This document shows, in pieces, positions 1 to 64,000 of a stretch of DNA of 64,000 nt (positions are counted from its first letter, which is position 1; every line of letters begins with the position of its first letter). Source of the DNA: Candidatus Omnitrophota bacterium. GTDB lineage: Bacteria; Omnitrophota; Gorgyraeia; Gorgyraeales; Gorgyraeaceae. Location: NCBI GenBank assembly GCA_043814965.1, contig JBDRJN010000006.1, positions 71,838 through 135,837 of the forward strand, in the 5' to 3' direction. Position numbers and translations under genes: made by a program. Below the pieces are notes generated by a model that was given only the letters and a program-made list of their open reading frames with translations, was not told the DNA's origin and made no database searches.

Positions 1-2444
1 AAGACATAGTAGTAGAAGAAGCGCTTTATGAGGGTGAAGCAGAATGCTATGATGACTTTGATGAGACAGGATATACCGGGGAATATGAAGACGTCGAAGA
101 GGAGGAGGATTTTGGCATATCTCAGGAAGATGATCTTGAAGACATGTATTATGATGGATACGAGCCTGAGACAAGGGCCTCCAGGAGACATCAGGGCCAG
201 AAAAAAATAAGCGGAGAGCTGCAACTCGCGCTAGGCCTTACCTCGCAGGACGTCATATGGAAAGATGCTAACGGTGATAAAGTAGGAGTGCCTTTTGAGA
301 AAAACTGGCGTTATCTTTGGGGCGATGAAAGGTACAATACATACGATAAAAAGATATACGATAGGTTAAAAATAGATATAGATACAAAAAAACAGACTGG
401 TTTTAATCTTTATAGCCAGGTTGTAATAGACCCATGGACTTTTATAGGCACAAAGGACGTGAGTATCACTAATGCTGGAGCAGCAGATGATAGATTGGAT
501 CTAACATTGAAATACTGGTCCAATACAGGAAGCACTGTAAATGAGACTTATAGGACCGACCAGGGTCATATAGTGACAATAAGAGAAGGCAAGGTCATAG
601 AGGGCGAGACATCAGAAACAAGGCCTTTGTGCTTGAATAGCCAGTCGAGAATATATAATGTTATTCCAGGCGGCCTGGATATAGAAGAGGGGTATATGCC
701 CATAAGAAAATTTTGGGTGGATTATAATACTGAAGACAAGAGTTTTAATTCAAGGCTTTTTCTCATAGCAGACCAATATCAGGCGCTTACATCGGATGAC
801 CCCTTAAGGCTTTCCAATAACCATGTTTATTGGGAAGAAAGCCCTTGGCTTGACCAGTATGAGCCTAGCAGGATATTTAATAGGCCCTGGACAGATAGCC
901 CGGTAAAGGAAGGGAAGTGGGTCAGAAGCCAGTCATACTTTACGAAAGACACTGACTATAATAGGCTTACTTTTTTAAGGGGCTTGTCTTTAAATGGGTT
1001 TCTTTCCGATAGCACATCTTATAAAATGACGTTGGCAACTCCTATGACCTTGTGGGATGATTATGAAAACAGCAATAGTATTCCCGCGGCTATCAGGCTT
1101 ATGAGCACGGTCAGCTCTAAACTGACTGTTGGTTCGATCTATACGTTTAAAGGCGGGATGAATAGCGGGACTCTTGAAGCAATGAATCAAGCCTTGGGGT
1201 TTGACGGTATATATAAACTAACTAATAGCTGGGATGTTTTTGGAGAAGTGGCTGTAAGCAGTATGGATGTAGAGGAAGCAAATGGCATGCAAAGAAATTA
1301 TGGAGGTTATGCTTATAGCACGGGCCTCAAGAGCAAACCTTTTAATACAGAATTTAAAATAGCCTATATGGATAAGGATTTTTTTCCAGCTCTCTCCAAT
1401 TATAGATATACAAGGCGCGATGAATTTTACAGTAAACATGTGAGATTTTCAAAGATGCCGGATCAGGATGAAAAAATTGCCCTAGGCGATGGCATGGATA
1501 GGGGCAGGCTTGCATTTGGAGTCGAAAACTCCAAGGATTTTTTCAATAATAGCCTAAAAGCAAGATTTAATATGAGAAATGTCCGTAAGGATGATGGGAA
1601 ACAGGTCGAGACCGTATCCAGGTTGGAGACAACGTATAATGTAGATCCTAAGACTACGCTAAAGGGCCTGGCTTATTACCAGCATCTTCCAAATACAGTT
1701 AAAGGGTATGATCCTTTGATATACGCAAAGACTTCTTACGGGCTTACGGATTATTTTAGCGAAGAAGATGTTTTTATGAAAAACTCTGCCGTAGCTGACG
1801 GGGAAGACCCTTCTATAGGGAGCTTTGGCCTAGGCGTAAGGCGCGAGCTGACTGATAATTTAGCTTGGGAGGGTGTCTATGAAAGGACCAATGACCCTGG
1901 AGATACTCCTAGAGGGATTTTAAACGGGCAATCCTATACTACTGAGGTAAGAGATGGGATAATATTTGACAAGATAGTGCCTTACCTTTACAGTCAAGGC
2001 TTTTTTGAATTACCGCCATATGATTATTATGATATCTATAAGACAAAATTTATATATAAGCCTTTTACAAAACTTACAGGGATATTGAGCTATACCCGTA
2101 ATATAAACAAACAAACTATAGGTATAGATGATAATGTCAATCATGTGGGCCTAGAGTTTGATTATAAGCATAACAAGAAACTTACGTTCGGTTTTAAATA
2201 TATCTATTCAAGGATGATAGATGTCTATAGACAGGTCAAAGGAGAGGGAGTGAACTATGACGGACATCATAATATCTTTGCAGGGCTGGATTATAACATA
2301 GACAATGATCAGAAGCTTAGTATCTTGTTTGGAGAGTTTGTCGGCTATGCGCCCCTGGATGATATGTATGCTCTTCCTAAATGGTCACTTTCTAGCTTAG
2401 ATACTCAGCATATAGTAAGGATGTTTTATAATAGAACATTTTAA
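1..2444 (+). CDS. Large putative outer-membrane beta-barrel protein, 5'-partial: the frame is open back to base 3, and the ORF track shows only the first internal Met at 144
   Basis: The reading frame stays open from 3 to 2444 and the upstream end encodes a highly acidic D/E-rich tract. The protein is rich in Y/N/D/G, shows alternating beta-strand-like patterning and ends ...YNRTF with a C-terminal Phe, typical of OM beta-barrels. I recognise no specific family. Confidence 0.4.
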   Translation, partial: DIVVEEALYEGEAECYDDFDETGYTGEYEDVEEEEDFGISQEDDLEDMYYDGYEPETRASRRHQGQKKISGELQLALGLTSQDVIWKDANGDKVGVPFEKNWRYLWGDERYNTYDKKIYDRLKIDIDTKKQTGFNLYSQVVIDPWTFIGTKDVSITNAGAADDRLDLTLKYWSNTGSTVNETYRTDQGHIVTIREGKVIEGETSETRPLCLNSQSRIYNVIPGGLDIEEGYMPIRKFWVDYNTEDKSFNSRLFLIADQYQALTSDDPLRLSNNHVYWEESPWLDQYEPSRIFNRPWTDSPVKEGKWVRSQSYFTKDTDYNRLTFLRGLSLNGFLSDSTSYKMTLATPMTLWDDYENSNSIPAAIRLMSTVSSKLTVGSIYTFKGGMNSGTLEAMNQALGFDGIYKLTNSWDVFGEVAVSSMDVEEANGMQRNYGGYAYSTGLKSKPFNTEFKIAYMDKDFFPALSNYRYTRRDEFYSKHVRFSKMPDQDEKIALGDGMDRGRLAFGVENSKDFFNNSLKARFNMRNVRKDDGKQVETVSRLETTYNVDPKTTLKGLAYYQHLPNTVKGYDPLIYAKTSYGLTDYFSEEDVFMKNSAVADGEDPSIGSFGLGVRRELTDNLAWEGVYERTNDPGDTPRGILNGQSYTTEVRDGIIFDKIVPYLYSQGFFELPPYDYYDIYKTKFIYKPFTKLTGILSYTRNINKQTIGIDDNVNHVGLEFDYKHNKKLTFGFKYIYSRMIDVYRQVKGEGVNYDGHHNIFAGLDYNIDNDQKLSILFGEFVGYAPLDDMYALPKWSLSSLDTQHIVRMFYNRTF

Positions 2445-2458
2445 ATAAGGAGGAACAA

Positions 2459-3691
2459 ATGTCCATAGTAAAGAACAGAGCTTTTGAAAGCCACTTGCTA
2501 TCTGACCACGAGAGTAAGAACTTCTCTATGCTGGAACTTATAAGAAAAAATGGCCCTATCACAAGAGCTGATATATCAAAGATAACAGACCTTAATATTG
2601 TAACAGTATCAAACTATATAAATAATTTTATTAAAGCAGGGCTTGTAGTAGAAGGAGGCATGGAGGCATCTTCTGGCGGCAGGAAACCTACATTGGTAAA
2701 GCTTAATGAACGGCATGGTTTTGCCATAGGCATAGACCTGGGTAATATGGAGCTAGACCCCTCCAGGATGATAGGATTGGTCACTGATCTAGCTGGGCAT
2801 GTGGTGATAAGGGTGGAAAAGACCAGGCCAAAAGACACTATGAGCAATGTAATAGAAAAATCCATTGATTTCATAGAAGAACTTATAAGCAGAAAAGAGG
2901 TAGACCGTGAAAAGGTTAAGGGCGTAGGTATCTGTATCGGGGGTGTTATAGATGAGAATATGGGCACAGTGAGAGATTCGACCAAGGATGGAGTGAGGAC
3001 AAGCTATATGGCTATAAAAAATGCCATAGAACAAAAATATGGCATGCCGTCTTTTTTGGGTAATGATGCTACATTTGCAGCATTTGGAGAAAAGATGCAT
3101 GCATTGCCCTTGGATACGGAGAATGTGATATATATGTACTCTGATGTAGGTACAGGCATTATTATAAAAGGCAATATTTATTGCGGTGCCAGCGGTTCTG
3201 CGGGAGAGATGAGCATAAATTGCCCTAGGCCGGATGATTATATCAATATAGCAAAAAATCTGTCGTTCCTGCTTCCTATGGGAGTCGATCTTGGCTTAAT
3301 AAGGCAGGTCAAGAGGCTTATAGAAGAAGGTGTTGAATCAAAGATAAAAGATGACAAAGGTAAAATAGATAATATTACATTAGAGAATATCATAGAGGCA
3401 GCAAAGTCAGGAGATAGCTTTGCTATAGAATTACTTGAGGATGCAGCAGTCAATCTAGGCCTTAGGGTAGCGTATCTAGTCAATTTGTTCAACCCTGAGA
3501 TAGTGATAATAGGCGGGGGTGTCGAAGCTGCCGGCAGTTTATTCCTGGAGCCTCTAAGAAAGACAGTTCGCAGATGGGCTTTCGAAGAACCCGCTAATGT
3601 AGTAAAGATAATACCAGCCCAGCTGGGGAAGGATGCTGTTTCTCTGGGTGGAGCAAGTGTTGTAATAAGGAACCTCTTTATAAGCGCATAA
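2459..3691 (+). CDS. ROK-family protein (NagC/XylR-type repressor with N-terminal wHTH plus sugar-kinase fold)
   Basis: N-terminal HTH (LELIRKNGPITRADISKITDLNIVTVSNYINNFIKAGLV) is followed by a ROK/glucokinase-like region with Gly-rich ATPase motifs (GIGIDLG, GVGICIGGVID). AGGAGG lies 6 nt upstream of the ATG. Confidence 0.75.
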   Translation: MSIVKNRAFESHLLSDHESKNFSMLELIRKNGPITRADISKITDLNIVTVSNYINNFIKAGLVVEGGMEASSGGRKPTLVKLNERHGFAIGIDLGNMELDPSRMIGLVTDLAGHVVIRVEKTRPKDTMSNVIEKSIDFIEELISRKEVDREKVKGVGICIGGVIDENMGTVRDSTKDGVRTSYMAIKNAIEQKYGMPSFLGNDATFAAFGEKMHALPLDTENVIYMYSDVGTGIIIKGNIYCGASGSAGEMSINCPRPDDYINIAKNLSFLLPMGVDLGLIRQVKRLIEEGVESKIKDDKGKIDNITLENIIEAAKSGDSFAIELLEDAAVNLGLRVAYLVNLFNPEIVIIGGGVEAAGSLFLEPLRKTVRRWAFEEPANVVKIIPAQLGKDAVSLGGASVVIRNLFISA

Positions 3692-3711
3692 TTCGTACGT
3701 GATGGAAGCCA

Positions 3712-3851
3712 GGCTTACGTTCGCTCACTTTGTTCGCTCCAATTGATCAACAGTTATATCCCTCGCAACACAGTATCAAATAATGGCCGCTCGGGATTAA
3801 TTCGCACATTGGCTTACGTTCGCTCACTTTGTTCGCTCCGTAAGCCAAGTG
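3712..3851. repeat. Two 29-bp direct repeats (GGCTTACGTTCGCTCACTTTGTTCGCTCC at 3712-3740 and 3811-3839); the second is embedded in a 10-bp inverted repeat (TTGGCTTACG / CGTAAGCCAA)
   Basis: Read directly from the sequence. The internal heptamer TTCGCTC is itself duplicated within each unit. A downstream tandem ACCGTATCAA x2 lies at 3859-3880. Confidence 0.6.
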
Positions 3852-3897
3852 CTCATTAACCGTATCAAAACCGTATCAATAAAGTTGTAACGCTATA

Positions 3898-3926
3898 TTG
3901 ACAAATAATTAGTAGTATGATATACT
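3898..3926 (+). promoter_or_regulatory. Sigma70-type promoter TTGACA-N17-TATACT upstream of the efflux operon
   Basis: -35 TTGACA at 3898-3903, a 17-nt spacer and -10 TATACT at 3921-3926. AGGAG follows about 6 nt before the ATG at 3949. Confidence 0.5.
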
Positions 3927-3948
3927 TCTCCATTAACTAGGAGAAAGT

Positions 3949-5829
3949 ATGCAAAAAAAGCGTATCATACTACTAAACCTTATTGGAATTGCTGTTTTTA
4001 TAGTAGCATTTCAAACCGTATCATTTCCTTATAATACTGATAATACCACAGAATCTTTAACCAAATATATAGTAAATATATCAAGGGATATATCTAACTC
4101 TATCTTTCCTTATCCAAAATCTTCCATAGTCACTGATTCTAAAGGCAGCCTAAAACTAAAGATGCTTATCTCTCCATGGGGAGAGCTCAAAGATGTATAT
4201 ATTTATGAGTCATCCGGAAGCGATGAACTTGATAGTATATGCCTGCAGGCTGTATGGTCCAATGATAGGTATGAGCCTTTCCCAGAAGCCCTTGGCGAGG
4301 AAGAGAGGTGGATAGATATCCCTGTATTATTTGAGAATATCAAAGAAACACCAGAGTATATTTTGGATGATACGGATATGGATGTTCATTTATCAAGCAG
4401 AGACCTATTGGGTATTGATAGGGATGTGCTGCCGGAAGGGAATGCGTCAGGCAGTACCCATGTCTTAGGAATAGAAGAAGCTATAGATATTGCGATGGAA
4501 AATCATACACCTGCCGAGATCGCAAGAGATGAGATAAGCCTTTCAAACCTTAAGATGAAGGAGGCCAAGAGAGCGCTTTTCCCTACAGGAAGCCTTAATA
4601 TGCTTGAGACAATAGGAAGGACTACGGAGCGTACCCAGGATTTTACTGATAGGGAATATAAATTAAAATTTGAATACCCGCTCTTTTATGGCTGGAGATT
4701 GCGATACGCAGTTGAAAAGGCAAGGGCCAATATAAAGACATCAGAAGAGAATTATGATAAGGTATTGCAGGATCTCAGGGGAGAAGTAGAGGCGGCTTTT
4801 TATTCATACGTAGCAAAAAAGTCAAATCTAAAGCTGCAGCGTAACCTTCTAGAGAGCGTAAAAGGTGTCTTTGATATTGCAAAAAAAAGGCATGCGCTAG
4901 GGCTTAGCACCAACTCAGAGTTCTTACAGGTACAATCGCAGATGGAGCAGGTCAATTACCAAGTCGTCTCCAGCGAGAACGATCTTTCTATAGCAAAGCT
5001 TACTTTACAGCAGGCTGTAAACCTGGAGGATACTAAAGAACTTGAAAAATTGATAGATATGGATGTTGATATAGAGGATCTCAAGCCTTTGTCTATAGAC
5101 GCTCCCCTTGAAAAATGCCTGGAGCTGGCATTTAAATACAGGCCTGATCTAAAGGCAAAAAAGCACAATATCGAGTTTAATGAATACGAGGATAGGATCC
5201 AGAAAAGCAAGGACCAGATAAAAGTAGACCTTACTGGTTCTTATGGCCGTTCAGGGGGTGCTTTTCAATCCGAAAGCTTGCTCCTTTCAAATGATTGGTA
5301 TCTGGGATTAAAGGCATCCAAACCTCTTGGCGTAAATACACTCTCAACTGCTATGACAAAAGAGGAGACTACGGAAAAACACGGACAGACCTCCAGGACA
5401 GAATCAATGAGCCGTTCATTAGAATTGGGATTGATCGACAATCTGCAGTCCTTTTCCGAGAAGAAGACAAGCGAGATAGCCCTTAAGAAGGCAAAGGATG
5501 AATTAGACCAGATGAAAGATGCTATCATCAAAGAAATAAACGAGGCCTATTTAAGTTATAAAAAAGAGATAATGCAAGTAGCCTCCAGTTTAAATAAGAT
5601 CAATTATAAGGAAGAAGAACTTAATATCGCAAAGGCTCGTTTAGACCTGAACGAGATACCGTATTCACAGCTTATACAGGCATATATGACTCTTAACGAT
5701 GAAAAGACTTATTATGTCGAGGCAATAGGAAGTCTTTATCAGTCATTGTCCACTTTAAATAAGGCTACGGGGTATACATTATTTTTGGACAGTGAGAACT
5801 TTATGTTAGCAGATTCGAGGAAGAAATGA
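3949..5829 (+). CDS. TolC-family outer-membrane efflux protein with an N-terminal extension of about 170 aa that resembles a TonB C-terminal domain
   Basis: The C-terminal 450 aa show the typical OEP/TolC coiled-coil repeat pattern (EENYDKVLQDLRGEVEAAFY...LQRNLLESVKGVFDIAKKRHALGLSTNSEFLQVQSQ). The N-terminal region (SSIVTDSKGSLKLKMLISPWGELKDVYIYESSGSDELDSICLQAVWSNDRYEPFP) matches the TonB_C pattern (..G.V.V.F.I...G.V..V.V..SSG...LD.AA..AV....F.P). Confidence 0.75.
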   Translation: MQKKRIILLNLIGIAVFIVAFQTVSFPYNTDNTTESLTKYIVNISRDISNSIFPYPKSSIVTDSKGSLKLKMLISPWGELKDVYIYESSGSDELDSICLQAVWSNDRYEPFPEALGEEERWIDIPVLFENIKETPEYILDDTDMDVHLSSRDLLGIDRDVLPEGNASGSTHVLGIEEAIDIAMENHTPAEIARDEISLSNLKMKEAKRALFPTGSLNMLETIGRTTERTQDFTDREYKLKFEYPLFYGWRLRYAVEKARANIKTSEENYDKVLQDLRGEVEAAFYSYVAKKSNLKLQRNLLESVKGVFDIAKKRHALGLSTNSEFLQVQSQMEQVNYQVVSSENDLSIAKLTLQQAVNLEDTKELEKLIDMDVDIEDLKPLSIDAPLEKCLELAFKYRPDLKAKKHNIEFNEYEDRIQKSKDQIKVDLTGSYGRSGGAFQSESLLLSNDWYLGLKASKPLGVNTLSTAMTKEETTEKHGQTSRTESMSRSLELGLIDNLQSFSEKKTSEIALKKAKDELDQMKDAIIKEINEAYLSYKKEIMQVASSLNKINYKEEELNIAKARLDLNEIPYSQLIQAYMTLNDEKTYYVEAIGSLYQSLSTLNKATGYTLFLDSENFMLADSRKK

Positions 5830-7112
5830 TCAATACTAAAAAAATACTCATTGGTTTTATAGCGCTATGGGTATTGGGGTTTTTGATTATCTGGGGGATC
5901 ACACTTTCCAAAAGAGGTTCCGCAAAGAAAAAACCTGTCTCTTCATTTGATATGGAGCAGCTCGAGAAAGAAGATATGAGTATAGAGGGAGAAGAGGGGC
6001 TTGAACTAGCTACCGATGAAGTTGGTATGATGGATGGACTTATTGATTCTCAGGGTATGCCTTCTCAATCCCCGGACATGCAGCAGCAAGGCACCCAGGG
6101 GACAGAGGCCTTGCCTGTCAGATGTTATAAGATCAGCCTTATGGATTTTAAAGATGACCTGCCTGTAATGGGTATTGTAAAGGGTTCTTCAGAGATAGAG
6201 CTTAAGTTTGAGATAAACGGCGTGATCGAATCTATAAATTTCAGAGAAGGGGATGTTGTCTATAAAGACGACAAGATAGCTAACCTTGACAAAAAAGACG
6301 CAAAACTTAAGGTAGAATATTCAAAGAGTAAACTCGATTCTTCTAAGGCGCAGGCCCTGGCAGCTAAGAAAAAATTAGAGATACATAAGGATCTTTATGA
6401 TATAGGAGCTATTATAAAGGCAAAGCTGGAGGAAGTTGAACTTGAGGCAAGGGCAGCAGAGCTCCAGGCAAAGTCTGCAGAAGTGGAACTCAAGTCAGCG
6501 GAAGAAGAGTTAAATAAAACAGATATGTATGCGCCGAGAGATGGGGTGCTTGGTTCGCGTGATGCCGAGGTGGGAGAATTTGTAACTCCTCAAAATAAGA
6601 TAGGGACTCTTTATGATACAGCCCAGGTATTCGTAGAATTGGGTATAGTGGAAAGAGACATAGACAAGATCGCATTGGCCCAGGATGTTGTAGTGACTGT
6701 TGATACTTATCCTGACATGGTATTTACAGGTACTGTTGACAATGTGTTTCCTATAGTTGAAGGCAAATCAAGGACCCTTACTGTCAGGGTAGGAATAGAT
6801 AACGAGGATAACCTGCTTTTACCTGGCATGTTCGCAAGGGCAAAGATCACTATAGCTCAGTTCGAAGATGCGATAGTGATACCTAGCTTTGCATTGGATA
6901 AGACAGACGAAGGATACAAGGTCTTTGTAGTATCTCAAAGCAACATAGCGTCTCCCAGGGATATAGAAGTAGAATATGTGACTACGGATTATACAGTGAT
7001 CCAGTCTGGTTTGAGCGAGGGAGAAGTAGTTGTTATAGATGCGCCTCAGGAATTAAAAGATGGCGTGCCTGTAAATATCATAGATCTGCAGGAAAGCAGC
7101 GCTAAAGAGTAA
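5826..7112 (+). CDS. RND efflux membrane-fusion (periplasmic adaptor) protein, HlyD/AcrA family
   Basis: Signal anchor, a biotin-lipoyl-like motif (INFREGDVVYKDDKIANLD), a coiled-coil, and beta-barrel/MPD motifs (DMYAPRDGVLG...VTPQNKIGTLYD...VVTVDTYPDMVFTGTVDNVFP). The start overlaps the tolC stop (ATGA), implying translational coupling. Confidence 0.8.
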   Translation: MINTKKILIGFIALWVLGFLIIWGITLSKRGSAKKKPVSSFDMEQLEKEDMSIEGEEGLELATDEVGMMDGLIDSQGMPSQSPDMQQQGTQGTEALPVRCYKISLMDFKDDLPVMGIVKGSSEIELKFEINGVIESINFREGDVVYKDDKIANLDKKDAKLKVEYSKSKLDSSKAQALAAKKKLEIHKDLYDIGAIIKAKLEEVELEARAAELQAKSAEVELKSAEEELNKTDMYAPRDGVLGSRDAEVGEFVTPQNKIGTLYDTAQVFVELGIVERDIDKIALAQDVVVTVDTYPDMVFTGTVDNVFPIVEGKSRTLTVRVGIDNEDNLLLPGMFARAKITIAQFEDAIVIPSFALDKTDEGYKVFVVSQSNIASPRDIEVEYVTTDYTVIQSGLSEGEVVVIDAPQELKDGVPVNIIDLQESSAKE

Positions 7113-7232
7113 ATATTGGATCACACAGATGGCTACAGATTAAAAAATACAAGATGGTCGCAGATGATAGGATCTCTGTGTTCATCTGTGACAACTTAAA
7201 CTTAACGTGAAATCTGAGATTATCTGTGTATT

Positions 7233-10200
7233 ATGAGCCTTCCACATTTTTCAGTAGATAAACCCGTAACAACATCCATGATATTCGTAGGCATACTGCT
7301 TTTGGGAGTCATATCCCTGACGCGCCTGCCTCAAGAGCTTTTTCCATCCGTAAATTTTCCTCAACTTACAATAGTCACGACTTATGAGAATGCTGCCCCT
7401 GAAGAAGTCGAGACATTGATAACAAAGATCATAGAAGAGACAGTAGGGACCGTAGGGAGCATCAAGAGGGTAAGCTCTATATCGAAAGAGGGAGTTTCTA
7501 TAGTCACTGCTGAGTTCAATTGGGGCACCAATATGGATTTTGCCTCATTAGGCGTAAGGGAAAAGATAGACCTTGTAAAGGAACGCCTTCCCCTGGGATC
7601 AGCTGACCCGATAGTGATGAAGTTCAATCCATTTGAACTCCCGGTTGTTACCCTTAGTGTTACAGGAAAACATTCTCCAGCTGAGCTTCTGCGCCTTTCA
7701 AGAAAATTCATCAAGGATGAATTGGAAAAAGTCGAAGGAGTAGCTTCTTGCAGTGTGAACGGAGGCCTTGAAAGAGAGATACTTGTCTCAGTGGACGCGG
7801 GAAGGCTTTACGCGTCAAAAATAGCTATTACAAAGATCGTTGATGGCCTGCGTTCGTCAAACCTCAATTATCCTGCAGGCACAATAGAAGAACATTTTTA
7901 TGAGTATCTTATCAGGACTATGGGAGAGTTCAAGCTGATACCAGAGATACAAGAGACGATTATAGGCAAGGACGAGGAAGAAGACAAAGGGTACATGAAC
8001 CCGAATCGGGAGGAGGCAAAGACCGATATCAGGGCATCGCGTTTGATATTACTTAAAGATGTAGCAGAGATAAAAGACACATTTCAGGAAAAGACAAACA
8101 TCTCCAGGTACAATGGCAAAGAAAATATCTCAGTTTCAGTGCAAAAACAAGCAAGCGCGAATACATTGCGTGTCGCTGATAAGGTAAGGGATAAATTAGA
8201 AGATATCAAAAGAGATCTCCCGAAGGGCATGGATGTCACGATAATATACGACCAGTCGATATTTATCAAAAAATCAATAAGCGGAGTGATGGACGCGGCT
8301 GTGCAGGGAGGCATGCTTGCATTTATAGTGCTTTTTGTGTTCTTAAGGAATGTCAAGGCGTCTTTCGTAGTAGCGTTTTCAATGCCTGTAAGTATCATGG
8401 TGGCGTTTACGCTTATGTATTTTAACGGTATCACATTGAATATGCTTTCCCTTGGAGGCCTCGCGCTCGGTATAGGTATGCTTGTCGATAATGCTATAGT
8501 CGTCATAGAGAATATCTATGTCCATTTTAATAGGACCAGGGATATGAAGGAATCCAGTAAGTTCGGGGCGAGCGAGATGTCAGCGAACCTGTTTTCATCC
8601 ACGCTTACTACAGTAGCGGTATTTTTACCTATGGTGTTTGTCGTCGGAGTAGCCGGGCAGTTGTTCAAAGAACTCGCGTTTACTGTTATATTCTCACTGT
8701 TAGCGTCTTTATTGGTGGCATTGTCATTGATACCGCGCTTGGCAGCAATGGGGGGCAGTAATCCAAAAAAAGTAAAGGCTATATCCACGGCGAATTTTAC
8801 ATTTGGACTTGGACCTATATATAATAAATTTATACCTATAGTATTAAGGTTTAGATGGTTATTTTTACTTTTCGTGATGGGAATTTTTGTATTGAGTATA
8901 GGGCTATTTCCATTCATAGATAAAGAATTCATGCCAAAGGTAGACCAAAGAGAATTTATCATGAGAGTGAACATGCCGAACGGGACAAGGCTTAATATAA
9001 CAGACAGGGTAGTGAAAAGAGTAGAAAATATACTCCTCGAGACCAAAGAATTAGAAGGTATAGCTGTTACTATAGGTTCCAGTAAAAGTAAGGGTGATTC
9101 ACAGAGCCTGGAGATGATGAGCTCTTCGCAGTCACAGATCATAGTGGCATTAAAAAAGGACAGAAAACTGGCCCATACTTCTAAGGTCATAGAAAGGCTG
9201 AAAGACCAATTTGACAAGTTGAACCTGGAAGGCGCTGAAATAGAATATATACTCCAGGAGAGCTTTTTTAAATCAGCGATGCAGGGATCAGCCCCGATCG
9301 TAATAGAGATAAAAGGTAAAAACCTTGAAAATATAGAGGAGGTATCTAAATACATACAGGAAAACATTGCGAACATAGGAGGTATCTATGGCGTGCGTAC
9401 AAGCCTTTCCGAGCCTTCTCCTGAGACAAAAGTAAATGTCATACAGGATAGGGCTGCGCTTTACAATCTTTCTACAGGAGTCATCTCCCAGGCAGCTCAT
9501 GCTGCTATAAAGGGAGCCGTGGCTACTAAATTTAAGGAAGAGGGCAAGGAGATAGATATAAGGGTAAGGCTTAGGAATGAGGACCGTTCCAAGCTTTCTA
9601 ACCTCAGAAATATTCTTATACATTCCCCGCTTGATATAGAAGTGCCCCTGTCGGAAGTAGCATATATCACGCAAGGCGTCGGGCCCAGCGAGATAAAACG
9701 CCTTGACCAGCAGAGGGTTATCCTCGTGACAGCTAATCTGTCCGAACGGCCTCTTAATAAAGTAATAAAAGATGTGGAGGTATTGATAAAAGAGACAGAA
9801 GAGACGATGGCTGAAAAGATAAATGCTTCTAAATCCGCAGAAAAGGATATTACAATAACGCTGTCTGGAGAAAGCCAGCAAATGGGGGAGAGCTTTAGTT
9901 CTTTGGCATTTGCTTTGATGCTTTCAATACTCCTGGTATACATGATAATGGCTTCGCAGTTTGAATCATTATGGCAGCCTTTTATAATAATGTTCACTAT
10001 GCCTTTATCCCTTACAGGGGTTTTCGCGATTTTATTTATTACGCGTACTCCTATAAGCGTCGTTGTCATGCTCGGAGTCATAATCCTGGGAGGCATTGTC
10101 GTTAATAATGGTATTATTTTAATAGATTGCATCAATGCGCTTGTAAAAGAAGGCAAAACTATAATGGAGGCTGCTATAGAATCCGGCAGCGCAAGGCTCA

Positions 10201-10829
10201 GGCCTATAATAATGACCACTATGACTACAGTATTAGGGCTTTTTCCTCTGGCGCTTGGGATATCAGAAGGGTCAGAGCTTCAGAGCCCTATGGCTATAAC
10301 GGTGATGGGAGGGCTTACTATATCGACTATACTTACACTTTTTGTCATACCCTGCATATATACACTTGTAGCAGACTTTATCTCATCAAGGGTCCTTAAA
10401 GTACAGCCAATAGCTGTGAGCGCAGTGGAAGAACCCGCAGTCTTAAGACCTGGTGAGATCAGGGCTATCATGATACCTCCGCCTAACTGGTTGGCAGCCA
10501 AACCCCCCAGAGAAGAAAAGATAGACGAGCCTATAGAGGAAAGAGAAGGACCTATGCAGGAAGAAGGGCCTGTTATCGGAGATGCAAAAGTCCCAAAAGA
10601 AATTATTGTAAAAGAAGGCTCTTTCCAATTGAATAGAAGGCAGAAAAAACTTCTGGAGCACCTGAAGACAGTGGATCATATTACACGTAAAGAATACGCG
10701 GTCCTTTTTAATATATCGATAGCAACTGCAGCGAGGGACCTGAAGGAATTGCTGGAGAATGGGTCTTTGACCGCGAGCGGCCCTCTTGGGCCTGGGCGCT
10801 GGTATGAATTAAAAATGGGTAACGGGTAA
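7233..10829 (+). CDS. RND (HAE1/AcrB-family) inner-membrane efflux permease with a fused C-terminal winged-HTH-like domain (1198 aa)
   Basis: Canonical AcrB architecture: 12 TM segments and two large periplasmic loops, with conserved motifs (GGLALGIGMLVDNAIVVIENI, RLRPIIMTTMTTVLGLFPLAL). A C-terminal K/E/P-rich linker of about 60 aa is followed by LNRRQKKLLEHLKTVDHITRKEYAVLFNISIATAARDLKELLENGSLTASGPLGPGRWYEL. This matches the wHTH found at the C-terminus of Fic and divergent-AAA 'RecG C-terminal' proteins. Confidence 0.85.
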   Translation: MSLPHFSVDKPVTTSMIFVGILLLGVISLTRLPQELFPSVNFPQLTIVTTYENAAPEEVETLITKIIEETVGTVGSIKRVSSISKEGVSIVTAEFNWGTNMDFASLGVREKIDLVKERLPLGSADPIVMKFNPFELPVVTLSVTGKHSPAELLRLSRKFIKDELEKVEGVASCSVNGGLEREILVSVDAGRLYASKIAITKIVDGLRSSNLNYPAGTIEEHFYEYLIRTMGEFKLIPEIQETIIGKDEEEDKGYMNPNREEAKTDIRASRLILLKDVAEIKDTFQEKTNISRYNGKENISVSVQKQASANTLRVADKVRDKLEDIKRDLPKGMDVTIIYDQSIFIKKSISGVMDAAVQGGMLAFIVLFVFLRNVKASFVVAFSMPVSIMVAFTLMYFNGITLNMLSLGGLALGIGMLVDNAIVVIENIYVHFNRTRDMKESSKFGASEMSANLFSSTLTTVAVFLPMVFVVGVAGQLFKELAFTVIFSLLASLLVALSLIPRLAAMGGSNPKKVKAISTANFTFGLGPIYNKFIPIVLRFRWLFLLFVMGIFVLSIGLFPFIDKEFMPKVDQREFIMRVNMPNGTRLNITDRVVKRVENILLETKELEGIAVTIGSSKSKGDSQSLEMMSSSQSQIIVALKKDRKLAHTSKVIERLKDQFDKLNLEGAEIEYILQESFFKSAMQGSAPIVIEIKGKNLENIEEVSKYIQENIANIGGIYGVRTSLSEPSPETKVNVIQDRAALYNLSTGVISQAAHAAIKGAVATKFKEEGKEIDIRVRLRNEDRSKLSNLRNILIHSPLDIEVPLSEVAYITQGVGPSEIKRLDQQRVILVTANLSERPLNKVIKDVEVLIKETEETMAEKINASKSAEKDITITLSGESQQMGESFSSLAFALMLSILLVYMIMASQFESLWQPFIIMFTMPLSLTGVFAILFITRTPISVVVMLGVIILGGIVVNNGIILIDCINALVKEGKTIMEAAIESGSARLRPIIMTTMTTVLGLFPLALGISEGSELQSPMAITVMGGLTISTILTLFVIPCIYTLVADFISSRVLKVQPIAVSAVEEPAVLRPGEIRAIMIPPPNWLAAKPPREEKIDEPIEEREGPMQEEGPVIGDAKVPKEIIVKEGSFQLNRRQKKLLEHLKTVDHITRKEYAVLFNISIATAARDLKELLENGSLTASGPLGPGRWYELKMGNG

Positions 10830-10838
10830 CCCGAACTT

Positions 10839-13800
10839 ATGAATCTATCAGAATTTTCAGTTAGAAGGCCAATAACTATTTTAATGCTTTTTGTTGCAGT
10901 AGTTCTCATAGGGGTAGTTTCTCTATCAAGGCTTCCTGTTGAACTTATGCCCAATATCTCCTATGGAGATATGAGTATTATTATAGCTGTCAGGGGCGGT
11001 ATGCCGCCAGAAGAAGTCGAGACGCTTGTTACAAAGCCGGTTGAAGAGGCTGTAAGTACTGTTAATTATCTGCAGAATATATACTCTACTTCCAAGGCCG
11101 GAGAATCAAGGGTATCTCTGGAGTTCGAACCTGGCACTGATATGAATTTTGCAGCCCTTGAAGTAAGAGAAAAATTTTCAAAGGTAAGAGATAAGCTCCC
11201 CAAAGAGATACAAAAACCTATAATAGCTCAATACAAGGAATCCGACAGGCCTGTCTATCTCTTGGCAGTCATGGGGGAGGGGTATACTCCTGAGGCTATG
11301 CGAAAGATCGTGGATGAGCAGTTCAAAGAAAGCCTCTTGCGTATAGAAGGGGTCGCGAACGTAGAAGTATATGGAGGAAGAGAAAGAAAGATCCTGGTCG
11401 ATATAAGGAAGAACAAGCTAAAACAATATAATATACCCATAGATCTTGTTGTCAATGCGCTTGGATCTAATAACTTGAATCTATTGGCAGGGGACATAGA
11501 GCAGGATTACAATAAATATCTGGTAAGGATAATAGGCGAATTTAAATCCTTGGATTATATAAAAAATATCGGTATCAGCGCTTCTCCGGAAGGCCATATT
11601 ATAAAACTCGGTGAAGTCGCGGACGTAAAGGACTCTTTTTTAGAACCTACCAGTTATGCCAGGACGGATATAGAACCAGTGGTATCCGTAAGTATACAGA
11701 AAGAATCCACCGCTAACACTATAGATGTGGTAGCCAATATAGAAAAACAACTTGGCATATTAAAAAGAGGCATCGATAAAAAGATAGTCATAAAGACCAC
11801 TCTTAATCAAGCTGTTACCATACAAGAGGCAATAAAATCAGTCCAGACATCTCTTTTGTACGGCGCTATGTTGGCAATAATGGTGCTTTTATTGTTTTTA
11901 AGGGACCCGCGCATTACTTCTATCATAGGGGTCACTATCCCCATATCAGTCATGGCTACTTTTATATTGATGTATTTCAACAAGATCACGATCAATGTCA
12001 TGACGCTGAGCGGCCTTGCGCTCGGCATAGGTATGCTCGTGGATAATTCTATAGTAGTGCTTGATAATGTTGACAAAAAAAGGCAGGACGTGGATTTCTC
12101 CAAACAAAACTGGAAGGAAGTATATACTGACGCGGTCATAACAGGTTCTTCAGAAGTAGGGCTTGCGATACTTGCTTCTACCATTACGACAATAGTCGTG
12201 TTTTTGCCATTTATATTTGTCAATAAAGAGACACAGATGCTTTGGGGAGGGCTTGCCCTGACAGTGACATTTTCACTCCTTAGTTCATTGTTTGTGTCCT
12301 TGACTATAGTGCCTATGCTTTCTGATAAGATAAAACACCCGCCCAAAAAACCAAAGAAGCCCAAAAAGAGCTTTTTAAAAAGCAGCATTTTCTTAAAAAT
12401 ACCTGTGTATTATAGAAAGGCCCTGGAATTGGGATTAGTGTACAGATATTTTATGGTATTGGGCGCATTTATAGTGTTGCTCCTTATGCTGTTTTTGGGC
12501 GCAGGCATAGACAAGGAATTTATGGCAGGCTCTGAAGAGGGCAGGTTCACTATGTTTGTAGAGCTTGAGCCAGGCGCAAAACTCGACGTGACAGACGAGA
12601 TGGTCAAGGAGATGGAACAGCTTATTACCAAGATACCCGAGATAAAGACATTTAGCGCAAGGATCGAACCTTGGTCCAGCAAGATATATGTCAAGCTTGT
12701 GCCTTTAGCCCAGAGGGAGCGCTCGACAAAGGTTGTTATCGATTATATAAGAGCTGAGGCAAAGGCAATAGAGCAAAAATATAAAGGAGGTTTCATATAT
12801 TTTTCTGAGATAGAAGAGAAAGGTTTAAAGGAAATAGTGCTGGACTTATATGGTTATGAATATGAGCCTCTAAAGGAAACAGCTGTCTCTATCGCTACAA
12901 GGCTTGGGGCTGTCGAGGGATTTCAGGATATAAGGATGTCCAGGATAAGCGGCAGGCCTGAATGGGCGATAGAAGTTGACAGAGAAAAAGCAGCTATTTT
13001 TGGGCTTACTGTAAAAGATGTGGCGGATACTATCCACTCAGAGATGAGAGGGTTAAGGGCGACATTATTTCATACCGAGTCGAGAGAGATAGAGACAGTT
13101 TCTCGTTTGATAAAAGAAGACAGAGCGAGGTTAGATGACCTTAAAAAACTCCCTATTTTCGCGAAGAACGGAAACCCGATATTGCTGGAACAGGTAGCGA
13201 GCTTTACTCCGCAGATAGGTTCCAGCGAGATAGTAAGAAAAAACAAGATGAGAGTAGTGCATATAACTTCCATGATCACGAATATGTCACTTATCACAGC
13301 AGTTAGTAAGGTAAGAGAAGCCCTGAAGGACATGGAGTTCCCGACAGATTATTATTACAGGATAGGAGGGAGTTTTGAGAGGGACCAGAGGAATGAGAAA
13401 GAGTTGTGGGCTTTTCCGACCGGTGTATTATGGATAACTTTGTTTTTGGTCTATCTTGTCCTTGCCTCGCTTTTTGAATCTTATATCCAGCCTTTTATTA
13501 TCATGATATCTGTACCGCTCGCTATTATAGGAATAATACTTGCATTGAAGATATCCCATAAGCCTATCAGCAGGGGTGTAATAATAGGCGCTATAATGCT
13601 GGCAGGTATTGTCGTCAATAATGCGATCGTCCTCGTGGACAGGATAAATTTTTTACGTAAACAAAAAGGATCTACGGAAGAAGATGAGGCAGAGGATCTA
13701 TGGAATTCTCTTATTACTGCAGGAGAAGACCGATTAAGGCCGATAGCAATGACTACTGCTACTACTATATTGGGGCTTGTCCCAATGGCGCTTGATAAGA

Positions 13801-14018
13801 GTGAATCCGCAAATCTCTGGGCGCCGCTTGCGATCACTGTGATAGGGGGCATGACTTCTTCGACCTTGCTCACCTTGTTTGTAGTACCAGGTATATATCT
13901 TATATTCGAAGATGTGAAGAATATAGTACTTAAACCAAAAGAGTTAATATTATTTGTCCAAAATAAAATATATGGTATAATAAATAGAAAGACTACTTAT
14001 GATACAGATAGATTATAG
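10839..14018 (+). CDS. Second RND (AcrB-family) efflux permease, a tandem paralogue
   Basis: Same AcrB-like motif set (GLALGIGMLVDNSIVVLDNV, RLRPIAMTTATTILGLVPMAL) in 1059 aa. It contains a lysine-rich HPPKKPKKPKKSF tract in a periplasmic/linker region. Confidence 0.85.
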   Translation: MNLSEFSVRRPITILMLFVAVVLIGVVSLSRLPVELMPNISYGDMSIIIAVRGGMPPEEVETLVTKPVEEAVSTVNYLQNIYSTSKAGESRVSLEFEPGTDMNFAALEVREKFSKVRDKLPKEIQKPIIAQYKESDRPVYLLAVMGEGYTPEAMRKIVDEQFKESLLRIEGVANVEVYGGRERKILVDIRKNKLKQYNIPIDLVVNALGSNNLNLLAGDIEQDYNKYLVRIIGEFKSLDYIKNIGISASPEGHIIKLGEVADVKDSFLEPTSYARTDIEPVVSVSIQKESTANTIDVVANIEKQLGILKRGIDKKIVIKTTLNQAVTIQEAIKSVQTSLLYGAMLAIMVLLLFLRDPRITSIIGVTIPISVMATFILMYFNKITINVMTLSGLALGIGMLVDNSIVVLDNVDKKRQDVDFSKQNWKEVYTDAVITGSSEVGLAILASTITTIVVFLPFIFVNKETQMLWGGLALTVTFSLLSSLFVSLTIVPMLSDKIKHPPKKPKKPKKSFLKSSIFLKIPVYYRKALELGLVYRYFMVLGAFIVLLLMLFLGAGIDKEFMAGSEEGRFTMFVELEPGAKLDVTDEMVKEMEQLITKIPEIKTFSARIEPWSSKIYVKLVPLAQRERSTKVVIDYIRAEAKAIEQKYKGGFIYFSEIEEKGLKEIVLDLYGYEYEPLKETAVSIATRLGAVEGFQDIRMSRISGRPEWAIEVDREKAAIFGLTVKDVADTIHSEMRGLRATLFHTESREIETVSRLIKEDRARLDDLKKLPIFAKNGNPILLEQVASFTPQIGSSEIVRKNKMRVVHITSMITNMSLITAVSKVREALKDMEFPTDYYYRIGGSFERDQRNEKELWAFPTGVLWITLFLVYLVLASLFESYIQPFIIMISVPLAIIGIILALKISHKPISRGVIIGAIMLAGIVVNNAIVLVDRINFLRKQKGSTEEDEAEDLWNSLITAGEDRLRPIAMTTATTILGLVPMALDKSESANLWAPLAITVIGGMTSSTLLTLFVVPGIYLIFEDVKNIVLKPKELILFVQNKIYGIINRKTTYDTDRL

Positions 14019-14042
14019 GGTGTCTTTCAAATGAGGTAAAAT

Positions 14043-15788
14043 ATGGATAAAAGCGTTCGTACGATCCTGACTATTCTTATAGTACTTGTGATCCTGAGCA
14101 GTTTTAGTACAGCATGGTTTTTTCTTGCCAAAGAGAGAATTTACACGGATTATCTCAGCCTGGAGAATCTTTTTAAGACGAGTGTGGAGAGGCTTAATAG
14201 AAAGCTTACTGCTTCAAACAGGAATAATAAATCTCTAGCTGCAAAATTGGAGATGGTCTCAAGAGAACTTGAATCCTTGGAGAGAAAAAACAATTCCATG
14301 GCCAGCCAATACGATAGCTTATTAAGAGAAAAAGATGAGCTAAAGAGGGAAGTCGCAAGGGTTCAAAAAGGCAAATTTTTCCTGGATAAGAGAGTAAGGA
14401 GTATGGAATCAGATGAATTTATGGCAAGGCTATTAAAAGATAAGGCTTCGCTGGAAGTCGAGGTGAATGGCTTGAAAAATATGGCCGGGCCAAAGGATAT
14501 GGAGGTAGAGAAGCTCAGGGCACAGAATACTGATCTCGGGATGAAGATAGCCAGGCTTGAAAAAGAAGCGATTTTATTGGAGGGCAGGTTAAGGGATTCA
14601 GGAGAAGTCGCGGAGGCTTTAAGCAGGGACCTTTTAAAAGAAAAAGACAAGGCTAGTTCAAAGAATTTTGATATAGAAAATCTGATGAATGAAAACAGGT
14701 TATTGACGGCAAAGCTGGACCAGAATGAAAAGGTCTATGGAAAGGCCGGCAGGGCCATAGAAGAAAACGATGATCTAAGATTAAGGCTCGCAAAACTCAA
14801 AGAAGAGCTTGAGGATAAAGAAAGGGTCAGCGAACGCCTGTTGAGGTCTAAGGACGAGGAGCTAAAGAGGGTTTCAAAAGAACTTGATATCGTTGCCAGA
14901 GAGAAAGAAGATATCTCAATGACATTGTTTGCATTACAAAAAGACTTGAATACAAAAGATACAGAGATAGCTAAGTTGAATCGGTCGCTCTCAGATAAAT
15001 TCGATACTAAAAAAGAACTCAAAGAGACATCCGAGAGGATAAACAGCCTCCTGTCAGAACGAGAAGATATGAGGCTTAGGATGTATGCGCTGGAGAAAGA
15101 CCTGGAGACAAAGGACAAGGTAAAAAGCAGTTTATTGAAAGGCCAGGCCGCAGGTGTAAAGAATTTTGATAATATCATACAGGAAAATGAAAGTCTTAGG
15201 TCGCATATAGCAAAACTGGAAAAGGACCTTAAGGGCCAGGATAGGCTTAGAAAAAAACTGGTCAAGATGAAGGCGGAAGAGCTTGATGAGGTTTCGAGAA
15301 AATATAGCAGCCTCCTTAATGAGAGGGAAGATCTCAGGATAAAGCTCGTCAAGCTGGAAAAATATCTGAATTCCAAGAATATAGAGCTTGGCGGGTTGAG
15401 TTCTATGCTGGCAAGTAATACGGATCACAGCACACCTTATAGGGCAGAGGCATATCATACACTGAAAGAAGTCGATCTTCCTCCGATAGTATTACAGAGA
15501 GAAGGAGAGAGCAGCGCAACCAGTGGTATTACTGGTGCCAGGATAGCGTCGGGCTCTGAGAGCAGGGCAAGAGTAGTCACTATAAATAGAGAACATAAGT
15601 TTGTAGTCATAGATATAGGCCAGGAATACAATGTCGATGTAGGAGATAGATTCAGTGTTTATAGAGGGGATGATATAATAGGACTTGTAGAAGTGATACA
15701 AGCTAGAAAGAAGATAGCAGCTTGTGACATAAAAGATGAAAAGAGCGGATTCACCATAGAATCCGGAGATATCGTCAAAAAGAGATAG
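14043..15788 (+). CDS. Membrane-anchored long coiled-coil protein with internal repeats of about 45 aa and a C-terminal small beta-barrel (OB/PRC-like) domain
   Basis: An N-terminal TM helix (ILTILIVLVILSSFSTAWFFLA) is followed by about 450 aa of heptad-like E/K/L-rich sequence with repeated LEKDL.TKD / LSEREDMRLR...L.KLEK units. The C-terminal segment is VVTINREHKFVVIDIGQEYNVDVGDRFSVYRGDDIIGLVEVIQARKKIAACDI. Confidence 0.5.
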   Translation: MDKSVRTILTILIVLVILSSFSTAWFFLAKERIYTDYLSLENLFKTSVERLNRKLTASNRNNKSLAAKLEMVSRELESLERKNNSMASQYDSLLREKDELKREVARVQKGKFFLDKRVRSMESDEFMARLLKDKASLEVEVNGLKNMAGPKDMEVEKLRAQNTDLGMKIARLEKEAILLEGRLRDSGEVAEALSRDLLKEKDKASSKNFDIENLMNENRLLTAKLDQNEKVYGKAGRAIEENDDLRLRLAKLKEELEDKERVSERLLRSKDEELKRVSKELDIVAREKEDISMTLFALQKDLNTKDTEIAKLNRSLSDKFDTKKELKETSERINSLLSEREDMRLRMYALEKDLETKDKVKSSLLKGQAAGVKNFDNIIQENESLRSHIAKLEKDLKGQDRLRKKLVKMKAEELDEVSRKYSSLLNEREDLRIKLVKLEKYLNSKNIELGGLSSMLASNTDHSTPYRAEAYHTLKEVDLPPIVLQREGESSATSGITGARIASGSESRARVVTINREHKFVVIDIGQEYNVDVGDRFSVYRGDDIIGLVEVIQARKKIAACDIKDEKSGFTIESGDIVKKR

Positions 15789-15845
15789 GACCTTTTCTAG
15801 ATACTGCCATTCCTTTAAATAAAATAATCAATTCTAAAATTGTTT

Positions 15846-15874
15846 TTTACACTTAGAAGATTTTTTGCTACAAT
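15846..15874 (+). promoter_or_regulatory. Promoter TTTACA-N17-TACAAT ending about 9 nt before the ATG of the next gene, suggesting a leaderless mRNA
   Basis: -35 at 15846-15851, -10 at 15869-15874, ATG at 15884. No Shine-Dalgarno sequence lies between them. Confidence 0.4.
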
Positions 15875-15883
15875 GTAAGCTAT

Positions 15884-16891
15884 ATGAGAATAGGCATAAC
15901 TGGTTCGCCTCAAAGCGGAAAGACATCTATATTTAAAATATTATTAGGCAATCTGGATATATCCAGCAGTATAGGAGTGTTTAGGCCTACTGATAAGAGG
16001 ATAGAAAGATTAGTAGAGATATACAATTCTAAGAAAAAGACATACCCTGAACTTACATTTATAGAAGTAGGATCCGCAGGAAACCTTACAAAGAAAGACC
16101 TATCCAATCTGGGAGACCTTGATTTATTTATATGTGTTGTAGGGAGTTTTTTTAGCCAGGACCCGAAGAAGGATTTTGATAGCATCTTGACGGATCTCAT
16201 ATTACATGACCTCGAGGTAATACAAAATAGACTGGCTAGATTAGAAAAAGAAAGGTCCAGAGTAAATGCTGACAAAGAAAAGGCATTGTTGGAGAAGTAT
16301 CAATCCTGCCTGTCAGATGGCGATCTGATCAGCAGTGCAGCCTCTAGCGATACCGAGCCTACTTTGCTTTCAGGGCTTTCATTCTTGACCAGTATACCTA
16401 TTATACTGGCTATAAACAGCCAGGAAGAAGAACTTGATATCTTAGACGAAAGATTAAAGCCCTTAAAAGAGCTTTCTTCTTCCAAGAATATACCGTGTGT
16501 TATTTTTTTCGGCAAAGAGGAATTGGACCTATTGGGTATAGAAGAAAAGGAAAGAGCAAGATTTTTAAAAGACCTGGGGAATAGCTATAATTTCAGGGAA
16601 GACATATCTAGGCTGATATTCGAGAAGATGGATCTGGTAACATTTTTTACAGCAGGAGAAAAAGAAGTAAGGGGTTGGCACCTTAGAAAAGGGCTGCCTA
16701 TTATAGAGGCAGCCGGGAAAATACATTCTGATATCAAAAGAGGTTTTATACGCGCAGAGGTAATAAGTTTTGATGATTTTGTCGCGCATGGTTCTATGCA
16801 TGCTGCCAAAGAAAAAGGGGTTCTGAGGTTAGAAGGCAAGGAATATATAGTAAAAGACGGGGATATCATAGATATTAGGTTTAATGTGTAA
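15884..16891 (+). CDS. ychF: YchF-like GTPase/ATPase (Obg family) with a C-terminal TGS domain
   Basis: The C-terminus (DIKRGFIRAEVISFDDFVAHGSMHAAKEKGVLRLEGKEYIVKDGDIIDIRFNV) is nearly collinear with the YchF C-terminal TGS domain. The N-terminal P-loop GITGSPQSGKTS is divergent. Confidence 0.6.
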   Translation: MRIGITGSPQSGKTSIFKILLGNLDISSSIGVFRPTDKRIERLVEIYNSKKKTYPELTFIEVGSAGNLTKKDLSNLGDLDLFICVVGSFFSQDPKKDFDSILTDLILHDLEVIQNRLARLEKERSRVNADKEKALLEKYQSCLSDGDLISSAASSDTEPTLLSGLSFLTSIPIILAINSQEEELDILDERLKPLKELSSSKNIPCVIFFGKEELDLLGIEEKERARFLKDLGNSYNFREDISRLIFEKMDLVTFFTAGEKEVRGWHLRKGLPIIEAAGKIHSDIKRGFIRAEVISFDDFVAHGSMHAAKEKGVLRLEGKEYIVKDGDIIDIRFNV

Positions 16892-16935
16892 AATTAAAAA
16901 TTAAACATTAAAATGTAAAAATAGGGGAGGGCAAT

Positions 16936-18513
16936 ATGCGGCAAGTAAAGAGGGCGCTTATCAGCGTATCTGACAAGACAGGGCTTGATGATTTTGTAAA
17001 AGGATTAGGTGAATTAGGAGTAGAGATACTTTCCACAGGCGGTACAGCAAAGCGCATAAAAGAACTTGGTATCAACGTAAAGTCTGTCTCGGATCATACT
17101 GGTTTTCCAGAGATGCTGGACGGCAGGGTAAAGACATTGCATCCAAAGATACATGGCGGGCTTCTGGCCTTGAGAGAAAAAAAAGACCACATGGAACAGG
17201 TCGCAAAACATGATATAGGCCTGATAGACATGGTGGTAGTAAATCTTTATCCATTCGAGAAGACCGTTGCCAAAGAAGGCGTGAAATTCGAAGAGGCTAT
17301 TGAAAATATAGATATAGGCGGGCCGAGCATGCTTCGCTCAGCTGCAAAGAATTTTAAAGATGTAGCGGTGATATGCAATCCCTCCAGCTATAAAGAGGTA
17401 TTGGATGAACTTAAGAAAAACGGCAGCTCTATCTCTAAAGAGCTTCATTCAAAATTGGCAGTTGAAGTATTTGAGAAGACCTCAAAGTATGATACAGCTA
17501 TATATAATTACCTAAAAGAGAAATTAGGGCCTCAAGACACAAGTCGCGTGTCACAAGCGGCAGATTTTCCAGATAACATGGAATTGAAATTTGAGAAAGT
17601 GCAATCTTTGCGATATGGAGAGAACCCGCATCAAAAGGCCTGTTTTTATAAGGATAAGTCTATAAATGCTGTCGGTATAAGCAACGCAAAGCAGCTTCAT
17701 GGAAAAGAGTTATCATTCAATAATATAATAGACCTTGATAGCGCGCTTGAGATAGTAAAGCCGTTCAAAGAACCTGCTGCAAGTGTGATAAAGCACACAA
17801 ATCCCTGCGGCGCTGCTTCTGGAGAGACGCTCGCGAAGGCCTATATAGATGCGCTGGATTGCGATAGGGTCTCGGCTTTTGGAAGTATCGTAGGCTTAAA
17901 TAAGATCGTAGACAAAGATACAGCAGAGGCTATTGCCTCAGCTGGTTTCACCGAATGCGTAATAGCGCCGGGTTATGACAAGGAAGCCCTCAGCATCTTA
18001 ACTGCAAAAAAGAATCTGCGTCTTATAGAGGTGGGAGAGTTAAAAGGTATTGAGAAGGACTATGACCTCAAAAAAGTCGTAGGAGGGCTTTTGATCCAGG
18101 ATAGGGATATACTGGGAATAGATGAAAAAGACCTAAAGGTTGTAACAAAGAAAAGCCCTACCAAGGAAGAACTTGCTTCTTTAATATTTGGATGGAAGGT
18201 CATAAAACATGTAAAGAGCAATGCTATTTTATTGAGCCAGGGCACAAAGGCTGTTGGTGTCGGCGCAGGACAGATGTCGAGGGTCGACTCAATGATCATA
18301 GCTATACGTAAGTCAGGCGCAAGGTGCAAAGGCTCGACTTGTGCGAGTGACGCATTTTTTCCAAAAGAAGATGCGATAATCGAGGCAAAAAAAGCAGGCA
18401 TTACCAGCATTATACAACCGGGCGGTTCTATAAAGGATGAGGATGTAATAAAGGCATGCGATGATGCTGGCATAAGCATGGTATTTACAGGCAGACGACA
18501 CTTCAAGCATTGA
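16936..18513 (+). CDS. purH: Bifunctional AICAR transformylase / IMP cyclohydrolase
   Basis: The N-terminal MGS-like domain (RALISVSDKTGLDDFVKGLGELGVEILSTGGTAK...TGFPEMLDGRVKTLHPKIHGGLLA) plus the AICARFT domain (NPCGAASGE). GGGAGG RBS. Confidence 0.9.
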   Translation: MRQVKRALISVSDKTGLDDFVKGLGELGVEILSTGGTAKRIKELGINVKSVSDHTGFPEMLDGRVKTLHPKIHGGLLALREKKDHMEQVAKHDIGLIDMVVVNLYPFEKTVAKEGVKFEEAIENIDIGGPSMLRSAAKNFKDVAVICNPSSYKEVLDELKKNGSSISKELHSKLAVEVFEKTSKYDTAIYNYLKEKLGPQDTSRVSQAADFPDNMELKFEKVQSLRYGENPHQKACFYKDKSINAVGISNAKQLHGKELSFNNIIDLDSALEIVKPFKEPAASVIKHTNPCGAASGETLAKAYIDALDCDRVSAFGSIVGLNKIVDKDTAEAIASAGFTECVIAPGYDKEALSILTAKKNLRLIEVGELKGIEKDYDLKKVVGGLLIQDRDILGIDEKDLKVVTKKSPTKEELASLIFGWKVIKHVKSNAILLSQGTKAVGVGAGQMSRVDSMIIAIRKSGARCKGSTCASDAFFPKEDAIIEAKKAGITSIIQPGGSIKDEDVIKACDDAGISMVFTGRRHFKH

Positions 18514-18550
18514 TAATAGAAGGCGGGGTTACTCACTCATATGAAAATTT

Positions 18551-18579
18551 CCCCCGAAACTTCGGGGTTGCCTTTTATT
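18551..18579 (+). terminator. Rho-independent terminator downstream of purH: CCCCGA-AACT-TCGGGG followed by a T-rich tract
   Basis: The hairpin cccccgaaacttcgggg is followed by ttgccttttatt. A second 8-bp-stem hairpin, GGCACCGC...GCGGTGCC, lies at 18606-18631. Confidence 0.5.
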
Positions 18580-18747
18580 CAGCATTTTTCGGGGCTTAAA
18601 AAACTAGGCACCGCAAAATCTGACGCGGTGCCGTCAAACAGTTTTAAGCCTTTTGGCCTCATAGAATGGGGCGTAGAAACCGAAAAATTCTTCATAAAAG
18701 TCTAAATTTTCAAATTCGTTCGTAATCCCCGCCTCCTATTATTATTT

Positions 18748-20130
18748 ATGAATATGAACTATCAGGAAACAGTAGATTATATAGATTCCTTTATAAATTT
18801 CGAGAGGATACCGGAGTATGCGTATGAGTCTAGTTTTAGGCTTGATAGGATGCATGCTTTCTTGAATGAACTGGGAAACCCTCACAAAGATTTAAAAGCA
18901 ATCCACATTGCTGGTTCCAAAGGAAAGGGCTCCACGTGCGCTATGATCAGCAATATTTTAAGGCATGCCGGATACAAGGTGGGGCTTTATACTTCTCCGC
19001 ATCTATTGGATGTGAGAGAACGGATCAGGGTTTTAGGTCACAAGCCACAAGCCACAAGCCACAAGCCAGATGAATTCGAGGGAGTGATAGAAAAAGAAGA
19101 GTTTGTTGAATTAGTTGACAGAATAAAACCAAGCTGTGAAAGATTTAGAGACCATAAAGAATTAGGGAGATTGTCATTTTTTGAGATATTGACAGCTTTG
19201 GCTTTTTTATATTTTAAGGAAAAAAAAGTAGACTATGTTGTCTTAGAGACTGGGCTTGGGGGAAGGCTTGACGCGACTAATATCATAGTGCCTCTAGCCT
19301 CAGGGATCACTGCTATCAGCATGGAACACGCTGATAAATTAGGAGATTCTTTAAAAAAAATAGCGCAGGAAAAAGCCGGGATCGTGAAAGATAATGGGAT
19401 ATTATTTACTGTAAGGCAAAAAAAAGAAGTGGCCAATGTTTTAAAAGATAGTTGCAGCAAAAAGAAAGCCGCATATAATGAAGTCGGAAAAGATGCGGTC
19501 TTTAATATTATAGGTGTAGAAGGATCAGGGTGTTCTTTTGATATCAAGGGCCCTGGCTATCTATATAAAGGCCTTAGGATCAATCTGATAGGAAAGCATC
19601 AGGTTGAGAACGCAGCTCTAGCAGTAAGTATAGTAAAACATATAGATAAATACAATGCTATAAAAGAAGAGGCAATAAGAGAGGCTCTTTCCAATATATC
19701 ATGGCCAGGAAGGATGCAGGTAATACAAAGGGGTCCTTTTGTGATACTGGATGGGGCGCAGGATGTCATGAGTATTAGGGCGCTTTTATCCTCTATAAAA
19801 GATATCTTTACTTATAAAAGACTGATCTGTGTATTTGGCGCGTCAAGCGACAAGGATGTTTCAGGGATAGCCAAGGCCCTGGAAAGAAAGATCGATATAT
19901 TGTTTTTAACAAGGTCTAAAAACAAAAGAGCGTTCGACCCGCTCTATTTAAAAAGATATTTTAACATCAAGGATATTTATCTAAGCAATGACGTAGAAGA
20001 AGCCATAGATGGTTCTTTAGGGATCACGGACAAGAAAGACCTGGTGATCATAACAGGGTCTTTGTATGTAGTAGGAGAAGCGCTTGATTTTTTTAAAAGA
20101 GGCAAGGTGTATGAAACATGCGTTAGCTGA
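18748..20130 (+). CDS. folC: Folylpolyglutamate synthase / dihydrofolate synthase
   Basis: Mur-ligase P-loop (HIAGSKGKGSTCAMISNILRHAGYKVGLYTSPHLLDVRERI) and the FolC C-terminal domain. It contains the in-frame heptamer repeat reported separately. Confidence 0.85.
   Translation: MNMNYQETVDYIDSFINFERIPEYAYESSFRLDRMHAFLNELGNPHKDLKAIHIAGSKGKGSTCAMISNILRHAGYKVGLYTSPHLLDVRERIRVLGHKPQATSHKPDEFEGVIEKEEFVELVDRIKPSCERFRDHKELGRLSFFEILTALAFLYFKEKKVDYVVLETGLGGRLDATNIIVPLASGITAISMEHADKLGDSLKKIAQEKAGIVKDNGILFTVRQKKEVANVLKDSCSKKKAAYNEVGKDAVFNIIGVEGSGCSFDIKGPGYLYKGLRINLIGKHQVENAALAVSIVKHIDKYNAIKEEAIREALSNISWPGRMQVIQRGPFVILDGAQDVMSIRALLSSIKDIFTYKRLICVFGASSDKDVSGIAKALERKIDILFLTRSKNKRAFDPLYLKRYFNIKDIYLSNDVEEAIDGSLGITDKKDLVIITGSLYVVGEALDFFKRGKVYETCVS
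19039..19066 (+). repeat. Four perfect tandem copies of the heptanucleotide CACAAGC inside the folC coding sequence (encoding HKPQATSHKP)
   Basis: cacaagccacaagccacaagccacaagc, read directly from the sequence. Confidence 0.7.
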
Positions 20131-21505
20131 TGATACAATTGTAGCTATCTCAACTCCTGTCGGAGAAGGCGGTATAGGAATAGTGCGCCTTAGCGGAGGA
20201 GATGCTATAGATATAGCCAAAAAGATCTTTATCTCTAAAACCAAAAAAGATATTTCTAGGTCCAAGACATATACTATACATTATGGGCATGCCGTCGATA
20301 ATAAAAAAAAGATAATAGACGAAGTCATCTTAAGTGTGATGAAGTCACCCAAGAGCTATACAAGGGAAGATATAGTCGAGATAAACTGCCATAGCGGTAT
20401 AGTACCTTTAAAAAAGATCCTGAACCTAGCGCTTATCAGCGGGGCGCGCCTTGCAGAGCCAGGTGAATTTACAAAAAGGGCATTTCTTAACGGCAGGGTC
20501 GACATATTACAGGCTGAATCCGTGCTTGATGTAATAAAGGCAAAGACAGAGCTTTCTCTGAAAGCAGCATTAAATAACCTGGAAGGCCATTTTTCTAAAA
20601 AAGTCAATGTCATAAGAGATGAGCTGTTGGATGCGCTGTCTGATCTGGAGGCGTGTATTGATTTTTCAGAAGAAGATATCTTGAGGAAAAATAAAAAGAA
20701 TATCCTGGGGAGATTGAAGTCAACAGCCAGAGATATAAACAAGCTTATTAAAACAGGTGACCAGGGCAAGATACTTAGACAGGGCATACGTACAGTGATC
20801 TGCGGCAGTCCTAATGTCGGAAAATCAAGCCTCATGAACGCTCTTTTAAAAGAATCAAGGGCTATTGTGACTCATATACCAGGGACTACACGGGATACTA
20901 TAGAGGAGTTTGTAAATATGAAAGGCCTTCCTATAGTCTTGATAGATACGGCAGGTATAAATAATACCAAATGTATTATAGAAAGAGAAGGGATCAAGAG
21001 AAGCCGGGTTTCAATAGAAAACGCAGACCTAATATTATTTTTGCTGGATCATTCGAGAAAGATCAAAAAGAGCGATCTAGATATCATGAAAAAAATAATC
21101 AATAAAGAAAACCTGATAGTGGTTATCAATAAGAAAGACCTTAAAAAAAAGATAGACCCAAGCAGAGTAAAAATAGTATTAAGAAACAAGAATACAGTTT
21201 ATGTCTCAGCGCTTAATATGCAGGGCATAGATAAGCTGGAAAGAATGATCGAAGAGAAGGTCTTTCACGGCAAAGCTCCCAGCGCAGACTTTACCAGCGC
21301 TTCCAATGATAGGCAGTTATCTCTTTTGAGACATGGTTTGTCGGATATAGATGAAGCGATCGCGGCATTAAAAAAAGGTGTTTCTTTGGATTGTATTTCT
21401 ATATATATAAGGTCAGCGATAGAAAAGATAGGAGAATTGACAGGGCATACTGTCACTGAAAGCGCTTTGGATAAGATATTTTCAAAATTTTGTATAGGCA
21501 AATAG
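20111..21505 (+). CDS. mnmE: tRNA modification GTPase MnmE (TrmE)
   Basis: N-terminal THF-binding domain ([22 protein letters not shown]), G-domain ([14 protein letters not shown]...DTAG) and the C-terminal CIGK motif. The ATG at 20111 overlaps the folC 3' end by about 20 nt; the track ORF starts 27 nt further upstream. Confidence 0.85.
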
Positions 21506-21513
21506 GAGGAAAA

Positions 21514-22071
21514 ATGGATAAGAGCAAGATAAAAAAAGCAGTGAGGATGATACTTGAAGCTATCGGTGATGATCCGGATAGGGATGACCTAAAAAAGACG
21601 CCTGAAAGAGTAGCAGATATGTATGAGGAGATATTCAGCGGTATATCTAAAAATCCTGAAAAGGAATTAGAGATACTGCTTTCAGAAAAGCATGAAGAGA
21701 TAGTGCTTTTAAAAGGTATACCTCTTTATTCAGTATGCGAACATCATCTCTTGCCTTTTGTAGGCAAAGCTCATATAGCGTATATTCCCAAAAACAATAA
21801 GGTCACAGGCCTTAGTAAGCTTGCCAGGATCGTTGATATACTCTCAAAACGCCTTCAAGTACAGGAAAGGCTTACCACTGAAATAGCCGAAGTAGTCATG
21901 AAGAAATTGAAGCCGAGAGGGGTCATGGTAGTGCTGGAGGCAGAACATCTTTGCATGAGCATGCGGGGAGTAAAAACACCAGGAGTCACTACTACAACAA
22001 GCGCGGTAAGAGGGGTCTTTAAAGAAAGCTCCAAAACCCGCTCCGAAACCTTATCATTAATAAAGAGTTAA
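21514..22071 (+). CDS. folE: GTP cyclohydrolase I
   Basis: FolE signature region ([16 protein letters not shown]...[21 protein letters not shown]). AGGAGG lies 5 nt upstream of the ATG at 21514. Confidence 0.85.
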
Positions 22072-22100
22072 TTATATAACTAATTGATATTAATAAAGTT

Positions 22101-22132
22101 ACCATAGGGGACCCTTAAGGGTCCCCTATGGT
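22101..22132. terminator. Perfect 32-bp GC-rich palindrome (ACCATAGGGGACCCTTAAGGGTCCCCTATGGT), about 30 nt after the folE stop; member of a recurrent hairpin family
   Basis: Read directly from the sequence. Related copies at 24467-24492 and 28059-28084 also follow + strand stop codons. Confidence 0.5.
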
Positions 22133-22153
22133 ATAACCTATGTAAAATTTTTA

Positions 22154-22182
22154 TTGACATAACTACTGGTTTTTAGTACAAT
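22154..22182 (+). promoter_or_regulatory. Consensus sigma70 promoter TTGACA-N17-TACAAT for the 709-aa orphan gene
   Basis: -35 at 22154-22159, a 17-nt spacer and -10 at 22177-22182. Confidence 0.5.
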
Positions 22183-22215
22183 ATATCTATAATTAAATAT
22201 TCATAAAAACAGCAT

Positions 22216-22251
22216 GGCGTCATGGGAAGATCCAGAAAGACGCCTTTTTTT
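22216..22251 (+). promoter_or_regulatory. Terminator-like hairpin (GGCGTC...GACGCC followed by T7) inside the 5' leader, between the promoter and the RBS: candidate attenuator or riboregulator
   Basis: ggcgtcatgggaagatccagaaagacgcc is followed by ttttttt. A second stem, TGTAGT...ACTACA, lies at 22266-22289. The AGGAGG RBS is at 22299-22304. Confidence 0.35.
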
Positions 22252-22309
22252 GTCTAAAACTATAGTGTAGTTTTAAAAAGTATACTACAGAATAAAATAG
22301 GAGGGTAAA

Positions 22310-24439
22310 ATGTCAATTTCTAGAAAAGATTTGTCAGCCAAAGTAGTAAGGTTTGTCGTATTAGGAATATTTATATTTAGTAATATTGCCTATGCTGATC
22401 TTATAGAAAGCCATTTAAGGCCTGAAATGGGAAAGGAAAATCTTAAGGAGGCCGCGGCACAGGTCATATTAAGAGATACTAAAAAACCGGACGCTGGCCA
22501 TACAGAAGCAGTATTGGGTGCCTGGAATGCAGCTATGAAGGGTCGATATGACGAAGCCTATAGTTTGGTTTTTGAAGGTTTGTTAGGAGAGGATGCTGTG
22601 GTGAATATAGATACCGCTATAGGCATATTAAATGCTTTAATGGTTTATTATGGTATAAATACCGATAACGGATTAGAGCTTGAAGAAGTTGTAAGTGTTG
22701 TTGAAAAACACAAGGGTTCAAAAGACCAGACTTTAATGAAAGATGAGTTAAGGGCTCTTATTGGAGTATACCCTTCCGAAGACGGTGTAATTAATATGTT
22801 CAAGCAAAGGCTAAAGGAGAAAGGAACGCATATTATATACGGAGATGAATACCGTACAGGTAGATATGATGATGGTTGGTATTATCAGCCGGAAATAAAA
22901 GATTTCATAGATGAGAAATCTATCATAGGCGCTTCTAAAAAAGCTTTTGAAATATTAAAAGAATATGAGGATTTCGAATTTCAAATAACAAAAATACCAC
23001 AAGTAGAGTATTATAAGGAAAAAGTAGGTGAGGACGAATATCATTTGGGAGGTTCTTCGCCTCTTCCTAATCCTATAATTGATATTTGTCAGGATGTCTA
23101 CAAATTAAAAGAAAGAGGAGAAATAACTGTAAGGCCTAAAGGAGAAAAAAGAGATTTTAGTGTTGTTAGTATTCAGCCAAAATCAACGCCAGATAAGGGT
23201 ATAATAGAGTCTGATTTTACAGGTATAACACTTACGAAAGACATATATATAGCCAAAAGCAAAGATTTTAAGCCTGAGTTTACATGGAGAGAAAGAGGAA
23301 GGTTGAAACGCAGGATAAAAACTCTTTTTAAAGGGGAAAATGCAAGACAAACAGCTTTAAATGCAGTATACGCATTAGCTCAAAATACAGGATATATTAT
23401 TCCAGAACTGGTCTGGGAGTCTAGAGATATAGGGGAATTTCGGATGAAATGTGATACTATTTCTAAAATCGTAGGATATTTATCAAAAAAAATAGATATT
23501 TTTGGAGCAGTTAATAGTATTAAATCTGAAGACCTTTTTCAAGCAGAAGAATTTGAAAAAAAGTATGGATATTTTTCAGCTAAATATGAAAACGGGAAAT
23601 TGACTATAATTTCTCCGCCTGAGAATGTTCCTTTAGCTCAGGACATGATTACTAAAGATAATCTTCTTGACGATTGGCAGAGAAAAAATAGAGATCATAG
23701 GATCAATAACAATTTTAATACGCCTAAGGATAAAACAATCGCTTATTCAGCTTATAAAAAGATAGCCGACTATTTAAATAGCCAAGGTAAGCTTGATTAT
23801 ATCAATAATGTAATAGATGTGAGTAAGCTTTCTAAAGCTGTCGAGTTTAAAAAAGATTACGGAGATTTTAAAGTAGTGTTCAATAAAAAAACTGATACAG
23901 AATCGTATATAGATACAGAAACAATATTTGTAGAAAAGTTTAATCGTAGTGATATGTATAAAGGTCTAGACGCATCTACTGCTCATTGGATAATGGATCA
24001 AGTAGAACAAATGGAAATACCGCTGGTAGAGAAACAAGTCCAGGTAATGAAAACAAGAGAATTTGACAAAAGCTACATCACTATTTCTCCTCTAACCAGA
24101 TTAACTGACCTCAAACTTACACCCGTATTCTTCATGGATACTGATGTAGTCAATAACAAGGAAGGGTTTGAAAAGGCTTTAGCACAGTTAAGGAAGAACG
24201 AAGGCAATATACCTACAATAGTATTAAACAACGAGACCGAGGCAGATGTAAGAGAGAAACTAAAGGGCATTGATCTGGGCGGTGTGGTATTCCAGACTCA
24301 AGATGCGCTTGGCTTAAAAGACTTTGACCTAGCAAGTCTAAAAGCTTCTATAGAAGGCATAGATGATCTTATGGCTATACCTATAACAGAAGCTTTAAAG
24401 ACAAAATACCCACCTTTAGCTCACGCAACCCAAGGCTAA
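22310..24439 (+). CDS. Hypothetical secreted protein (709 aa, signal peptide) with no recognisable domain
   Basis: The N-terminal signal peptide (VVRFVVLGIFIFSNIAYA|DL) is followed by a soluble K/E/D-rich sequence with no motif I can assign. It has its own promoter and leader and is bracketed by palindromes. Confidence 0.5.
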   Translation: MSISRKDLSAKVVRFVVLGIFIFSNIAYADLIESHLRPEMGKENLKEAAAQVILRDTKKPDAGHTEAVLGAWNAAMKGRYDEAYSLVFEGLLGEDAVVNIDTAIGILNALMVYYGINTDNGLELEEVVSVVEKHKGSKDQTLMKDELRALIGVYPSEDGVINMFKQRLKEKGTHIIYGDEYRTGRYDDGWYYQPEIKDFIDEKSIIGASKKAFEILKEYEDFEFQITKIPQVEYYKEKVGEDEYHLGGSSPLPNPIIDICQDVYKLKERGEITVRPKGEKRDFSVVSIQPKSTPDKGIIESDFTGITLTKDIYIAKSKDFKPEFTWRERGRLKRRIKTLFKGENARQTALNAVYALAQNTGYIIPELVWESRDIGEFRMKCDTISKIVGYLSKKIDIFGAVNSIKSEDLFQAEEFEKKYGYFSAKYENGKLTIISPPENVPLAQDMITKDNLLDDWQRKNRDHRINNNFNTPKDKTIAYSAYKKIADYLNSQGKLDYINNVIDVSKLSKAVEFKKDYGDFKVVFNKKTDTESYIDTETIFVEKFNRSDMYKGLDASTAHWIMDQVEQMEIPLVEKQVQVMKTREFDKSYITISPLTRLTDLKLTPVFFMDTDVVNNKEGFEKALAQLRKNEGNIPTIVLNNETEADVREKLKGIDLGGVVFQTQDALGLKDFDLASLKASIEGIDDLMAIPITEALKTKYPPLAHATQG

Positions 24440-24466
24440 ATTCTTTAGATAATATAGATATAAACC

Positions 24467-24492
24467 GTAGGGGACCCTTAAGGGTCCCCTAC
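24467..24492. terminator. GC-rich palindrome GTAGGGGACCCTTAAGGGTCCCCTAC, about 28 nt after the stop of the 709-aa gene (same family as 22101)
   Basis: Read directly from the sequence. Confidence 0.5.
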
Positions 24493-24557
24493 ATTGTGGA
24501 TAAGGTTGTTATGGATAGGGTTATGGATAAACGTGAATAAGTGCGGTAGTGAATAAC

Positions 24558-26087
24558 TTATATCCATATATTCCTATCAAGGCTTCTGTATTGGATCGCT
24601 TCTGATATATGAACTGATTCGATATCTTCTTTAGCATCCAGATCCGCGATAGTGCGCGAGACCTTTAAGATCTTGTCATAACATCTAGCGCTAAAGCCAA
24701 GCTCAGTTATAGCTGTTTTTAGCAGATCCTTGGATATTTCATCCAGCCTGCAGTATTTCCTGATAAGCTTATAATCCATCTCAGAATTCAAGGATATGTT
24801 CTCATCCTTAAATCTATCAAGCTGTATCTTTCTTGTCTTCTCAACCCTTTCCCTGATATCCCTGGATGGTTCCCCGCTTTTTTCATTTGAGAGGTCTTTA
24901 TATTTTAAAGAAGGTACTTCTATATGGATATCTATCCTGTCTAAGAGCGGGCCGGAGATCTTGGAACGGTATTTATGGATCTGGTTCGGGGTGCACCTAC
25001 AGATGGATCTTGATTCTCCAAATCCTCCGCACGGGCATGGATTCATGGCTCCTACGAGCATTATCCTGGCTGGAAATTCTATAGAGTCATTCATACGGGA
25101 TATATTTATTGAACAGTCTTCCAGAGGCTGCCTCAAGGCCTCCAGGACATTCCTATTGAATTCAGGGAGCTCATCCATAAAGAGTACTCCATTTTGCGCA
25201 AGGCTTATTTCTCCTGGCCTTGGCGTGCTGCCTCCGCCTACTATTGATACGTGGCTGGCAGTATGGTGAGGGGACCTGAATGGCCTGGATGTGATCAAGC
25301 GGGATCTATTTGAACTTAGATGAGATACGCTGTAGATCTTACTTGTATCGATTATTTCTTCTATGGTCATGTCTGGCAAAATAGTAGGGAGTCTTTTTGC
25401 AAGCATGGTCTTTCCGCTTCCAGGAGGGCCCAGGAGTATTATATTGTGATTGCCAGAAGCAGCTATCTCAAGAGCCCTCTTAGCATAATACTGGCCTTTT
25501 ACATCTGAGAAATCTATATCATAAGGTTTATTTTTTTCTACAGGTTGATCCGGGGAATCTTTAAGAGGCGCTATAGAGCTTATACCATTTACGATATTAC
25601 ATACATCTATCAACGTGTCTACAGCATATATCTCCATGTCTTTTACTACCTTTACTTCATGAGAATTGTTCTTAGGCAGTATAAGTTTTTTACTGCTATT
25701 CTTTAAAGACATTGCAATAGGCAGGGCGCCCTTGATAGGCCTAAGTTTTCCGTTCAAAGAGAGCTCTCCTAAAAATACAAAATCCTCAATATTTTTACGG
25801 TCTATCTGTTCAGAAGATGCAAGTATACCTATCGCAATTGGGAGATCAAAGCAAGGCCCTTCTTTTTTGAGGTCACAAGGCGCCAGGTTTATAGTGATCT
25901 TTTGAGTAGGGTAATGTAAGGAGCTATTCTTTATAGCTGTTTTCACCCTATCCCTGGATTCTTTTATTACTGCATCCGGAAGCCCGCCTATTACAATAGC
26001 TGGTAAGCCGTTTGTTATGTCTATCTCGATCTCTATGGGTTTTCCCTCGATCCCTATGGTGGCAGCTGAGTGTATTTTTGACAGCAT
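24558..26087 (-). CDS. comM: YifB/ComM-family Mg-chelatase-like AAA+ ATPase
   Basis: N-terminal ChlI-like domain (SAATIGIEGKPIEIEIDITNGLPAIVIGGLPDAVIKESRDRV), Walker A (LGPPGSGKTMLA) and the C-terminal Mg-chelatase subunit region. Confidence 0.8.
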   Translation of the reverse strand: MLSKIHSAATIGIEGKPIEIEIDITNGLPAIVIGGLPDAVIKESRDRVKTAIKNSSLHYPTQKITINLAPCDLKKEGPCFDLPIAIGILASSEQIDRKNIEDFVFLGELSLNGKLRPIKGALPIAMSLKNSSKKLILPKNNSHEVKVVKDMEIYAVDTLIDVCNIVNGISSIAPLKDSPDQPVEKNKPYDIDFSDVKGQYYAKRALEIAASGNHNIILLGPPGSGKTMLAKRLPTILPDMTIEEIIDTSKIYSVSHLSSNRSRLITSRPFRSPHHTASHVSIVGGGSTPRPGEISLAQNGVLFMDELPEFNRNVLEALRQPLEDCSINISRMNDSIEFPARIMLVGAMNPCPCGGFGESRSICRCTPNQIHKYRSKISGPLLDRIDIHIEVPSLKYKDLSNEKSGEPSRDIRERVEKTRKIQLDRFKDENISLNSEMDYKLIRKYCRLDEISKDLLKTAITELGFSARCYDKILKVSRTIADLDAKEDIESVHISEAIQYRSLDRNIWI

Positions 26088-26223
26088 AAGACCTCCTTTA
26101 TGTAGGTTCGGACAATAAGCTCTATGGAGTTTCCATGACTTAGGCCCTCACTTATATATGACAAAAAATAAGGCTATTTTCTTTCAAGTGGGTTAAATTT
26201 TTTTTAAATAGGTCAGGGCTAAC

Positions 26224-26252
26224 TTGACAATCTCAATATCATAATGTATACT
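26224..26252 (+). promoter_or_regulatory. Consensus promoter TTGACA-N17-TATACT upstream of the first outer-membrane-protein paralogue
   Basis: -35 at 26224-26229 and -10 at 26247-26252. Confidence 0.45.
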
Positions 26253-26280
26253 TCATTATAAATTAGCATAATCTATTATA

Positions 26281-27165
26281 TTGTTTTATAAGGAAAGGTT
26301 ATATTTTATGAAGAAAGGTTATGGTGTCTATTTTTTATTATTAGCATCTATACTTATTTATCAAGGCGTTTCTTATGCAGCTACAGTTGGTAATCCGCTT
26401 GACCTGGATGTTCCAAGCAATTCTTCTATGTTACGCCAGAGAGTAATAGAAGGGACCATGGATGAGGCAGAGCAGATGATAAAGATAAAGACATCCCTTG
26501 ATCTGGAGTTTGTTTTTGATAAAGATCTGGATAGTTCATCAGAAGTCGGCAGTCCTGAGATCAGCGGCCAGTGGCATATGGTCAAAATAGGCGCAACTGT
26601 ACTCGATAGAGTAGAACCCTATATAAAGCTTGGTACTTCAGTATTGACAGCTGAATGGAAACAGAATAATCAGTCTAATATAGAGGTAGAGTCTGAGACA
26701 GGTTTTGCATGGGGAGCTGGATTAAAAGCGGTTTTGTGGGATTTTGATGATTGGGGAGTGCGCCTTACCGGAGACTTGCAATACAGGCACGCAGAGCCAG
26801 ACGCGGCTGAGATCACAAAAAATGCTTCAACAGTGACTGATACTGGAGCGGATTTTGAAATAAGTGAATATCAATTATCATTTATTGCGAGTAAAAAATT
26901 TGAACTTCCATTGAAATGGCAAAGCCTTTTTATTGTGCCTTACGCAGGGTTTAGCCTTTCAGATTCAACTGTAGATGTAAGTTTTAAAGACCCGAATGCG
27001 CCAGGAGCGGCATATTCTCTTTTTAATGCAAGTAATGGCGAGAAACTCGGGCTTATTTTTGGGTGCGATATACTGCCGAGCCTAACGAGTTCTTTTATCT
27101 ATAGCCTGGAGCTTAGGCTGATAAATGAGCTTGCTTTAAGCCTCGGGGGAACAGTGAAGTTTTAA
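26281..27165 (+). CDS. Putative small outer-membrane beta-barrel protein (paralogue 1)
   Basis: Signal peptide; shares the motifs EPYIK(L/I)GTS...AEW and C-terminal ...L(I/K)LINE(L/F)A(L/I)(S/T)(L/M)GGT(V/I)KF with the next gene; C-terminal Phe. Confidence 0.5.
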   Translation: MFYKERLYFMKKGYGVYFLLLASILIYQGVSYAATVGNPLDLDVPSNSSMLRQRVIEGTMDEAEQMIKIKTSLDLEFVFDKDLDSSSEVGSPEISGQWHMVKIGATVLDRVEPYIKLGTSVLTAEWKQNNQSNIEVESETGFAWGAGLKAVLWDFDDWGVRLTGDLQYRHAEPDAAEITKNASTVTDTGADFEISEYQLSFIASKKFELPLKWQSLFIVPYAGFSLSDSTVDVSFKDPNAPGAAYSLFNASNGEKLGLIFGCDILPSLTSSFIYSLELRLINELALSLGGTVKF

Positions 27166-27186
27166 AAAAATATTTAGGAGCTTAAT

Positions 27187-28023
27187 ATGAAAAATATCAT
27201 ATCAGTTTTAATTATATTAGCTTTTGCGAGCCCTAGTTTCGCAATGTCAATAGGCGGCCCAGACATGAGTATCCCTGAAAAGCCGCTCTACACTAAAGAT
27301 AAAGCTGTCAACAGGGAATTGGATAAATATGAATTCAATACAAACTTGAGGGCTGGGGCGGAGATGGAGCTTATATTTGGAAGAGAGCTGGAAGGGGCAG
27401 AGGCAGATATCTCAAAGGCTGAGCTTAAAGGCCAGAACTATATGATCAAATTCTCTAATAATTTCAATAATATATTCGAGCCTTATATAAAAATAGGCAC
27501 TTCTAATCTCAAAGCTGAATGGACCCAGTATGGTGAATCTATAGAGGTTACAGGGGACCCTGGTTTTATATGGTGCATGGGCGCAAAGGCTATCTTGGCA
27601 GATATAAAGGATTATGGGGTCAAAGTCTCTTTTGACATGCAGCATAGGAGCCTTGATACAAAGATAGATACAGCAAAGAGAGGCGGAACAACCATAGGTT
27701 CTATGAAAGATGAGGAATTTACATTAAAAGAGTGGCAATTCAGCTTGATGGCCAGCAAGAAATATATATTTCCCTTTAAACAAGAAGACTATTATGTGAT
27801 CCCTTACGGGGGCATAACATATTCACTTACAGACGTTAATGTCAGATTTACTGAGCCTTCAGGCAGAGAGGTCTCCACTTATAACGCAGATGATAAGAAT
27901 GACTTTGGTTTTGTATTGGGTTTTGATGTGATGCCTTCCCTTTCAAGCTGGTACCTGTTTAACTTCGAGATGAAACTCATAAATGAGTTTGCCATTACCA
28001 TGGGCAGCACCATAAAGTTCTAA
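27187..28023 (+). CDS. Putative small outer-membrane beta-barrel protein (paralogue 2)
   Basis: Collinear with 26281-27165 over the whole length; C-terminal ...KLINEFAITMGSTIKF. Confidence 0.5.
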   Translation: MKNIISVLIILAFASPSFAMSIGGPDMSIPEKPLYTKDKAVNRELDKYEFNTNLRAGAEMELIFGRELEGAEADISKAELKGQNYMIKFSNNFNNIFEPYIKIGTSNLKAEWTQYGESIEVTGDPGFIWCMGAKAILADIKDYGVKVSFDMQHRSLDTKIDTAKRGGTTIGSMKDEEFTLKEWQFSLMASKKYIFPFKQEDYYVIPYGGITYSLTDVNVRFTEPSGREVSTYNADDKNDFGFVLGFDVMPSLSSWYLFNFEMKLINEFAITMGSTIKF

Positions 28024-28058
28024 ATAGTTTTTTATAATATTTTTATAGTCAAGTAGTA

Positions 28059-28084
28059 GTAGGGGAGCCTTAAGGCTCCCCTAC
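28059..28084. terminator. Palindrome GTAGGGGAGCCTTAAGGCTCCCCTAC, a family variant with compensatory changes, followed by a 15-bp tandem duplication (CTACGTTTTAGAAGG x2, 28081-28110)
   Basis: Read directly from the sequence. The stem is conserved while two complementary positions co-vary relative to the copies at 22101 and 24467. Confidence 0.5.
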
Positions 28085-28223
28085 GTTTTAGAAGGCTACG
28101 TTTTAGAAGGCAACCTCAGGTATTTTTCTTTTTACTTGCCATAGTACCTATCTGTTATATATAATACTATACTAGCCATAACTGATCGGGGTGTATTTAG
28201 AAATACGATCTTAAGGAGAGATA

Positions 28224-28670
28224 ATGGATTTTTTTATTAGCCTTGGGAAAAACCAGGTCTTTTTATCCACGCTTCTGGCATGGCTTATAGCCCAGAGCGT
28301 AAAAGTGATAATCGGCGTAGTGCAGGAGAAGAGGTTTAATTTTAGATGGTTTGTAGGTACAGGGGGGATGCCTAGTTCTCATGCTTCTACAGTATCAGCC
28401 CTTGCTACTTCTATCGGGCTTATTTTTGGTTTTTCTTCACCATTTTTTGCAATAGCATTTTTCTTTGCCTTTATCATAATGTTTGACGCGCAGGGGGTAA
28501 GGAGACAAAGCGGACAACAGGCTGAGGCTTTGAATAAGATAATAGAGGATATATATCTACAAAAAGGCATAAAACAGGAACGCCTTATGGAATTTTTAGG
28601 GCATACGCCTATACAGGTATTCATAGGTTCTGCTATAGGGGTTATAATAGCCCTTATTTGCCATAAATAG
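28224..28670 (+). CDS. Divergent PAP2-family membrane protein (DUF212)
   Basis: GGMPSSHASTVSALATSIG...MFDAQGVRRQSGQQAE is the characteristic motif of the divergent PAP2 / acid-phosphatase-like family. Confidence 0.7.
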   Translation: MDFFISLGKNQVFLSTLLAWLIAQSVKVIIGVVQEKRFNFRWFVGTGGMPSSHASTVSALATSIGLIFGFSSPFFAIAFFFAFIIMFDAQGVRRQSGQQAEALNKIIEDIYLQKGIKQERLMEFLGHTPIQVFIGSAIGVIIALICHK

Positions 28671-28684
28671 AAAGAGAGGCTATC

Positions 28685-29623
28685 TTGAATAATAGATTAT
28701 TAGGTGCTATCATCGGTCTAGGGCTTATAGGGGTAGTAGCGTTTATAGTGTTCAATGGCAAGGACGATAGCACCTCTCAACCCGTAATATCTCCAATAGA
28801 ATCTCCAAAAACTACAAATGTAGATTTGAAGTCAATAAAGGCTCTTATCGCAGAAGATAAACTGGATGAAGCTAGTAACTTTATTTTAGAATTGCAGAGT
28901 AAAGATCCTGATATGGATGCTTTAGGGAATATGTGTTTTAGCTTGGCAGATGCTTTTGAAAAAAAGGGGTATCTTGTCAAAGCCAGGGATATGTATGAGG
29001 TCATATTAAATAAATATCAGAATGTAGATAATATATTGGAGATACAGAATAGATCTGGATATCTTAGCATGAAGATATTGTTCTCTTCTATCATCACAGA
29101 AGAAGATACCCGCTATGAAATAGTTCCAGGCGATACGCTGTCTGGGATCGCAAGGAAATTCAATACAACGGTCGACCTTATAAAGGCGTCCAACTCTCTT
29201 GCCAGCGATGTCATAAGGGCTGGAGCGGTTCTTAAGGTCTCAAATATAAAATATAAAATATTAGTGGATAAATCCCAAAACATATTAACGCTTTTCAAAG
29301 ATGACGGAAGGCTTGTAAAGGTATACAAGGTCTCTACAGGTGAGAACAATTGCACGCCGGTCGGGACTTTTACTATAGTAAACAAGATAAAAGACCCTGT
29401 GTGGTATACTCAAGGCGCTATTGTGCCGCCTGAAAGCCCTGATAATATACTAGGTTCGCGCTGGCTTGGCTTATCTGAAAAAGGGTATGGGATACATGGC
29501 ACTACAGAGCCAGCAAGCCTGGGCACCCAGGCTACAAAGGGCTGTATAAGGATGCTCAATTCCGAAGTAGAGGAACTCTATACCATTATACCTGTCAATA
29601 CAGAGGTAACTATACTGGACTAG
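28685..29623 (+). CDS. LysM-domain L,D-transpeptidase (YkuD family)
   Basis: LysM ([29 protein letters not shown]) and the YkuD catalytic domain ([24 protein letters not shown]). The start is TTG in the ORF track. Confidence 0.8.
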
Positions 29624-29625
29624 AT

Positions 29626-30576
29626 ATGATAAATGGATTGGATTTTGAAAAACCTATATTAGAACTCGAGCTCAAGATAGCTGAGCTTAAATCTCTCGCA
29701 GCTGATGGAAGCATTGATTTGTCCGAGGAGATAAAAAAACTTGAATCAAGGCTTGAGAAGGTACGTAAAGAAATATTCGAGTCCCTTACGCCGTGGCAGA
29801 AGATACAACTTGCCAGGCATCCGAAACGGCCTTACACATATGATTATATCAATATGATAATGGTGGATTTTGTCGAGATACATGGCGATAGGATGTTCCA
29901 GGATGATAAATCTATTGTCGGAGGATTTGCTAAGATCGACGGGGAAAAGGTGATGGTGATCGGGCATCAAAAGGGGAGAGATACAAAAGAGAACCTTATT
30001 AGGAATTTTGGCAGTGCCCATCCTGAAGGATACAGGAAGGCATTGAGGCTCATGAAGCTAGCTGAGAAATTTAGGGTACCGATCATCAGTTTTATAGATA
30101 CCCCTGGCGCATATCCCGGGATAGGCGCTGAGGAGAGAGGACAGGCTGGAGCTATAGCCTATAACCTGAGAGAGATGATAGAGCTGAAGGTACCGGTAAT
30201 AGTTATAGTAATAGGAGAAGGCGGCTCAGGCGGGGCGCTTGGAATAGGCATAGGTGATAGAGTGTATGTGATGGAAAATGCTTATTACTCTGTGATCTCT
30301 CCTGAAGGATGCGCAGCTATTCTTTGGAAAGACAGGCTTAAGGCGCCTGATGCAGCTGAGGTCTTAAAGCTTACTGCCAAGGACCTTATAAAACTCAATA
30401 TAATAGATGGAGAGATCAAAGAGCCATTAGGCGGAGCGCATAGAGATCCCGAAGAAATATCCAATACTGTTAAAAAGTGCATCAAGAAGGCGTTAAAAGA
30501 ACTATCCAGTCTATCCACGGATGATTTACTAGAACAAAGATACAAAAAATTCAGAAAAATGGGAGACATAGAATAA
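29626..30576 (+). CDS. accA: Acetyl-CoA carboxylase carboxyltransferase alpha subunit
   Basis: [12 protein letters not shown]...[29 protein letters not shown]. Confidence 0.9.
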
Positions 30577-30578
30577 GG

Positions 30579-30666
30579 GCCGGAGTGGCGGAATTGGCTG
30601 ACGCGCACGACTCAAAATCGTGTGAGGTAACCCCTCGTGTGGGTTCGACTCCCACCTCCGGCACCA
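30579..30666 (+). tRNA. tRNA-Leu (anticodon CAA) with a long variable arm
   Basis: The acceptor stem GCCGGAG/CTCCGGC is followed by A and an encoded CCA. The anticodon stem-loop is CACGA-CTCAAAA-TCGTG, and the T-arm is GGTTCGACTCC. Confidence 0.8.
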
Positions 30667-30836
30667 CATTACAGTATACAGTTTCTCTGGAAAATTTTAG
30701 AGATATAGATTTTTCTTGGAGAAGGAGTCGAATGGCAGGCCATTTTCTAATAGAGCTTTGCGCCGAGCAAAGCGAGAGATAGCTTTAGGCACCATTTACT
30801 GATTACTATTTACGGATTACTGATCACTAAAATAGT

Positions 30837-30912
30837 GGGGCAGTAGCGAAGCTGGGATCGCGCCACAATGGCATTGTGGAGACCACGGGTTCGACTCCCG
30901 TCTGCTCCACCA
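30837..30912 (+). tRNA. tRNA-Ala (anticodon GGC)
   Basis: The acceptor stem carries the G3:U70 wobble, the Ala identity element. The anticodon loop is A-T-GGC-A-T, the T-arm is GGTTCGACTCC, and the CCA is encoded. Confidence 0.8.
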
Positions 30913-30947
30913 AATAATCAAATTTTCAACATATAGAATTTAAAAAT

Positions 30948-32768
30948 ATGGCTGATTTATTTAGAAAAAATAGGTTATTGTTTTTTATACTATTTTTAAG
31001 CTTAGCTATAAATATTATCGGTCTGACATGGGGCCTTCCGGAGAATTGGCATCCCGATAATAAGGTAAAACACATAGCATATTGTATAACCACAGAAGAC
31101 CTAAATCCCCACCTTTTCATCAATCCGTCATTTTATATATATTATCTTTTGGCCTTCTGCAAGATATTCCTATTTTTTGTAAAAAACGCTTCTTATAGCA
31201 GCTTAATAATCCTTTGCAGGATCCTGACAGCTTTAATAGGAACGTGCACAGTTTTTATTACTTATTTATTGTCCAAGAATATTTTTGGCGTGAAATCCGG
31301 GCTATATTCTGCTTTATTCTTGGCATTAAGTGCCGGGATTTTGATGTATAGCCACTTTACTATACCGGAAATAATGGCCACATTCTTTATTGTATTGACG
31401 CTATACTACCTGAGTAGATATGTAGATGAGTCCAGGAATAGATATTTGTACTATTCAGCCATGACGCTAGGACTTGCTATCTCGACAAAATATACAGCTA
31501 TTTTACTTTTTATCTTTATAATATTAGGCATGTTTTTTGTAAGCAAAAAACAAGATGACAGGAATATCCAAAAGCCCCCTCTATCTATCAATGCATTAAG
31601 CATAGGCTCTATTTTTATAGGTGTACTATCGTTTGTATTTATATTTTTTATCAATGACAAGGCATCAGCTGTTTATGTAGGGAAATTCCTTGATAGCGCC
31701 GGTAATATAAATTTTTGGAACGAACACAAGCCAGAATATATACCAATATTTATAGCAGATATCAAAAAGCTATTGATTTTTGTCGGGTTTATTTTTTTAG
31801 TGGTATTTCCCCTGGCGGTACGTATCAGATCTCTGAGAGATGTCCTATCAAAAGTCTTTATTAGGGGGGAATTTTTTCGTGTATGTTCATTGACAGTGAT
31901 CTTTTTTTGTATAGGGACCCCTTTTGCAATCTTAGATTATAAGCAATTTTTACATGATATGTTTCTTAATTGGCAGGTACAGCGGTACTGTCTTGGTTTT
32001 ACTTATGCAGGGATGCAATGGGGCTCATATTTTAAACATATTATAAATCTGCTGGGTATTCCTATATTCGCCTGCAGTGTCTTAGGCATGTTTTATGTTA
32101 TAAGGTCAAAAGACATAAAACATAGGAAGATAATCATTTTATTTAGCTATGTATGCCTTACTTACATGGCATATGGCTCAAGGGCGTTATCGGTCCAGAG
32201 GTATATACTTCCAATAGTCCCTGGGATGGCGATCTTTGCGGGGGCTTTATTCGGCAAGTATCTTGATACTGAGAAAAAGGCAATGAGGCCTTTGAAGTCA
32301 TCTGTATTGGGCATTGTAATAGCATATTCTTTCTTTTATTCATTAAGCGTCGACCTGATATTATTGAATGATTCGAGATATAAGGCAGGAAAATGGATAG
32401 AAGAAAATATAACAAAAGATTCTCCGATAGGGGTCTTTTCTTACAACAGGTATTTACCTAATTTTAAGGAAGGCTATAAGATATACTACATGTCAGCCAT
32501 TCATGATAAAGACATAGATTTTGATGACTTTCTGGCGGGATTTAAAAAGCAGCGTTTCGACTATCTGGTCTTGTCGGATATGTTTTATGGGGTCTATATC
32601 GATTCCGATCAATATCCAGAAAGAAAGTTGTTTTATGAAGAGTTATTTCAGGGAAAATATGGGTATGAGATAATAGCGGATTTTAAATATAGGCCTATCT
32701 TAGAGCCCGTTGTTGATTTTGCCAATCCAAAAATAGTGATCTTGAAGAATACGTCGATACAACTTTAA
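30948..32768 (+). CDS. Polytopic membrane glycosyltransferase, GT39/GT83-like (ArnT/PMT-type)
   Basis: At least 10 predicted N-terminal TM helices followed by a soluble C-terminal domain; the overall topology and composition resemble ArnT/PMT-family transferases. I saw no definitive motif. Confidence 0.45.
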   Translation: MADLFRKNRLLFFILFLSLAINIIGLTWGLPENWHPDNKVKHIAYCITTEDLNPHLFINPSFYIYYLLAFCKIFLFFVKNASYSSLIILCRILTALIGTCTVFITYLLSKNIFGVKSGLYSALFLALSAGILMYSHFTIPEIMATFFIVLTLYYLSRYVDESRNRYLYYSAMTLGLAISTKYTAILLFIFIILGMFFVSKKQDDRNIQKPPLSINALSIGSIFIGVLSFVFIFFINDKASAVYVGKFLDSAGNINFWNEHKPEYIPIFIADIKKLLIFVGFIFLVVFPLAVRIRSLRDVLSKVFIRGEFFRVCSLTVIFFCIGTPFAILDYKQFLHDMFLNWQVQRYCLGFTYAGMQWGSYFKHIINLLGIPIFACSVLGMFYVIRSKDIKHRKIIILFSYVCLTYMAYGSRALSVQRYILPIVPGMAIFAGALFGKYLDTEKKAMRPLKSSVLGIVIAYSFFYSLSVDLILLNDSRYKAGKWIEENITKDSPIGVFSYNRYLPNFKEGYKIYYMSAIHDKDIDFDDFLAGFKKQRFDYLVLSDMFYGVYIDSDQYPERKLFYEELFQGKYGYEIIADFKYRPILEPVVDFANPKIVILKNTSIQL

Positions 32769-32894
32769 GGTATTGACTTTTTAGTTGATTATTCTAAATA
32801 TACCGCTTAAAATAGGTTCGACGGGTATTATAGCGACTTATTTTCGTACCATAACTTATGGCTGATGCATAGCCTGAAAGATCTTGTATTTATT

Positions 32895-35384
32895 ATGAGC
32901 CAGGAATTTTACCCATTCAAGGATATTGAAAAAAAATGGCAGGATAGATGGAATAAAGAGGGCCTATCTAAAATGGACCCGAATTCCAAAAAAGAAAAAT
33001 ATTACTGCCTGATGATGTTTCCTTATCCTTCCTCATCTTTACATGTCGGCCATGGAAGGAACTACATCATAGGCGACGTAGTGGCTAGATATAAGATCAT
33101 GAGAGGGCTGAATGTCCTGACCCCGATGGGCTGGGATGCGTTTGGCCTTCCCGCGGAAAATGCCGCGATAAAAAACGGCATACATCCAAAGATATCCACA
33201 TTTAATAATATAAAGACAATGAAGGCTCAACTCAATGCGTGGGGCGTGGGGTATGATTGGGATAGAGAAGTGACTTCATGCAATCCCGAATACTATAAAT
33301 GGACCCAGTGGATGTTTTTGCAGCTTTATAAAAAAGGGCTTGCGTATAAAAAGAAGGCATCTGTCAATTGGTGCTCTTCTTGCCAGACAGTCCTTGCCAA
33401 TGAGCAGGTCATTGAAGGGAGATGTGAAAGATGTTCTACTGAAGTAGAATTGCGTAAGCTCGAACAGTGGTTTTTTAAGATCACTGATTATGCCCAGAGG
33501 CTGTTAGATGATCTGGAGTTACTTAAAGATTGGCCTGACAGGGTAAAGACTATGCAGAGGAACTGGATAGGGAGAAGCGAAGGCGTAGAGATAGACTTTA
33601 AAATAGCCGATAGCGATATGAAACTGACGTGTTTTACGACAAGGGCAGACACCATATATGGAGCTACATATATGGTGCTCGCATGTGAACACCCGTATAT
33701 ATTGGATATTATAAAAGGGCATAAAAATGAAAAGGAGATAAAGAAATTCATAGATGGAGTAAAAAAAGAAAGCGTGATAGACAGGGTCTCAGCAAATACA
33801 GAGAAAAAAGGTTTTTTCACGGATAGGTATGTCATAAATCCGGTCAACAATAGGAAGATACCTCTTTTTGTTGCAAATTATGTTGTGATGGAATACGGTT
33901 CTGGCGCTGTGATGGCAGTACCTGCGCATGACCAGAGGGATTTTGAATTTGCTAAAAAATACGATCTTGCGATAGAGGTGGTCATAGATAATCCTGCATC
34001 TCCGCTCGAAGCCGCAGCCATGAGAGAAGCGTATATTGAAGACGGGGTCATGGTAAACTCCGGTAAGTTTGACAATATTTCCAATAGAGAAGCTATGGAA
34101 AAGATAGCTTCTTATATGGAGGATAAGAAAATAGGCAGAAGAAAAGTAAATTATAAATTGAGAGATTGGCTTATCTCAAGGCAGCGTTACTGGGGCGCGC
34201 CCATACCTATAGTATATTGTAAAAAATGCGGTATACAGCCTGTCAAAGAAGAGGACTTGCCAGTGCTTTTAGCGGAACACGTTGAGTTTAAACCTCATGG
34301 AGAATCGCCTCTCAAGTCTTCTAAGGAATTTGTCAACACGGCTTGCCCTAATTGCAATGGCCATGCAGAGCGTGAAATAGACACCATGGATACATTTGTC
34401 GATTCCAGCTGGTATTTCCTTAGATATCTATCTCCGAATGATGATAAAAGGCCGTTCGATAAAGATATTGTAAATAAATGGCTTCCTGTTGACCAGTATA
34501 TAGGAGGCGTAGAGCATGCCATCCTGCACCTTTTGTATTCTAGGTTTATAGTAAAGGTCCTGTCCGACATGTCATATATAAATTTTAAAGAGCCATTTTC
34601 AAATCTTTTTACACAGGGCATGATAGTAAAAGATGGGGCAAAGATGTCTAAGTCCAAAGGGAATGTAGTAAGCCCCGACGCCTTGATAGAAAAATATGGC
34701 GCAGATACAGTGCGTTTTTACACGCTTTTTATAGGGCCTCCTGAAAAGGACGCTGAATGGAACGATAGAGGAGTAGAAGGGGCCTGGAGATTTTTGAATA
34801 GGCTTTGGAGGCTTATCGAAAACCATAGAGAGATCATCTCTAGAGGAGATGCGCAGACTGATACTCACAACATATCCTCTCTTAAACGTAAGACCCATTT
34901 TACTATCAAAAAGGTCACAGAAGATATAGAAGGCGGTTTTCATTTTAATACTGCGTTAAGTTCTATTATGGAACTTGTCAATGAGATATATAACGCGATC
35001 AGTATGGATACGGATCACTGGTCACGCCTGCCAGGGGTCACGGGTAATGACATGAAAGAAGCCATGGAGGCCGCAGTAATACTCTTGGCTCCATTTGCGC
35101 CTCATGTCTCAGAAGAGATGTGGGGAAAACTGGGTAATAGGGAAAGCATATTCAAGGCTAGCTGGCCTGAGCATGATAAAGACGTTCTTATTGAAGATGA
35201 GATCAGCTTAGTGGTCCAGGTAAGCGGTAAGATGCGCTCCAAGATATCTGTCTCTAAAGATGCTAGTGAAGAAGAGATAATCGCTATTCTATTAAAGGAC
35301 CCTGCTGTTATTAAATGGATAGAAGGAAAAGAGATAAAAAAGATCATTATTGTCAAAGGCAGGCTCGTGAATATAGTTGTTTGA
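32895..35384 (+). CDS. leuS: Leucyl-tRNA synthetase
   Basis: HIGH (PYPSSSLHVGHGRNY), KMSKS (KMSKSKGN) and the LeuRS editing domain. The ATG at 32895 aligns with canonical LeuRS N-termini; the track ORF starts 30 nt further upstream. Confidence 0.9.
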   Translation: MSQEFYPFKDIEKKWQDRWNKEGLSKMDPNSKKEKYYCLMMFPYPSSSLHVGHGRNYIIGDVVARYKIMRGLNVLTPMGWDAFGLPAENAAIKNGIHPKISTFNNIKTMKAQLNAWGVGYDWDREVTSCNPEYYKWTQWMFLQLYKKGLAYKKKASVNWCSSCQTVLANEQVIEGRCERCSTEVELRKLEQWFFKITDYAQRLLDDLELLKDWPDRVKTMQRNWIGRSEGVEIDFKIADSDMKLTCFTTRADTIYGATYMVLACEHPYILDIIKGHKNEKEIKKFIDGVKKESVIDRVSANTEKKGFFTDRYVINPVNNRKIPLFVANYVVMEYGSGAVMAVPAHDQRDFEFAKKYDLAIEVVIDNPASPLEAAAMREAYIEDGVMVNSGKFDNISNREAMEKIASYMEDKKIGRRKVNYKLRDWLISRQRYWGAPIPIVYCKKCGIQPVKEEDLPVLLAEHVEFKPHGESPLKSSKEFVNTACPNCNGHAEREIDTMDTFVDSSWYFLRYLSPNDDKRPFDKDIVNKWLPVDQYIGGVEHAILHLLYSRFIVKVLSDMSYINFKEPFSNLFTQGMIVKDGAKMSKSKGNVVSPDALIEKYGADTVRFYTLFIGPPEKDAEWNDRGVEGAWRFLNRLWRLIENHREIISRGDAQTDTHNISSLKRKTHFTIKKVTEDIEGGFHFNTALSSIMELVNEIYNAISMDTDHWSRLPGVTGNDMKEAMEAAVILLAPFAPHVSEEMWGKLGNRESIFKASWPEHDKDVLIEDEISLVVQVSGKMRSKISVSKDASEEEIIAILLKDPAVIKWIEGKEIKKIIIVKGRLVNIVV

Positions 35385-35814
35385 CATAGATATGAAAAGC
35401 ATTGTATATATATTGTTAGTGGTCATTTTATCGGCAAGCCCTCTTAACGCAGAAGAAGATAAAGAGATCTCATATTTAAAAGAGATAGTTTCTATAATTA
35501 CAGAAGCGGATGTCACAGTAAGAAGCATAAGTTTTGACCATATACTTATAAAAGATGGCGTCAAGAAGCTGGAGGGGTATGTAGAAAGATTAGATTCTCT
35601 AGAATGCCCTCCAAGTTTTTCAAGGCAATATAAGATGACATCGCTTTCGCTCAAGAAAATGAGAATGGCATTTTTGTTTTTTTCAGTAGAGAGAAGAGAG
35701 TATTGCAGGATGTTGGTTAAAAATGGGGCAATGCTTTTAAAGGAAGCGGCTATGGATATAAAAAATATTGCCAAAGAAAAAGGCCTTATAAATGAAGAAA
35801 GGGGTTCTCAATGA
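35377..35814 (+). CDS. Hypothetical small secreted protein
   Basis: Signal peptide (MKSIVYILLVVILSASPLNA); no known domain. Confidence 0.3.
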   Translation: MFDIDMKSIVYILLVVILSASPLNAEEDKEISYLKEIVSIITEADVTVRSISFDHILIKDGVKKLEGYVERLDSLECPPSFSRQYKMTSLSLKKMRMAFLFFSVERREYCRMLVKNGAMLLKEAAMDIKNIAKEKGLINEERGSQ

Positions 35815-36386
35815 AAAAGATCTTTCTATGCATGGCATTGGCGCTATTTTTTTCTGATCTATACGTTTTTAATTCTATGGCTAGCGAAGAAGCGGCTAAA
35901 AAAAAATCAAAGGTCATTCTTCCTACGGGAGATATATCTTCCTCGATCCCTTCATTGTCCCCTGATGTAACTACGCCTTCCCTCAAAGATGATGCAGCTG
36001 GCATACAGGAAGAGGCGGCATTTACAAGTATCGATAATATCCCGGGCTCTCCAGTAGAGATCACCCTGCCTGTTACGGAAGTCCTGACAAATATGACAGA
36101 GGCGCCTGATTCTGGAAACCTGCTGGGAGAAGTCATCGATGTATATTTGGATAAAAATGACTATTCTATAGTCATAAAAGATGACAATTTTAAGGATCCA
36201 GTGAAATTACAAGGGTCATTAAACTCAAGCCTTGTGGTGAGAGAGGGTAGGACCGTGCCTTTTTCGGATATCAAGAAAGGTAATTGGTTAAGCGCCGTGT
36301 ATACCAAAGAAGGAGAGATATCCAAGGTGCATTTTATAAGCATAATACCGGAAAAAAGCCTGCATACAATAAAGCGCAACCCCTAA
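35811..36386 (+). CDS. Hypothetical secreted protein
   Basis: Signal peptide (MKKIFLCMALALFFSDLYVFNSMA), S/P/T-rich linker; no known domain. Confidence 0.35.
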   Translation: MKKIFLCMALALFFSDLYVFNSMASEEAAKKKSKVILPTGDISSSIPSLSPDVTTPSLKDDAAGIQEEAAFTSIDNIPGSPVEITLPVTEVLTNMTEAPDSGNLLGEVIDVYLDKNDYSIVIKDDNFKDPVKLQGSLNSSLVVREGRTVPFSDIKKGNWLSAVYTKEGEISKVHFISIIPEKSLHTIKRNP

Positions 36387-36400
36387 AAAACTGATACTCC

Positions 36401-36736
36401 ATGTTGATTTTTTCTAGATCTGACAGGCAAACTATTGTTTCTGTTCTATTGATAGGCGTCTTTATAATAAGCCTTTCCTATTATAAAAAAATAGACCACC
36501 AACCTGATAATATTACATTAGATATAAAAGAAGGCATAGGTTTAGTAAATATAAATACAGCTGCTTATCCTGAATTAGAAAGGCTTCCAGGCATAGGGCC
36601 TGCATTAGCCAGGGCTATTGTCCTTTATAGGCAGGATAGAGGAGCTTTTAAAGATAAGGAAGATATAAAAGATGTGAATGGTATAGGCCGGAAGAAATTC
36701 GATAAAATAAAAGAGCTCATAACTATAGATGAATAA
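36401..36736 (+). CDS. comEA: ComEA-like competence protein (helix-hairpin-helix DNA-binding)
   Basis: VNINTAAYPELERLPGIGPALARAIVLYRQDRGAFKDKEDIKDVNGIGRKKFDKI is the tandem HhH ComEA signature; N-terminal membrane anchor. Confidence 0.7.
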   Translation: MLIFSRSDRQTIVSVLLIGVFIISLSYYKKIDHQPDNITLDIKEGIGLVNINTAAYPELERLPGIGPALARAIVLYRQDRGAFKDKEDIKDVNGIGRKKFDKIKELITIDE

Positions 36737-38153
36737 AAGGCCTCTTTTTATAATAGCGCTATGTCTAGTAATAGGGATAATAATAGCCGGATTTTTGCCT
36801 AAAAAAGTCGATTTTATATGCATACTAATACCAGTCTGTGTATTTATTATATTGTCTTTATTGTCCTTTAAAAGCAAGGCCAGCTGCAATATTTTTATAA
36901 GCCTATCTATCATTGGTCTTGCCGTCCTTTTATATATAAATTCAAATACATTTCCGAATGATCATATCAGTGGTCTTTTAAGGGAGGGGTCTCAGCCTTC
37001 AGTATTGGTCGGGGCCATCAAGCAGCCTATATTGATGCGTAAGGCATATTTTGGTAAGGTCATCTCCAGATATTTATTTGAAGTCGAAGGAGTAAAGGTT
37101 AAAGATCATTGGGTTGGCATGAAAGGGTTGACTTATCTTGATGTACAGAAAGAAACGCTTTATGATTACGGAGACCGGCTGCTTGTAGAGGGAGTCATCA
37201 AAAGGCCTGTCAAGAAGACGGATTTTAATTATAGAGAATATCTCGAGAGAAAGAATATATTTTTACTTGTCTCTTCCAAAGAAAATAGCATAAGACTATT
37301 GTCAAAAGATCATAGATCCAGCTATGTACTAAAACTTGTTTATTATATCAGAGCAAGGCTGAGTTCAAAGATCATAGAATATATGCCTATTGAAAATGGG
37401 GCATTTTTTAGGGCTATTCTCCTGGGGGACAGGTCAGAGCTTTCTAGAGGGGTCAAAGATTCTTTCAAGGCTTCAGGTATCATGCATATACTGGCGATAA
37501 GCGGGCTGCATGTCGGGCTTGTCGCATTGGTTGTCATGATGTTATTGAAGGCTATTGGTATAAAGAGAGAATGGACTTATTTTATTACGATGATATTTTT
37601 AGCTTTTTTTGTAATACTGACGCTTTCCCCTGTATCTGTAGTAAGGGCTACTATAATGATATACGTCTTTCTTATGGGAATGATACTCGGAAGGAAGGTG
37701 GATATGTGCAATTCATTGGGCCTGGCAGCGATATTTGTATTGGCTAGGAATCCAAAAGAACTTTTCAACGCAGGTTTCCAGCTTTCTTTTTTGATAGTAC
37801 TCTCCATAGCGTGCCTCGCCCCGTATTTTATGAAGCTGGCAGGGCATAGGGGCCATCCTTATATAAGGAAATATATATATGCGCCTTTTTCAGTGTCGTT
37901 GGCAGCATGGGTAGGGAGTTTCCCGCTGTTACTATATTATTTCAGGGTAATATGCCCTATTTCTATCGTCTCCAATCTTTTTATCATACCTATTGTTTTT
38001 GTCCTTTTATTGTCAGGGATTTTGTTTATAATATTAAGTTGGGCGCCTTTTGCGGGCGAGTATTTGATCTATGCCAGTAATTTTATTATAGATAAGATAT
38101 TTTATCTAGCCAATTTTTTTAGTTCTTTAAGGTTTGGGCATTTTTATATTTGA
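36729..38153 (+). CDS. comEC: ComEC/Rec2-family DNA-uptake channel protein, competence domain only, with no metallo-beta-lactamase domain
   Basis: The polytopic membrane protein carries the ComEC 'competence' motif (RAILLGDRSELSRGVKDSFKASGIMHILAISGLHVGLVALVV). At 474 aa it is shorter than full-length ComEC. Confidence 0.7.
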   Translation: MNKRPLFIIALCLVIGIIIAGFLPKKVDFICILIPVCVFIILSLLSFKSKASCNIFISLSIIGLAVLLYINSNTFPNDHISGLLREGSQPSVLVGAIKQPILMRKAYFGKVISRYLFEVEGVKVKDHWVGMKGLTYLDVQKETLYDYGDRLLVEGVIKRPVKKTDFNYREYLERKNIFLLVSSKENSIRLLSKDHRSSYVLKLVYYIRARLSSKIIEYMPIENGAFFRAILLGDRSELSRGVKDSFKASGIMHILAISGLHVGLVALVVMMLLKAIGIKREWTYFITMIFLAFFVILTLSPVSVVRATIMIYVFLMGMILGRKVDMCNSLGLAAIFVLARNPKELFNAGFQLSFLIVLSIACLAPYFMKLAGHRGHPYIRKYIYAPFSVSLAAWVGSFPLLLYYFRVICPISIVSNLFIIPIVFVLLLSGILFIILSWAPFAGEYLIYASNFIIDKIFYLANFFSSLRFGHFYI

Positions 38154-38222
38154 TATTAGTACTATTTATATATTAGGCTATGCTAATTGACATATATAGA
38201 CAGCTATGATAATATGTAACGC

Positions 38223-39164
38223 ATGGTACGCAAAATAATCATAATCTCAATAATATTTTTCACGTTCATGACAGGGCCTGCTTTTTCATTTTGGATATGG
38301 ACCCCAGAGGGCGGTAAGTGGGAAAACCCCAAATATAAGGCCAAGGATACTCCAGAAGAACAGCTCGAGTACTCAATATCATTTTATAAGGAAAAGAATT
38401 ACAAAGGCGCCTTAAGGGAATTCAAAAAACTATTGAAATACTACCCTCTATCCAAACAAGCGCCTACTGCTCAGTATTATCTTGGGCGCGTAATGCAGGA
38501 TACCGGCAATGTGTACGATGCGTTTAAGGCCTACCAGAAGGTGATAGACTTGTACCCGCATACGGAATTTGTAGATGAGGTCATAGAAAGGCAATTTAAT
38601 ATAGGATTGGAGTTCTTCTCCGGCAGAAAGTACAATGTATTAGGACCGCTTAAAGTACCGGCAAAAGATAAGGCTATAGAGATATTCAAGATGGTCTTCG
38701 AGAATGCCCCTTATGGCAAATATGCTGATATATCTATATTTAATGCAGGCATTTCCTATAAAGACATAGAAGATTATCAAAATGCCATAATAATGTTCAA
38801 GGACCTTATAGATAAATATCCTAATTCGGAGTATGTTGACAAGGCAAGATACTATCTTGCTGAATCTTCCAGGCTTGTATCTTTGAACCCGGATTATGAC
38901 CAGACCTCTACTGTAGTTGCCAGGGAGGAATTCAAGGATTTTATAAAGAAATATCCAGAAAGTCCCCTGTCCAAAGATGCTAAAAGCATAGTAAGTAAAC
39001 TTGAAGATAAAGAAGCAGAGAGCATATATAATACTGCTAAGTTCTATGAGTCAAGGCATAAGCCCGAGAGCGCAATGATATATTACCAGGATCTAGCGCA
39101 AAACTATCCAAATACAAAATGGGCAGATCTTGCAAGAGAAAGGCTCCGTGAGATCGATAAATAA
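38223..39164 (+). CDS. bamD: BamD/YfiO-like TPR-repeat outer-membrane assembly lipoprotein homologue
   Basis: Signal sequence plus TPR repeats with BamD-like C-terminal motifs (KDFIKKYPESPLSKDA...YYQDLAQNYPNTKWADLARERL). Confidence 0.5.
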   Translation: MVRKIIIISIIFFTFMTGPAFSFWIWTPEGGKWENPKYKAKDTPEEQLEYSISFYKEKNYKGALREFKKLLKYYPLSKQAPTAQYYLGRVMQDTGNVYDAFKAYQKVIDLYPHTEFVDEVIERQFNIGLEFFSGRKYNVLGPLKVPAKDKAIEIFKMVFENAPYGKYADISIFNAGISYKDIEDYQNAIIMFKDLIDKYPNSEYVDKARYYLAESSRLVSLNPDYDQTSTVVAREEFKDFIKKYPESPLSKDAKSIVSKLEDKEAESIYNTAKFYESRHKPESAMIYYQDLAQNYPNTKWADLARERLREIDK

Positions 39165-39693
39165 TGCACTTATTTATTCTTTTATATTTATAATATGCGC
39201 TATGTACGGGTGTGGATATACTACTGCCACAGTCCCAAGGGGCGGTATCAAGACTATCCATATAGATATTTTTAAAAACAGTATTGATATAACAAAAGAG
39301 GTCAGCTCAAAGGATAAGTATGAAGTATATAGGCCAGATCTAGAAGTCGATATAAGGGATGCTATAGTGGAAAGAATATTTTTAGACGGCCATTTGAGAG
39401 TCTCCAGAGGTGAAGCCACTGATGCGGTATTGGAAGGGGAAGTAGTAGAATACCGTAAAGACCCTTTGAGATATCAGGATGAGAATGTGACAGAATACAG
39501 GATCAGCTTGGTATGTAATTTTGCATTGAGGAGATCTGGTGATCCCGAGGTATTGTTAGAAGAGACTAATCTTACAGGAGATAGCACGTATTTTACCACA
39601 GGTACTTTGAGTAAGACTGAAGATGAAGCCTTGAAAGACGCTACCAAAGACCTAGCCAGGCGTATTGTCAACAGGATAGTGGAAAACTGGTAA
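39130..39693 (+). CDS. lptE: LptE-like LPS-assembly lipoprotein
   Basis: Small lipoprotein-like protein (signal plus Cys: ...IICAMYGCGY) sitting between leuS and holA. The leuS-lptE-holA order is conserved in proteobacteria, so the assignment rests mainly on synteny and size. Confidence 0.4.
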   Translation: MQEKGSVRSINNALIYSFIFIICAMYGCGYTTATVPRGGIKTIHIDIFKNSIDITKEVSSKDKYEVYRPDLEVDIRDAIVERIFLDGHLRVSRGEATDAVLEGEVVEYRKDPLRYQDENVTEYRISLVCNFALRRSGDPEVLLEETNLTGDSTYFTTGTLSKTEDEALKDATKDLARRIVNRIVENW

Positions 39694-39705
39694 AAAAGTT
39701 TTATT

Positions 39706-40668
39706 ATGCCCACCAAACAACTTTCCTCGTATCTATTTTTAGGAGAAGAAGATTTTTTAAAAGAAGAGGCCATCAATAATCTTGCCTCGAAGTTTCTTGA
39801 TAAAGGCACAAAAGACCTTAACTGCATGGTATTCCGCGCTAAAGAAAAAGGTTTTGACGCAAAGGAGATGTTCAACTTTTTAAATACCCAGCCATTCTTA
39901 TCAAAGAACAGGTTAGCTGTATTGAAAGACGCGGATTATCTCGATGCACCCACGAAGGAAGAGGTAATTTCTTATTTAAAGAGCCCCAGAGAGAGTTCTG
40001 TATTTGTCATAGAAAGCATATCGGTTTCTATCAAGGGCCCTTTTCTCCTGGAGTTATCCAAGCTGACCAATCTTTTCTATTATAGGAGGCTGAATGATGC
40101 AGAACTTGAGGCCTGGGTCGCAAAAAAGGCGCGTTTTTACAATAAAAAAATAGGCCCTGGAGCTGTCTCTATAATAAAGGATAGCCTTCCGAATGATATG
40201 AGAATACTTTCTTCAAATGTTGATAAACTTGTCTTATATGCGGGAACCAGGCAGTCGATCACAAGAGAAGATGTCATAAAAGTGATAGGCAGAAGCCCCA
40301 GCAGCACTGTTTTTGACCTGATAGACGCAGTAAGAAAAAAAGAGGCTGATAAGGCATTGGATATATTTTCTTCATTTAAGAAAGATAAAAAGAAGGAGAT
40401 AGAGTTTATAGGGCTTTTGGCATGGAATATCAGGATGTTCCTGAGGATACAGGAACTTTTTAAATTAAGGACAAAAAGCGAGATATGTAAAGACCTTGAC
40501 CTAAACCCAAGGGCCTTTGATGTTATGACATCCCAGGCTTCTAGATTTAAAAGTTCCGAACTTTTAAATCTGTTAAAAGAAGTCTTAGCCGCGGATCTTA
40601 AAATAAAGACAGGAAACCGCTCTACATCTTCTATCGAAGAGTTATTGGTAAAGGCCTGTTCTTCTTAG
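39706..40668 (+). CDS. holA: DNA polymerase III delta subunit
   Basis: HolA-like N-terminal region (YLFLGEEDFLKEEAINNLASKFL), length of about 320 aa, and a position downstream of leuS/lptE. Confidence 0.65.
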   Translation: MPTKQLSSYLFLGEEDFLKEEAINNLASKFLDKGTKDLNCMVFRAKEKGFDAKEMFNFLNTQPFLSKNRLAVLKDADYLDAPTKEEVISYLKSPRESSVFVIESISVSIKGPFLLELSKLTNLFYYRRLNDAELEAWVAKKARFYNKKIGPGAVSIIKDSLPNDMRILSSNVDKLVLYAGTRQSITREDVIKVIGRSPSSTVFDLIDAVRKKEADKALDIFSSFKKDKKKEIEFIGLLAWNIRMFLRIQELFKLRTKSEICKDLDLNPRAFDVMTSQASRFKSSELLNLLKEVLAADLKIKTGNRSTSSIEELLVKACSS

Positions 40669-40937
40669 TTCTTTGCCTTAAATGATGAAAGTTTTTTCAT
40701 CAGGCGGGATTTTTTGCGAGAGGCAGTATTTTTGTGTATTACACCCTTGGAACTTGCTTTATCTAGCTCTGATATAAGTAAGTTAAGTTGTTTTTTTGCT
40801 CCATCCAGGCTCTTTGATGAAAGTAGATCAATGAATTTTTTTGTCTCTGTCTTTAAACGTGAGTCTACGGACTGATTTCTTAAGGTCCTTCTTTTTGTTA
40901 CTTTCATGCTTTTTAAAGCTGACTTTAATATAGGCAT
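40665..40937 (-). CDS. rpsT: 30S ribosomal protein S20
   Basis: MPILKSALKSMKVTKRRTLRNQSVDSRLKT...VIHKNTASRKKSRL is the S20 signature. Confidence 0.85.
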   Translation of the reverse strand: MPILKSALKSMKVTKRRTLRNQSVDSRLKTETKKFIDLLSSKSLDGAKKQLNLLISELDKASSKGVIHKNTASRKKSRLMKKLSSFKAKN

Positions 40938-40982
40938 ATATTACTCCTTTTAGTAGTTGTAAGATAACATAGTACATAGATT

Positions 40983-42512
40983 ATGTCAAGAGGTAAAAAT
41001 AAACACATATTGAAATCCGCGAGTATAATAGGCTTTGCCACTATTGTAAGCAGGCTTTTGGGTTTTTTAAGGGATATATTGATAGCAAGTTTTTTTGGTA
41101 CTGCCAGTTATGCCCAGGCCTTTGTCGTAGCTTTCCGTATACCTAATATGCTCAGGGACCTTGTGGGCGAAGGGGCTACCAACGCTGCCTTCGTGCCAGT
41201 ACTAAGTGAATATTCTGAGACAAAGGACAGATCCGACTATTGGAAGCTTGCGAATGTACTTTTATGCGTGCTTTTGATAGCACTTTCCTTGATAACTGTT
41301 CTTGGTATGATTTTTTCTCCTGTCATAGTACGCTTGATAGCCCCTGGATTTTTAAGAGAACCCGAGACCTTTAAGATAACAGTATATCTGACAAGGCTTA
41401 TGTTCCCATATGTGCTTTTAGTGGGCCTACTGGCTTATAGTATGGGTGTCCTGAACTCTTTGAGGCATTTTTCAGCCCCTGCTTTTGCTTCTAGCGTATT
41501 AAACCTTTCTATTATAGTATGCGCTTTGTTAAAAAAGGGTAATGTAGCCGCGCTTGCGATAGGAGTTTTGATAGGAGGCATAATCCAGCTGGCAATGCAA
41601 TTGCCTGTATTGTTTTCAAAAGGCTTTTCCTTCGATCCTAGGGCAGGATTGCATCACCCTGCAGTTAAAAAGATAGGCAGGTTATTGCTTCCCAGGATAT
41701 TGGGCTCGTGCGTATATCAGATAAATATTTTTATAAATACTATGCTCGCGAGCTTATCTCATATAGTAGGCCAGGGAGGCGTCGCAGCTTTATACTATGC
41801 AAACAGGATCTTTCAATTTCCGCTGGCTATATTCGGTATCGCGATAGCCCAGGCAGCCTTGCCTACTATGTCCAGAGAAGCGCTGGAAGGTGACCTAAGT
41901 AAATTAAAAGAGACCCTTTCTTTTTCATTGAGATCTATCAATCTTATCATGATACCGTCTTCAGTAGGGCTTATGATCTTATCAAGGCCTATAACAAGGA
42001 TATTGTTTGAAAGAGGCATGTTCGATAGTTACTCAACTTCTATTACTGCGAGCGCATTGATGTTTTATTCTATAGGGCTTTTTAGTTATTCAGGCATCAA
42101 GATATTGGTATCTTGTTTTTATTCTTTAAAAGATACAGCTACTCCTGTAAAGATAGCAAGCATATCCCTATTGATCAATATACTGCTGAATTTTATCTTT
42201 ATGTTTTCGATGAAGATAAGCGGATTGGCATTTGCCACGTCCTGCTCGGGGATATTCAATTTCTTCGCGCTTTTTTATTTATTGAGAAAAAAGATCGGCA
42301 ATCTTGATGGGTATAAAATCTTGGTCTCTTTTATCAAGATATCCATGGCTAGTATCGTAATGGCATTTTTTATTTACCTATTTTACTATAAAATAAACCT
42401 TGATCTCTTCATCGTGATCTTCGTAGGTATGGCCTCTTATTTAGCCAGTATATTTTTATTTGACCTAAGAGAGGCAAAAGATTTTACAAAATGGCTCTTA
42501 AAGAAAAAATAG
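40983..42512 (+). CDS. murJ: Lipid II flippase MurJ (MviN)
   Basis: ILKSASIIGFATIVSRLLGFLRDILIASFFGTASYAQAFVVAFRIPNMLRDLVGEGATNAAFVPV is the MurJ N-terminal signature; 14 TM segments. Confidence 0.85.
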   Translation: MSRGKNKHILKSASIIGFATIVSRLLGFLRDILIASFFGTASYAQAFVVAFRIPNMLRDLVGEGATNAAFVPVLSEYSETKDRSDYWKLANVLLCVLLIALSLITVLGMIFSPVIVRLIAPGFLREPETFKITVYLTRLMFPYVLLVGLLAYSMGVLNSLRHFSAPAFASSVLNLSIIVCALLKKGNVAALAIGVLIGGIIQLAMQLPVLFSKGFSFDPRAGLHHPAVKKIGRLLLPRILGSCVYQINIFINTMLASLSHIVGQGGVAALYYANRIFQFPLAIFGIAIAQAALPTMSREALEGDLSKLKETLSFSLRSINLIMIPSSVGLMILSRPITRILFERGMFDSYSTSITASALMFYSIGLFSYSGIKILVSCFYSLKDTATPVKIASISLLINILLNFIFMFSMKISGLAFATSCSGIFNFFALFYLLRKKIGNLDGYKILVSFIKISMASIVMAFFIYLFYYKINLDLFIVIFVGMASYLASIFLFDLREAKDFTKWLLKKK

Positions 42513-43735
42513 CTTCTGTCCCGAGGTCCCCTGGCGTGTATCTGATGAAAGATGCCAAAGGGGATATCCTTTATATAGGCAAGGCAAAGGACCTATCAAA
42601 AAGAGTAGGAAGTTATTTCCAGGGATCAAGGCCGAAGAATATAAGGTTGATGACATTACTGGAAAAGATATGCGACCTGGATTATATAGTCACTACTTCC
42701 GAAGAAGAAGCGCTCCTTTATGAAGCAAACCTTATAAAAGAGAACAAGCCAAAATACAACATAGAGCTTAAAGATGATAAAAGCTTCCCTTTCTTAAAGT
42801 TGACCATCAATGAGAGATTCCCTAGATTGAGCATTACTAGAAAAAAGATCGATGATGGAGCTAAATATTTTGGGCCTTATACCAGAGTAAAGCTTCTAAG
42901 GAACGCATTGTCTATATTGAAAAGTATATTTCCACTAAGGACCTGTAAAAAGATGCCAAAACGCGTATGCCTATCCTATCATATAGGCCAGTGCCTTGGC
43001 CCTTGCGTGGACAAGATAAATAAGGATGGCTATAGGGAGATAGTTGGCCAGCTTATACTCTTTTTGGAGGGGAAGAAACCAAGGCTTATGAGAGAGTTGA
43101 CAGAAAAAATGAATAGACTTTCCAGGGAGAAGAGATTCGAGGAGGCTACTGTGATCCGAAACAGGATCTCTGCTCTTTCAGAAGTGCCTGGAAAGAGGCT
43201 CAGGGAAAAAAGCAGTTGGGGCGATGTATCTATTAAGCTAAAGAAACTTATCAAGCTTCCCAGGCTTCCTATAAAGATCGAGGCTTTTGACGTATCCAAC
43301 ATACAGGGAAAAGATCCTACAGGCTCTATGGTGTATTTTTATAATGGCAGGCCGGATAAATCTAATTACAGGAGATTCAGGATAAAGGGTGTGACCTGTG
43401 TCGATGACTATAGTATGATAAGAGAGATCGTGAGGCGTAGATATACCAGGCTGAAAGATGAAAAACGGGATCTGCCTGACCTTGTGATCATAGATGGCGG
43501 AAAAGGACACTTAAAAGCTGGCTATGAAGAACTCTTAAGGCTTAATCTTACCCGTATACCTATCATAGCTATCGCAAAGAAAGAAGAGAAGATCTATACC
43601 CTGAACTCAAAGATACCTCTCGATATCAACAGGGATTCTCAGGTCCTTTATTTTATACAGGAGATCAGGGACGAGGCACACAGGTTCGCGATAAAGTATC
43701 ACCATTCTCTCAGGAAGAAGAGCTCAGGTATATAA
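42491..43735 (+). CDS. uvrC: Excinuclease ABC subunit C, a short form lacking the C-terminal (HhH)2 domain
   Basis: GIY-YIG (PGVYLMKDAKGDILYIGKAKDLSKRVGSYF...YIVTTSEEEALLYEANLIKENKPKYN), a UVR domain (RFEEATVIRNRISAL) and an RNase-H-like/EndoV domain. It is about 414 aa against the usual 600. Confidence 0.75.
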   Translation: MALKEKIASVPRSPGVYLMKDAKGDILYIGKAKDLSKRVGSYFQGSRPKNIRLMTLLEKICDLDYIVTTSEEEALLYEANLIKENKPKYNIELKDDKSFPFLKLTINERFPRLSITRKKIDDGAKYFGPYTRVKLLRNALSILKSIFPLRTCKKMPKRVCLSYHIGQCLGPCVDKINKDGYREIVGQLILFLEGKKPRLMRELTEKMNRLSREKRFEEATVIRNRISALSEVPGKRLREKSSWGDVSIKLKKLIKLPRLPIKIEAFDVSNIQGKDPTGSMVYFYNGRPDKSNYRRFRIKGVTCVDDYSMIREIVRRRYTRLKDEKRDLPDLVIIDGGKGHLKAGYEELLRLNLTRIPIIAIAKKEEKIYTLNSKIPLDINRDSQVLYFIQEIRDEAHRFAIKYHHSLRKKSSGI

Positions 43736-43983
43736 TACTTACTAGCTTTGACAAGCCTAAAAAAAGTGTCGTCGGTTTTAAGCAGGCCCCGTACCAAATT
43801 TATTATACCTATGCAACTGGTATAAATTTTGATGTGGGGCAGGCGCGGCGTCTTTTCGCTAGCGAAAAGAAGAGCGGGAACCAGCACCGAGTGAAGAAGA
43901 GCTTCGATGGGACAATCAAGCGTCTTTTCGTAGGCTTACCAAAGCTGGTTATAAAATGCATTATTTAATTTCAGAATAAACTT

Positions 43984-44307
43984 ATGAAAGCATTGACTTT
44001 GTTCGAGAAAAAGGTATATACTGTTGTAAAAACAATACCCCGAGGCGAGGTTAGGAGCTATAGATGGGTAGCTGAGATGATCGGTAACCCGAATGCTGTG
44101 AGAGCTGTTGGGAGCGCGCTTAATAAGAACCCGTTTCCATTGATAGTACCTTGTCATAGAGTGATGCATTCGGATGGCTGCTTAGGAGGATATGTGTTTG
44201 GAAAGAGTCTAAAGAAAAGGCTCCTTGAGATAGAAAAAGTTTGCGTAAAAGGCGGTGGCAGAGGTCATGCTGGAAGAAATAAAATTAAAACTAGAGGCCC
44301 TAGGTAA
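43984..44307 (+). CDS. Methylated-DNA-[protein]-cysteine S-methyltransferase (MGMT/Ogt) DNA-binding-domain protein
   Basis: The MGMT active-site motif IVPCHRV, preceded by a wHTH (YRWVAEMIGNPNAVRAVGSALNKNP). The 3' end overlaps the prfB start. Confidence 0.65.
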   Translation: MKALTLFEKKVYTVVKTIPRGEVRSYRWVAEMIGNPNAVRAVGSALNKNPFPLIVPCHRVMHSDGCLGGYVFGKSLKKRLLEIEKVCVKGGGRGHAGRNKIKTRGPR

Positions 44308-45373
44308 AAAACTTCAGGAGCTAAGGGCCTATCTAGCTATAGATAAGAACGAAGAGGAGCAAAGAGGCCTCGAAGAAAAGATGTCTGAAACCGGGTTTTG
44401 GGACAACCAGGAAAAGGCACAGATAGTCATAAAGAAATTAAAACACACAAAGGCTGTTACTACGCCATATTTTGAATGTATAAAGGAATTTGACGATATA
44501 AATGAACTGCTTATTATTATCGACGGGGATGATGAGCTTTCAGCAAAAGAATTAAAAGCGTCACTGCTCAAGCTGGAAAAAGACGTTGATTCTCTGGAGT
44601 TTAAAAGCCTTATGAATGGAAAGCTGGATAGGAATGATGCGATAATCAGTTTACATGCTGGAGCGGGCGGGACCGAGTCTTGTGATTGGACAAGTATGCT
44701 TTTAAGGATGTATTCGATGTGGGCGGAAAAGAATGGGTATAAGACGGAAATAATAGATGCATTGGCTGGGGAAGAGGCTGGAGTGAAAAGTGTTGTAATG
44801 ATAGTGGAAGGGCCTTATGCGTATGGATATCTTAGATCGGAAAGGGGAGTCCATAGATTGGTAAGGATATCTCCTTTTGATTCAAATAAGAGAAGGCATA
44901 CTTCTTTTGCATCTCTGGATGTGATAGCAGAGGTCGAGGATGATATAGATATTGATATAAAAGAGACAGAGCTTCGTATCGATACGTATCGATCAAGCGG
45001 AGCTGGCGGCCAGCATGTCAATGTCACGGATTCAGCTGTCAGGATAACGCATTTACCTACAGGTATAGTCGTGCAGTGTCAAAATGAAAGAAGCCAGCAT
45101 AAAAATAAGGCTACGGCATTAAAAGTACTAAAGGCCAAATTATACGAAGCAAGATTAGAAGAAAAGAAGAAAGAGATGGAAAAAGAATATTCGGAGAAAA
45201 AAAAGATAGAATGGGGCAGTCAGATAAGGTCGTATGTCATGCACCCTTATTCTATGGTAAAGGACCATAGGACCGGATATGAGACCTCAAATGTCGGGCT
45301 GATCATGGATGGCGGCATAGATAAGTTCATAGAAGAATTTTTAAAATGGAATGCGAAAAATAGTAATCAGTAG
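44267..45373 (+). CDS. prfB: Peptide chain release factor 2, with no programmed frameshift site
   Basis: SPF motif region, the GGQ motif (SSGAGGQHVNVTDSAVRITHLPTGIV) and the RF2-specific N-terminus. The reading frame is continuous through the position where the E. coli +1 frameshift (CUU UGA C) occurs. ATG at 44267; the track ORF starts at GTG 44255. Confidence 0.85.
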   Translation: MLEEIKLKLEALGKKLQELRAYLAIDKNEEEQRGLEEKMSETGFWDNQEKAQIVIKKLKHTKAVTTPYFECIKEFDDINELLIIIDGDDELSAKELKASLLKLEKDVDSLEFKSLMNGKLDRNDAIISLHAGAGGTESCDWTSMLLRMYSMWAEKNGYKTEIIDALAGEEAGVKSVVMIVEGPYAYGYLRSERGVHRLVRISPFDSNKRRHTSFASLDVIAEVEDDIDIDIKETELRIDTYRSSGAGGQHVNVTDSAVRITHLPTGIVVQCQNERSQHKNKATALKVLKAKLYEARLEEKKKEMEKEYSEKKKIEWGSQIRSYVMHPYSMVKDHRTGYETSNVGLIMDGGIDKFIEEFLKWNAKNSNQ

Positions 45374-45434
45374 ACAGTAATCAGGAATGAAAAAAATCCT
45401 GGCTACCGATCATGGGTTACTGATACCTAGAATT

Positions 45435-48236
45435 ATGTCTAATTGGATATTAAATAAGATCATCGGAACACAGAACCAGAGAGAACTCAAGAAGCTGCAG
45501 ACTGTAGTGGATAGGATAAGCTCTTTGGAACTCAAGATCAGTAAATTGACTGACCATGAACTTCGTCAGAAGACAGATGTTTTCAGAAAACGCCTGTCGG
45601 ACGGAGAGGTCTTGGATGATATATTGCCAGAGGCATTCAGCGTTGTAAGAGAGGTAAGTAAACGTACTGTAAAGATGAGGCATTTCGATGTTCAGCTTAT
45701 AGGCGGTATAATTTTGCATAAAGGCAAGATCGCTGAGATGGTGACAGGCGAAGGAAAGACGCTTGTCGCTACGTTACCAGCTTATCTGAATGCATTGAGT
45801 GGAAAGGGGGTCCATATAGTGACTGTCAATGACTATCTGGCAAGGCGCGACAGGGACTGGATGGGGCCTATCTATGAATCCCTGGGACTTACAGTCGGCG
45901 TTATACAGCACGACATGACTCCTGAAGCCAGGAGAAATTCGTACGGAAGCGATATCACTTATGGGACTAATAATGAGTTTGGATTTGACTACCTGAGAGA
46001 CAATATGGTGGTAAATGTAAATCATATGGTCCAGAGGGCCTTGAACTATGCTATAGTTGACGAAGTCGATAGTATACTCATAGACGAAGCGCGTACGCCT
46101 CTCATCATATCAGGCCCTTCCGAAGAATCCACGGATAAATATTATGTATGCAATAAGATCCCTCCCAGGCTTCAGGGCAGGGTCATCTTGGAAAAAGATG
46201 AGATCGATGCGAAGTTCAAGGGTATTGATTTATCTATTGGCTATGATTATATAATCGATGAAAAAGCGCATACCGCGCATCTTACAGAACAGGGTGAACT
46301 AAAAGCAGCTGAGATCCTGGGGATAGACAACCTCCATGATATAACTACCATGGAATACCGCCATCATGTCATCCAGGCGCTCAAGGCGCATAATCTTTTT
46401 GAAAAAGATGTCGATTATGTTGTGAAAGACGGTGAAGTATTGATCGTGGATGAATTTACAGGTAGGCTTATGCCAGGCAGAAGATGGTCGGACGGCCTTC
46501 ACCAGGCTGTAGAGGCAAAAGAGAACCTGAAGATAGAAAGAGAGAATCAGACGCTTGCCACTATTACTTTTCAGAATTATTTTAGGATGTATAAAAAAAT
46601 AAGCGGTATGACCGGCACTGCCATGACTGAGGCCCAGGAGTTTAGCCACATCTATAAGCTGGACGTCGTATCTATACCGACAAATAAACCATTGATAAGG
46701 GCAAATTATCCGGACATCATATATAAGACAGAGAAGGAAAAATTCAATGCAGTATGCAATGAAATAGAGGACTGTTATAAAAAAGGCAGGCCGATCTTAG
46801 TAGGTACCATCTCTATTGAAAAATCCGAGCACTTAGGCGGTTTATTGAGAAAAAGAGGTGTTCCTCATAATGTACTGAATGCCAAATACCATGAGATGGA
46901 AGCGACTATCGTAGCTCAGGCTGGAAGGAAAGGCGCGGTTACAATAGCTACGAACATGGCTGGTAGAGGTACAGATATAGTCTTGGGAGGGAATCCTGAG
47001 CTTATGGTCAATGATTGGCTGAAGGCGAAAGGGCTGGGCCCAAAGAATGTAACTAAAGAAGAAGTAGAAGGCCTTACCAGAGAAGCGAACGAGTTGGTGG
47101 ATAGGGAGCACAAAGAGGTTGTAGAGGTTGAGGGCCTGCATGTGATTGGTACAGAACGTCATGAGTCAAGGCGAATAGATAATCAGCTGAGAGGCCGTTC
47201 CGGCAGGCAGGGAGATCCAGGTTCGTCCAGGTTTTATATATCACTTGAGGACGACCTTATGAGGCTTTTTGGCTCAGGCAGGATAGTCTCTATATATGAT
47301 AAATTAGGAATAGAGGAAGGACAAGATATACAACATCCTCTGGTGACGAGGGCGATAGAGATCGCGCAGAAAAGAGTAGAACAGCACAATTTTGATATCC
47401 GTAAACATGTCCTTGAGTACGATAATGTGATGAACAAGCAGAGAGAGGTCATATACGAAGAGAGAAAAAAGATATTATTGGATGATGATATAAAGTCCCA
47501 TATCTATGAGATCATAGACGAGCTCATAGAGAATGCAATGGCCCTGTATTTAAATAAGGAATCGCATAAGGCTGACTGGAAATACCAGGAGTTCAATGAA
47601 TGGTTTTGGTCAAAATTCAATATTCGGCTGAACGGCTTCGAAGACACAGTAGAAGGGAAGAACGAAGAAGAGATATTGAGCTTTCTTTCAGATATGGTAA
47701 GGAATAGTTATGAAGAAAAAGAAAAGAAGATGCTGCCGGAATTTTTAAGGCATATAGAGAAGATGATAATGCTGCAAGTCATCGATTCAAAATGGAAGGA
47801 TCATTTACACGCGATGGATAATCTAAGAGAAGGGATAGGGCTTAGGGCATATGGACAGCGCGATCCATTGGTCGAGTATCAGCATGAAGGCTACAATATG
47901 TTCCGTTCGATGATAGATTCAATAAAGGACGAGACAATAGAATTTTTATTTAAGGTCCAGATAGCACAAGAAACCTCACAGGTAAAAAGTGTGTTTCAAT
48001 CTCTTCCAAAACAATTTCTGCATACAGAGGCTACCCCTATGTCAAAGATGCCTAGCCCTCAAGATGAAGGCTTTGGATCAGAAGAAGATATAGTTCCAGA
48101 GCAGGGCCAGGTAAAAAGTACACATAGCCTGCATAAGAGAGAAGAACCTAAGGTAGGCAGGAATGACCCTTGCCCATGCGGAGCAGTTGATAAAGACGGC
48201 AGGCCTATTAAGTATAAAAAATGCTGCGGGAAATAA
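45435..48236 (+). CDS. secA: Preprotein translocase ATPase SecA with a C-terminal zinc-binding motif
   Basis: DEAD-like motor domains (MRHFDVQLIGG...GEGKTLVATLPAYLNAL), the preprotein cross-linking domain (PPXD) and a C-terminal VGRNDPCPCG...KYKKCCGK. The start at 45435 aligns with canonical SecA N-termini; the track ORF starts at 45387. Confidence 0.9.
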   Translation: MSNWILNKIIGTQNQRELKKLQTVVDRISSLELKISKLTDHELRQKTDVFRKRLSDGEVLDDILPEAFSVVREVSKRTVKMRHFDVQLIGGIILHKGKIAEMVTGEGKTLVATLPAYLNALSGKGVHIVTVNDYLARRDRDWMGPIYESLGLTVGVIQHDMTPEARRNSYGSDITYGTNNEFGFDYLRDNMVVNVNHMVQRALNYAIVDEVDSILIDEARTPLIISGPSEESTDKYYVCNKIPPRLQGRVILEKDEIDAKFKGIDLSIGYDYIIDEKAHTAHLTEQGELKAAEILGIDNLHDITTMEYRHHVIQALKAHNLFEKDVDYVVKDGEVLIVDEFTGRLMPGRRWSDGLHQAVEAKENLKIERENQTLATITFQNYFRMYKKISGMTGTAMTEAQEFSHIYKLDVVSIPTNKPLIRANYPDIIYKTEKEKFNAVCNEIEDCYKKGRPILVGTISIEKSEHLGGLLRKRGVPHNVLNAKYHEMEATIVAQAGRKGAVTIATNMAGRGTDIVLGGNPELMVNDWLKAKGLGPKNVTKEEVEGLTREANELVDREHKEVVEVEGLHVIGTERHESRRIDNQLRGRSGRQGDPGSSRFYISLEDDLMRLFGSGRIVSIYDKLGIEEGQDIQHPLVTRAIEIAQKRVEQHNFDIRKHVLEYDNVMNKQREVIYEERKKILLDDDIKSHIYEIIDELIENAMALYLNKESHKADWKYQEFNEWFWSKFNIRLNGFEDTVEGKNEEEILSFLSDMVRNSYEEKEKKMLPEFLRHIEKMIMLQVIDSKWKDHLHAMDNLREGIGLRAYGQRDPLVEYQHEGYNMFRSMIDSIKDETIEFLFKVQIAQETSQVKSVFQSLPKQFLHTEATPMSKMPSPQDEGFGSEEDIVPEQGQVKSTHSLHKREEPKVGRNDPCPCGAVDKDGRPIKYKKCCGK

Positions 48237-48248
48237 AGTCGCATTTTA

Positions 48249-48410
48249 AAGTAGTGGTGAGGCTCTGAAAAAAGCCTTTTTTGTTTTGCGTAATAGAATC
48301 TTAACACATTACAATTTAGTTAGCCTGTCAAAACAAAACGGAGCGAAGCCCACCTCTACAAATAACCAACTCTAGGCTGAGCGTCTTTTTGAAGAGCCTC
48401 ACCACTACTT
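48249..48410. repeat. 162-bp element bounded by perfect 18-bp inverted repeats (AAGTAGTGGTGAGGCTCT / AGAGCCTCACCACTACTT), with a nested 10-bp inverted repeat (TTTTGTTTTG / CAAAACAAAA); MITE-like or a large regulatory hairpin immediately upstream of the lnt start
   Basis: Read directly from the sequence: outer arms 48249-48266 and 48393-48410, inner arms 48279-48288 and 48329-48338. Confidence 0.5.
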
Positions 48411-48413
48411 AGT

Positions 48414-49847
48414 ATGTTTTTAATATTTTTTTCATCGATACTTTTAGCGCTTAGTTTTTTCAGTTATAAATGCAGCCTTTTTGTCTTTATAGGGTTTGTC
48501 CCGCTCTTTTTTGCACTTCAGTCTAGATCAAGGATAAAGTCATTCTTTATATCATATCTTGCAGGATTCTTATTTTATCTTGGAGGGCTTTACTGGCTTT
48601 ATCATGTTACAGCCATTGGACTGATAATCATTTCTTTATATCTGGCGGTATATTTTGGTATATTCGGATTATTTTTTAATTATCTGGCCCGTACCCCGTA
48701 CCCCGTATCCCGCTGCCCCTGCCTTGCCGGCAGGCAGGTGTTACCCGTTACCCTTAATGTAGTGTCTATTCCACTCATATGGATATTACTTGAATACATC
48801 CAGAGCCGTCTATTTACAGGATTTGGATGGCTTCTTTTGGGCTACTCACAGTATAAAAATCTGCACTTTATACAGATAGCTGATCTTTTGGGTGTATGCG
48901 GAGTTTCATTTGTGATCATGGCAGTCAATTTTGCAATATATCAGTTGTTCAAAAGATCACTTAAAGAAACTATTATCATTATCTTAGTAGTATTCAGCAT
49001 AGTTAGTTATGGAAGGATAAGGCTTAATCAGGAATTCAAAAAAAAGGATATAGCTATCTCGGTCATACAGGGTAATATCCCGCAAGAACTAAAATGGGAT
49101 CCTAAGGCGACAGAGAGTATTTTTGAAAAATATTCAACCCTGACCAAAATAGCTGCGCTGGATAATACCGATCTTGTTGTCTGGCCGGAGACGTCATTGC
49201 CAGGCTTTTTTAGGAAAAATAAAGATATCACAGACAAAGTGTTGGGCCTGGCAAAAAAGTCTAATACGCCTATTTTGATAGGAGCCAATACGATAAAAGG
49301 TAACTACGAGAATTTCAATAGTGCTATTCTTATATCAGAAAATGGTAAGGTCATCGGAGAGTATGACAAGGTCCATCTGGTGCCTTTTGGAGAATATGTG
49401 CCGTTTTCAAAAAAGATACCAGCATTGCATGATCTGGTGTTAGGGGCTTTAGGGGAGTTTACTCCAGGACTGAAATATGAGATATTTACTTTAGGAGTAT
49501 CACCCGTCACCCGTACCCTGTCACCCGTACCCCGCAGCATCAAATTCGCTGTCTTAATATGCTTTGAAGACATATTTTCAGGGCTTGCAAGAAGGTTTGT
49601 TAAAGATGGAGCAGAATTTTTAATAGTCATTACAAATGATGGATGGTACGGTAATACCCCGGCTTCATTCCAGCATGCAGCATGTTCTGTATTTAGGGCA
49701 ATTGAAAATAGGGTAAGCGTTGTCAGGTGCGCTAATACAGGATATTCATGTTTTATAGACCCGCACGGCCGTATATATAGTGACGTAAGAGATAAAAATA
49801 CACCACTCTTTATAACAGGTCACAAGACCTCCATCGTAAAATACTAG
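48414..49847 (+). CDS. lnt: Apolipoprotein N-acyltransferase
   Basis: N-terminal multi-TM domain plus the C-terminal CN-hydrolase domain (DLVVWPETSLPGFF...FAVLICFEDIF...VITNDGWYGNT). It contains two GC-rich heptamer-repeat patches, reported separately. Confidence 0.8.
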   Translation: MFLIFFSSILLALSFFSYKCSLFVFIGFVPLFFALQSRSRIKSFFISYLAGFLFYLGGLYWLYHVTAIGLIIISLYLAVYFGIFGLFFNYLARTPYPVSRCPCLAGRQVLPVTLNVVSIPLIWILLEYIQSRLFTGFGWLLLGYSQYKNLHFIQIADLLGVCGVSFVIMAVNFAIYQLFKRSLKETIIIILVVFSIVSYGRIRLNQEFKKKDIAISVIQGNIPQELKWDPKATESIFEKYSTLTKIAALDNTDLVVWPETSLPGFFRKNKDITDKVLGLAKKSNTPILIGANTIKGNYENFNSAILISENGKVIGEYDKVHLVPFGEYVPFSKKIPALHDLVLGALGEFTPGLKYEIFTLGVSPVTRTLSPVPRSIKFAVLICFEDIFSGLARRFVKDGAEFLIVITNDGWYGNTPASFQHAACSVFRAIENRVSVVRCANTGYSCFIDPHGRIYSDVRDKNTPLFITGHKTSIVKY

Positions 49848-50528
49848 AGACGTTTTCCAACCCAATAAGGAAACTGTTTCTGGGCTAATCAGGAAGCTGT
49901 CCCTTGGATTGCTAGAGCATTGATCAGTCTTCCATTAGAAGTTATTTTTAAGACCCTTTCTTTGTAACTACTCCATTTGTATTCATATGGAGTAGTTACA
50001 ATATTTGCCCTTACAGGATTTAACTCAATATAAGTAAGACAATCTATCAAATACTTATCTTTAGTAATTATTTTGCTCTTGAATCTACCTTGCCAAAGAT
50101 ACCCAACTTTATTATATTTTTCATTAAAATAAGCTGTGTAGGAACGATTGAGTCCATGCATGAATTTTGATAAGTTTTTTTCTTTCTCTATTTGTCCGAT
50201 CATGTGTATATGGTTAGGCATTAAGCAAAAGCTATATAGCTTGAATTGGTACTTTACCTTGTAATGACTTATTCGTTTCAAATATTCTTCATAATCCAGG
50301 TTGCTTTTGAATATTACCTGCTTTTGATTACCTCTTGCGATTATGTGATAGCAGGAATTTTTTATTAGTAGTCTTGGCCCATTAGGCATGTTGACCTCCT
50401 TTTTGGTTTAGTGGCCCTTTACTATTATAGACAAATAAAAGTCCGGTTTTCTTTCAAAAATTTTTCAATATGACAGTTTCCCGATTGGGAAAAGGGCAGG
50501 TTCCCTAAGGGGTTGGAAAACGTCTCTA
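49847..50528. mobile_element. Small IS-like element of about 682 bp: a single Y1 HuH (RAYT/IS200-like) transposase gene flanked by perfect 18-bp terminal inverted repeats (AGAGACGTTTTCCAACCC ... GGGTTGGAAAACGTCTCT), with extended imperfect inverted-repeat similarity inward
   Basis: Left repeat 49847-49864 and right repeat 50511-50528. The inner segments cccaataaggaaactg and cagtttcccgattggg are also near-complementary. The element lies in the lnt-lysS intergenic region. Confidence 0.6.
49889..50389 (-). CDS. Y1 HuH transposase, REP-associated tyrosine transposase (RAYT) / IS200-like family
   Basis: HuH motif (LMPNHIHMI), the catalytic-Tyr helix motif (DCLTYIELNPVRANIV) and YHIIARGN near the N-terminus. 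The gene is collinear with RAYT / TnpA(IS200) family proteins. Confidence 0.75.
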   Translation of the reverse strand: MPNGPRLLIKNSCYHIIARGNQKQVIFKSNLDYEEYLKRISHYKVKYQFKLYSFCLMPNHIHMIGQIEKEKNLSKFMHGLNRSYTAYFNEKYNKVGYLWQGRFKSKIITKDKYLIDCLTYIELNPVRANIVTTPYEYKWSSYKERVLKITSNGRLINALAIQGTAS

Positions 50529-50587
50529 ATTCTATTGACACTATTATATATATAATATATAATTGACGAAATAAGGAGTATATATCT

Positions 50588-52030
50588 ATGTTAGAGATGA
50601 ATGAGTTTATTAAACAAAGACTTGATAAGTTAAGCGCTCTCAAGGAGATAGGTATCAATGCCTACGGAGAAAGGTTTGATAAGGCTTTGCCTATAGGAGA
50701 GCTGGCCAAGGATTTTGAAGAAGGAAAAGACATACAGACAGCTGGCAGGATCACCGCGCTCCGCGAACACGGCAAAAGCAGTTTTCTTGACTTAAAGGAT
50801 TCAAGCGGCAGGATACAGATCTATATAAAAGCCAGTAAGATCGGAGAAGACGCCTTTAATAATATATTTAAAAGATTAGATATAGGGGATATATTAGGGG
50901 TAAAGGGCGGGCTATTCAAGACCAAGACAGGGGAGACCACAATATTTGCTGATGAGATAACTTTACTTAGTAAAGGCCTTAGGCCTCTTCCGGAAAAATG
51001 GCATGGTTTAAAAGATGTAGAGATAAGATATCGTCAAAGGTATGTTGACTTGATAGTAAATGAAGACGTAAGAGAGGTCTTTAAGCTTAGAAGCAGGATC
51101 ATATCAAAGATAAGGAGTTATCTGGATAATAAAGGATTCCTGGAAGTAGAGACCCCTATGATGCAGTCTTTGTCTGGCGGAGCAGCAGGAGAGCCTTTTA
51201 AGACCCATCATAATGCCCTTGATGCAGATCTATACTTAAGGCTTGCGCCAGAACTTTATCTAAAAAGGCTTTTAGTAGGAGGATTGGACAAGGTATATGA
51301 ACTAAATAGGAATTTCAGGAATGAGGGCATATCTGTCCGTCACAACCCTGAGTTTACAATGCTAGAAGTATATGAGGCCTATTCTGATTGTTCAGGCATG
51401 ATGAAACTTACAGAGGACCTATTTAATCATATAGCAATGGATATACTGGGCACTTCGAAAATAAAGTTTAAAGACCAGGAGATAGACCTTACTCCGCCAT
51501 GGCCAAGATGGTCTTTTAGGGATGAGATCAAGAAGAGATATGATATCAATCCGGATGATCCCGCAAAAGCATGGATCGAGAAATTAAAAGCAAAGGGCAT
51601 GGATTTCAAGGGCAAGGATATAACAAGGTCCCAGATAGTCAATATAACAAGCGAGATGCTTGAACCTGAGATACAGGATAAGCCTATTTTCGTCACTGAC
51701 TTATTCGCAGAACTATGCCCTCTGGCAAAAAGGAAAAAAGGCGACCCTCTTCTTACTGACAGGTTTGAACTTTTTGTAGGCGGGATGGAGATAGCAAATG
51801 CCTATTCAGAGCTCAATGACCCCATAGAGCAGAAAAAGAGGTTCGAAGATCAACTGATAGGGCAGGAATCTGTCAAGAAGATAGACGAAGATTTTGTCAG
51901 GGCCCTTGAATATGGCATGCCTCCTGCAGGAGGGCTTGGGATAGGCATAGATAGATTTGTGATGCTATTGACTAATCAGCCATCGATCAGGGATGTAATT
52001 TTATTCCCTCAACTAAAACCAGAACAGTGA
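50588..52030 (+). CDS. lysS: Lysyl-tRNA synthetase (class II)
   Basis: N-terminal OB-fold anticodon-binding domain plus class II motifs (FLEVETPMMQ..., GGLGIGIDRFVMLL). An upstream promoter-like TTGACA ... TATATAAT is present. Confidence 0.9.
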   Translation: MLEMNEFIKQRLDKLSALKEIGINAYGERFDKALPIGELAKDFEEGKDIQTAGRITALREHGKSSFLDLKDSSGRIQIYIKASKIGEDAFNNIFKRLDIGDILGVKGGLFKTKTGETTIFADEITLLSKGLRPLPEKWHGLKDVEIRYRQRYVDLIVNEDVREVFKLRSRIISKIRSYLDNKGFLEVETPMMQSLSGGAAGEPFKTHHNALDADLYLRLAPELYLKRLLVGGLDKVYELNRNFRNEGISVRHNPEFTMLEVYEAYSDCSGMMKLTEDLFNHIAMDILGTSKIKFKDQEIDLTPPWPRWSFRDEIKKRYDINPDDPAKAWIEKLKAKGMDFKGKDITRSQIVNITSEMLEPEIQDKPIFVTDLFAELCPLAKRKKGDPLLTDRFELFVGGMEIANAYSELNDPIEQKKRFEDQLIGQESVKKIDEDFVRALEYGMPPAGGLGIGIDRFVMLLTNQPSIRDVILFPQLKPEQ

Positions 52031-53211
52031 TGTTATACGAACTTTGGATAAGTTATAGGTACTTAAATTCGAAACGCAAAGAAAAATTTATTTCTATCAT
52101 AAGCGTCATCTCTATACTTGGCATTGCAGTCGGAGTGATGGCATTGATAGTGGTCCTTGCAGTGATGAGCGGTTTTGATAAACAGCTTAAAGATAAGATC
52201 ATCGGGACCAATTCGCACCTAATAGTTGAAAGAGAAGGCGGTATAGAGGATTATGATTTTTTAGTCGAAAGGCTCAATTCTCTTCCTGGGGTAGCGTCAA
52301 GTTCGCCGTTTGTAAATGGCCAGGCGCTTATAAGAGAACAGGATAAGGTGATCGGTGTTGTATTAAGGGGCATAGACCCTGAAAGAGAAAGACAGGTCAC
52401 TAATATAGGAAAATATTTAGAAACAGGGTCTTTACCAAAAGACCCTGGGACAGTGCTGGTAGGAAGAGAGCTTGCCTGGAGGTTGAACTTAATAGTAGGC
52501 GGCAAGATTTCTTTGATATCAGCCGAGCACCCTAAGCCAAAAGAGTTTATAATATCAGGTATCTTTAATTCAGGGATGTTTGATTATGATATGAACCTTG
52601 TCTTTTCGAATCTGGCATCTTCTCAGGAATTTTACGGGGTAAATGGCCTGGCAGGCGGCATTGGAATAAGATTGCATGATGTAGATAGAGTAGATGAGGT
52701 AAAGAACATTATCCAGGAGACCATCGGCTATAGCTATTGGGTGTCAAGCTGGAAGGACCTAAACAAGAATTTATTCAGCGCGCTTCAACTTGAAAAGATA
52801 ACTATGTTTATAATACTTGCTTTAATAGTATTGGTAGCCTGTTTCAATATAGTATCTACGCTTATAATGATGGTAATGGAAAAGACAAAAGATATAGGCA
52901 TCTTGAAGGCCATAGGAAGCAAATCCTCTAGCATAAGAAAGATCTTTGTATTCAATGGATTTTTTATAGGTTTAGCAGGGACTGTCTTGGGAGGCTCTTG
53001 CGGAGTATTATTGTGCGTTCTCTTAGGGACTTACGGATTTGTAAAATTGCCGAGAGATATCTATTATATAGATAAGCTGCCTGTCAATTTGAACCCAATG
53101 GATATTTTTACAGTGGTATCCATAGCTATATTGATAAGTTTAGTCTCTACGCTGTATCCGGCTTATCAGGCTTCGAGGATGCAGCCTGTAGAGGCATTGA
53201 GATATGAATAA
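52030..53211 (+). CDS. lolC: Lipoprotein-release ABC permease LolC/LolE (FtsX-like)
   Basis: MacB/FtsX topology with the LolC/E N-terminal signature (YELWISYRYLNSKRKEKFISIISVISILGIAVGVMALIVVLAVMSGF). The ATG overlaps the lysS TGA (GTGATG). Confidence 0.75.
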   Translation: MLYELWISYRYLNSKRKEKFISIISVISILGIAVGVMALIVVLAVMSGFDKQLKDKIIGTNSHLIVEREGGIEDYDFLVERLNSLPGVASSSPFVNGQALIREQDKVIGVVLRGIDPERERQVTNIGKYLETGSLPKDPGTVLVGRELAWRLNLIVGGKISLISAEHPKPKEFIISGIFNSGMFDYDMNLVFSNLASSQEFYGVNGLAGGIGIRLHDVDRVDEVKNIIQETIGYSYWVSSWKDLNKNLFSALQLEKITMFIILALIVLVACFNIVSTLIMMVMEKTKDIGILKAIGSKSSSIRKIFVFNGFFIGLAGTVLGGSCGVLLCVLLGTYGFVKLPRDIYYIDKLPVNLNPMDIFTVVSIAILISLVSTLYPAYQASRMQPVEALRYE

Positions 53212-53216
53212 ATATT

Positions 53217-53879
53217 ATGCTGCGCGCTGATGAGATACGAAAGACATATAAAGAAGGTAAGATAGATATCCAGGTTTTAAGAGGAGTAAGCCTTGAAGTC
53301 AAAAAAGGAGAAAGACTTGCTATAGTAGGGCCTTCTGGGGCAGGGAAGTCAACGCTCTTACATATTTTAGGAGGTATAGACAAGCCAAGCTCTGGGAAAG
53401 TCTATCTATATGATTCGGATTTCTATTCACTGAGGGAACCTGAAAAGGCTAACCTCAGAAATAAAAAAATAGGTTTTGTATTCCAGTTCTACCACCTGCT
53501 GCATGAATTTACAGCGTTGGAAAATGTGATGTTATCAGGGTTGATAGGAAAAAGGAATAAAAACAGCTTGAAAAAAGAAGCATCTGGCATATTGAAAGAA
53601 TTTGGCCTTGAGGAAAGGGCCCATCATAGGCCAAGTGAGCTTTCCGGAGGGGAACAGCAGAGAGTAGCGATCGCAAGGTCTATTATAAATAGGCCTGATA
53701 TACTGTTGTGCGATGAGCCTACCGGGAACCTGGACTCTAAGATGGGAGAAGATATCCTAGGTATCTTATTTAGACTTAACGAGTCATATAAGACTAGCAT
53801 TGTTATCGTGACTCATGATAAAGAGGTAGCTAAAAAGACAGAGAGAATATTAGAGATCAGGGACGGAATGTTGCTATAA
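53217..53879 (+). CDS. lolD: Lipoprotein-release ABC ATPase LolD
   Basis: Walker A (GPSGAGKSTLL), the ABC signature (LSGGEQQRVAIAR), Walker B (ILLCDEPTGNLD) and a position adjacent to lolC. Confidence 0.8.
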   Translation: MLRADEIRKTYKEGKIDIQVLRGVSLEVKKGERLAIVGPSGAGKSTLLHILGGIDKPSSGKVYLYDSDFYSLREPEKANLRNKKIGFVFQFYHLLHEFTALENVMLSGLIGKRNKNSLKKEASGILKEFGLEERAHHRPSELSGGEQQRVAIARSIINRPDILLCDEPTGNLDSKMGEDILGILFRLNESYKTSIVIVTHDKEVAKKTERILEIRDGMLL

Positions 53880-53896
53880 AATAAACGGAGGGTCTT

Positions 53897-54769
53897 ATGG
53901 GTTCAAAAGTGTATATTAATGGTGAATATTTTGACAAAGAAAATGCCAAGATATCTGTTTTTGACCATGGCTTATTATATGGAGATGGCGTATTCGAGGG
54001 TATCCGTTCATACAATAGATCAGTCTTTAAATTAAAGGAGCATATAGACAGGCTCTATGAATCTGCCCATGGCATTATGCTGAAGATAGAACTCTCCAAA
54101 GACGCTATGACAAAGGCTGTAGTAGATACCTTGAGATTGAATAAACTAGATGATGCTTATATCAGGCTTATTGTAACGCGCGGCATAGGAGACCTGGGCC
54201 TTGACCCTAGAAAGTGTGAAAGGCCCTCAATTATAATCATCACGGATAAGATCTCTCTATATCCTCAAAAACTATATAAAGAAGGCCTTAAGCTTATTAC
54301 AGTGCCTACTCCCAGGAATATACCGGAGGCATTGAACCCTCAGATAAAATCCTTGAATTATCTTAATAACATCCTTGCTAAGATCGAGGGTATAAACAAT
54401 GGTTATGAAGAAGCGCTTATGTTCACTGCATCTGGGTATGTGGCAGAGTGTACAGGGGATAATATCTTCATTATAAATGGGAAAACTTTGATAACTCCTC
54501 CCGCATATCTTGGTATCTTAAAGGGTATTACAAGGGGATGTGTTATGGATCTAGGCAGGAAGATGAAGCTTGATGTAAAGGAAGGGATCTTGACAAGGCA
54601 CGATCTTTATATATCAGACGAGTGTTTTCTTACTGGCACTGCTGCTGAGATCATGCCGGTTGTGAGTATCGAAGAAAGAAAGATCGGCTCTGGAAAACCA
54701 GGAAAGATCACGCTGAGATTGATGGAAGAGTTCAAGGATCTGACAGGTACTACAGGAGTTAAATACTAG
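53897..54769 (+). CDS. ilvE: Branched-chain amino acid aminotransferase (PLP fold type IV)
   Basis: ISVFDHGLLYGDGVFEGIR...EALMF and a length of about 290 aa are typical of class IV BCAT/DAAT. It could equally be a D-amino-acid aminotransferase. Confidence 0.65.
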   Translation: MGSKVYINGEYFDKENAKISVFDHGLLYGDGVFEGIRSYNRSVFKLKEHIDRLYESAHGIMLKIELSKDAMTKAVVDTLRLNKLDDAYIRLIVTRGIGDLGLDPRKCERPSIIIITDKISLYPQKLYKEGLKLITVPTPRNIPEALNPQIKSLNYLNNILAKIEGINNGYEEALMFTASGYVAECTGDNIFIINGKTLITPPAYLGILKGITRGCVMDLGRKMKLDVKEGILTRHDLYISDECFLTGTAAEIMPVVSIEERKIGSGKPGKITLRLMEEFKDLTGTTGVKY

Positions 54770-54778
54770 GAGGCGCCA

Positions 54779-55303
54779 ATGGTTTGTGACATATGCGGAC
54801 AAGATCAGGCAACAGTCCACTTGACAGAGATCGTAGACGAGAAGATGACAGAGCTTCATCTGTGTGAAGGATGCGCTCAGAAAAAAGGCGCTCAGATGGA
54901 GAGTCATTTTGGTTTGGCAGATCTATTGGCTGGACTTGCTGATTTTGGCGGGACTCAATTTACTGATACACAGAAAGAAGCAAAGATAAAGTGCGCCAAA
55001 TGCGGGTTGACCTATGAAGATTTTAAAAAAGTAGGAAGGCTTGGGTGCGGGGAATGCTATTCAGCTTTTAAGGACGCTCTTGTGCCGCTTCTAAAGAGGA
55101 TACATGGCTCAAGCCAGCATTATGGAAAGTCTCCCAAGAAGATATCAAAGGCTTTAAAGGTCAATGAGATCAAAAACCACGAGACCAAAAATGAATTAAA
55201 AGACCTAAAAGAAAAACTTAAAAAAGCAGTACAGCTGGAAGAATTTGAAGAAGCGGCAAAGGTAAGGGACAAGATCAAAGAGATAGAAAAAAATAAAAAA
55301 TGA
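54779..55303 (+). CDS. mcsA: McsA-like protein: a Cys4 zinc-finger activator of protein arginine kinase, with a C-terminal UVR domain
   Basis: CDICG...CEGC and CAKCG...CGEC zinc-finger pairs, plus a C-terminal UvrB/C motif (LEEFEEAAKVRDKIKEIE). It sits immediately upstream of mcsB-clpC. Confidence 0.65.
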   Translation: MVCDICGQDQATVHLTEIVDEKMTELHLCEGCAQKKGAQMESHFGLADLLAGLADFGGTQFTDTQKEAKIKCAKCGLTYEDFKKVGRLGCGECYSAFKDALVPLLKRIHGSSQHYGKSPKKISKALKVNEIKNHETKNELKDLKEKLKKAVQLEEFEEAAKVRDKIKEIEKNKK

Positions 55304-55333
55304 CAGTTACGATCAAGACAAGAGGGCTTATTT

Positions 55334-56380
55334 ATGAAATTAGACGATCTATTGCATAGTCAAGGTGAATGGCTTCGGTCTACAGGGCCTAATTCTGATA
55401 TAGTTATATCTTCTAGGATAAGGCTTGCCAGGAACCTGGCGAAGTATCCCTTTAGCCATTGGGCCAGCAAGAAAGAACAGGAAGAAGTATTGAATATCTG
55501 TAAAGAGGCTATAAACTCTTCCAAGAAAATAAAGAATTCTTTGTACCTTGATATAGGCAAGCTTGATACAGTTGACAGGCAATTTTTGGTAGAGAGGCAT
55601 CTTATGAGCAAAGAACACAGTGTAGATGCTGATAATAAAGGGCTTTGCATAGGAGACAGGGAAGTCGTAAGCATTATGATAAACGAAGAAGACCATATGC
55701 GCATACAGGTCATGAAGTCAGGATTTGACCTTAGAGACGCGCTTTATATTATAAATGATGTCGACGATGAGCTCAGCTCTATTATTGAATATGCTTTTTC
55801 AATAAACTTCGGATACCTTACAGCTTGCCCTACAAATACAGGGACAGGCATGAGGGCATCTGTTATGCTGCATTTACCAAGCCTGGTCATGACAAAACAG
55901 ATCGGAAAAGTATTGCAGGCTATTACAAAGCTAAGCCTGACAGCGAGAGGTTTGTATGGCGAAGGCACAGAAGCAAGCGGCAATTTCTTCCAGATATCCA
56001 ATCAGGTATCGCTGGGGCAGAAAGAAGAGGATATCATAGATAATATAGAACGTATTATAAAACAGATAGTCGACCATGAGCATAGCGCTAGAGAAGCGCT
56101 TCTCTCTCAAAATAGGGCTGTCCTTGAGGACAGGATCTTTAGGGCATATGGTACGCTGAAAAGCGCTTATATAATCACATCTAACGAGACGATAGACCTT
56201 CTTTCACTTGTGAGGTTAGGGGTGGACCTGAATCTTTTAAAAGAGGTGGACAGGGCCTTGATAAATGAACTTTTTATAGTCACTCAACCCGCGCATTTGC
56301 AGAAAAATGAAAAGAAAAAACTTTCTCCGAATCTAAGAGATGTCAAAAGGGCAGAACTTATCAGGGAAAAAATATCATAA
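55334..56380 (+). CDS. mcsB: Protein arginine kinase McsB (ATP:guanido phosphotransferase)
   Basis: Phosphagen-kinase active-site motif CPTNTGTGMRASVMLHLP and the conserved RIRLARN region. Confidence 0.8.
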   Translation: MKLDDLLHSQGEWLRSTGPNSDIVISSRIRLARNLAKYPFSHWASKKEQEEVLNICKEAINSSKKIKNSLYLDIGKLDTVDRQFLVERHLMSKEHSVDADNKGLCIGDREVVSIMINEEDHMRIQVMKSGFDLRDALYIINDVDDELSSIIEYAFSINFGYLTACPTNTGTGMRASVMLHLPSLVMTKQIGKVLQAITKLSLTARGLYGEGTEASGNFFQISNQVSLGQKEEDIIDNIERIIKQIVDHEHSAREALLSQNRAVLEDRIFRAYGTLKSAYIITSNETIDLLSLVRLGVDLNLLKEVDRALINELFIVTQPAHLQKNEKKKLSPNLRDVKRAELIREKIS

Positions 56381-56408
56381 GATTTACTAATATTATAGGA
56401 GGTTCAAG

Positions 56409-58859
56409 ATGCTGAATCGTTTTACTGAACGCGCTAGGAAGGTAATATTACTTGCTAAGGAAGAGGCAAAGAGGTTTAACCATGATTATATAGGCACAGA
56501 GCATATCTTGCTTGGCCTGGTAAGAGAAGGAGAAGGGGTCGCGGCAGTAGTGCTCCAGAAAATAGGCCTTAGTTTGCAGCAGATAAGGCTCGAGGTAGAA
56601 AAGATCGTAAAACCAGGGCCATCGACTGTTATTTCCGGAGACATACCTTTTACACCAAAGGCAAAAAAAGCAATAGAGCTTTCAGGCGAAGAGGCAAGGT
56701 CTTTGGGCCATAATTATATAGGCACAGAGCATATATTGCTGGGCCTGATAAGAGAGGGGGATGGCGTTGCGTCCCAGGTCTTATTGAATCTCGGCTTAGA
56801 CCTGGAAAAGGTCAGGAAAGAGATAATAGAGCTTTTGGGTTCAGCCACTCCAGGATTTGGTTCAGAGCCTCAGGAACAAGAAGGCCTTTCATCGCAACCG
56901 AGTACAAAGACTGCCTCAAAGACTCCGGCGCTTGATGCATTTGGCAGGAACCTTACACAGCTTGCCAAAGATAATAAACTGGACCCTGTAATAGGAAGGC
57001 ATAATGAGATAGAAAGAGTCATACAGATATTGTCACGCCGTACAAAGAATAATCCAGTTCTATTGGGAGAAGCCGGCGTTGGTAAGACCGCGATAGTGGA
57101 AGGGTTAGCTCAGAATATAATAAAAGGAGATGTACCTGAGTTATTAAAGGACAAAAAAGTCATAATACTTGACTTGGCGCTAATGGTAGCAGGCACAAAA
57201 TATAGAGGCCAGTTTGAAGAAAGAATAAAAGCAGTCATGGATGAGATGAAAAGATCCACGAATGTCATAATGTTCATAGATGAACTGCATACATTGGTAG
57301 GCGCGGGAGGCGCGGAAGGCGCGATAGATGCCTCTAATATCCTGAAGCCTGCTTTATCCAGAGGCGAGATACAGTGTATCGGGGCTACTACTTTGGATGA
57401 ATACAGAAAACATATAGAAAAAGACGCAGCTTTAGAAAGGCGTTTTCAGACTATAATGGTAGATCCTCCGACAGTGAATGAGACCATAGAGATATTGAAA
57501 GGGCTTAGGGATAGGTACGAAGCGCACCATAAGGTAGAGATCACAGATGAGGCGATCGAAGCAGCTGCCAAGTTTTCTGATAGGTATATAGCTGGAAGGT
57601 TCCTTCCTGACAAGGCGATCGACTTGATAGATGAGGCAGGCGCTAAGGCAAGGATATCTATTATGACCGCTCCTCCTGAAGTCAAGAACATGGAGCAGGA
57701 TATAGAAAAGATACGTAAAGATAAACATGATGCTATTAAAGACCAGGACTTTGAAAAAGCAGCCCACCTGAGAGACGTAGAAAGAGAGGCCCGCAAGAAA
57801 CTGGACAAATTCAGGCAGGATTGGAAACGCGAAAGAATGGAAGCGCGTCCTACGGTAGACGAAGAGCTTATAGCAAATATAGTGTCAAAGTGGACAGGGA
57901 TACCCATAGTGAGGCTTGAACAAAAAGAGTCAGAAAAACTTTTAAAGATGGAAGAAGAGCTTCACAAGAAGATCGCTGGCCAGGATGAAGCAGTCTCTGC
58001 TATTGCTCATGCTATCAGAAGGTCCAGGGCTGGTATAAAAAACCCAAAAAGGCCAATAGGTTCTTTTATATTTCTGGGGCCTACCGGCGTAGGGAAAACA
58101 CATCTTGGAAGAGTGTTGGCTGAATTTATGTTCGGCGATGAAAACGCGCTTATTCAGATCGATATGTCAGAATATATGGAAAAGTTCAATGTCTCACGTC
58201 TGGTAGGAGCGCCCCCTGGATACGTAGGGTATGAAGAAGGCGGACAGCTTACAGAAAAGGTCAGGAGGCGCCCTTATTCAGTAGTCCTCCTCGATGAGAT
58301 AGAAAAAGCCCATCCGGATGTGTTCAATATATTGCTCCAGGTATTAGAGGATGGACGGCTTACGGATAGTTTTGGCAGAAAAGTAGATTTTAGAAATGCA
58401 GTCCTTATCATGACATCCAATGTAGGCGCAGAGATATTCAGAAAACAGGGTTCCATCGGCTTTAAGTCGGAAAAAGAAGAGCTCACTTATAAGAACACGA
58501 AAGAAAAGCTGCTTGAAAAGGTCAAGAAGACTTTTAAGCCCGAGTTTTTAAACAGGATCGATGACACGATAGTCTTTCATGGCCTTACGAAAGAGCATCT
58601 TTACAAGATCGTGGAGATAGAGCTCAAAGATGTCATGGCTAGGCTAAAAGAACAGGGAGTAGAAATAGAGCTGGATAAGAAAGCAAAGGAACTTTTGATA
58701 GAGAAGGGTTTTGACCCTATATTTGGAGCAAGGCCTCTAAAGCGCACAATACAGAGGCTTCTGGAGGATCCCTTGGCAGAAGAGATCATAGGGAAAAAGT
58801 CAAAGAAAGAAAAACTGATAAAGATCTCGGCAAAGAACGGCACTATAATTTTTAAGTAG
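56409..58859 (+). CDS. clpC: ATP-dependent Clp protease ATP-binding subunit ClpC
   Basis: Duplicated Clp_N repeats (FTERARKVILLAKEEAKRFNHDYIGTEHILLGL), two AAA+ modules (GEAGVGKTAIVEGLA, GPTGVGKTHLGRVLA) and a UVR-like middle domain. Confidence 0.85.
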   Translation: MLNRFTERARKVILLAKEEAKRFNHDYIGTEHILLGLVREGEGVAAVVLQKIGLSLQQIRLEVEKIVKPGPSTVISGDIPFTPKAKKAIELSGEEARSLGHNYIGTEHILLGLIREGDGVASQVLLNLGLDLEKVRKEIIELLGSATPGFGSEPQEQEGLSSQPSTKTASKTPALDAFGRNLTQLAKDNKLDPVIGRHNEIERVIQILSRRTKNNPVLLGEAGVGKTAIVEGLAQNIIKGDVPELLKDKKVIILDLALMVAGTKYRGQFEERIKAVMDEMKRSTNVIMFIDELHTLVGAGGAEGAIDASNILKPALSRGEIQCIGATTLDEYRKHIEKDAALERRFQTIMVDPPTVNETIEILKGLRDRYEAHHKVEITDEAIEAAAKFSDRYIAGRFLPDKAIDLIDEAGAKARISIMTAPPEVKNMEQDIEKIRKDKHDAIKDQDFEKAAHLRDVEREARKKLDKFRQDWKRERMEARPTVDEELIANIVSKWTGIPIVRLEQKESEKLLKMEEELHKKIAGQDEAVSAIAHAIRRSRAGIKNPKRPIGSFIFLGPTGVGKTHLGRVLAEFMFGDENALIQIDMSEYMEKFNVSRLVGAPPGYVGYEEGGQLTEKVRRRPYSVVLLDEIEKAHPDVFNILLQVLEDGRLTDSFGRKVDFRNAVLIMTSNVGAEIFRKQGSIGFKSEKEELTYKNTKEKLLEKVKKTFKPEFLNRIDDTIVFHGLTKEHLYKIVEIELKDVMARLKEQGVEIELDKKAKELLIEKGFDPIFGARPLKRTIQRLLEDPLAEEIIGKKSKKEKLIKISAKNGTIIFK

Positions 58860-58886
58860 TCGTTTTTTTTAAAAGGAGCCATATAG

Positions 58887-59993
58887 GTGGGGCACCGGAT
58901 AGTAATAGTCAAAAAGAGATTCTTGTTTTTTATCGGCTTACTGATAGCTGCGTTTTTATGGGTGCATTTTTTTCTACAAAGAGATTATTTTGTGATAAGT
59001 GAAGATACATCCTTGCGCTATGAGCCGAGAGAGTCAGCTGATAACCTAGAAGATGGGCCAGGCCATATAATGGACAAAGAGGTCTCTTTGGATATAAATT
59101 TTTTAAAAGGGGGTTATTTTTCTTCAAGGATAGCTTTAGAAAGGCTTAATCTAAAGAATATAGAGATCAGCGGAGATGTCTTTGCAAAAGGAAAGTTCTT
59201 AACAGACAAAAAAGACAATAATATAGGGTATACAGCAAAACTTTATTCTAAGAATATTACCCTGAACTCAGTCCCTTTTAGGTCTATAGCCATGTCTTTT
59301 ACTGTTTTGGATGATGTACTTGAAATAGAGGATCTGAGGTTGGGCAAGTCTTATCAGCTTAAAGGGACCGCAGGCCTTATGTATCCTCATGAGATCAATG
59401 TGGAATTTACTATTGATAGGGCGGATATCAGGGACGCAGCGATATTGGCTAGATTAAAAGACCCTAATATCGCTATGGGCATTATAAGAGGAATCTTTAA
59501 TATAAAAGGCCCATTAGCGAATCTGTCTACTAGCGGCATAATTGAATCACGAAACGGAAAAATAGGCCCTATAGAGTATAACTTGATAACGCTCAGGCTT
59601 GAAGGCCTGGGCCCTATAATAAGCATAGTAGATTCTACTATAAAGCAAAAAGACAGGGGGCTTCTCGTCATGGAGGGCTATGTTGATATGAGAAGTTTTT
59701 CCAGAGGTAACCTATTTGATAGTATCAGGATCAAATCTGATATGATGACTATAGTCTGGGATGGCTGGGATATCACTAAACAAAGCCAAAATGAGCTAAG
59801 TATGACCAAAGACATCAATGAAAATATGAAAGTAGGGTTCAAGACAAGCGCCAGCGATGGGTTAACGACTTATCAGGACAGGGAAAGGCCTGAAGAGATG
59901 AGCCTGGAGTATAAGATCGGCAAAGAAAACCTTAAGATGAAACTAAAAGAAGACGAAGAGTTTTTTGTCGTAGAGCACAATATAAGATTTTGA
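58887..59993 (+). CDS. Hypothetical membrane-anchored protein, possibly an AsmA/TamB-like fragment
   Basis: N-terminal TM helix (FLFFIGLLIAAFLWVHFF) followed by a beta-rich soluble domain. It is encoded immediately upstream of mlaEFD. I recognise no confident family. Confidence 0.35.
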   Translation: MGHRIVIVKKRFLFFIGLLIAAFLWVHFFLQRDYFVISEDTSLRYEPRESADNLEDGPGHIMDKEVSLDINFLKGGYFSSRIALERLNLKNIEISGDVFAKGKFLTDKKDNNIGYTAKLYSKNITLNSVPFRSIAMSFTVLDDVLEIEDLRLGKSYQLKGTAGLMYPHEINVEFTIDRADIRDAAILARLKDPNIAMGIIRGIFNIKGPLANLSTSGIIESRNGKIGPIEYNLITLRLEGLGPIISIVDSTIKQKDRGLLVMEGYVDMRSFSRGNLFDSIRIKSDMMTIVWDGWDITKQSQNELSMTKDINENMKVGFKTSASDGLTTYQDRERPEEMSLEYKIGKENLKMKLKEDEEFFVVEHNIRF

Positions 59994-60009
59994 TCAAGGA
60001 GAGGCTGGT

Positions 60010-60792
60010 ATGAAGCATCTGATAAAGAGGCTCGGAGAAAATACATTAAACTTTTTTACTTATATAGGAGGGGTATTCAACTTATTTGTGCACACTATAT
60101 TCCAGATATTTATACCTCCTTTTAGGAAAAAAGAATTTTTTGCGCAGATGTACAAAATTGGGGTCTTAAGTTTTCCTATCGTATTCTTGGTGTCTTTTTT
60201 TACTGGGATGGTCCTTGCGCTCCAAAGCGCTTATCAATTGACAAAGATGAACGCGCAGATCTATATAGCCAGCCTTGTCGCATTGTCCATGGTAAGAGAA
60301 TTAGGACCAGTACTTACAGCGCTTGTAATAGCCGGCAGGGTAGGGGCTAGTATCACAGCTGAACTTGGGACCATGAAAGTCACAGAACAGATAGACGCGC
60401 TTCAGACCCTCGCGGCAAACCCCATAAAATATCTTGTTGTGCCTAGGTTCCTGGCGCTTTGTATAATGCTGCCGCTCCTTACCGTGTATGCGGATATGCT
60501 GGGTATAATAGGGGGGTATCTGATAGGGGTATATAAATTACTTATCGGACATACGATATATTGGGATATGACATTTGACCCGCTCATATTCAAGGATCTA
60601 TTCACAGGGCTTTTTAAGTCACTTATATTTTCTATGATCATATGTATCATAGCTTGTTATGAGGGTTTTAGGACCGAGGGTGGAGCAGAAGGCGTAGGTA
60701 AGGCTACGACCCTTTCTGTGGTGACATCTTTTATTTTAATAATAGCTTCTGACTGTCTGATCACAGCGCTTTTTTATTTTATTTTTCCGTAA
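60010..60792 (+). CDS. mlaE: Phospholipid ABC transporter permease MlaE
   Basis: MlaE signature (RELGPVLTALVIAGRVGASITAELGTMKVTEQIDAL). Confidence 0.8.
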   Translation: MKHLIKRLGENTLNFFTYIGGVFNLFVHTIFQIFIPPFRKKEFFAQMYKIGVLSFPIVFLVSFFTGMVLALQSAYQLTKMNAQIYIASLVALSMVRELGPVLTALVIAGRVGASITAELGTMKVTEQIDALQTLAANPIKYLVVPRFLALCIMLPLLTVYADMLGIIGGYLIGVYKLLIGHTIYWDMTFDPLIFKDLFTGLFKSLIFSMIICIIACYEGFRTEGGAEGVGKATTLSVVTSFILIIASDCLITALFYFIFP

Positions 60793-60797
60793 AGCTT

Positions 60798-61550
60798 ATG
60801 ATAGAGATAATAAATTTATTAAAATCGTTCGGAGATAAAAGAGTCTTGAATAACCTGAACCTCAATATTCAGTCTGGGGAGGTCATGGTCATAATAGGGC
60901 GTTCTGGATGCGGGAAGAGTGTCCTATTAAAACATATAGCAGGGCTCTTGAAGCCGGATCTGGGCCAGATAATCATAGATAACAAGGATATCAGTAAGAT
61001 GGATGATAAAGAACTTGACCATTTAAGGCTTAGCTTTGGTATGCTTTTCCAGGGCGCAGCGCTTTTTGATTCTATGACCGTAGGAGAGAATGTTGGTTTC
61101 GCGTTGAGAGAGCATACTGATATGCGTGAAGATGATGTACAGAAAAAAGTAAGCCGTGCGTTGGAACTCGTAGGGTTAAGGAATATAGAAGACCTTATGC
61201 CAGCTGAATTGAGCGGTGGTATGAAGAAGAGAGTCGGCCTGGCCAGGGCAATATGCAATGACCCTAAAATAATTTTATATGACGAGCCTACTACTGGCGT
61301 AGACCCTATAGGGGCGGATTCCATAAATAACCTTATACTCGATCTGGATCGCAAGCTCAATATGACTTCTATCGTAGTTACCCATGATATGGTAAGCGCG
61401 TATAAGATAGCAGACAAGATAGCCATGCTATATAACGGCAAGATCATTGCGTGTGGCACACCGGATGAAATAAAGAATACAGAGGATCCGGTAGTCCATC
61501 AATTCATAACAGGCGCAGCTGTAGGCCCGATCACCGAAAACGGAGGATAA
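60798..61550 (+). CDS. mlaF: Phospholipid ABC transporter ATPase MlaF
   Basis: Walker A (GRSGCGKSVLL), the ABC signature (LSGGMKKRVGLARA) and Walker B (ILYDEPTTGVD). Confidence 0.8.
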   Translation: MIEIINLLKSFGDKRVLNNLNLNIQSGEVMVIIGRSGCGKSVLLKHIAGLLKPDLGQIIIDNKDISKMDDKELDHLRLSFGMLFQGAALFDSMTVGENVGFALREHTDMREDDVQKKVSRALELVGLRNIEDLMPAELSGGMKKRVGLARAICNDPKIILYDEPTTGVDPIGADSINNLILDLDRKLNMTSIVVTHDMVSAYKIADKIAMLYNGKIIACGTPDEIKNTEDPVVHQFITGAAVGPITENGG

Positions 61551-61551
61551 A

Positions 61552-62277
61552 ATGTTCACAAGGTCAAATTTTGAACTTAAGGTAGGTATATTTATCTTTA
61601 TAGGGCTGGTCATACTGTCAGTCATCATATTTTCTATAGGTAATTTCTATAGTATAAAAAGAGGATATACCTTGAATGTAGTGTTCAATTTTGCAAACGG
61701 CATCAATAAAGGCGCACCTGTCAGGTATGCAGGCGTGGAGGTCGGAGAGGTCCAGGATGTAGCGGTTTATTTTGACCAAGAAGAAGACAGGCCTATGGTG
61801 AATCTTCTTTTGTGGGTCTCTCAAAATACATTGGTAAACGAAGATGCTAAAGCTACCATAAATACATTGGGCTTATTGGGAGAAAAATACCTTGAGATAG
61901 TCCCAGGCACAAAAGAGTCCAAGCTTGTAGGCAGGAATGGGACCCTGAGAGGCCAGGACCCTATCTCTACAGAAGAATTGACGCGCGAGACAAAGAGTAC
62001 GCTCGCGAAGATAGATAAGATACTGGGAGAGGTCAATGAGGTCGTAGGTAATGAAGAGACAAAGGCCTCTTTAAAAGAAATAGTGGCTAATATAGAGAAG
62101 ATCACATTTGACCTTAGAGAGGTAGTTGCTCAGGCAAAAGAAGGCAGGGGGACTGTAGGCAGGTTTATGACAGATGATTCGCTATATAACCATATAGATG
62201 AGATGATACTTGATATCAAGAAGAATCCTTGGAAACTTCTAAATAAACCCAAGGATTGGAAAAAGAGAATGGAATAA
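61552..62277 (+). CDS. mlaD: MCE-domain protein MlaD
   Basis: N-terminal TM anchor plus an MCE domain (YTLNVVFNFANGINKGAPVRYAGVEVGEVQDV). Confidence 0.7.
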   Translation: MFTRSNFELKVGIFIFIGLVILSVIIFSIGNFYSIKRGYTLNVVFNFANGINKGAPVRYAGVEVGEVQDVAVYFDQEEDRPMVNLLLWVSQNTLVNEDAKATINTLGLLGEKYLEIVPGTKESKLVGRNGTLRGQDPISTEELTRETKSTLAKIDKILGEVNEVVGNEETKASLKEIVANIEKITFDLREVVAQAKEGRGTVGRFMTDDSLYNHIDEMILDIKKNPWKLLNKPKDWKKRME

Positions 62278-62292
62278 AACATAGGAGGCATC

Positions 62293-63315
62293 ATGACTTT
62301 AGTATTTATACGTGTATTTTTTATATTGCTTAGTATTGTGTTAGGTTTTCAGATAGGTTCTTTTATACAGGCTGATGGGGGAGGGGATTTCAGCATCTTA
62401 GGCGCAATTATAGGTTTTGTAGTGGCAATATCAATAAGCCTGTTTGAATTTACAATGAGAAAAGTTTCAGTAAGAGGGCTTTCTTCAGCGGTATTCGGCC
62501 TTATATTCGGGCTTATAATGGCAAAACTTATCTCAGACACTATCTCCTTGATACCCATGGATGAGACCTTTCTTTATTCATCAAAGGTAATACTCACGCT
62601 TATATTCTGTTATCTTGGCATGATAGTGGCTATACGCGGGAGAGATGAATTCAATATAATAGTCCCTTACGTAAAGTTCTCAAGGCAAGACCAGAAGGAT
62701 GAGCTGATATTATTAGATACCAGTGTTATTATAGACGGCCGTATAGTAGATATATGCAATGTCAGGTTTTTAGAAGGCAAGTTTGTAGTACCTAGATTTG
62801 TGCTGAAAGAGCTCCAGCAGATAGCTGATTCCAGTGATTCCCTTAAAAGGGCGCGTGGTAGAAGAGGTATGGATATTTTGGGAAAACTGCAGAAAAATCA
62901 ATCTGTGGACATAAAGATACACAACGAGGATTTTCATGACATACAAGAAGTCGATGCCAAGATCATCAAGCTTGCGAAAATCTTGGGCGCAAAGGTCTTT
63001 ACCAATGACTATAACCTTAATAAGATCGCTGAGATCCAGGGGGTAAAGGTCTTGAATGTCAATGAACTTGCCAATGCCCTGAGGCCTGTCGTATTGCCAG
63101 GGGAGACATTGGAGATAAGGCTCATAAAAGAAGGCAAAGAATATAATCAGGGAGTCGGTTATCTCGAAGACGGCACTATGGTAGTGGTAGATAATGCAAG
63201 GCGTCTTATAGGGCAGAACGTAAAGTCTATCGTAGGAAGCGTGCTCCAGACTACAGCTGGCAGGATGATCTTTGGTAAATTGCCTGAAGATATAAAGAAG
63301 AACAACAAGCATTAA
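62293..63315 (+). CDS. YacL-like membrane protein with PIN and TRAM domains
   Basis: N-terminal TM helices plus a PIN domain (ILLDTSVIIDGRIVDI...FVVPRFVLKELQQIADS) and a C-terminal TRAM-like barrel. The YacL-IspD synteny matches Firmicutes. Confidence 0.65.
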   Translation: MTLVFIRVFFILLSIVLGFQIGSFIQADGGGDFSILGAIIGFVVAISISLFEFTMRKVSVRGLSSAVFGLIFGLIMAKLISDTISLIPMDETFLYSSKVILTLIFCYLGMIVAIRGRDEFNIIVPYVKFSRQDQKDELILLDTSVIIDGRIVDICNVRFLEGKFVVPRFVLKELQQIADSSDSLKRARGRRGMDILGKLQKNQSVDIKIHNEDFHDIQEVDAKIIKLAKILGAKVFTNDYNLNKIAEIQGVKVLNVNELANALRPVVLPGETLEIRLIKEGKEYNQGVGYLEDGTMVVVDNARRLIGQNVKSIVGSVLQTTAGRMIFGKLPEDIKKNNKH

Positions 63316-63319
63316 TATT

Positions 63320-64000
63320 ATGAAGGTCGCTGCTATTGTGCCTGCTGCTGGTAAAGGCAAGAGAATAAGATCCAGCATACCCAAACCTTATATAAGGATC
63401 AAAGATAAGCCGATACTCATACATACTCTATCCAGGCTTTCAAGATCTAAGAGTATATCAGAAGTAATAGTGGCCTGTGATAAAGAAAATATGGCCTTGG
63501 CAGAGCGTTTGATAAAAAGATTCTCTATTAAAAAGACCAAAGTCGTAGAAGGCGGGAAGGAAAGAAAAGATTCTGTTCTTAATGCATTAAAGAGCGTGTC
63601 AAAAGATGTAGATTATATCCTGGTCCATGACGCTGTAAGGCCTAATATATCTAATGAGATAATAGACTCATCTATAAAAGCAGCTAAGAAATATAAAGCT
63701 AGCTGCGTAGCTGTACCTGTAAAACCTACATTAAAATATGTAGAAAAAGATCTTATATCCTATACGCCTATCAGAAAGAGATTCTGGGAGGCGCAGACCC
63801 CGCAGGTAGTTAGAAAAGATCTGTTAGAAAAGGCCTATAAAAAAATAAGGCCAAAGTCTGTTATTACAGACGACTGTATGCTGGTAGAGTCTATAGGGGT
63901 GAGGCCTAAGGTAGTCATGGGGTCATATAGTAATATAAAGATCACTACCAAGGAAGATCTGGAAATAGCAAAGGTATTAATGAATAGACGGTTACGTTAA
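63320..64000 (+). CDS. ispD: 2-C-methyl-D-erythritol 4-phosphate cytidylyltransferase
   Basis: AAIVPAAGKGKRIRSSIPKPYIRIKDKPILIHTLSRL and VHDAVRP motifs. The stop codon sits at the window end, 63998-64000. Confidence 0.85.
   Translation: MKVAAIVPAAGKGKRIRSSIPKPYIRIKDKPILIHTLSRLSRSKSISEVIVACDKENMALAERLIKRFSIKKTKVVEGGKERKDSVLNALKSVSKDVDYILVHDAVRPNISNEIIDSSIKAAKKYKASCVAVPVKPTLKYVEKDLISYTPIRKRFWEAQTPQVVRKDLLEKAYKKIRPKSVITDDCMLVESIGVRPKVVMGSYSNIKITTKEDLEIAKVLMNRRLR

What the first reader, a model, noticed from the sequence alone, without database searches (positions are those of the whole stretch)
3949..5829. TolC-family outer-membrane channel with an N-terminal TonB-C-like domain
The OEP/TolC portion occupies only the C-terminal 450 aa or so. 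Ahead of it, after a signal-anchor-like segment, comes a block of about 85 aa (SSIVTDSKGSLKLKMLISPWGELKDVYIYESSGSDELDSICLQAVWSNDRYEPFP). This matches the conserved pattern of the TonB C-terminal domain: beta-strand G.V.V.F.I, SSG..LD.AA..AV, and a closing F.P. A TonB_C-like module joined to a TolC-like exit duct is a non-canonical architecture. It could tether the channel to peptidoglycan or to a partner, or gate it.
Basis: partly seen in the sequence, partly recalled or inferred. Interest (0 to 1): 0.6.

Follow-up and report, generated by a model that had tools for sequence, protein, structure and literature searches.

The report
TolC exit duct carrying TonB-type domain
An efflux-pump outer-membrane channel from an uncultured Omnitrophota bacterium carries, on a flexible tether, the "grabbing" end-domain of the energy-coupling protein TonB; the same add-on sits on this phylum's pilus secretins, so it is probably a general docking or anchoring device for outer-membrane channels, though no function has been tested.

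Summary
ORF 3949..5829 (626 aa) has four parts: a signal peptide, a ~100-aa TonB/TolA C-terminal-domain fold (res 30-129), a variable disordered linker (res 130-174) and a TolC-family channel (res 175-612). The domain call rests on Pfam TonB_C (34.3 bits; cutoff 24.6), PDB sequence hits to TonB CTDs, and a confident AlphaFold model whose top ~20 PDB fold matches are all TonB/HasB/FusB CTDs or TolA-III.

The fusion is not an artefact. More than 115 protein clusters (51-61% identical) and about 35 GTDB species genomes carry it, and every named one is Omnitrophota. All five operons examined share the layout ROK regulator, TonB_C-TolC, MFP, RND(+HTH tail), RND.

Distant relatives (24-28% identical) carry 2, 3 or 6 TonB_C copies. 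An Elusimicrobia relative of the same TolC subfamily has none. Omnitrophota Tad secretins carry the same module at their C-terminus.

It is not a TonB. It has no conserved membrane-anchor motif and no proline-rich rod, ExbBD is not nearby, and the domain sits at the wrong end.

The most likely role is a passive, ExbBD-independent docking or anchoring module. This is inferred, not shown. I found no published description. Novelty: new variant of a known kind. Interest: moderate.

The parts
2459..3691 (+). ROK-family regulator gene (HTH + ROK), conserved directly upstream of the fusion gene
   Evidence: Pfam ROK 2.1e-36 and HTH_24. A ROK gene lies upstream, directly or with one MFS gene between (L001), in L001, L003, L005.
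3712..3839 (.). Two perfect 29-nt direct repeats (3712-3740 and 3811-3839) in the intergenic region; possibly an operator or a repeat element, function unknown
   Evidence: the repeat finder
3898..3926 (+). Promoter-like site TTGACA-17-TATACT with TG extension, the best match in the 14.5 kb scanned
   Evidence: a consensus match only
3939..3943 (+). Shine-Dalgarno AGGAG, 5 nt before the ATG
   Evidence: sequence read
3949..5829 (+). TonB_C-TolC fusion gene, 626 aa
3949..4023 (+). Residues 1-25: Sec signal peptide (KKR n-region, 16-aa hydrophobic core, Pro22, T-V-S at 23-25). Cleavage after residue 25 is predicted, not shown.
   Evidence: TVS or TIS at residues 23-25 in 94 of 115 homologues; no conserved His and no lipobox; model helix 2-20, then a disordered stretch at 21-31
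4036..4335 (+). Residues 30-129: TonB/TolA C-terminal-domain fold (helix 30-51, helix 58-62, strands 67-74 and 79-87, helix 92-104, strand 120-127)
   Evidence: Pfam TonB_C 34.3-37.1 bits, above GA 24.6; PDB TonB CTD sequence hits; pLDDT about 90; Foldseek hits to TonB/HasB/TolA-III only; mean column identity 0.78 across 115 homologues
4336..4470 (+). Residues 130-174: disordered linker, variable in length and sequence
   Evidence: pLDDT about 34; length 19-73 aa (median 31), column identity 0.15, 5% Pro, rich in S/E/G/K/D; alignment
4471..5784 (+). Residues 175-612: TolC-family outer-membrane factor body (two OEP repeats), including a polar beta-hairpin insertion at about residues 461-498
   Evidence: Pfam OEP 6e-43; Foldseek to TolC/ST50/OprM/CusC/CmeC with TMt 0.64-0.81 at 12-16% identity; secondary structure
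5785..5829 (+). Residues 613-626: conserved but low-confidence C-terminal tail (family consensus LDDENFxLANxK), then the stop codon, which overlaps the MFP start (ATGA)
5826..7112 (+). Membrane-fusion (periplasmic adaptor) protein, translationally coupled to the fusion gene
   Evidence: Pfam HlyD_D23 5.5e-30; 4-nt start/stop overlap; syntenic in L001, L003, L005, L007
7233..10829 (+). RND permease 1 (1198 aa) with a C-terminal DeoR-type HTH tail
   Evidence: ACR_tran 7e-234; HTH_DeoR at residues 1136-1179, 22.5 bits above GA 21; the tail is conserved in syntenic genes
10839..14018 (+). RND permease 2 (1059 aa); the tandem pair suggests a heteromeric RND
   Evidence: ACR_tran 4e-225; synteny
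14043..15788 (+). Conserved downstream gene: TM segment, long coiled coil and a small C-terminal beta-domain. Whether it belongs to the pump is uncertain.
   Evidence: No Pfam family above its cutoff; homologues sit at the same position in L001, L003, L005

Best explanation
The gene encodes one polypeptide with four parts. A Sec signal peptide comes first. A folded domain of about 100 aa follows, with the fold of the C-terminal domain of TonB/TolA. A floppy linker of 19-73 residues comes next. The last part is a TolC-family exit duct that serves a tripartite RND pump made of an MFP and two different RND permeases.

After export and trimerisation, three TonB-type domains would hang in the periplasm from the outside of the TolC helical barrel at about equatorial height. 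That placement is inferred from the order of secondary-structure elements and from the known TolC architecture.

The domain cannot transduce energy the way TonB does. It has no conserved membrane-anchor motif, it has no rigid proline-rich rod, and no ExbB/ExbD genes lie nearby.

The most likely role is a passive docking module. It would use the established binding mode of this fold, which is pairing its last beta-strand with an extended strand of a partner (as in TonB with the Ton box, or TolA with TolB). The partner would be another envelope component close to the outer membrane, and the effect would be to position, stabilise or help assemble the channel.

The same module is attached to the C-terminus of this phylum's Tad secretins. 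In Pseudomonas, that is the position where the secretin binds its pilotin. This points to a generic device for anchoring or assembling outer-membrane channels in Omnitrophota, not to something specific to efflux.

Shown: the architecture, the fold, the conservation, the operon and the phylum-wide recurrence. Inferred: signal-peptide cleavage, topology, the binding mode and any partner.
For: Architecture and fold:
- Pfam TonB_C scores above its gathering cutoff, and two OEP repeats are present.
- The N-domain profile hits TonB CTDs 9ddz, 9dc4, 5lw8 and 6sly in PDB sequences.
- AlphaFold gives pLDDT about 90 for the module and about 34 for the linker.
- Foldseek's top ~20 matches are all TonB/HasB/FusB CTDs or TolA-III.
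- The body matches all solved TolC-family channels.

The fusion is real and under selection:
- 120 clusters at 51-60% identity almost all carry PF03544 plus PF02321.
- Module column identity is 0.78 against 0.15 for the linker.
- About 36 loci occur in GTDB Omnitrophota genomes.
- Synteny with ROK, MFP, RND-HTH and RND is conserved.

The fusion is old and modular:
- P0178 (2 copies) is 24% identical and P0194 (3 copies) is 28% identical, aligned end to end.
- P0281 has 6 copies.
- P0178 sits in the same operon type.
- The Elusimicrobia relative in L046 has the same TolC subtype without the module.

Generic channel add-on:
- All 120 listed relatives of a CpaC-type secretin carry TonB_C at the C-terminus, and the named ones are Omnitrophota.
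- One such secretin lies in a Tad locus.
- The RcpA C-terminus is the pilotin-binding site in P. aeruginosa (PMC10499894).

Not an energy transducer:
- No conserved His in the hydrophobic segment (37 of 115); a conserved P-T-V/I-S cleavage-like motif; linker 5% Pro.
- No ExbB/ExbD/TBDT Pfam hit in any window ORF scanned or in the related loci.

The charge of related copies ranges from -9 to +10. That fits backbone-mediated strand pairing better than charge-driven binding.
Against: - No partner was identified. The MFP N-terminal linkers are variable and show no conserved Ton-box-like motif. The conserved C-terminal tail of the one-copy family is absent from the multi-copy relatives.
- AlphaFold gave no confident docking of the module. 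pTM is 0.62 and the linker pLDDT is about 34. I could not inspect coordinates or PAE.
- The series of 1, 2, 3 and 6 tandem copies looks more like avidity for a polymer such as peptidoglycan than like binding to a single protein partner.
- The YP motif typical of TonB CTDs is not conserved in the one-copy family; the consensus there is K-P-D. The binding surface may therefore have diverged.
- NCBIfam tonB_Cterm is below its cutoff.
- Whether Omnitrophota genomes encode ExbBD, TonB or TBDTs elsewhere was not tested.
Confidence: 0.5

Rival explanations
1. Direct peptidoglycan anchor. The TonB-type module binds the cell wall and pins the outer-membrane channel (and, in parallel, the Tad secretin) to the sacculus. 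It would play the role that AMIN, LysM, SLH or OmpA-like domains play for other outer-membrane machines.
For: - Tandem arrays of 2, 3 and 6 copies on TolC and 1-2 copies on secretins resemble the multivalent repeats of known wall-binding modules.
- The organism has peptidoglycan and a diderm envelope: MurJ, a Mur ligase, LysM-YkuD, LptE and BamD.
- The linker (19-73 aa) is long enough to reach the wall from the equatorial belt.
- From my own knowledge, not checked here: the E. coli TonB C-terminal region has been reported to associate with peptidoglycan (Kaserer et al., J Bacteriol 2008).
Against: - The one-copy family's module is acidic (median pI 4.5, net charge -6; -9 in the window protein).
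- Related copies range from -9 to +10, so they share no electrostatic signature for an anionic polymer.
- No recognised peptidoglycan-binding Pfam family matches the module.
- Every solved complex among the fold matches has a protein or peptide as ligand.
Confidence: 0.25
2. Regulatory or gating element. The tethered module binds the periplasmic tip of its own TolC or the MFP hairpins, and so controls pump engagement or channel opening.
For: - It is tethered near the channel.
- The gene is translationally coupled to the MFP gene.
- The operon contains its own regulators, ROK and the RND-HTH tail.
Against: - The module also occurs on Tad secretins, which have no MFP.
- Copy number varies from 1 to 6.
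- Linker length and sequence are unconstrained.
- No intramolecular docking was predicted with confidence.
- The shortest linkers (19 aa) would struggle to reach the periplasmic tip from the equatorial belt (inference).
Confidence: 0.08
3. Biogenesis aid. The module acts only during assembly, as a built-in pilotin or chaperone handle that engages the Bam or Lol machinery or an outer-membrane lipoprotein by strand pairing. It has no role in the mature channel.
For: - It occupies the positions used elsewhere for the lipid anchor (N-terminus of OprM-type OMFs; palmitoylated OprM entry 4y1k appears) and for pilotin binding (the RcpA C-terminus; PMC10499894).
- Strand pairing is the known binding mode of this fold (PDB complexes).
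Against: - No assembly factor is encoded in the conserved operon.
- This rival overlaps the main explanation, and sequence alone cannot separate the two.
- Six tandem copies seem excessive for a transient handle.
Confidence: 0.1
4. A true TonB-like energy transducer. The N-terminal hydrophobic segment is an uncleaved inner-membrane anchor coupled to ExbBD, so the protein bridges both membranes and transmits force to or from the channel.
For: - It has an N-terminal hydrophobic helix followed by a TonB_C domain.
- NCBI and JGI pipelines label some members 'TonB family protein'.
Against: - The domain lies about 10 residues after the hydrophobic segment, with no periplasm-spanning rod. The linker comes after the domain and is only 5% Pro.
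- There is no conserved SHLS-type His.
- A conserved Pro-Thr-Val/Ile-Ser cleavage-like motif is present, and the 6-copy relative has a textbook A-D-A signal-peptidase site.
- No ExbB/ExbD appears in the window or the related loci.
- An outer-membrane barrel assembled by Bam is not expected to stay anchored in the inner membrane (established knowledge).
Confidence: 0.03
5. Artefact: a mis-called start, a read-through of two genes, or a chimeric assembly.
For: The source is a metagenome-assembled genome.
Against: - It is a continuous ORF with a Shine-Dalgarno sequence and a promoter-like site at the right distance.
- The same fusion occurs in more than 115 independent clusters from NCBI, JGI, ENA and Logan assemblies, including single-cell genomes.
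- The linker varies but stays in frame in all of them.
Confidence: 0.01

Closest known systems
TolC / OprM / CusC outer-membrane factors (Pfam OEP PF02321; solved examples 1ek9, 1wp1, 3pik, 4mt4)
   Same: - Two OEP repeats.
- A predicted alpha-barrel plus beta-barrel protomer that superposes on all solved family members (TMt 0.64-0.81).
- Encoded with an MFP and RND permeases.
   Different: - Only 12-16% identical to solved members; the best sequence hit is OprM at E 1.4e-4.
- Carries an N-terminal TonB-type domain plus linker, about 150 aa, that no solved member has.
- Has an extra polar beta-hairpin between strand S5 and helix H7.
- No lipobox, so it is TolC-like and not NodT/OprM-like at the N-terminus.
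- Below the NCBIfam TolC and NodT subfamily cutoffs.
TonB, HasB and FusB C-terminal domains (PF03544; 2gsk, 2grx, 5lw8, 2m2k, 7zc8, 9dc4)
   Same: - The same fold and sequence family.
- The SSG-x-LD helix motif and the final W/V-x-V-P-I-x-F strand are conserved.
   Different: - Sits at the N-terminus of an outer-membrane protein, not at the C-terminus of an inner-membrane protein.
- No TM anchor motif, no Pro-rich rod, no nearby ExbBD.
- The YP motif is not conserved in the one-copy family.
- Acidic.
TolA domain III (PF06519/PF13103; 1lr0, 3qdr, 6s3w)
   Same: - A fold match that includes the long N-terminal helix (109 aligned columns to 1lr0).
- TonB_2 scores just above its cutoff on the isolated N-terminus.
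- The known ligand mode is strand addition (the TolB peptide complex 6s3w appears).
   Different: - No TolA domains I or II.
- No tolQRB-pal context.
- Fused to an outer-membrane channel.
Accessory factors and anchoring modules of outer-membrane channels: YbjP lipoprotein on TolC (9v52, 9tg4), pilotin TadD on RcpA (PMC10499894), the lipid anchor of OprM (4y1k); AMIN domains of PilQ (from my own knowledge)
   Same: A peripheral element, located at the periplasmic side close to the outer membrane, that positions or stabilises a channel. The fusion positions here (N-terminus of an OMF, C-terminus of a Tad secretin) are the positions those elements use.
   Different: - Here the element is a covalently attached TonB-type domain, not a separate lipoprotein, a lipid or an AMIN domain.
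- Its ligand is unknown.
- The analogy is positional and has not been demonstrated.
MdtABC-type heteromeric RND pumps (from my own knowledge)
   Same: One MFP gene followed by two different RND permease genes in tandem.
   Different: - The exit duct is encoded in the operon and carries the TonB-type module.
- The first RND has a DNA-binding tail.
- Heteromer formation was not tested.

Membership tests
TolC-family outer-membrane factor (OMF, Pfam OEP) | Two tandem OEP repeats | tested here: met
   PF02321, 2 stretches, 147 bits against cutoff 22
TolC-family outer-membrane factor (OMF, Pfam OEP) | TolC-like protomer fold: long helical hairpins plus beta-strands contributed to a shared barrel | tested here: met
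   AlphaFold model with pLDDT 85-96 over the body. Foldseek hits to TolC, ST50, OprM, CusC, CmeC, MtrE and VceC at prob 1.0, TMt 0.64-0.81.
TolC-family outer-membrane factor (OMF, Pfam OEP) | Genetic association with a periplasmic adaptor and an inner-membrane transporter | tested here: met
   The MFP gene overlaps the stop codon and two RND genes follow. The arrangement is conserved in five loci.
TolC-family outer-membrane factor (OMF, Pfam OEP) | Homotrimer forming a single 12-stranded barrel | not testable with these tools
   Only monomer prediction was available. An extra hairpin at residues 463-494 leaves the strand count open.
Curated subfamilies TIGR01844 (TolC type) and TIGR01845 (NodT lipoprotein type) | Score above the NCBIfam trusted cutoff; for NodT, also an N-terminal lipobox Cys | tested here: not met
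   89.6 bits against 225, and 43.6 bits against 210. No conserved Cys in the first 30 residues (13 of 115). It is therefore a divergent OMF outside both curated subfamilies.
TonB/TolA C-terminal domain (structural domain family, PF03544/PF13103) | Profile match above the curated cutoff | tested here: met
   PF03544 scores 34.3-37.1 bits against 24.6; PF13103 scores 22.3 against 22 on residues 1-170. NCBIfam TIGR01352 scores 22-25 against 27.1, which is not met.
TonB/TolA C-terminal domain (structural domain family, PF03544/PF13103) | The (alpha)-beta-beta-alpha-beta fold | tested here: met
   Models. Foldseek PDB hits are TonB, HasB, FusB and TolA-III only, down to rank 20.
TonB energy transducer (the protein, not the domain) | N-terminal inner-membrane anchor with the conserved SHLS-type His motif that couples to ExbB/ExbD | tested here: not met
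   His occurs in the aligned hydrophobic segment in only 37 of 115 sequences and at no fixed position. A conserved P-T-V/I-S cleavage-like motif is present instead.
TonB energy transducer (the protein, not the domain) | Proline-rich periplasm-spanning spacer between the anchor and the C-terminal domain | tested here: not met
   The domain starts about 5-10 residues after the signal segment. The only long linker follows the domain and is 5% Pro.
TonB energy transducer (the protein, not the domain) | Association with ExbB/ExbD and TonB-dependent transporters | tested here: inconclusive
   None appears among the 64-kb window ORFs scanned or in six related loci. Whole genomes could not be searched.
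Peptidoglycan-binding modules (LysM, OmpA-like, AMIN, SLH, SPOR) | Profile match to a recognised wall-binding family | tested here: not met
   No such Pfam hit on residues 1-170, even at E up to 10.
Peptidoglycan-binding modules (LysM, OmpA-like, AMIN, SLH, SPOR) | Binding to sacculi | not testable with these tools
   Needs biochemistry.

The most novel reading that the evidence does not exclude
Omnitrophota have turned the TonB/TolA end-domain into a motor-independent, outer-membrane-side 'reverse TonB'. The domain is covalently attached to outer-membrane channels (TolC-type ducts in 1-6 copies, Tad secretins in 1-2 copies). It grabs extended strands of periplasmic or inner-membrane partners, or the wall, to build and hold trans-envelope machines. 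This would make it a phylum-wide envelope-organising system, replacing pilotins, lipid anchors and AMIN/LysM-type anchors, and a new functional class for this fold.
Probability: 0.3. Interest if true: 0.7.

Novelty: new variant of a known kind. Interest (0 to 1): 0.52.

Why it matters
TolC-family ducts are usually treated as bare channels whose only periplasmic contacts are the adaptor tips. Accessory factors such as YbjP have been seen on TolC only recently. The TonB/TolA C-terminal domain is usually treated as the business end of a proton-motive-force-driven transducer.

Here that domain has no motor and is fused to the outer-membrane side of two unrelated channel types across a whole phylum of ultra-small, largely uncultured bacteria. 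If it is an anchoring or docking device, that would have three consequences:
- It would add a new role to a textbook fold.
- It would show how a deep-branching diderm lineage fixes its envelope-spanning machines.
- It would provide a simple, testable model, namely a tethered domain with a natural copy-number series of 1, 2, 3 and 6.

It also matters for annotation. Pipelines call these proteins 'TonB family protein', which would inflate counts of Ton systems in Omnitrophota.

Tried and rejected
1. Disulfide dock between the two conserved cysteines (C98 in the module, C390 in the TolC body). 97 sequences have both, 14 have only C390, 4 have only C98 and none lacks both, so there is no co-loss. 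Both positions align to conserved buried Ala residues of the parent families. Not supported, but not excluded without coordinates.

2. A Ton-box-like motif in the MFP N-terminal linker. The linkers are variable and share no strand motif.

3. The conserved C-terminal tail (LDDENFxLAN) as an intramolecular ligand. It is absent from the 2-, 3- and 6-copy relatives and from the Elusimicrobia homologue, so it is not a general ligand.

4. Electrostatics as a clue to the ligand. The module is acidic in this family, but related copies range from -9 to +10, so this gives no consistent signal.

5. My recollection that Xanthomonas TonB-dependent receptors carry TonB_C N-terminal extensions. The paper I checked does not say so, and I dropped the idea.

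6. Literature search for the fusion. Five searches found nothing on TonB_C fused to TolC or to a secretin. The 2025 review of TolA/TonB evolution does not mention such fusions.

7. Domain-domain contacts in the full-length model. The only available facts are that the linker has low confidence and pTM is 0.62.

8. Taxonomy of the 3-copy branch (P0194). Its relatives carry no organism names.

9. Whole-genome presence of ExbBD, TonB or TBDTs in Omnitrophota. This could not be searched with these tools.
Full report
**1. What is there**

The + strand carries one uninterrupted ORF at 3949..5829 encoding 626 aa. The start codon is well supported:
- AGGAG lies 5 nt upstream of the ATG.
- The best sigma-70-like match in 14.5 kb (TTGACA-17-TATACT, with an extended -10 TG) lies at 3898-3926.
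- Homologues begin at the same methionine.

Pfam finds two OEP (TolC-family) repeats from residue 176 onwards (E 6e-43). It finds TonB_C (PF03544) at residues 54-129, covering positions 4-78 of the 79-position profile. TonB_C scores 34.3 bits in the whole protein and 37.1 bits on residues 1-170 alone, against a gathering score of 24.6. TonB_2 just passes on the isolated N-terminus, at 22.3 against 22. NCBIfam's stricter tonB_Cterm model stays below its cutoff, at 22-25 against 27.1.

**2. The module is a folded TonB/TolA-type domain**

A profile of 22 N-terminal segments hits only TonB C-terminal domains and then TolA in PDB sequences: 9ddz and 9dc4 at about 1e-4, then 5lw8 and 6sly.

AlphaFold2 with a 115-sequence alignment gives the following:
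- helix 30-51, a short helix 58-62, strands 67-74 and 79-87, helix 92-104 and strand 120-127, at pLDDT about 90;
- a stretch at 131-172 with pLDDT about 34;
- a confident TolC body.

The module modelled alone has pLDDT 84.7. Its top ~20 Foldseek matches in the PDB are all TonB, HasB or FusB C-terminal domains or TolA domain III. The longer alignments, to H. pylori TonB-CTD and P. aeruginosa TolA-III, include the leading helix. The domain is therefore about 100 aa long, residues 30-129.

The full-length model matches every solved TolC-family channel at TMt 0.64-0.81, but at only 12-16% identity. By sequence, the best solved relative is OprM at E 1.4e-4. Scores fall below the curated NCBIfam TolC and NodT cutoffs. 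The body is therefore a divergent outer-membrane factor.

**3. N-terminus and linker**

The first 25 residues have a KKR n-region and a 16-residue hydrophobic core. A conserved Pro at residue 22 is followed by T-V-S or T-I-S at residues 23-25 in 94 of 115 homologues. Neither a conserved histidine nor a lipobox is present.

The 6-copy relative P0281 has a textbook A-D-A signal-peptidase site. I read the window protein's segment as a cleavable Sec signal peptide, not a signal anchor. This is inferred, not shown.

Among the 115 homologues the linker is 19-73 residues long (median 31). It is almost unconserved, with column identity 0.15 against 0.78 for the module. It is rich in S, E, G, K and D, with 5% Pro.

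The TolC body begins with the short helix and half-length helix that in known TolC structures lead from the equatorial belt up to the first barrel strand (element order; TolC architecture from established knowledge). The three modules of a trimer should therefore hang outside the helical barrel at about mid-height.

**4. It is a conserved family, not an accident**

The window protein is identical to an NCBI entry from a Candidatus Omnitrophota MAG. The next 119 clusters are 51-60% identical. Nearly all are pre-annotated with PF03544 plus PF02321, and every named one is Omnitrophota. The few without a Pfam TonB_C call still contain the module in the alignment.

A scan of one genome per GTDB species found 36 loci of this family in about 35 genomes. 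They are labelled Omnitrophota, or are auto-named 'Planctomycetia' or 'uncultured bacterium' MAGs. Two genomes hold two paralogues.

The neighbourhood is conserved in three divergent members:
- a ROK regulator upstream;
- the fusion gene;
- an MFP whose start overlaps the fusion's stop codon (ATGA);
- an RND permease with a C-terminal DeoR-type HTH tail;
- a second RND permease;
- a TM + coiled-coil protein.

In a library of 1.84 billion representatives at 50% identity, the whole family collapses into one representative plus fragments.

**5. The fusion is part of a larger pattern**

The nearest non-family relatives of the module are not ordinary TonBs. They are listed below.
- **Other TolC fusions.** Copy numbers are two (P0178, Omnitrophota), three (P0194) and six (P0281, Omnitrophota). 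P0178 and P0194 align end to end with the window protein at 24% and 28% identity, through the TolC-proximal module, the linker and the whole body. P0178 sits in the same kind of operon, with a periplasmic WD40 propeller inserted. Eleven more clusters of the P0194 type carry TonB_C plus OEP.
- **CpaC/RcpA-type Tad secretins.** They carry one or two TonB_C domains at the C-terminus. All 120 listed relatives of one such protein have this architecture, and the named ones are all Omnitrophota. One lies in an RcpC, secretin, ParA/CpaF, pilin-like locus.
- **Proteins made of TonB_C repeats.** These include one from candidate division KSB1.

An Elusimicrobia homologue has the same TolC subtype, including the GSYGRSGGAF motif and the hairpin insertion. 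It runs straight from signal peptide to channel with no module. The module is therefore an add-on acquired by one TolC subfamily and, separately, by the Tad secretin in one phylum.

**6. What it is not**

It is not a TonB in the functional sense. The domain follows the hydrophobic segment almost immediately, it has no conserved anchor motif and no proline-rich rod, and it lies at the N-terminus of an outer-membrane protein.

No ExbB, ExbD or TonB-dependent transporter domain was found in any window ORF scanned or in the related loci. Whole genomes could not be searched, so this point is only local.

The window does show a standard diderm envelope with peptidoglycan: LptE, BamD, MlaDEF, LolCE-type ABC, Lnt, MurJ and LysM-YkuD.

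A 2026 survey of Omnitrophota genomes mentions stray 'TonB C-terminal domain' genes. It reports no canonical TBDR/Sus architecture in the loci it examined, and it does not describe these fusions.

**7. Most likely mechanism**

Every solved complex of this fold among the matches binds a protein or peptide, typically by adding a strand to the last beta-strand: TonB with BtuB, FhuA, FoxA or TbpA; TolA with TolB, g3p or colicin; FusB with ferredoxin.

The equivalent strand here is among the best-conserved parts of the protein, with consensus LWIDVPIIF and invariant W121 and P125.

The two fusion positions are the ones other bacteria use for outer-membrane-proximal anchoring or assembly:
- the OMF N-terminus, which is lipidated in OprM-type ducts (4y1k);
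- the Tad secretin C-terminus, which binds the pilotin TadD in P. aeruginosa and is essential for secretin assembly (PMC10499894).

TolC itself is now known to carry a peripheral lipoprotein, YbjP (9v52 and 9tg4).

I therefore favour a passive, motor-independent docking module that fixes or helps assemble the channel by binding another envelope component. I put this at about 40-50% as stated.

The main rival is direct peptidoglycan anchoring, at about 25%. The 1-2-3-6 copy series looks like avidity for a polymer. Against it, the module is acidic in this family (median pI 4.5) and related copies range from -9 to +10 net charge. No wall-binding profile matches it either.

Less likely alternatives are gating, a purely biogenetic role, a true energised TonB and an artefact. 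They are set out under rival explanations.

I identified no partner. MFP linkers carry no conserved strand motif. The conserved C-tail is specific to the one-copy family. The two conserved cysteines do not behave as a disulfide pair.

**8. Novelty and score**

Both parts are textbook families, and automated pipelines already label these proteins 'TolC family' or 'TonB family'. However, five full-text searches and a recent review of TolA/TonB evolution turned up no description of a TonB_C domain fused to a TolC-type duct or to a secretin.

I rate it a new variant of a known kind. The architecture is real, conserved and phylum-wide, and it separates the TonB end-domain from its motor. The function remains inferred.

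Interest is moderate, at about 0.5. A specialist would be surprised by the recurrence on two channel classes and by the copy-number series. The finding does not by itself resolve a long-standing question.

Noticed in passing
window 7233-10829 (tail about 10380-10829; HTH at residues 1136-1179): The first RND permease has a C-terminal extension of about 150 aa ending in a DeoR-type winged-helix DNA-binding domain (PF08220, 22.5 bits, above cutoff 21). The same tail is present in the syntenic RND genes of L001, L003 and L005, and as HTH_11/HTH_24 in L007. A transporter fused to a transcription-factor domain suggests direct self-regulation. I did not look for literature on it.
   Followed up: partly
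window 7233-10829 and 10839-14018: Two different full-length RND permease genes lie in tandem behind one MFP gene. The arrangement is conserved in all related operons, which suggests a heteromeric (MdtBC-like) RND trimer.
   Followed up: partly
window about 5329-5442 (residues 461-498 of the fusion protein): The TolC body has a conserved, polar insertion of about 36 aa, predicted as a beta-hairpin (strands 463-474 and 484-494), between the last canonical barrel strand and helix H7. It is shared with the 2-, 3- and 6-copy relatives and with the Elusimicrobia homologue in L046. Its position (collar, plug or extra barrel strands) could not be judged without coordinates.
   Followed up: partly
window 14043-15788: A conserved gene lies downstream of the pump: an N-terminal TM segment, a long coiled coil and a small, well-conserved C-terminal beta-domain (...VVTINKEHNFVVIDLG..DGIDVG..F.VYR...). 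No Pfam family reaches its cutoff. The window copy has about 190 extra coiled-coil residues compared with the 392-394-aa homologues in L001, L003 and L005.
   Followed up: partly
window 3712-3740 and 3811-3839: A perfect 29-nt direct repeat (GGCTTACGTTCGCTCACTTTGTTCGCTCC), spaced 99 nt apart, lies in the intergenic region between the ROK regulator gene and the fusion gene. It may be an operator pair or a small repeat element.
   Followed up: no
L047 9001-10752; proteins P0125, P0129, P0130, P0134, P0297: Omnitrophota Tad-pilus secretins (T2SS-T3SS_pil_N + Secretin) carry one or two TonB_C domains at their C-terminus. All 120 listed relatives have this architecture. The example locus is RcpC, secretin, ParA/CpaF ATPase and small pilin-like genes.
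   Followed up: partly
proteins P0178 (717 aa), P0194 (796 aa), P0281 (1183 aa); locus L007 4568-6721: TolC-type ducts with 2, 3 and 6 tandem TonB_C domains. The copies furthest from TolC keep the canonical YP motif, while the TolC-proximal copy is more degenerate.
   Followed up: yes
L007 8094-9149: A signal-peptide-bearing WD40 beta-propeller (351 aa) is encoded between the MFP and RND genes of the 2-copy TonB_C-TolC operon. A periplasmic propeller next to a TolA/TonB-type domain recalls TolB, but no TolB-like N-terminal motif was evident.
   Followed up: no
window 144-2444: A 766-aa ORF with no Pfam match ends in ...MFYNRTF, an aromatic C-terminus typical of outer-membrane barrels. Syntenic 888-895-aa no-Pfam genes precede the ROK gene in L001 and L005. 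In the window the ORF lacks an obvious signal peptide, so its start may be mis-set.
   Followed up: no
window 22001-24439: This is the lowest-GC stretch of the window (0.334, against about 0.40 elsewhere). It contains a 709-aa ORF (22310-24439) with no Pfam match.
   Followed up: no
L015 + L032 (JAHIPS01) and L024 + L035 (JAUYDX01): Two Omnitrophota genomes each carry two paralogous copies of the one-copy TonB_C-TolC gene (53-57% identical to the window protein).
   Followed up: no
window 54779-58859: A McsA-like (UVR motif) gene, a McsB-like gene (ATP:guanido phosphotransferase) and a ClpC-type AAA+ gene lie in a row. This protein-arginine-kinase quality-control module is best known from Firmicutes.
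   Followed up: no

What the first reader, a model, noticed from the sequence alone, without database searches (positions are those of the whole stretch)
7233..10829. RND efflux permease fused in frame to a C-terminal winged-HTH DNA-binding-like domain
The first of two tandem AcrB-family permeases continues past its normal end, just after TM12. The sequence then runs through a P/E/K-rich linker of about 60 aa into a domain of about 65 aa (LNRRQKKLLEHLKTVDHITRKEYAVLFNISIATAARDLKELLENGSLTASGPLGPGRWYEL). This has the hallmark pattern of the wHTH found at the C-terminus of Fic proteins and divergent-AAA 'RecG-C-terminal' regulators (LNxRQkk.L.yl...g.itn.eY..l.gvS..TA.RDLkeL...G.l...G.Gr.t.Y.l). 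The tail of an AcrB-type pump is cytoplasmic, so the wHTH would sit in the cytoplasm, tethered to the pump. That suggests a one-component, membrane-tethered autoregulator of efflux. I know of no described RND pump with this arrangement. The operon has no TetR/MarR-type local regulator, and the upstream intergenic region carries 29-bp direct repeats that could be the operator.
Basis: partly seen in the sequence, partly recalled or inferred. Interest (0 to 1): 0.7.

Follow-up and report, generated by a model that had tools for sequence, protein, structure and literature searches.

The report
Efflux pump carrying a DNA-binding-type tail
One subunit of a two-permease RND efflux pump really does end in a flexibly tethered, DNA-binding-type winged-helix domain inside the cell; the fusion is conserved across the phylum Omnitrophota and I found no description of it, but what the domain binds is still unknown.

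Summary
ORF 7233-10829 (1198 aa) is a complete 12-TM RND permease, followed by a disordered P/E-rich linker of about 75 aa and a basic 65-aa winged helix-turn-helix (wHTH).

The domain hits Pfam HTH_DeoR above its threshold. AlphaFold models it at pLDDT about 90. Its closest solved relative is the DNA-binding C-terminal HTH of Coxiella Fic2.

The fusion is not an assembly artefact:
- 110 of the 119 closest homologues carry the tail, and most of the others are cut by contig ends.
- All 7 loci found through the neighbouring outer-membrane gene carry it.
- All 80 Omnitrophota genome loci examined have the domain behind an RND permease body, and a second, tail-less RND paralogue follows wherever downstream sequence is held.
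- Only one small clade truly lacks the tail.

- A ROK-family HTH regulator sits directly upstream in every close relative examined, so a local regulator does exist.
- The 29-bp repeats are not conserved. They belong to a recurrent hairpin element.
- The conserved promoter element is a tandem AACYGTATCA box. It also precedes other genes that neighbour the ROK gene, so ROK is the simpler candidate binder.

Most likely the tail is a membrane-tethered DNA-binding module. Autoregulation is unproven. I found no description of this architecture in the literature.

The parts
2459..3691 (+). ROK-family regulator (N-terminal wHTH plus ROK domain, GGRKP linker); a conserved upstream neighbour of the pump operon
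   Evidence: Pfam ROK E 2e-36 and HTH_24 E 3e-7. The gene lies upstream of the outer-membrane gene in all 7 distinct relatives (66-72% identity), with an MFS gene inserted between them in one.
3712..3740 (+). 29-bp direct repeat, copy 1 (a partial duplicate of the hairpin arm and loop)
3811..3839 (+). 29-bp direct repeat, copy 2; it forms the 5' arm and loop of the hairpin
3804..3852 (+). Stable hairpin with the loop GTTCGCTCACTTTGTTCGCTCC; part of a recurrent non-coding element of about 140 nt
   Evidence: Folding energy -21.7 kcal/mol, z -6.2. L091 has the same loop with compensatory changes in the stem. No Rfam family matches.
3858..3878 (+). Tandem AACCGTATCA boxes with an 11-bp period, 20 bp upstream of the -35
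   Evidence: Boxes are present at the same place in all 7 distinct close relatives: a tandem pair in six and a single box in L086.
3898..3926 (+). Sigma-70-type promoter TTGACA-17-TATACT with an extended TG
   Evidence: 11 of 12 consensus matches; conserved in relatives.
3958..4023 (+). Two further box copies (3958-3967 with one mismatch, 4014-4023 exact) inside the start of the outer-membrane gene
   Evidence: The 56-bp spacing is kept in L084 and L087. Coding constraint cannot be excluded.
3949..5829 (+). Outer-membrane factor with an N-terminal TonB_C domain
   Evidence: Pfam OEP E 6e-43 and TonB_C E 3e-8. Most of the 120 listed homologues carry both domains in the precomputed Pfam annotation.
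5826..7112 (+). Membrane-fusion (periplasmic adaptor) protein
   Evidence: Pfam HlyD_D23 E 5e-30.
7233..10397 (+). RND1 permease body (residues 1-1055, 12 TM segments), slightly closer to MdtB than to MdtC
   Evidence: ACR_tran E 7e-234; NCBIfam scores; hydropathy; AlphaFold model.
10398..10619 (+). Disordered P/E/K-rich cytoplasmic linker (residues 1056-1129)
   Evidence: pLDDT 30-40 with no secondary structure. Mean identity among 66 orthologues is 23%, and the length ranges from 26 to 324 aa.
10620..10829 (+). Basic wHTH domain (residues 1130-1195), short tail and stop codon
   Evidence: HTH_DeoR above its cut-off. AlphaFold pLDDT 90 and 81-92 in the full-length model. Foldseek hits to wHTH proteins at TM 0.7-0.84. 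Net charge is +3 here and averages +5.2, with pI 9.3-10.6, across 66 orthologues.
10839..14018 (+). RND2 permease, a tail-less paralogue, slightly closer to MdtC
   Evidence: It follows RND1 at every locus examined that holds downstream sequence.
14043..15788 (+). Membrane-anchored coiled-coil protein, conserved downstream in operons of the window's type

Best explanation
What it is.
The first permease of a two-permease RND efflux system (outer-membrane factor, adaptor, RND1, RND2) carries a cytoplasmic tail. The tail is an intrinsically disordered linker ending in a small, strongly basic wHTH. The wHTH belongs to the DeoR-like / Fic-C-terminal clade. The fusion is a conserved trait of a large part of the phylum Omnitrophota.

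How it most likely works.
1. The wHTH binds DNA while tethered to the inner membrane. RND1 would then be a multi-pass member of the class called transmembrane transcription regulators.
2. The linker acts as a leash that lets the domain reach the nucleoid, which is close to the membrane in these very small cells.
3. The linker is disordered and highly variable in length. The amount or assembly state of the pump, rather than its transport cycle, would therefore set how much wHTH is available.
4. The plausible output is feedback on transcription of its own operon or of a small regulon. This would act together with, not instead of, the conserved ROK regulator upstream.
5. If the two paralogues form an MdtB2C-like 2:1 heterotrimer, each pump would present two wHTH domains, the number a DNA-binding dimer needs.

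Shown versus inferred.
- Shown: the fusion, its conservation, the fold, the charge and the disorder of the linker.
- Inferred: DNA binding (my estimate about 0.6), any regulatory role (about 0.35), and the identity of the target (open).
For: Real and conserved.
- 110 of the 119 nearest homologues carry the C-terminal domain.
- All 7 loci seeded through the outer-membrane gene carry it.
- All 80 genome loci have RND body, linker and wHTH, followed by RND2 wherever downstream sequence is held. They show two different operon layouts.

Under selection. Among 66 orthologues, mean pairwise identity is 65% for the wHTH, 60% for the pump body, 65% for the TM core and 23% for the linker.

Fold. The domain has H1-strand-H2-H3-wing topology at pLDDT 90. 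Foldseek matches DNA-bound wHTH proteins (AspA, MarR, the ArsR-type CadC) and Coxiella Fic2 at TM 0.84.

Family. The best PDB profile hit is the C-terminus of Coxiella Fic2, entry 8cil (E 0.0019). More distant profile hits include two proteins shown to have the AlbA_2 plus HATPase_c_4 architecture (P0130 and P0026) and proteins of about 366 aa with the domain near the C-terminus, taken to be Fic proteins from their length although Pfam found no Fic domain in the one tested, P0086.

DNA binding in a relative. The Fic2 HTH mediates binding to double-stranded DNA and DNA-induced dimerisation (PMC10628234).

Chemistry. The domain is basic in all 66 orthologues, with net charge +3 to +14 and pI 9.3-10.6. 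The invariant residues (R7, Q8, R23, K24, T36, R39, R60 in domain numbering) fall on H1, H2, the recognition helix and the wing, where wHTH proteins typically contact DNA (the positional reading is inference).

Linker. It is disordered in the full-length model.

Precedent. Proteins with a DNA-binding domain and up to 22 TM segments are widespread (PMC10269533).

Candidate target. A conserved cis-element, the tandem AACYGTATCA boxes, lies just upstream of a near-consensus promoter in the close relatives: a tandem pair in six and a single box in one.
Against: - There is no direct evidence of DNA binding.
- A conventional candidate regulator, ROK, is conserved next to the operon.
- The promoter boxes also precede a zinc-ribbon gene and an 82-aa membrane-protein gene next to ROK genes, which makes ROK the more parsimonious binder.
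- The same boxes occur beside integrase genes in high-GC organisms, and none of 120 box-bearing loci encodes this wHTH nearby.
- Operons of the second layout (RND1-RND2-adaptor) show no shared operator-like motif upstream of RND1.
- The characterised relative, Fic2, bound random DNA, so sequence-specific regulation is not implied.
- One clade has lost the tail (P0377, P0390, P0398), and one contig has an in-frame TAA in the linker. The tail is therefore dispensable in some lineages.
- The promoter is near-consensus with an extended -10, so it does not look activator-dependent.
Confidence: 0.4

Rival explanations
1. Architectural tether. The wHTH binds DNA with little sequence specificity and simply anchors nucleoid DNA to the pump or the membrane. 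This could serve chromosome organisation, positioning of the pump, or coupling of transcription and translation to membrane insertion. No gene-specific regulation would be involved.
For: The nearest characterised relative binds random double-stranded DNA at nanomolar affinity. The domain is almost invariant across the phylum, whereas local regulators and their operators usually co-vary. The linker is long, variable and disordered, like a leash. No operator common to both operon layouts was found. Some low-GC box loci lie next to parB, yidC and jag-like genes; these genes typically lie near replication origins, from general knowledge, and the link is only suggestive.
Against: A pump is an odd anchor for a general nucleoid tether. 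Tail-less lineages exist. There is no evidence for where the domain binds.
Confidence: 0.25
2. Protein-docking module. The wHTH is a protein-protein interaction domain that recruits or sequesters a cytoplasmic partner at the pump. The most attractive partner is the neighbouring ROK regulator, by analogy with membrane sequestration of the ROK repressor Mlc by the glucose transporter PtsG.
For: ROK and the pump are neighbours in every close relative examined. Mlc inactivation by membrane sequestration is an established paradigm for ROK repressors (reference list of PMC4288165; PMC13482132). Winged-helix folds also serve as protein-binding modules; ESCRT-II subunits appear among the fold matches.
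Against: The strongly basic charge and the conserved residues at DNA-contact positions favour nucleic acid. PtsG uses an unrelated EIIB domain. Operons of the second layout have the tail but no ROK gene in the sequence held, up to 6 kb either side of the wHTH. The tail-less clade keeps ROK.
Confidence: 0.15
3. Releasable regulator. The tail is cut from the pump by a protease within the disordered linker and then acts as a soluble transcription factor, as in regulated intramembrane or site-specific proteolysis.
For: The linker is long, exposed and disordered, so it is accessible to proteases. One natural variant, L211, encodes linker plus wHTH as a separate 114-aa ORF after an in-frame stop.
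Against: The linker has no conserved motif that could serve as a cleavage site; identity is 23%. A dedicated protease is not a conserved neighbour. The single split case may be a sequencing error or a pseudogene.
Confidence: 0.1
4. Artefact. A lost stop codon, a frameshift or a misassembly joined an RND gene to a separate small HTH gene.
For: One contig (L211) does have an in-frame stop in the linker. Many small 'standalone' database entries exist.
Against: Those small entries are contig-edge fragments or internal-start calls that still carry TM12 or linker sequence. The fusion is in frame in more than 100 independent assemblies spanning 41-100% identity.
Confidence: 0.01

Closest known systems
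Transmembrane transcription regulators (ToxR, TcpP, CadC, BcrR; survey in PMC10269533)
   Same: A cytoplasmic DNA-binding domain is covalently tethered to the inner membrane. The class includes multi-pass members with up to 22 TM segments. ToxR-type members use a winged helix and bind repeats upstream of the -35 (the last point is from my own knowledge).
   Different: The classic members have an N-terminal OmpR-type wHTH, one TM segment and a periplasmic sensor. Here the wHTH is C-terminal and of the DeoR/Fic-C type. It hangs on a disordered leash of 26-324 aa behind a complete 12-TM RND transporter. Regulation is unproven. The survey does not mention efflux pumps.
C-terminal wHTH of Fic proteins (Coxiella burnetii Fic2, PDB 8cil) and of AlbA_2 plus HATPase_c_4 proteins (such as DIP2311, PDB 3lmm)
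   Same: The sequence signature is shared: LNxRQ...ITxxEY...S..TAxRDL..L...G.GR..Y. These give the best PDB profile hit and the highest TM-score. The domain is C-terminal in all. The Fic2 HTH mediates DNA binding and DNA-induced dimerisation.
   Different: The partner domain is an enzyme or a Schlafen-like module rather than a transporter, and those proteins are soluble. The Omnitrophota subfamily forms a tight cluster of its own, scoring 78 bits or more, with the invariant wing GPLGPGRWYEL.
DeoR-family regulators (Pfam HTH_DeoR, PF08220)
   Same: The tail scores above the Pfam gathering cut-off. The recognition helix S-x-P-T-A-A-R-D-L parallels the DeoR motif S..TIRRDL (the motif comparison is from my own knowledge).
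   Different: There is no DeoR C-terminal sensor domain, and the HTH is C-terminal instead of N-terminal. One homologue (P0364, 1158 aa) carries the source name 'DeoR family transcriptional regulator', which I take to be automatic annotation. That name is misleading.
MdtABC-type RND systems with two different permeases (E. coli MdtB2C heterotrimer)
   Same: An adaptor gene is followed by two tandem paralogous RND genes. RND1 scores slightly better against MdtB and RND2 against MdtC. The pair is found at every locus that holds downstream sequence.
   Different: All scores are far below the equivalog cut-offs, so these are not orthologues. The heterotrimer and its 2:1 stoichiometry are inferred, not tested. 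MdtB has no tail. Here the outer-membrane factor is in the operon and carries a TonB_C domain.
Transporter-regulator partnerships ('trigger transporters': PtsG-Mlc, MalK-MalT, LysP-CadC, BceAB-BceS)
   Same: A transporter controls the availability of a DNA-binding protein at the membrane. Mlc is a ROK-family repressor, like the conserved neighbour here.
   Different: Those are non-covalent pairs. Here the DNA-binding-type domain is part of the transporter polypeptide.
RND proteins with cytoplasmic C-terminal extensions (mycobacterial MmpL3)
   Same: An RND-superfamily transporter is followed by a largely disordered cytoplasmic C-terminal region (my own knowledge, not checked here).
   Different: The MmpL3 tail has no HTH and is implicated in localisation and protein interactions, not DNA binding.

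Membership tests
RND permease (Pfam ACR_tran, HAE1-like; NCBIfam RND_permease_2 subfamily) | Full-length match to the AcrB/AcrD/AcrF model | tested here: met
   ACR_tran E 7e-234, covering residues 5-1046 against model positions 3-1020 of 1021.
RND permease (Pfam ACR_tran, HAE1-like; NCBIfam RND_permease_2 subfamily) | 12 TM segments in a 1+5/1+5 arrangement with two large periplasmic loops | tested here: met
   Hydropathy peaks and helices in the AlphaFold model.
RND permease (Pfam ACR_tran, HAE1-like; NCBIfam RND_permease_2 subfamily) | Score above the NCBIfam subfamily cut-off (1250 bits) | tested here: not met
   619.7 bits for NF033617. This is a divergent member and cannot be assigned to a named subfamily.
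Winged helix-turn-helix fold | Topology of H1, strand, H2, H3 and a beta-hairpin wing | tested here: met
   AlphaFold pLDDT 90, reproduced in the full-length model. Foldseek probability 1.0 with TM 0.70-0.84 to MarR, CadC/ArsR, AspA and Fic2.
Pfam HTH_DeoR (PF08220) | Score at or above the gathering cut-off of 21 bits | tested here: met
   22.5 bits on the whole protein and 25.7 bits on the tail alone. The margin is small.
DeoR-family transcription regulators | N-terminal HTH plus a C-terminal DeoR-type sugar-phosphate sensor domain | tested here: not met
   There is no DeoR C-terminal domain, and the HTH sits at the C-terminus of a transporter.
Fic-C-terminal / AlbA_2-HATPase_c_4-C-terminal wHTH clade | Significant profile similarity to the C-terminal wHTH of these proteins | tested here: met
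   8cil residues 301-357, E 0.0019. The exhaustive profile search recovers proteins of about 366 aa with the domain near the C-terminus (Fic-like in length; Pfam found no Fic domain in the one tested, P0086) and AlbA_2 plus HATPase_c_4 proteins at E 1e-10 to 1e-13.
Transmembrane transcription regulators | A DNA-binding domain and at least one TM segment in one polypeptide (the survey's operational definition) | tested here: met
   definition from PMC10269533.
Transmembrane transcription regulators | Binds DNA and changes transcription while in the membrane | not testable with these tools
   This needs EMSA or DAP-seq and reporter assays.
   Tandem AACYGTATCA boxes are conserved at the promoter. 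They are not pump-specific and they track the ROK, zinc-ribbon and 82-aa neighbourhood. None was found upstream of RND1 in operons of the second layout.
   A ROK-family HTH regulator is conserved immediately upstream.
MdtBC-like heteromeric RND pump | Two paralogous permease genes in tandem behind one adaptor gene | tested here: met
MdtBC-like heteromeric RND pump | A 2:1 heterotrimer of the two permeases | not testable with these tools
   This needs multimer modelling or biochemistry.

The most novel reading that the evidence does not exclude
An efflux pump that is itself a DNA-binding protein. The tails of the MdtB-like subunits would bind defined chromosomal sites. The candidates are the tandem AACYGTATCA boxes at the pump's own promoter and at a handful of other loci. 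The number of assembled pumps in the membrane would then directly set transcription of the pump regulon, or physically hold those loci at the membrane. That would be a transporter-based transmembrane transcription regulator, conserved across a whole phylum of ultra-small bacteria.
Probability: 0.3. Interest if true: 0.8.

Novelty: new variant of a known kind. Interest (0 to 1): 0.6.

Why it matters
RND pumps are among the best-studied bacterial transporters. As far as I know, their regulation is described as involving separate soluble regulators (TetR, MarR, AraC or two-component systems). A pump subunit that carries its own conserved DNA-binding-type domain would add a new design to two fields: efflux regulation and membrane-tethered transcription factors.

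It would also give a simple, testable case of how a multi-pass membrane protein can reach the chromosome. The organisms are an uncultured phylum of very small cells, where membrane and nucleoid are never far apart.

In practical terms, most of these proteins are named plain 'efflux RND transporter permease' in databases, and at least one is named 'DeoR family transcriptional regulator'. The architecture is therefore invisible to anyone who reads only the names.

Tried and rejected
1. Assembly artefact or lost stop. Rejected on comparative evidence.

2. The 29-bp repeats as operator. Rejected, because relatives lack them and they belong to a hairpin element seen elsewhere.

3. The tandem AACYGTATCA boxes as the tail's private operator. 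This cannot be sustained.
- A metagenome scan gave at least 120 loci across GC 0.26-0.62.
- Among the high-GC loci, a recurrent context is the 3' flank of a tyrosine integrase gene of about 395 aa.
- Some loci are iteron-like arrays.
- No locus encodes the wHTH nearby.

4. 'The tail-less clade also lacks boxes'. I considered this and withdrew it. In L210 and L212, ROK, the zinc-ribbon gene and the pump look like one operon whose promoter lies beyond the fetched DNA.

5. An operator upstream of RND1 in operons of the second layout. Only terminators of the preceding secreted-protein genes and short leaders were found, with no shared motif.

6. The apparent inverted box in the promoter spacer. 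It is simply the extended -10, TGnTATACT.

7. Rfam search of the intergenic region. Nothing significant.

8. Exact look-ups of the window's own RND1 and outer-membrane proteins in the contig index. Not on record. The source is therefore known only as an NCBI Omnitrophota MAG contig of 152,804 bp.

9. Non-RND contexts of the domain. Most short hits are fragments of RND tails. P0018, and perhaps P0036, look like internal-start pieces of long coiled-coil-like linkers. P0017 and P0042 may be chimeric gene calls. None of these was pursued.

Full report
**1. The observation**

ORF 7233-10829 on the plus strand is one uninterrupted reading frame of 1198 codons. Pfam matches the AcrB/AcrD/AcrF model end to end: residues 5-1046, E 7e-234. 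A second match, HTH_DeoR, covers residues 1136-1179. It scores 22.5 bits on the whole protein and 25.7 bits on the tail alone, against a gathering cut-off of 21. HTH_11 and HTH_24 are sub-threshold.

The next gene, 10839-14018, is a second RND permease of 1059 aa with no tail. Hydropathy gives the canonical twelve TM segments, the last at 1028-1046. AcrB-type permeases have both termini in the cytoplasm, which is established knowledge, so the tail is cytoplasmic.

A full-length AlphaFold model was built on 50 homologues. TM12 runs as a helix to residue 1055. Residues 1056-1130 have no secondary structure, with pLDDT 30-40. Residues 1131-1195 fold as a confident domain, pLDDT 81-92.

Modelled alone on a 17-sequence alignment, the domain reaches pLDDT 90. 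Its topology is H1, strand, H2, H3 and a beta-hairpin wing. Foldseek against the PDB returns winged-helix DNA binders (AspA, MarR, the ArsR-type CadC). The highest TM-score, 0.84, is to the C-terminal domain of Coxiella burnetii Fic2, entry 8cil. The same entry is the best sequence-profile hit in the PDB (E 0.0019).

**2. Is the fusion real?**

I tested this three ways.

- *Seeding on the tail.* A search with the tail returned 25 proteins, all with the same 65-residue domain. Many are contig-edge fragments that still carry TM12 of an RND permease in front of a Pro/Glu/Lys-rich linker.
- *Seeding on the domain in genomes.* A scan of one genome per species with the domain alignment gave 114 confirmed loci, of which 80 were kept. 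Most are labelled Omnitrophota. About a quarter carry other labels: 'uncultured Planctomycetia' or 'Planctomycetales', one 'Patescibacteria group' and one plain 'bacterium', none of which I could verify. One is 'Candidatus Undivivens', which is Omnitrophota. In every locus the domain lies behind an RND permease body, and a second RND permease follows wherever downstream sequence is held.
- *Seeding without regard to the tail.* Loci found through the neighbouring outer-membrane gene carry the tail in 7 of 7 distinct cases. Of the 119 nearest homologues of the whole permease (50-73% identity), 110 have the domain, and 109 of those have it within 15 residues of the C-terminus. Five of the other nine are cut by contig ends in the pump body, the linker or the first helix of the domain, and one looks frameshifted. 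Three (P0377, P0390, P0398) truly end after TM12.

The window's own protein is deposited unchanged at NCBI as a single gene of an Omnitrophota MAG (P0284, contig 152,804 bp). A lost stop codon or an indel is excluded as the origin of the architecture. I could not look at reads.

**3. Anatomy across the phylum**

Two operon layouts exist.

- Outer-membrane factor, adaptor, RND1 with wHTH, RND2, coiled-coil protein. This is the window's type, with RND1 bodies 60-81% identical to the window's.
- RND1 with wHTH, RND2, adaptor. Here the bodies are 41-55% identical.

Among 66 full-length orthologues, mean pairwise identity is as follows.

| Region | Mean pairwise identity |
|---|---|
| Pump body | 60% |
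| TM core | 65% |
| wHTH | 65% |
| Linker | 23% |

The linker varies from 26 to 324 residues. It is Pro/Glu/Lys-rich in most proteins and Glu/Gln/Ala/Leu-rich, like a coiled coil, in the longest.

The wHTH is basic in every orthologue: net charge +3 to +14, mean +5.2, pI 9.3-10.6. Its consensus is LNxRQxxLLExLKxxxKITRKEYAxxFxISxPTAARDLKELxDKGxLxAxGPLGPGRWYEL.

An exhaustive profile search of 1.8 billion representatives shows a tight core family. It comprises about 80 representatives scoring 78 bits or more, made up largely of RND tails and of short fragments that look like pieces of RND linkers. A more distant halo follows. It includes two proteins with the AlbA_2 plus HATPase_c_4 architecture (P0130 and P0026) and proteins of about 366 aa with the domain near the C-terminus, which I take to be Fic proteins from their length although Pfam found no Fic domain in the one tested, P0086. 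It also contains a few proteins with an N-terminal TM anchor, a coiled coil and the wHTH.

NCBIfam scores put RND1 marginally nearer MdtB and RND2 nearer MdtC. That fits a heteromeric pump but is weak evidence.

**4. The surroundings contradict part of the interpretation**

*The neighbouring regulator.* The gene immediately upstream (2459-3691) is a ROK-family protein with an N-terminal winged helix (HTH_24, E 3e-7) and the GGRKP linker typical of DNA-binding ROK regulators such as NagC and Mlc (PMC4288165). It occupies the same position in all 7 distinct relatives that I could fetch with upstream DNA, with an MFS gene inserted between it and the outer-membrane gene in one of them (L084). What lies further upstream falls into two unrelated contexts: a glycoside-hydrolase/TPR cluster, or a tRNA with an 82-aa gene and a FIST/kinase/GGDEF cluster. 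It is also present in the tail-less clade. The operon therefore does have a conserved candidate local regulator.

*The 29-bp repeats.* They are real but are absent from the relatives, whose intergenic regions are only 58-170 bp. Copy 2 forms the 5' arm and loop of a stable hairpin at 3804-3852 (z -6.2). A metagenome contig from another organism, L091, has the same loop and flanks, but compensatory changes in the stem, at a different locus (z -4.6). This is a recurrent non-coding element, not a pump operator.

**5. What is conserved at the promoter**

All relatives share a near-consensus promoter: TTGACA, 17 bp, TATACT, with an extended TG (window 3898-3926). Ten to thirty-five bp upstream of the -35 lie one or two copies of AAC(C/T)GTATCA in tandem with an 11-bp period (window 3858-3878). 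I tried to assign these boxes to the tail and could not.

The contexts were as follows.

- Among the high-GC contigs, a recurrent context is the 3' flank of a tyrosine integrase gene of about 395 aa.
- Some loci are long iteron-like arrays.
- In Omnitrophota-like, low-GC contigs, the boxes precede an 82-aa membrane-protein gene, a small zinc-ribbon basic protein gene, parB, and the outer-membrane gene of the pump. They also follow yidC and jag-like genes and tRNAs.

The zinc-ribbon gene, the 82-aa gene and the ROK gene occur together with the boxes, as in L141 (boxes, zinc-ribbon, 81-aa, ROK) and L161 (zinc-ribbon, boxes, outer-membrane gene). In the tail-less clade the order is ROK, zinc-ribbon, pump. 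The simplest reading is that the boxes mark a small regulon whose common neighbour is ROK, although ROK operators described so far are quasi-palindromes.

No box-bearing locus encodes the wHTH nearby. Operons of the second layout show no shared motif upstream of RND1. The binder of the boxes remains open among ROK, the tail, the zinc-ribbon protein and something else.

**6. Mechanism**

What is shown: a conserved, selected, basic winged helix is held on a disordered cytoplasmic leash by one subunit of a two-permease pump.

What is inferred:

- The domain binds DNA. The grounds are its fold, its charge, the invariant residues on H1, H2, the recognition helix and the wing, and the DNA binding of the Fic2 relative (PMC10628234). 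That relative bound random sequence, and its HTH was needed for DNA-induced dimerisation.
- Under the operational definition used in the survey of transmembrane transcription regulators, RND1 is a multi-pass member of that class. The survey records members with up to 22 TM segments but does not mention efflux pumps.
- The linker is disordered and varies twelve-fold in length. I therefore think allosteric transmission of the transport cycle to the wHTH is unlikely. A dosage or assembly read-out is more plausible: more pump means more tethered wHTH near the DNA. Simple tethering is the other option.

My estimates are: DNA binding about 0.6; a gene-regulatory role about 0.35; autoregulation through the tandem boxes about 0.2-0.3.

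The rivals are an architectural nucleoid-membrane tether, a docking site for a protein such as ROK (by analogy with Mlc-PtsG), and proteolytic release. One contig (L211) has an in-frame TAA in the linker followed by a separately called 114-aa ORF holding linker and wHTH. One clade has no tail. The tail is therefore not indispensable.

**7. Comparison and novelty**

The parts are known: an RND permease, a wHTH of the DeoR/Fic-C type, and membrane-tethered DNA-binding proteins as a class. The combination is not described in anything I could find. In databases most of these proteins are named plain RND permease, and one is named 'DeoR family transcriptional regulator' (P0364).

It is not a DeoR-family regulator, because it has no sensor domain and the HTH is at the wrong end. 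It is not a ToxR-type regulator, because the winged-helix family, the topology and the absence of a periplasmic sensor all differ. I rate it a new variant of a known kind. Its interest is moderate to high because it is phylum-wide and easy to test, tempered by the absence of any functional evidence and by the presence of a conventional regulator next door.

Noticed in passing
window 3858-3878; L081-L089 about 6410-6470; L141 2072-2093; L161 698-719 and 881; L188 507-528; L095, L101, L102, L105, L114: Tandem AAC(C/T)GTATCA boxes with an 11-bp period mark a recurring gene set in Omnitrophota-like contigs. The set comprises the pump's outer-membrane gene, a small zinc-ribbon basic protein (97-131 aa), an 81-82-aa membrane protein and a ROK-family regulator. 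It looks like a small regulon. The binder is unknown, and ROK is the most parsimonious candidate.
   Followed up: partly
window 3760-3856 (hairpin 3804-3852); L091 5500-5603; L124 about 2240-2290: A conserved non-coding element of about 100-140 nt. It consists of ATGGCnnCTCGGGATTAATTnGCAC, a hairpin with the invariant loop GTTCGCTCACTTTGTTCGCTCC and compensatory stem changes, then GTGCTCATT and the tandem boxes. It occurs at different loci in different organisms. There is no Rfam match. It could be a small RNA or the end of a mobile element.
   Followed up: partly
L090, L109, L137, L168, L181, L187, L201 and others (GC 0.55-0.62): In high-GC metagenome contigs the same tandem box, with a third copy about 25 nt further on, lies directly after the stop codon of a tyrosine integrase gene of about 395 aa ending ...KKYSQMKLQMKREALQKLNRQANE. 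This looks like arm-type or att-site repeats of an integrative element.
   Followed up: no
L208 7225-7320; L209 about 4770; L107 7220-7290; L194 3397-3560: Long arrays of 5 to more than 8 copies of the 11-bp unit AACTGTATCAT / AACCGTATCAA. They resemble iterons. In L208 the array lies just upstream of an 819-aa ORF, and in L194 directly after a tRNA 3' end.
   Followed up: no
window 3949-5829: The outer-membrane factor carries an N-terminal TonB_C domain (residues 54-129). Most of the 120 listed homologues (51-60% identity) carry both TonB_C and OEP in the precomputed Pfam annotation. The tail-less clade (L210, L212) has a longer outer-membrane protein with a different N-terminal region.
   Followed up: partly
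window 14043-15788: A 581-aa protein with an N-terminal TM anchor, about 450 residues of coiled coil and a small beta-rich C-terminal domain. It follows RND2 in most operons of the window's layout (23-53% identity) and is absent from the second layout.
   Followed up: no
L210 1166-1534; L212 1079-1372: In the clade whose RND1 lacks the tail, a zinc-ribbon, highly basic small protein is encoded between the ROK gene and the outer-membrane gene. Whether it substitutes for the tail is unknown.
   Followed up: partly
L211 5890-6001; L025 4528-4678: Two interrupted copies. L211 has an in-frame TAA in the middle of a long linker, with the downstream linker and wHTH called as a separate 114-aa gene (P0008). 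In L025 the RND1 body is split. Each could be a sequencing error, a pseudogene or a functional split.
   Followed up: partly
P0026 (2918 aa): The best-scoring hit of the wHTH profile is a giant protein with an N-terminal TM segment, two AlbA_2 plus HATPase_c_4 modules and four wHTH-like stretches.
   Followed up: no
L021 20-2062; L043 5-2111; L073 605-2570, and other loci of the second layout: Operons of the second layout are preceded by two conserved genes for secreted proteins. One has about 260 aa and the other about 300-400 aa and is rich in Thr and Ser. Neither has a Pfam match. Each gene is followed by a terminator-like hairpin.
   Followed up: no

What the first reader, a model, noticed from the sequence alone, without database searches (positions are those of the whole stretch)
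49847..50528. Compact RAYT/IS200-like Y1 transposase unit with perfect 18-bp terminal inverted repeats
A 166-aa HuH Y1 transposase with the RAYT-type motifs (HIHM HuH motif and Y...ELNPVRA) is flanked by AGAGACGTTTTCCAACCC on the left and its exact reverse complement on the right. Further imperfect complementarity runs inward (cccaataaggaaactg versus cagtttcccgattggg). Classical IS200/IS605 elements lack terminal inverted repeats. RAYTs are typically flanked by inverted REP pairs (REPtrons). This may therefore be a REPtron in a lineage where they are little described, or an unusual IS200-like element with terminal repeats. It is inserted between lnt and lysS, and the lysS promoter lies just outside the right repeat.
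Basis: partly seen in the sequence, partly recalled or inferred. Interest (0 to 1): 0.6.

Follow-up and report, generated by a model that had tools for sequence, protein, structure and literature searches.

The report
RAYT-type transposase gene between hairpin repeats
A single-copy, domesticated-type (RAYT/TIRYT) tyrosine transposase gene sits between two inverted copies of a hairpin-forming repeat, wedged between lnt and lysS of a Candidatus Omnitrophota genome; this layout has been described before, so it is a new member of a known kind.

Summary
A 684-bp unit (49845-50528) carries a 166-aa HuH/Y1 gene on the minus strand. It is bounded by a perfect 19-bp inverted repeat (TAGAGACGTTTTCCAACCC), about 0.02 such matches expected by chance. 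Imperfect complementarity extends each arm to 57 nt.

The protein is RAYT-like, not IS200-like. It has the YIELNP motif, it just passes the NCBIfam REP-tyrosine-transposase cutoff while failing the IS200 model, and its only PDB relative is E. coli TnpA_REP.

About 25-30 related Omnitrophota loci share the layout: a 650-720-bp unit whose arms are imperfect hairpins with an (A/G)GAC foot, usually preceded by TAG. The loop is often CCAATCG, and the stems covary between species.

Relatives keep secA-lnt-lysS-lolCE without the gene, so the unit is an insertion that ends 6 nt before the conserved lysS promoter. Several relatives carry solo or doublet (REPIN-like) arm copies elsewhere. This 64-kb window has none, and the rest of the genome could not be searched.

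TIR-flanked RAYTs ("TIRYT/TIRtron", TnpA_Y1 subclass 2.1, Bertels Group 1) were described in 2013-2018. This is a short, tail-less Omnitrophota member of that kind. Interest is low to moderate.

The parts
49845..49901 (+). Left arm (downstream of the Y1 gene). The outer 19 nt, TAGAGACGTTTTCCAACCC, are perfect. Hairpin module 49846-49881 reads AGAGACGTTTTCC / loop AACCCAATAA / GGAAACTGTTTCT. A second, weaker module has loop GCTAATC. The arm overlaps the lnt stop codon (49845-49847) and the last 13 nt of the Y1 ORF.
   Evidence: Inverted repeat I1. The 18-mer is unique to the two arms. Covariance model R1 hit at 41.2 bits, E 1.4e-8, although this sequence was in the seed.
49889..50389 (-). Y1 HuH gene, 166 aa, RAYT/TnpA_REP-like. 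HuH motif at H60/H62, W99-Q100, catalytic Y120 within YIELNP, and an SS motif at 140-141. There is no C-terminal HTH tail.
   Evidence: Pfam PF01797 at E 2e-16. NCBIfam REP_Tyr_transpos scores 81 bits against a cutoff of 80, while the IS200 model scores 21 against 55. These residues are invariant in 28 relatives. The only PDB hit is 4ER8, TnpA_REP, at E 1e-7.
50390..50471 (-). Leader between the upstream arm and the ATG. It holds the RBS AGGAGG (50395-50400), a TATAAT-like box (50424-50429) and the block TTTGAAAGAAAA, which is shared with relative L190.
   Evidence: Read from the sequence. No canonical -35/-10 pair was found by the scan, so the promoter assignment is an inference.
50472..50528 (-). 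Right arm (upstream of the Y1 gene). The outer 19 nt (50510-50528) are perfect. The outer hairpin module is 50492-50527. The inner hairpin is TTTCCCGATTGGGAAA (50477-50492).
   Evidence: Inverted repeat I1. R1 hit at 24.5 bits, E 4e-4, and this sequence was not in the seed. The DNA fold shows the inner hairpin.
50535..50563 (+). lysS promoter (TTGACA-17-TATAAT). This is host context, 6 nt outside the right arm, and is not part of the element.
   Evidence: 12/12 consensus match. The same TTGACACTAT...TATAAT sequence lies upstream of lysS in L179 and L181.

Best explanation
This is a REPtron/TIRtron-type cassette. It holds a low-copy, RAYT-class (TnpA_Y1 class 2, subclass-2.1-like) HuH tyrosine endonuclease gene, bracketed by two inverted copies of its presumed cognate DNA site.

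Shown here:
- Each arm is an imperfect, REP-like hairpin. Its 5' foot is (A/G)GAC, usually preceded by TAG, and here reads TAGAGAC.
- The ~13-bp stem covaries between species.
- The loop often carries CCAATCG.
- The cassette lies inside the otherwise conserved secA-lnt-lysS-lolCE block as an insertion bounded, to within a few nucleotides, by the arms.

Inferred, by analogy with E. coli TnpA_REP and IS608 TnpA:
- The protein binds the arm hairpins when they are extruded on single-stranded DNA, for example on the lagging-strand template.
- It reads the foot sequence and cuts next to it, using Y120 for a 5'-phosphotyrosine link and H60/H62 to hold the metal.
- It can rejoin the ends. This would copy or move arm sequences and, rarely, the whole cassette.

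In related Omnitrophota the same arms occur as solo copies and as gene-less arm-arm doublets (REPIN-like) in other intergenic spacers. That is the expected product of such activity. In this genome no dispersed copy was seen in the 64 kb available.
For: Protein class:
- Pfam Y1_Tnp at E 2e-16.
- The NCBIfam REP-associated tyrosine transposase model is passed (81 versus 80 bits), while the IS200 model fails (21 versus 55).
- HuH, WQ, Y---NP and SS residues are invariant in 28 relatives.
- The only PDB hit is TnpA_REP, 4ER8.
- The motifs NHxH / WQ / YIELNP / SS match Table 1 of PMC6006769 for subclass 2.1.

Arms:
- The perfect 19-nt repeat is far beyond chance.
- The same layout (650-720-bp unit, one arm ~65-100 nt before the ATG, the other 0-35 nt after the stop) recurs in ~25 Omnitrophota loci whose proteins are only 48-68% identical.
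- On 22 hairpins, 78.6% of cells pair, against 38-54% when partners are slid. 9 of 13 pairs show double changes, and 0 of 500 shuffles reach the observed score.
- 16 hold-out hairpins pair at 81%, against 41-55% when slid.
- In ~1.1 Mb of loci plus the window, the significant R1 hits (E below about 0.03) lie almost only at clade Y1 genes, on the + strand upstream and the - strand downstream, or at dispersed arm copies. One weak hit (L070, E 0.028) lies by a distant relative.
- Between syntenic species the arms are 67-86% identical while the proteins are 48-73% identical.

Dispersal in relatives:
- REP doublets or solo arms at L081 2931-2986, L099 1489-1544, L107 14588-14773 and 15203-15296, and L108 155-213.
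- Further copies at L183 113-148 and L190 18525-18590.

Insertion:
- Three relatives keep prfB-secA-lnt-lysS-lolCE-lolD without the gene. In L181 the lnt-lysS spacer is only 96 nt.
- The unit's G+C is ~30%, against ~40% in the flanks.

Low copy number:
- Four proteins looked up by exact sequence each occupy a single genomic context across samples.
- Three synteny groups share the locus across species.
Against: - No further copy of the arms exists in the 64-kb window, by 18-mer, blastn or covariance model. At the density seen around relatives (~1 site per 20-25 kb, my estimate), about 3 would be expected, so the absence is mildly informative.
- The window's own arms fold weakly as DNA (-4.8 to -8.6 kcal/mol, z +0.15 to -1.4), no better than shuffles. 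Support for the hairpin is therefore comparative, not thermodynamic.
- The seed hairpins were chosen partly because they fold, and model-derived alignments lean towards the structure.
- The NCBIfam RAYT score is only 1 bit above its cutoff.
- The foot here is CTAG/TTAG followed by AGAC. It is neither the canonical GT[AG]G nor the GGGGWSAS motif of TIRYT repeats.
- No biochemical activity, cleavage site or active strand is known for this clade.
Confidence: 0.72

Rival explanations
1. It is an autonomous, currently mobile insertion sequence. On this reading, a Y1 transposase with true terminal inverted repeats moves as a whole 684-bp unit, and the arms are simply IS ends.
For: - The unit is an insertion in a conserved gene block and is bounded by the arms to within a few nt.
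- Its G+C is lower than that of the flanks.
- The genomic context differs between most species.
- The arm-arm doublet in L081 looks like an internal-deletion (MITE-like) derivative of a full unit.
- Bertels Group 1, which corresponds to subclass 2.1, is one of the two RAYT groups that most resemble ISs, the other being Group 6. It has 6.3% near-identical duplicates and 1.2% of members on plasmids.
Against: - Each of four proteins looked up by exact sequence sits in a single context in every sample.
- Three groups of different species keep the gene at the same locus, which indicates vertical persistence.
- There is one copy in 64 kb and no second Y1 gene.
- The IS200 model fails.
- Y1 enzymes make no target duplication, and none can be identified here.
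- REPtrons are reported not to transpose as units (PMC6006769).
Confidence: 0.18
2. The arms act mainly at the RNA or transcription level, as a 5' leader structure and a terminator or insulator for the Y1 gene and its neighbours. On this reading they are not DNA substrates of the enzyme.
For: - REPs are often transcribed and can stabilise or terminate mRNAs (PMC3733652).
- The left arm sits directly at the end of lnt.
- In the clade the Y1 gene usually converges on its downstream neighbour, in 14 of 16 independent contexts.
Against: - No terminator-like site (GC stem plus T run) was found.
- The TATAAT-like box and the conserved leader lie between the upstream arm and the ATG, so that arm is probably not in the Y1 mRNA (inference).
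- An RNA role does not explain why the same hairpin is needed in inverted orientation on both sides, or why gene-less copies spread to other spacers in relatives.
- No Rfam family matches.
Confidence: 0.05
3. It is an inert relic. On this reading, a once-mobile element was fixed at this site, and its gene and repeats are no longer used.
For: There are no dispersed copies in the window. The inner parts of the two arms have diverged (75% over 57 nt, with a ~20-nt indel). The predicted hairpins are weak.
Against: - The ORF is intact, with every catalytic and family-invariant residue and a strong RBS.
- The outer 19 nt of the arms are still identical.
- Across the clade the arms are conserved at least as well as the protein, and they show compensatory changes.
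- One relative (L022) shows what decay looks like, namely a frameshifted gene.
Confidence: 0.05

Closest known systems
TIRtron / TIRYT (Di Nocera et al. 2013, PMC3733652), also TnpA_Y1 subclass 2.1 (Quentin et al. 2018, PMC6006769) and RAYT Group 1 (Bertels et al. 2017, PMC5581495)
   Same: - A RAYT-like Y1 gene flanked by terminal inverted repeats at fixed distances.
- The repeats share a G-rich ...GAC... motif (GGGGWSAS), which many of the more distant loci fetched here carry.
- Some repeats are self-complementary and moderately abundant as singles or dimers.
- The protein motifs NHxH, WQ, YIELNP and SS match the subclass 2.1 row of Table 1.
- Copy number is low, with slight IS-like traits.
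   Different: - The protein is 166 aa against a median of 238, and it lacks the C-terminal HTH-type tail. The whole Omnitrophota clade is 154-166 aa, while the more distant relatives are 184-321 aa.
- The repeat foot here is TAGAGACG (5 of 8 matches to GGGGWSAS).
- The arms are covarying hairpins with a frequent CCAATCG loop, whereas Quentin et al. found no REP-like structures next to subclass 2.1 genes.
- Subclass membership rests on motifs only. No phylogeny was done.
E. coli REPtron: TnpA_REP (RAYT, PDB 4ER8) with its flanking REP/BIME sequences (TnpA_Y1 subclass 2.2)
   Same: - It is the only solved structure found by sequence (E 1e-7), with the alignment running through the WQ-RF segment and Y---NP.
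- The gene is single-copy and bracketed by inverted imperfect palindromes with a conserved 5' foot containing TAG.
- Dispersed copies of the same palindromes occur in intergenic DNA, here in relatives.
   Different: - The foot is CTAG/TTAG followed by AGAC rather than GTAG.
- The HuH motif is NHIH rather than DHLH.
- Dispersed copies are few in relatives and absent from this window, against hundreds in E. coli.
- This cassette looks like a discrete insertion bounded by its arms.
REPIN-RAYT systems of Pseudomonas (Bertels & Rainey 2011, PMC3116915)
   Same: Relatives carry inverted REP doublets with short spacers in other intergenic regions (L107 15203-15296, L081 2931-2986, L099 1489-1544). 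These have the REPIN form.
   Different: REPIN populations there number in the hundreds, and those RAYTs belong to Groups 2 and 3. Only one to two extra sites are seen per 8-20 kb of relatives' DNA, and none in the window.
IS200/IS605 family (IS200, IS608, ISDra2; TnpA_Y1 subclass 1.1)
   Same: Both have a small HuH/Y1 catalytic core. The terminal DNA hairpins are presumably recognised on single strands. No target duplication is expected.
   Different: - IS200-type enzymes carry Y---Q, whereas this one carries Y---NP.
- The NCBIfam IS200 model fails (21 versus 55 bits).
- IS200/IS605 ends are different left and right subterminal hairpins, not inverted repeats.
- Those elements are multicopy and often carry tnpB, and neither applies here.

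Membership tests
HuH Y1 transposase superfamily (Pfam PF01797) | HuH metal-binding motif and a single catalytic tyrosine in a Y1_Tnp domain | tested here: met
   Y1_Tnp at E 2e-16 over residues 11-122. H60, H62 and Y120 are invariant in 28 relatives.
RAYT / TnpA_REP (TnpA_Y1 class 2) | Class 2 tyrosine motif Y---NP, as opposed to Y---Q in IS200 | tested here: met
   The motif is YIELNP, with N124 and P125 invariant. The definition comes from PMC6006769.
RAYT / TnpA_REP (TnpA_Y1 class 2) | Scores above the curated cutoff of the NCBIfam equivalog REP_Tyr_transpos, and is closest to TnpA_REP among solved structures | tested here: met
   81 bits against a cutoff of 80, which is marginal. 4ER8 is the only PDB hit, at E 1e-7.
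RAYT / TnpA_REP (TnpA_Y1 class 2) | One or few copies per genome, vertically inherited | tested here: inconclusive
   There is one copy in the 64-kb window. Four related proteins each have a single context. Three cross-species synteny groups exist. The rest of this genome was not available.
RAYT / TnpA_REP (TnpA_Y1 class 2) | Gene flanked by REP hairpins in inverted orientation (REPtron layout) | tested here: met
   Arms at 49845-49901 and 50472-50528. The model hits both arms in opposite orientation. The hairpin is supported by covariation in the clade, but it is thermodynamically weak in this copy.
RAYT / TnpA_REP (TnpA_Y1 class 2) | The same REP or REPIN is dispersed in many copies in the host genome | tested here: inconclusive
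   There are zero further copies in the window. Solo or doublet copies occur in 7 of ~30 related loci. A genome-wide count was not possible.
Canonical GTAG REP | 5' GT[AG]G tetranucleotide at the foot of the hairpin | tested here: not met
   The window arms read cTAGAGAC and tTAGAGAC, matching 3 of 4 positions. Some relatives do have GTAG (L009 downstream arm, L022). Separately, three GTAG...CTAC double-foot palindromes exist in the window.
TIRYT / TnpA_Y1 subclass 2.1 | Motif set NH[VYF]H, W[EQ], YIELNP / Y[IV]HLNP, and SS in the proximal tail | tested here: met
   The protein has NHIH, WQ, YIELNP and SS at 140-141, compared with Table 1 of PMC6006769. This is a motif-level comparison only, with I where the table lists V/Y/F.
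TIRYT / TnpA_Y1 subclass 2.1 | Long protein (median 238 aa) with a distal C-terminal HTH-like domain | tested here: not met
   The protein is 166 aa and ends ~25 residues after the SS motif. The clade is 154-166 aa and the distant relatives 184-321 aa. An HTH was detected by Pfam in only one long relative.
TIRYT / TnpA_Y1 subclass 2.1 | Flanking terminal inverted repeats carrying GGGG[AT][CG]A[CG] | tested here: inconclusive
   The TIRs are present. The window motif is AGAGACGT (5/8). Clade relatives carry AGGGACAC (7/8), and distant relatives carry GGGGACAG or GGGGTCAG (8/8).
IS200/IS605 | Passes the IS200 transposase model, has non-inverted subterminal hairpins, is multicopy, and often has tnpB | tested here: not met
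   The IS200 model scores 21 bits against a cutoff of 55. The ends are inverted repeats. There is a single copy in the window, and the 684-bp unit holds no other credible gene.

The most novel reading that the evidence does not exclude
The Omnitrophota Y1 genes could form a distinct short, tail-less branch of TnpA_Y1 subclass 2.1. In this branch the 'terminal inverted repeats' would be genuine REP-type hairpins. The whole cassette would still move occasionally as a unit, as the insertion into the conserved lnt-lysS spacer suggests. It would also shed solo arms and gene-less arm-arm doublets. That would make it a living intermediate between an IS200-like insertion sequence and a domesticated REPtron/REPIN system. 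The three GTAG...CTAC double-foot palindromes in this window could then be its shortened REP progeny.
Probability: 0.22. Interest if true: 0.5.

Novelty: new member of a known kind. Interest (0 to 1): 0.3.

Why it matters
RAYT/REP systems are among the most widespread yet functionally unresolved repeat systems in bacteria. Almost all work on them concerns Proteobacteria and Cyanobacteria. This locus and its ~30 relatives extend the TIR-flanked (TIRYT, subclass 2.1) branch to Candidatus Omnitrophota.

Three points go slightly beyond the published descriptions:
- In this clade the repeats are covarying hairpins.
- Gene-less copies occur in relatives.
- A cassette was inserted cleanly into a conserved housekeeping block.

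These points give a compact (684 bp, 166 aa) candidate for testing how this branch recognises and cuts DNA. For annotation, the lesson is that the gene should be named a REP/TIR-associated tyrosine transposase rather than an IS200 transposase, and that the lnt stop codon and the lysS promoter abut the element.

Tried and rejected
1. The exact-sequence look-up of the window protein found nothing on record. The source MAG could therefore not be retrieved, and no genome-wide count was possible.
2. Counting 16-mers of the arms with up to 3 mismatches gave only chance-level noise. It was replaced by blastn-short and a covariance model.
3. Concerted evolution of the two arms was tested. Within-genome arm identity (75-100%) is not consistently higher than identity between orthologous arms across species (67-86%), so the idea was dropped. 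Only "the arms are conserved" is retained.
4. Thermodynamic support for the window's hairpins was tested. The z-scores are not significant, so this is not used as evidence.
5. A DNA-level empty site was sought. The closest Lnt is only 59% identical, so only gene-order comparison was possible. No target duplication or exact insertion point can be called.
6. Truncation of lnt by the insertion was considered. The C-terminal length is within the range of relatives, so this was rejected.
7. Rfam gave no relevant family in the unit.
8. A search for a second Y1 gene in the window found none.
9. Pfam search for the C-terminal HTH in long relatives detected it in only one of seven. Subclass 2.1 membership therefore rests on motifs.
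10. The window palindrome GGGGASCCTTAAGGSTCCCC is not present in any fetched locus.
11. A link to CGTC-tagged REPs (PMC3733652) was considered, because the arms read ...CGTC/TGTC on one strand. Those REPs have 8-9-bp stems, 4-5-nt loops and the tag outside the stem, so the link is not claimed.
Full report
OBSERVATION

AGAGACGTTTTCCAACCC occurs at 49846-49863 (+) and, as its reverse complement, at 50510-50527. There is no other match in the 64-kb window even at 3 mismatches, against 0.02 expected from shuffles. With the adjoining T/A the perfect repeat is 19 nt (49845-49863 / 50510-50528). Imperfect complementarity continues to 57 nt per arm at 75%, with a ~20-nt indel between the arms. The unit is 684 bp.

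It contains one ORF, 49889-50389 on the minus strand, encoding 166 aa with NHIHM and YIELNPVRA. The neighbours are lnt (TIGR00546) and lysS (TIGR00499), followed by lolCE. The lnt stop codon TAG is the first three bases of the left arm. A perfect TTGACA-17-TATAAT starts 6 nt beyond the right arm.

THE PROTEIN

- It matches Pfam Y1_Tnp at E 2e-16.
- It just passes the NCBIfam equivalog for REP-associated tyrosine transposases (81 bits, cutoff 80). It fails the IS200/IS605 model (21 versus 55).
- A profile of 28 relatives finds one solved structure only, E. coli TnpA_REP (4ER8, E 1e-7). The alignment runs through the WQ-RF segment and the Y---NP motif.
- In those 28 relatives H60, H62, W99, Q100, Y120, N124, P125, S140 and S141 are invariant.
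- The motif set NHxH / WQ / YIELNP / SS is the one tabulated for TnpA_Y1 subclass 2.1 by Quentin et al. 2018 (PMC6006769). That subclass equals Bertels' RAYT Group 1 and most of Di Nocera's "TIRYT" proteins.
- Unlike typical 2.1 members (median 238 aa with a C-terminal HTH-like tail), this protein and its whole clade are 154-166 aa. More distant relatives fetched here are 184-321 aa.
- The source is a Candidatus Omnitrophota MAG. The exact protein is known only from that NCBI record, and the next best relative is 68% identical.

THE ARMS

I fetched 80 loci from species-representative genomes, 80 from metagenomes, and several more by exact protein look-up.

In about 25-30 loci of the Omnitrophota clade the layout repeats. 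The unit is 650-720 bp, with one arm ~65-100 nt before the ATG and its inverted partner 0-35 nt after the stop. Each arm is itself an imperfect palindrome:
- a foot of (A/G)GAC, preceded by TAG in many loci;
- a ~13-nt stem;
- a ~10-nt loop that often reads ..CCAATCG;
- the return stem, ending ..TGTC(C/T)C.

Many arms hold two such modules. The stems differ between species but stay complementary. Examples are GAGACGTTTTCC/GGAAACTGTCTC, GGGACACCCTTTC/GGGAGGGTGTCCC, CCACGCTG/CAGCGTG and TAGTACCAGGTAC/GTACCTGGTACT.

On 22 aligned hairpins, 78.6% of cells pair, against 38-54% when partners are slid. Nine of 13 pairs show changes on both sides, and no shuffle out of 500 reaches the observed covariation score. 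Sixteen hairpins that were not in the seed pair at 81%, against 41-55% when slid.

A covariance model built from the 22 hairpins (R1) hits the two arms in the window (E 1e-8 and 4e-4) and nothing else below E 0.5. In ~1.1 Mb of loci its significant hits lie almost only next to clade Y1 genes, always on the + strand upstream and the - strand downstream, or at dispersed arm copies. One weak hit (L070, E 0.028) lies by a distant relative.

Between species that share the locus by synteny, the arms are 67-86% identical while the proteins are only 48-73% identical. The arms are therefore constrained DNA.

Two caveats apply. The seed was chosen partly for its ability to fold. The window's own arms fold no better than shuffled sequence (z +0.15 to -1.4). 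The hairpin claim therefore rests on comparison, not on energy.

ARE THERE DISPERSED REP COPIES?

In this window there are none, by 18-mer, blastn-short or the full covariance-model scan.

In relatives there are:
- an arm-arm doublet without the gene 2 kb from the cassette in L081 (2931-2986);
- a doublet in L099 (1489-1544);
- two inverted doublets in L107 (14588-14773 and 15203-15296);
- a copy in L108 (155-213);
- a second downstream copy in L022;
- a solo copy in L183 (113-148) and a solo two-module arm 8 kb away in L190 (18525-18590).

All of these that I inspected lie in intergenic spacers. That is roughly one site per 20-25 kb of surveyed flank (my estimate). About three would then be expected in 63 kb. 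The absence here is mildly informative but not decisive, and the remaining genome could not be reached.

CONTEXT

The three nearest Lnt relatives examined (58-59% identity) all keep prfB-secA-lnt-lysS-lolCE-lolD without a Y1 gene:
- In L181 the lnt-lysS spacer is 96 nt.
- In L179 it is 432 nt and holds an unrelated MITE-like inverted repeat.
- In L177 it holds a 148-aa ORF.

The lysS promoter sequence TTGACACTAT...TATAAT is conserved in L179 and L181 and sits just outside the right arm in the window. The cassette is therefore an insertion into a short, recurrently used spacer, bounded by its arms to within a few nucleotides. Its G+C is ~30% against ~40% in the flanks.

On the other hand, four related proteins looked up by exact sequence occupy one context each in every sample. 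Three groups of different species share the locus. This is the low-copy, mostly vertical behaviour reported for RAYTs (PMC5581495), with occasional relocation.

MECHANISM

Shown: an intact class 2 Y1 gene with a strong RBS, two conserved inverted hairpin sites, and gene-less copies of those sites in relatives.

Inferred from E. coli TnpA_REP and IS608 TnpA (established knowledge, summarised in PMC6006769): the enzyme binds the extruded hairpins on single-stranded DNA, reads the foot, and cleaves and rejoins through Y120 with H60/H62 holding the metal. This would occasionally copy arms and, more rarely, the whole cassette. The cleavage position, the active strand and any host benefit are unknown.

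RIVALS

- An autonomous IS is the main rival (about 0.18). The clean insertion and the IS-like traits of Group 1 favour it. The single contexts, the cross-species synteny and the failed IS200 model argue against it.
- A purely RNA-level or terminator role and an inert relic are each unlikely (about 0.05), for the reasons listed in their entries.

COMPARISON WITH WHAT IS KNOWN

Di Nocera et al. 2013 (PMC3733652) described RAYT-like genes flanked by long terminal inverted repeats. They named these TIRtrons/TIRYT. The repeats share a GGGGWSAS motif, some are self-complementary, and some form moderately abundant families of singles and dimers. Many of my more distant loci carry exactly that motif.

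Quentin et al. 2018 placed most TIRYTs in subclass 2.1 and reported no REP-like structures beside them. Bertels et al. 2017 found that Group 1 has flanking 16-mers of modest abundance (~12 per replicon) and slight IS-like traits.

The window's element fits this kind. The differences are the missing C-terminal tail, the TAGAGAC variant of the foot, and the clearly hairpin-forming, covarying arms. It is not an IS200/IS605 member.

VERDICT

I rate it a new member of a known kind, with interest 0.3.

The most novel reading still open (probability about 0.2) is that this short Omnitrophota clade is a still-mobile intermediate between IS200-like elements and domesticated REPtrons.

Noticed in passing
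window 22100-22133, 24467-24492, 28059-28084: There are three intergenic copies of a perfect palindrome, (G)TAGGGGA[C/G]CCTTAAGG[G/C]TCCCCTA(C). The third copy keeps pairing through a compensatory C>G / G>C change. Each lies 28-36 nt after the stop of a + strand gene. The DNA fold is -16.8 kcal/mol with z -6.2. It has the form of a 'double-foot' GTAG...CTAC REP, as described for TnpA_Y1 subclass 2.4. It shares the TAG-(A/G)GAC foot with the Y1 arms and resembles the GGGACnCCCTT arms of related loci (L007, L103). It is absent from all fetched loci. Whether this Y1 enzyme or another one acts on it is untested.
   Followed up: partly
window 48690-48755 and 49500-49535 (inside lnt): lnt carries two lineage-specific, in-frame, G+C-rich insertions built from short repeats: CCCGTACCCCGTACCCCGTATCCC ... 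CCTGCC..GGCAGG ... GTTACCCGTTACCC, and GTCACCCGTACCC twice. They fall in regions that are gapped or variable in five relatives. They may be intragenic repeat-element insertions.
   Followed up: partly
L179 5380-5730 (lnt-lysS spacer of a related Omnitrophota genome): The same spacer in a relative holds a different MITE-like element with inverted repeats GCGCATAACCAGTCCTG / CAGGACTGGTTATGCGC. In L177 the spacer holds a 148-aa ORF. The lnt-lysS spacer therefore seems to be a recurrent landing site.
   Followed up: no
Omnitrophota-clade loci L001-L015, L081, L089, L098-L108, L190 and the window: The short-form Y1 genes point against their downstream neighbour in 14 of 16 independent contexts (p 0.004). 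They lie on the strand with negative GC skew in 22 of 26 loci. The long-form distant relatives are instead mildly co-oriented with their neighbours (36:20). This may reflect a replication-strand preference or selection against read-through. It remains unexplained.
   Followed up: partly
L081 2931-2986: This is a gene-less doublet made of an exact copy of the upstream arm followed by an inverted copy of the downstream-arm type. It has the structure expected if the interior of a full cassette had been deleted, like a MITE or REPIN. Next to it (2840-2900) is an 8-nt-period tandem repeat, GCGTAnAG.
   Followed up: no
L022 4001-4624: In one syntenic relative the Y1 gene is disrupted (119-aa ORF, with the match continuing in another frame), while two identical arm copies persist downstream (4677-4712 and 5058-5093). 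This is an example of decay of the gene with retention of the repeats.
   Followed up: no
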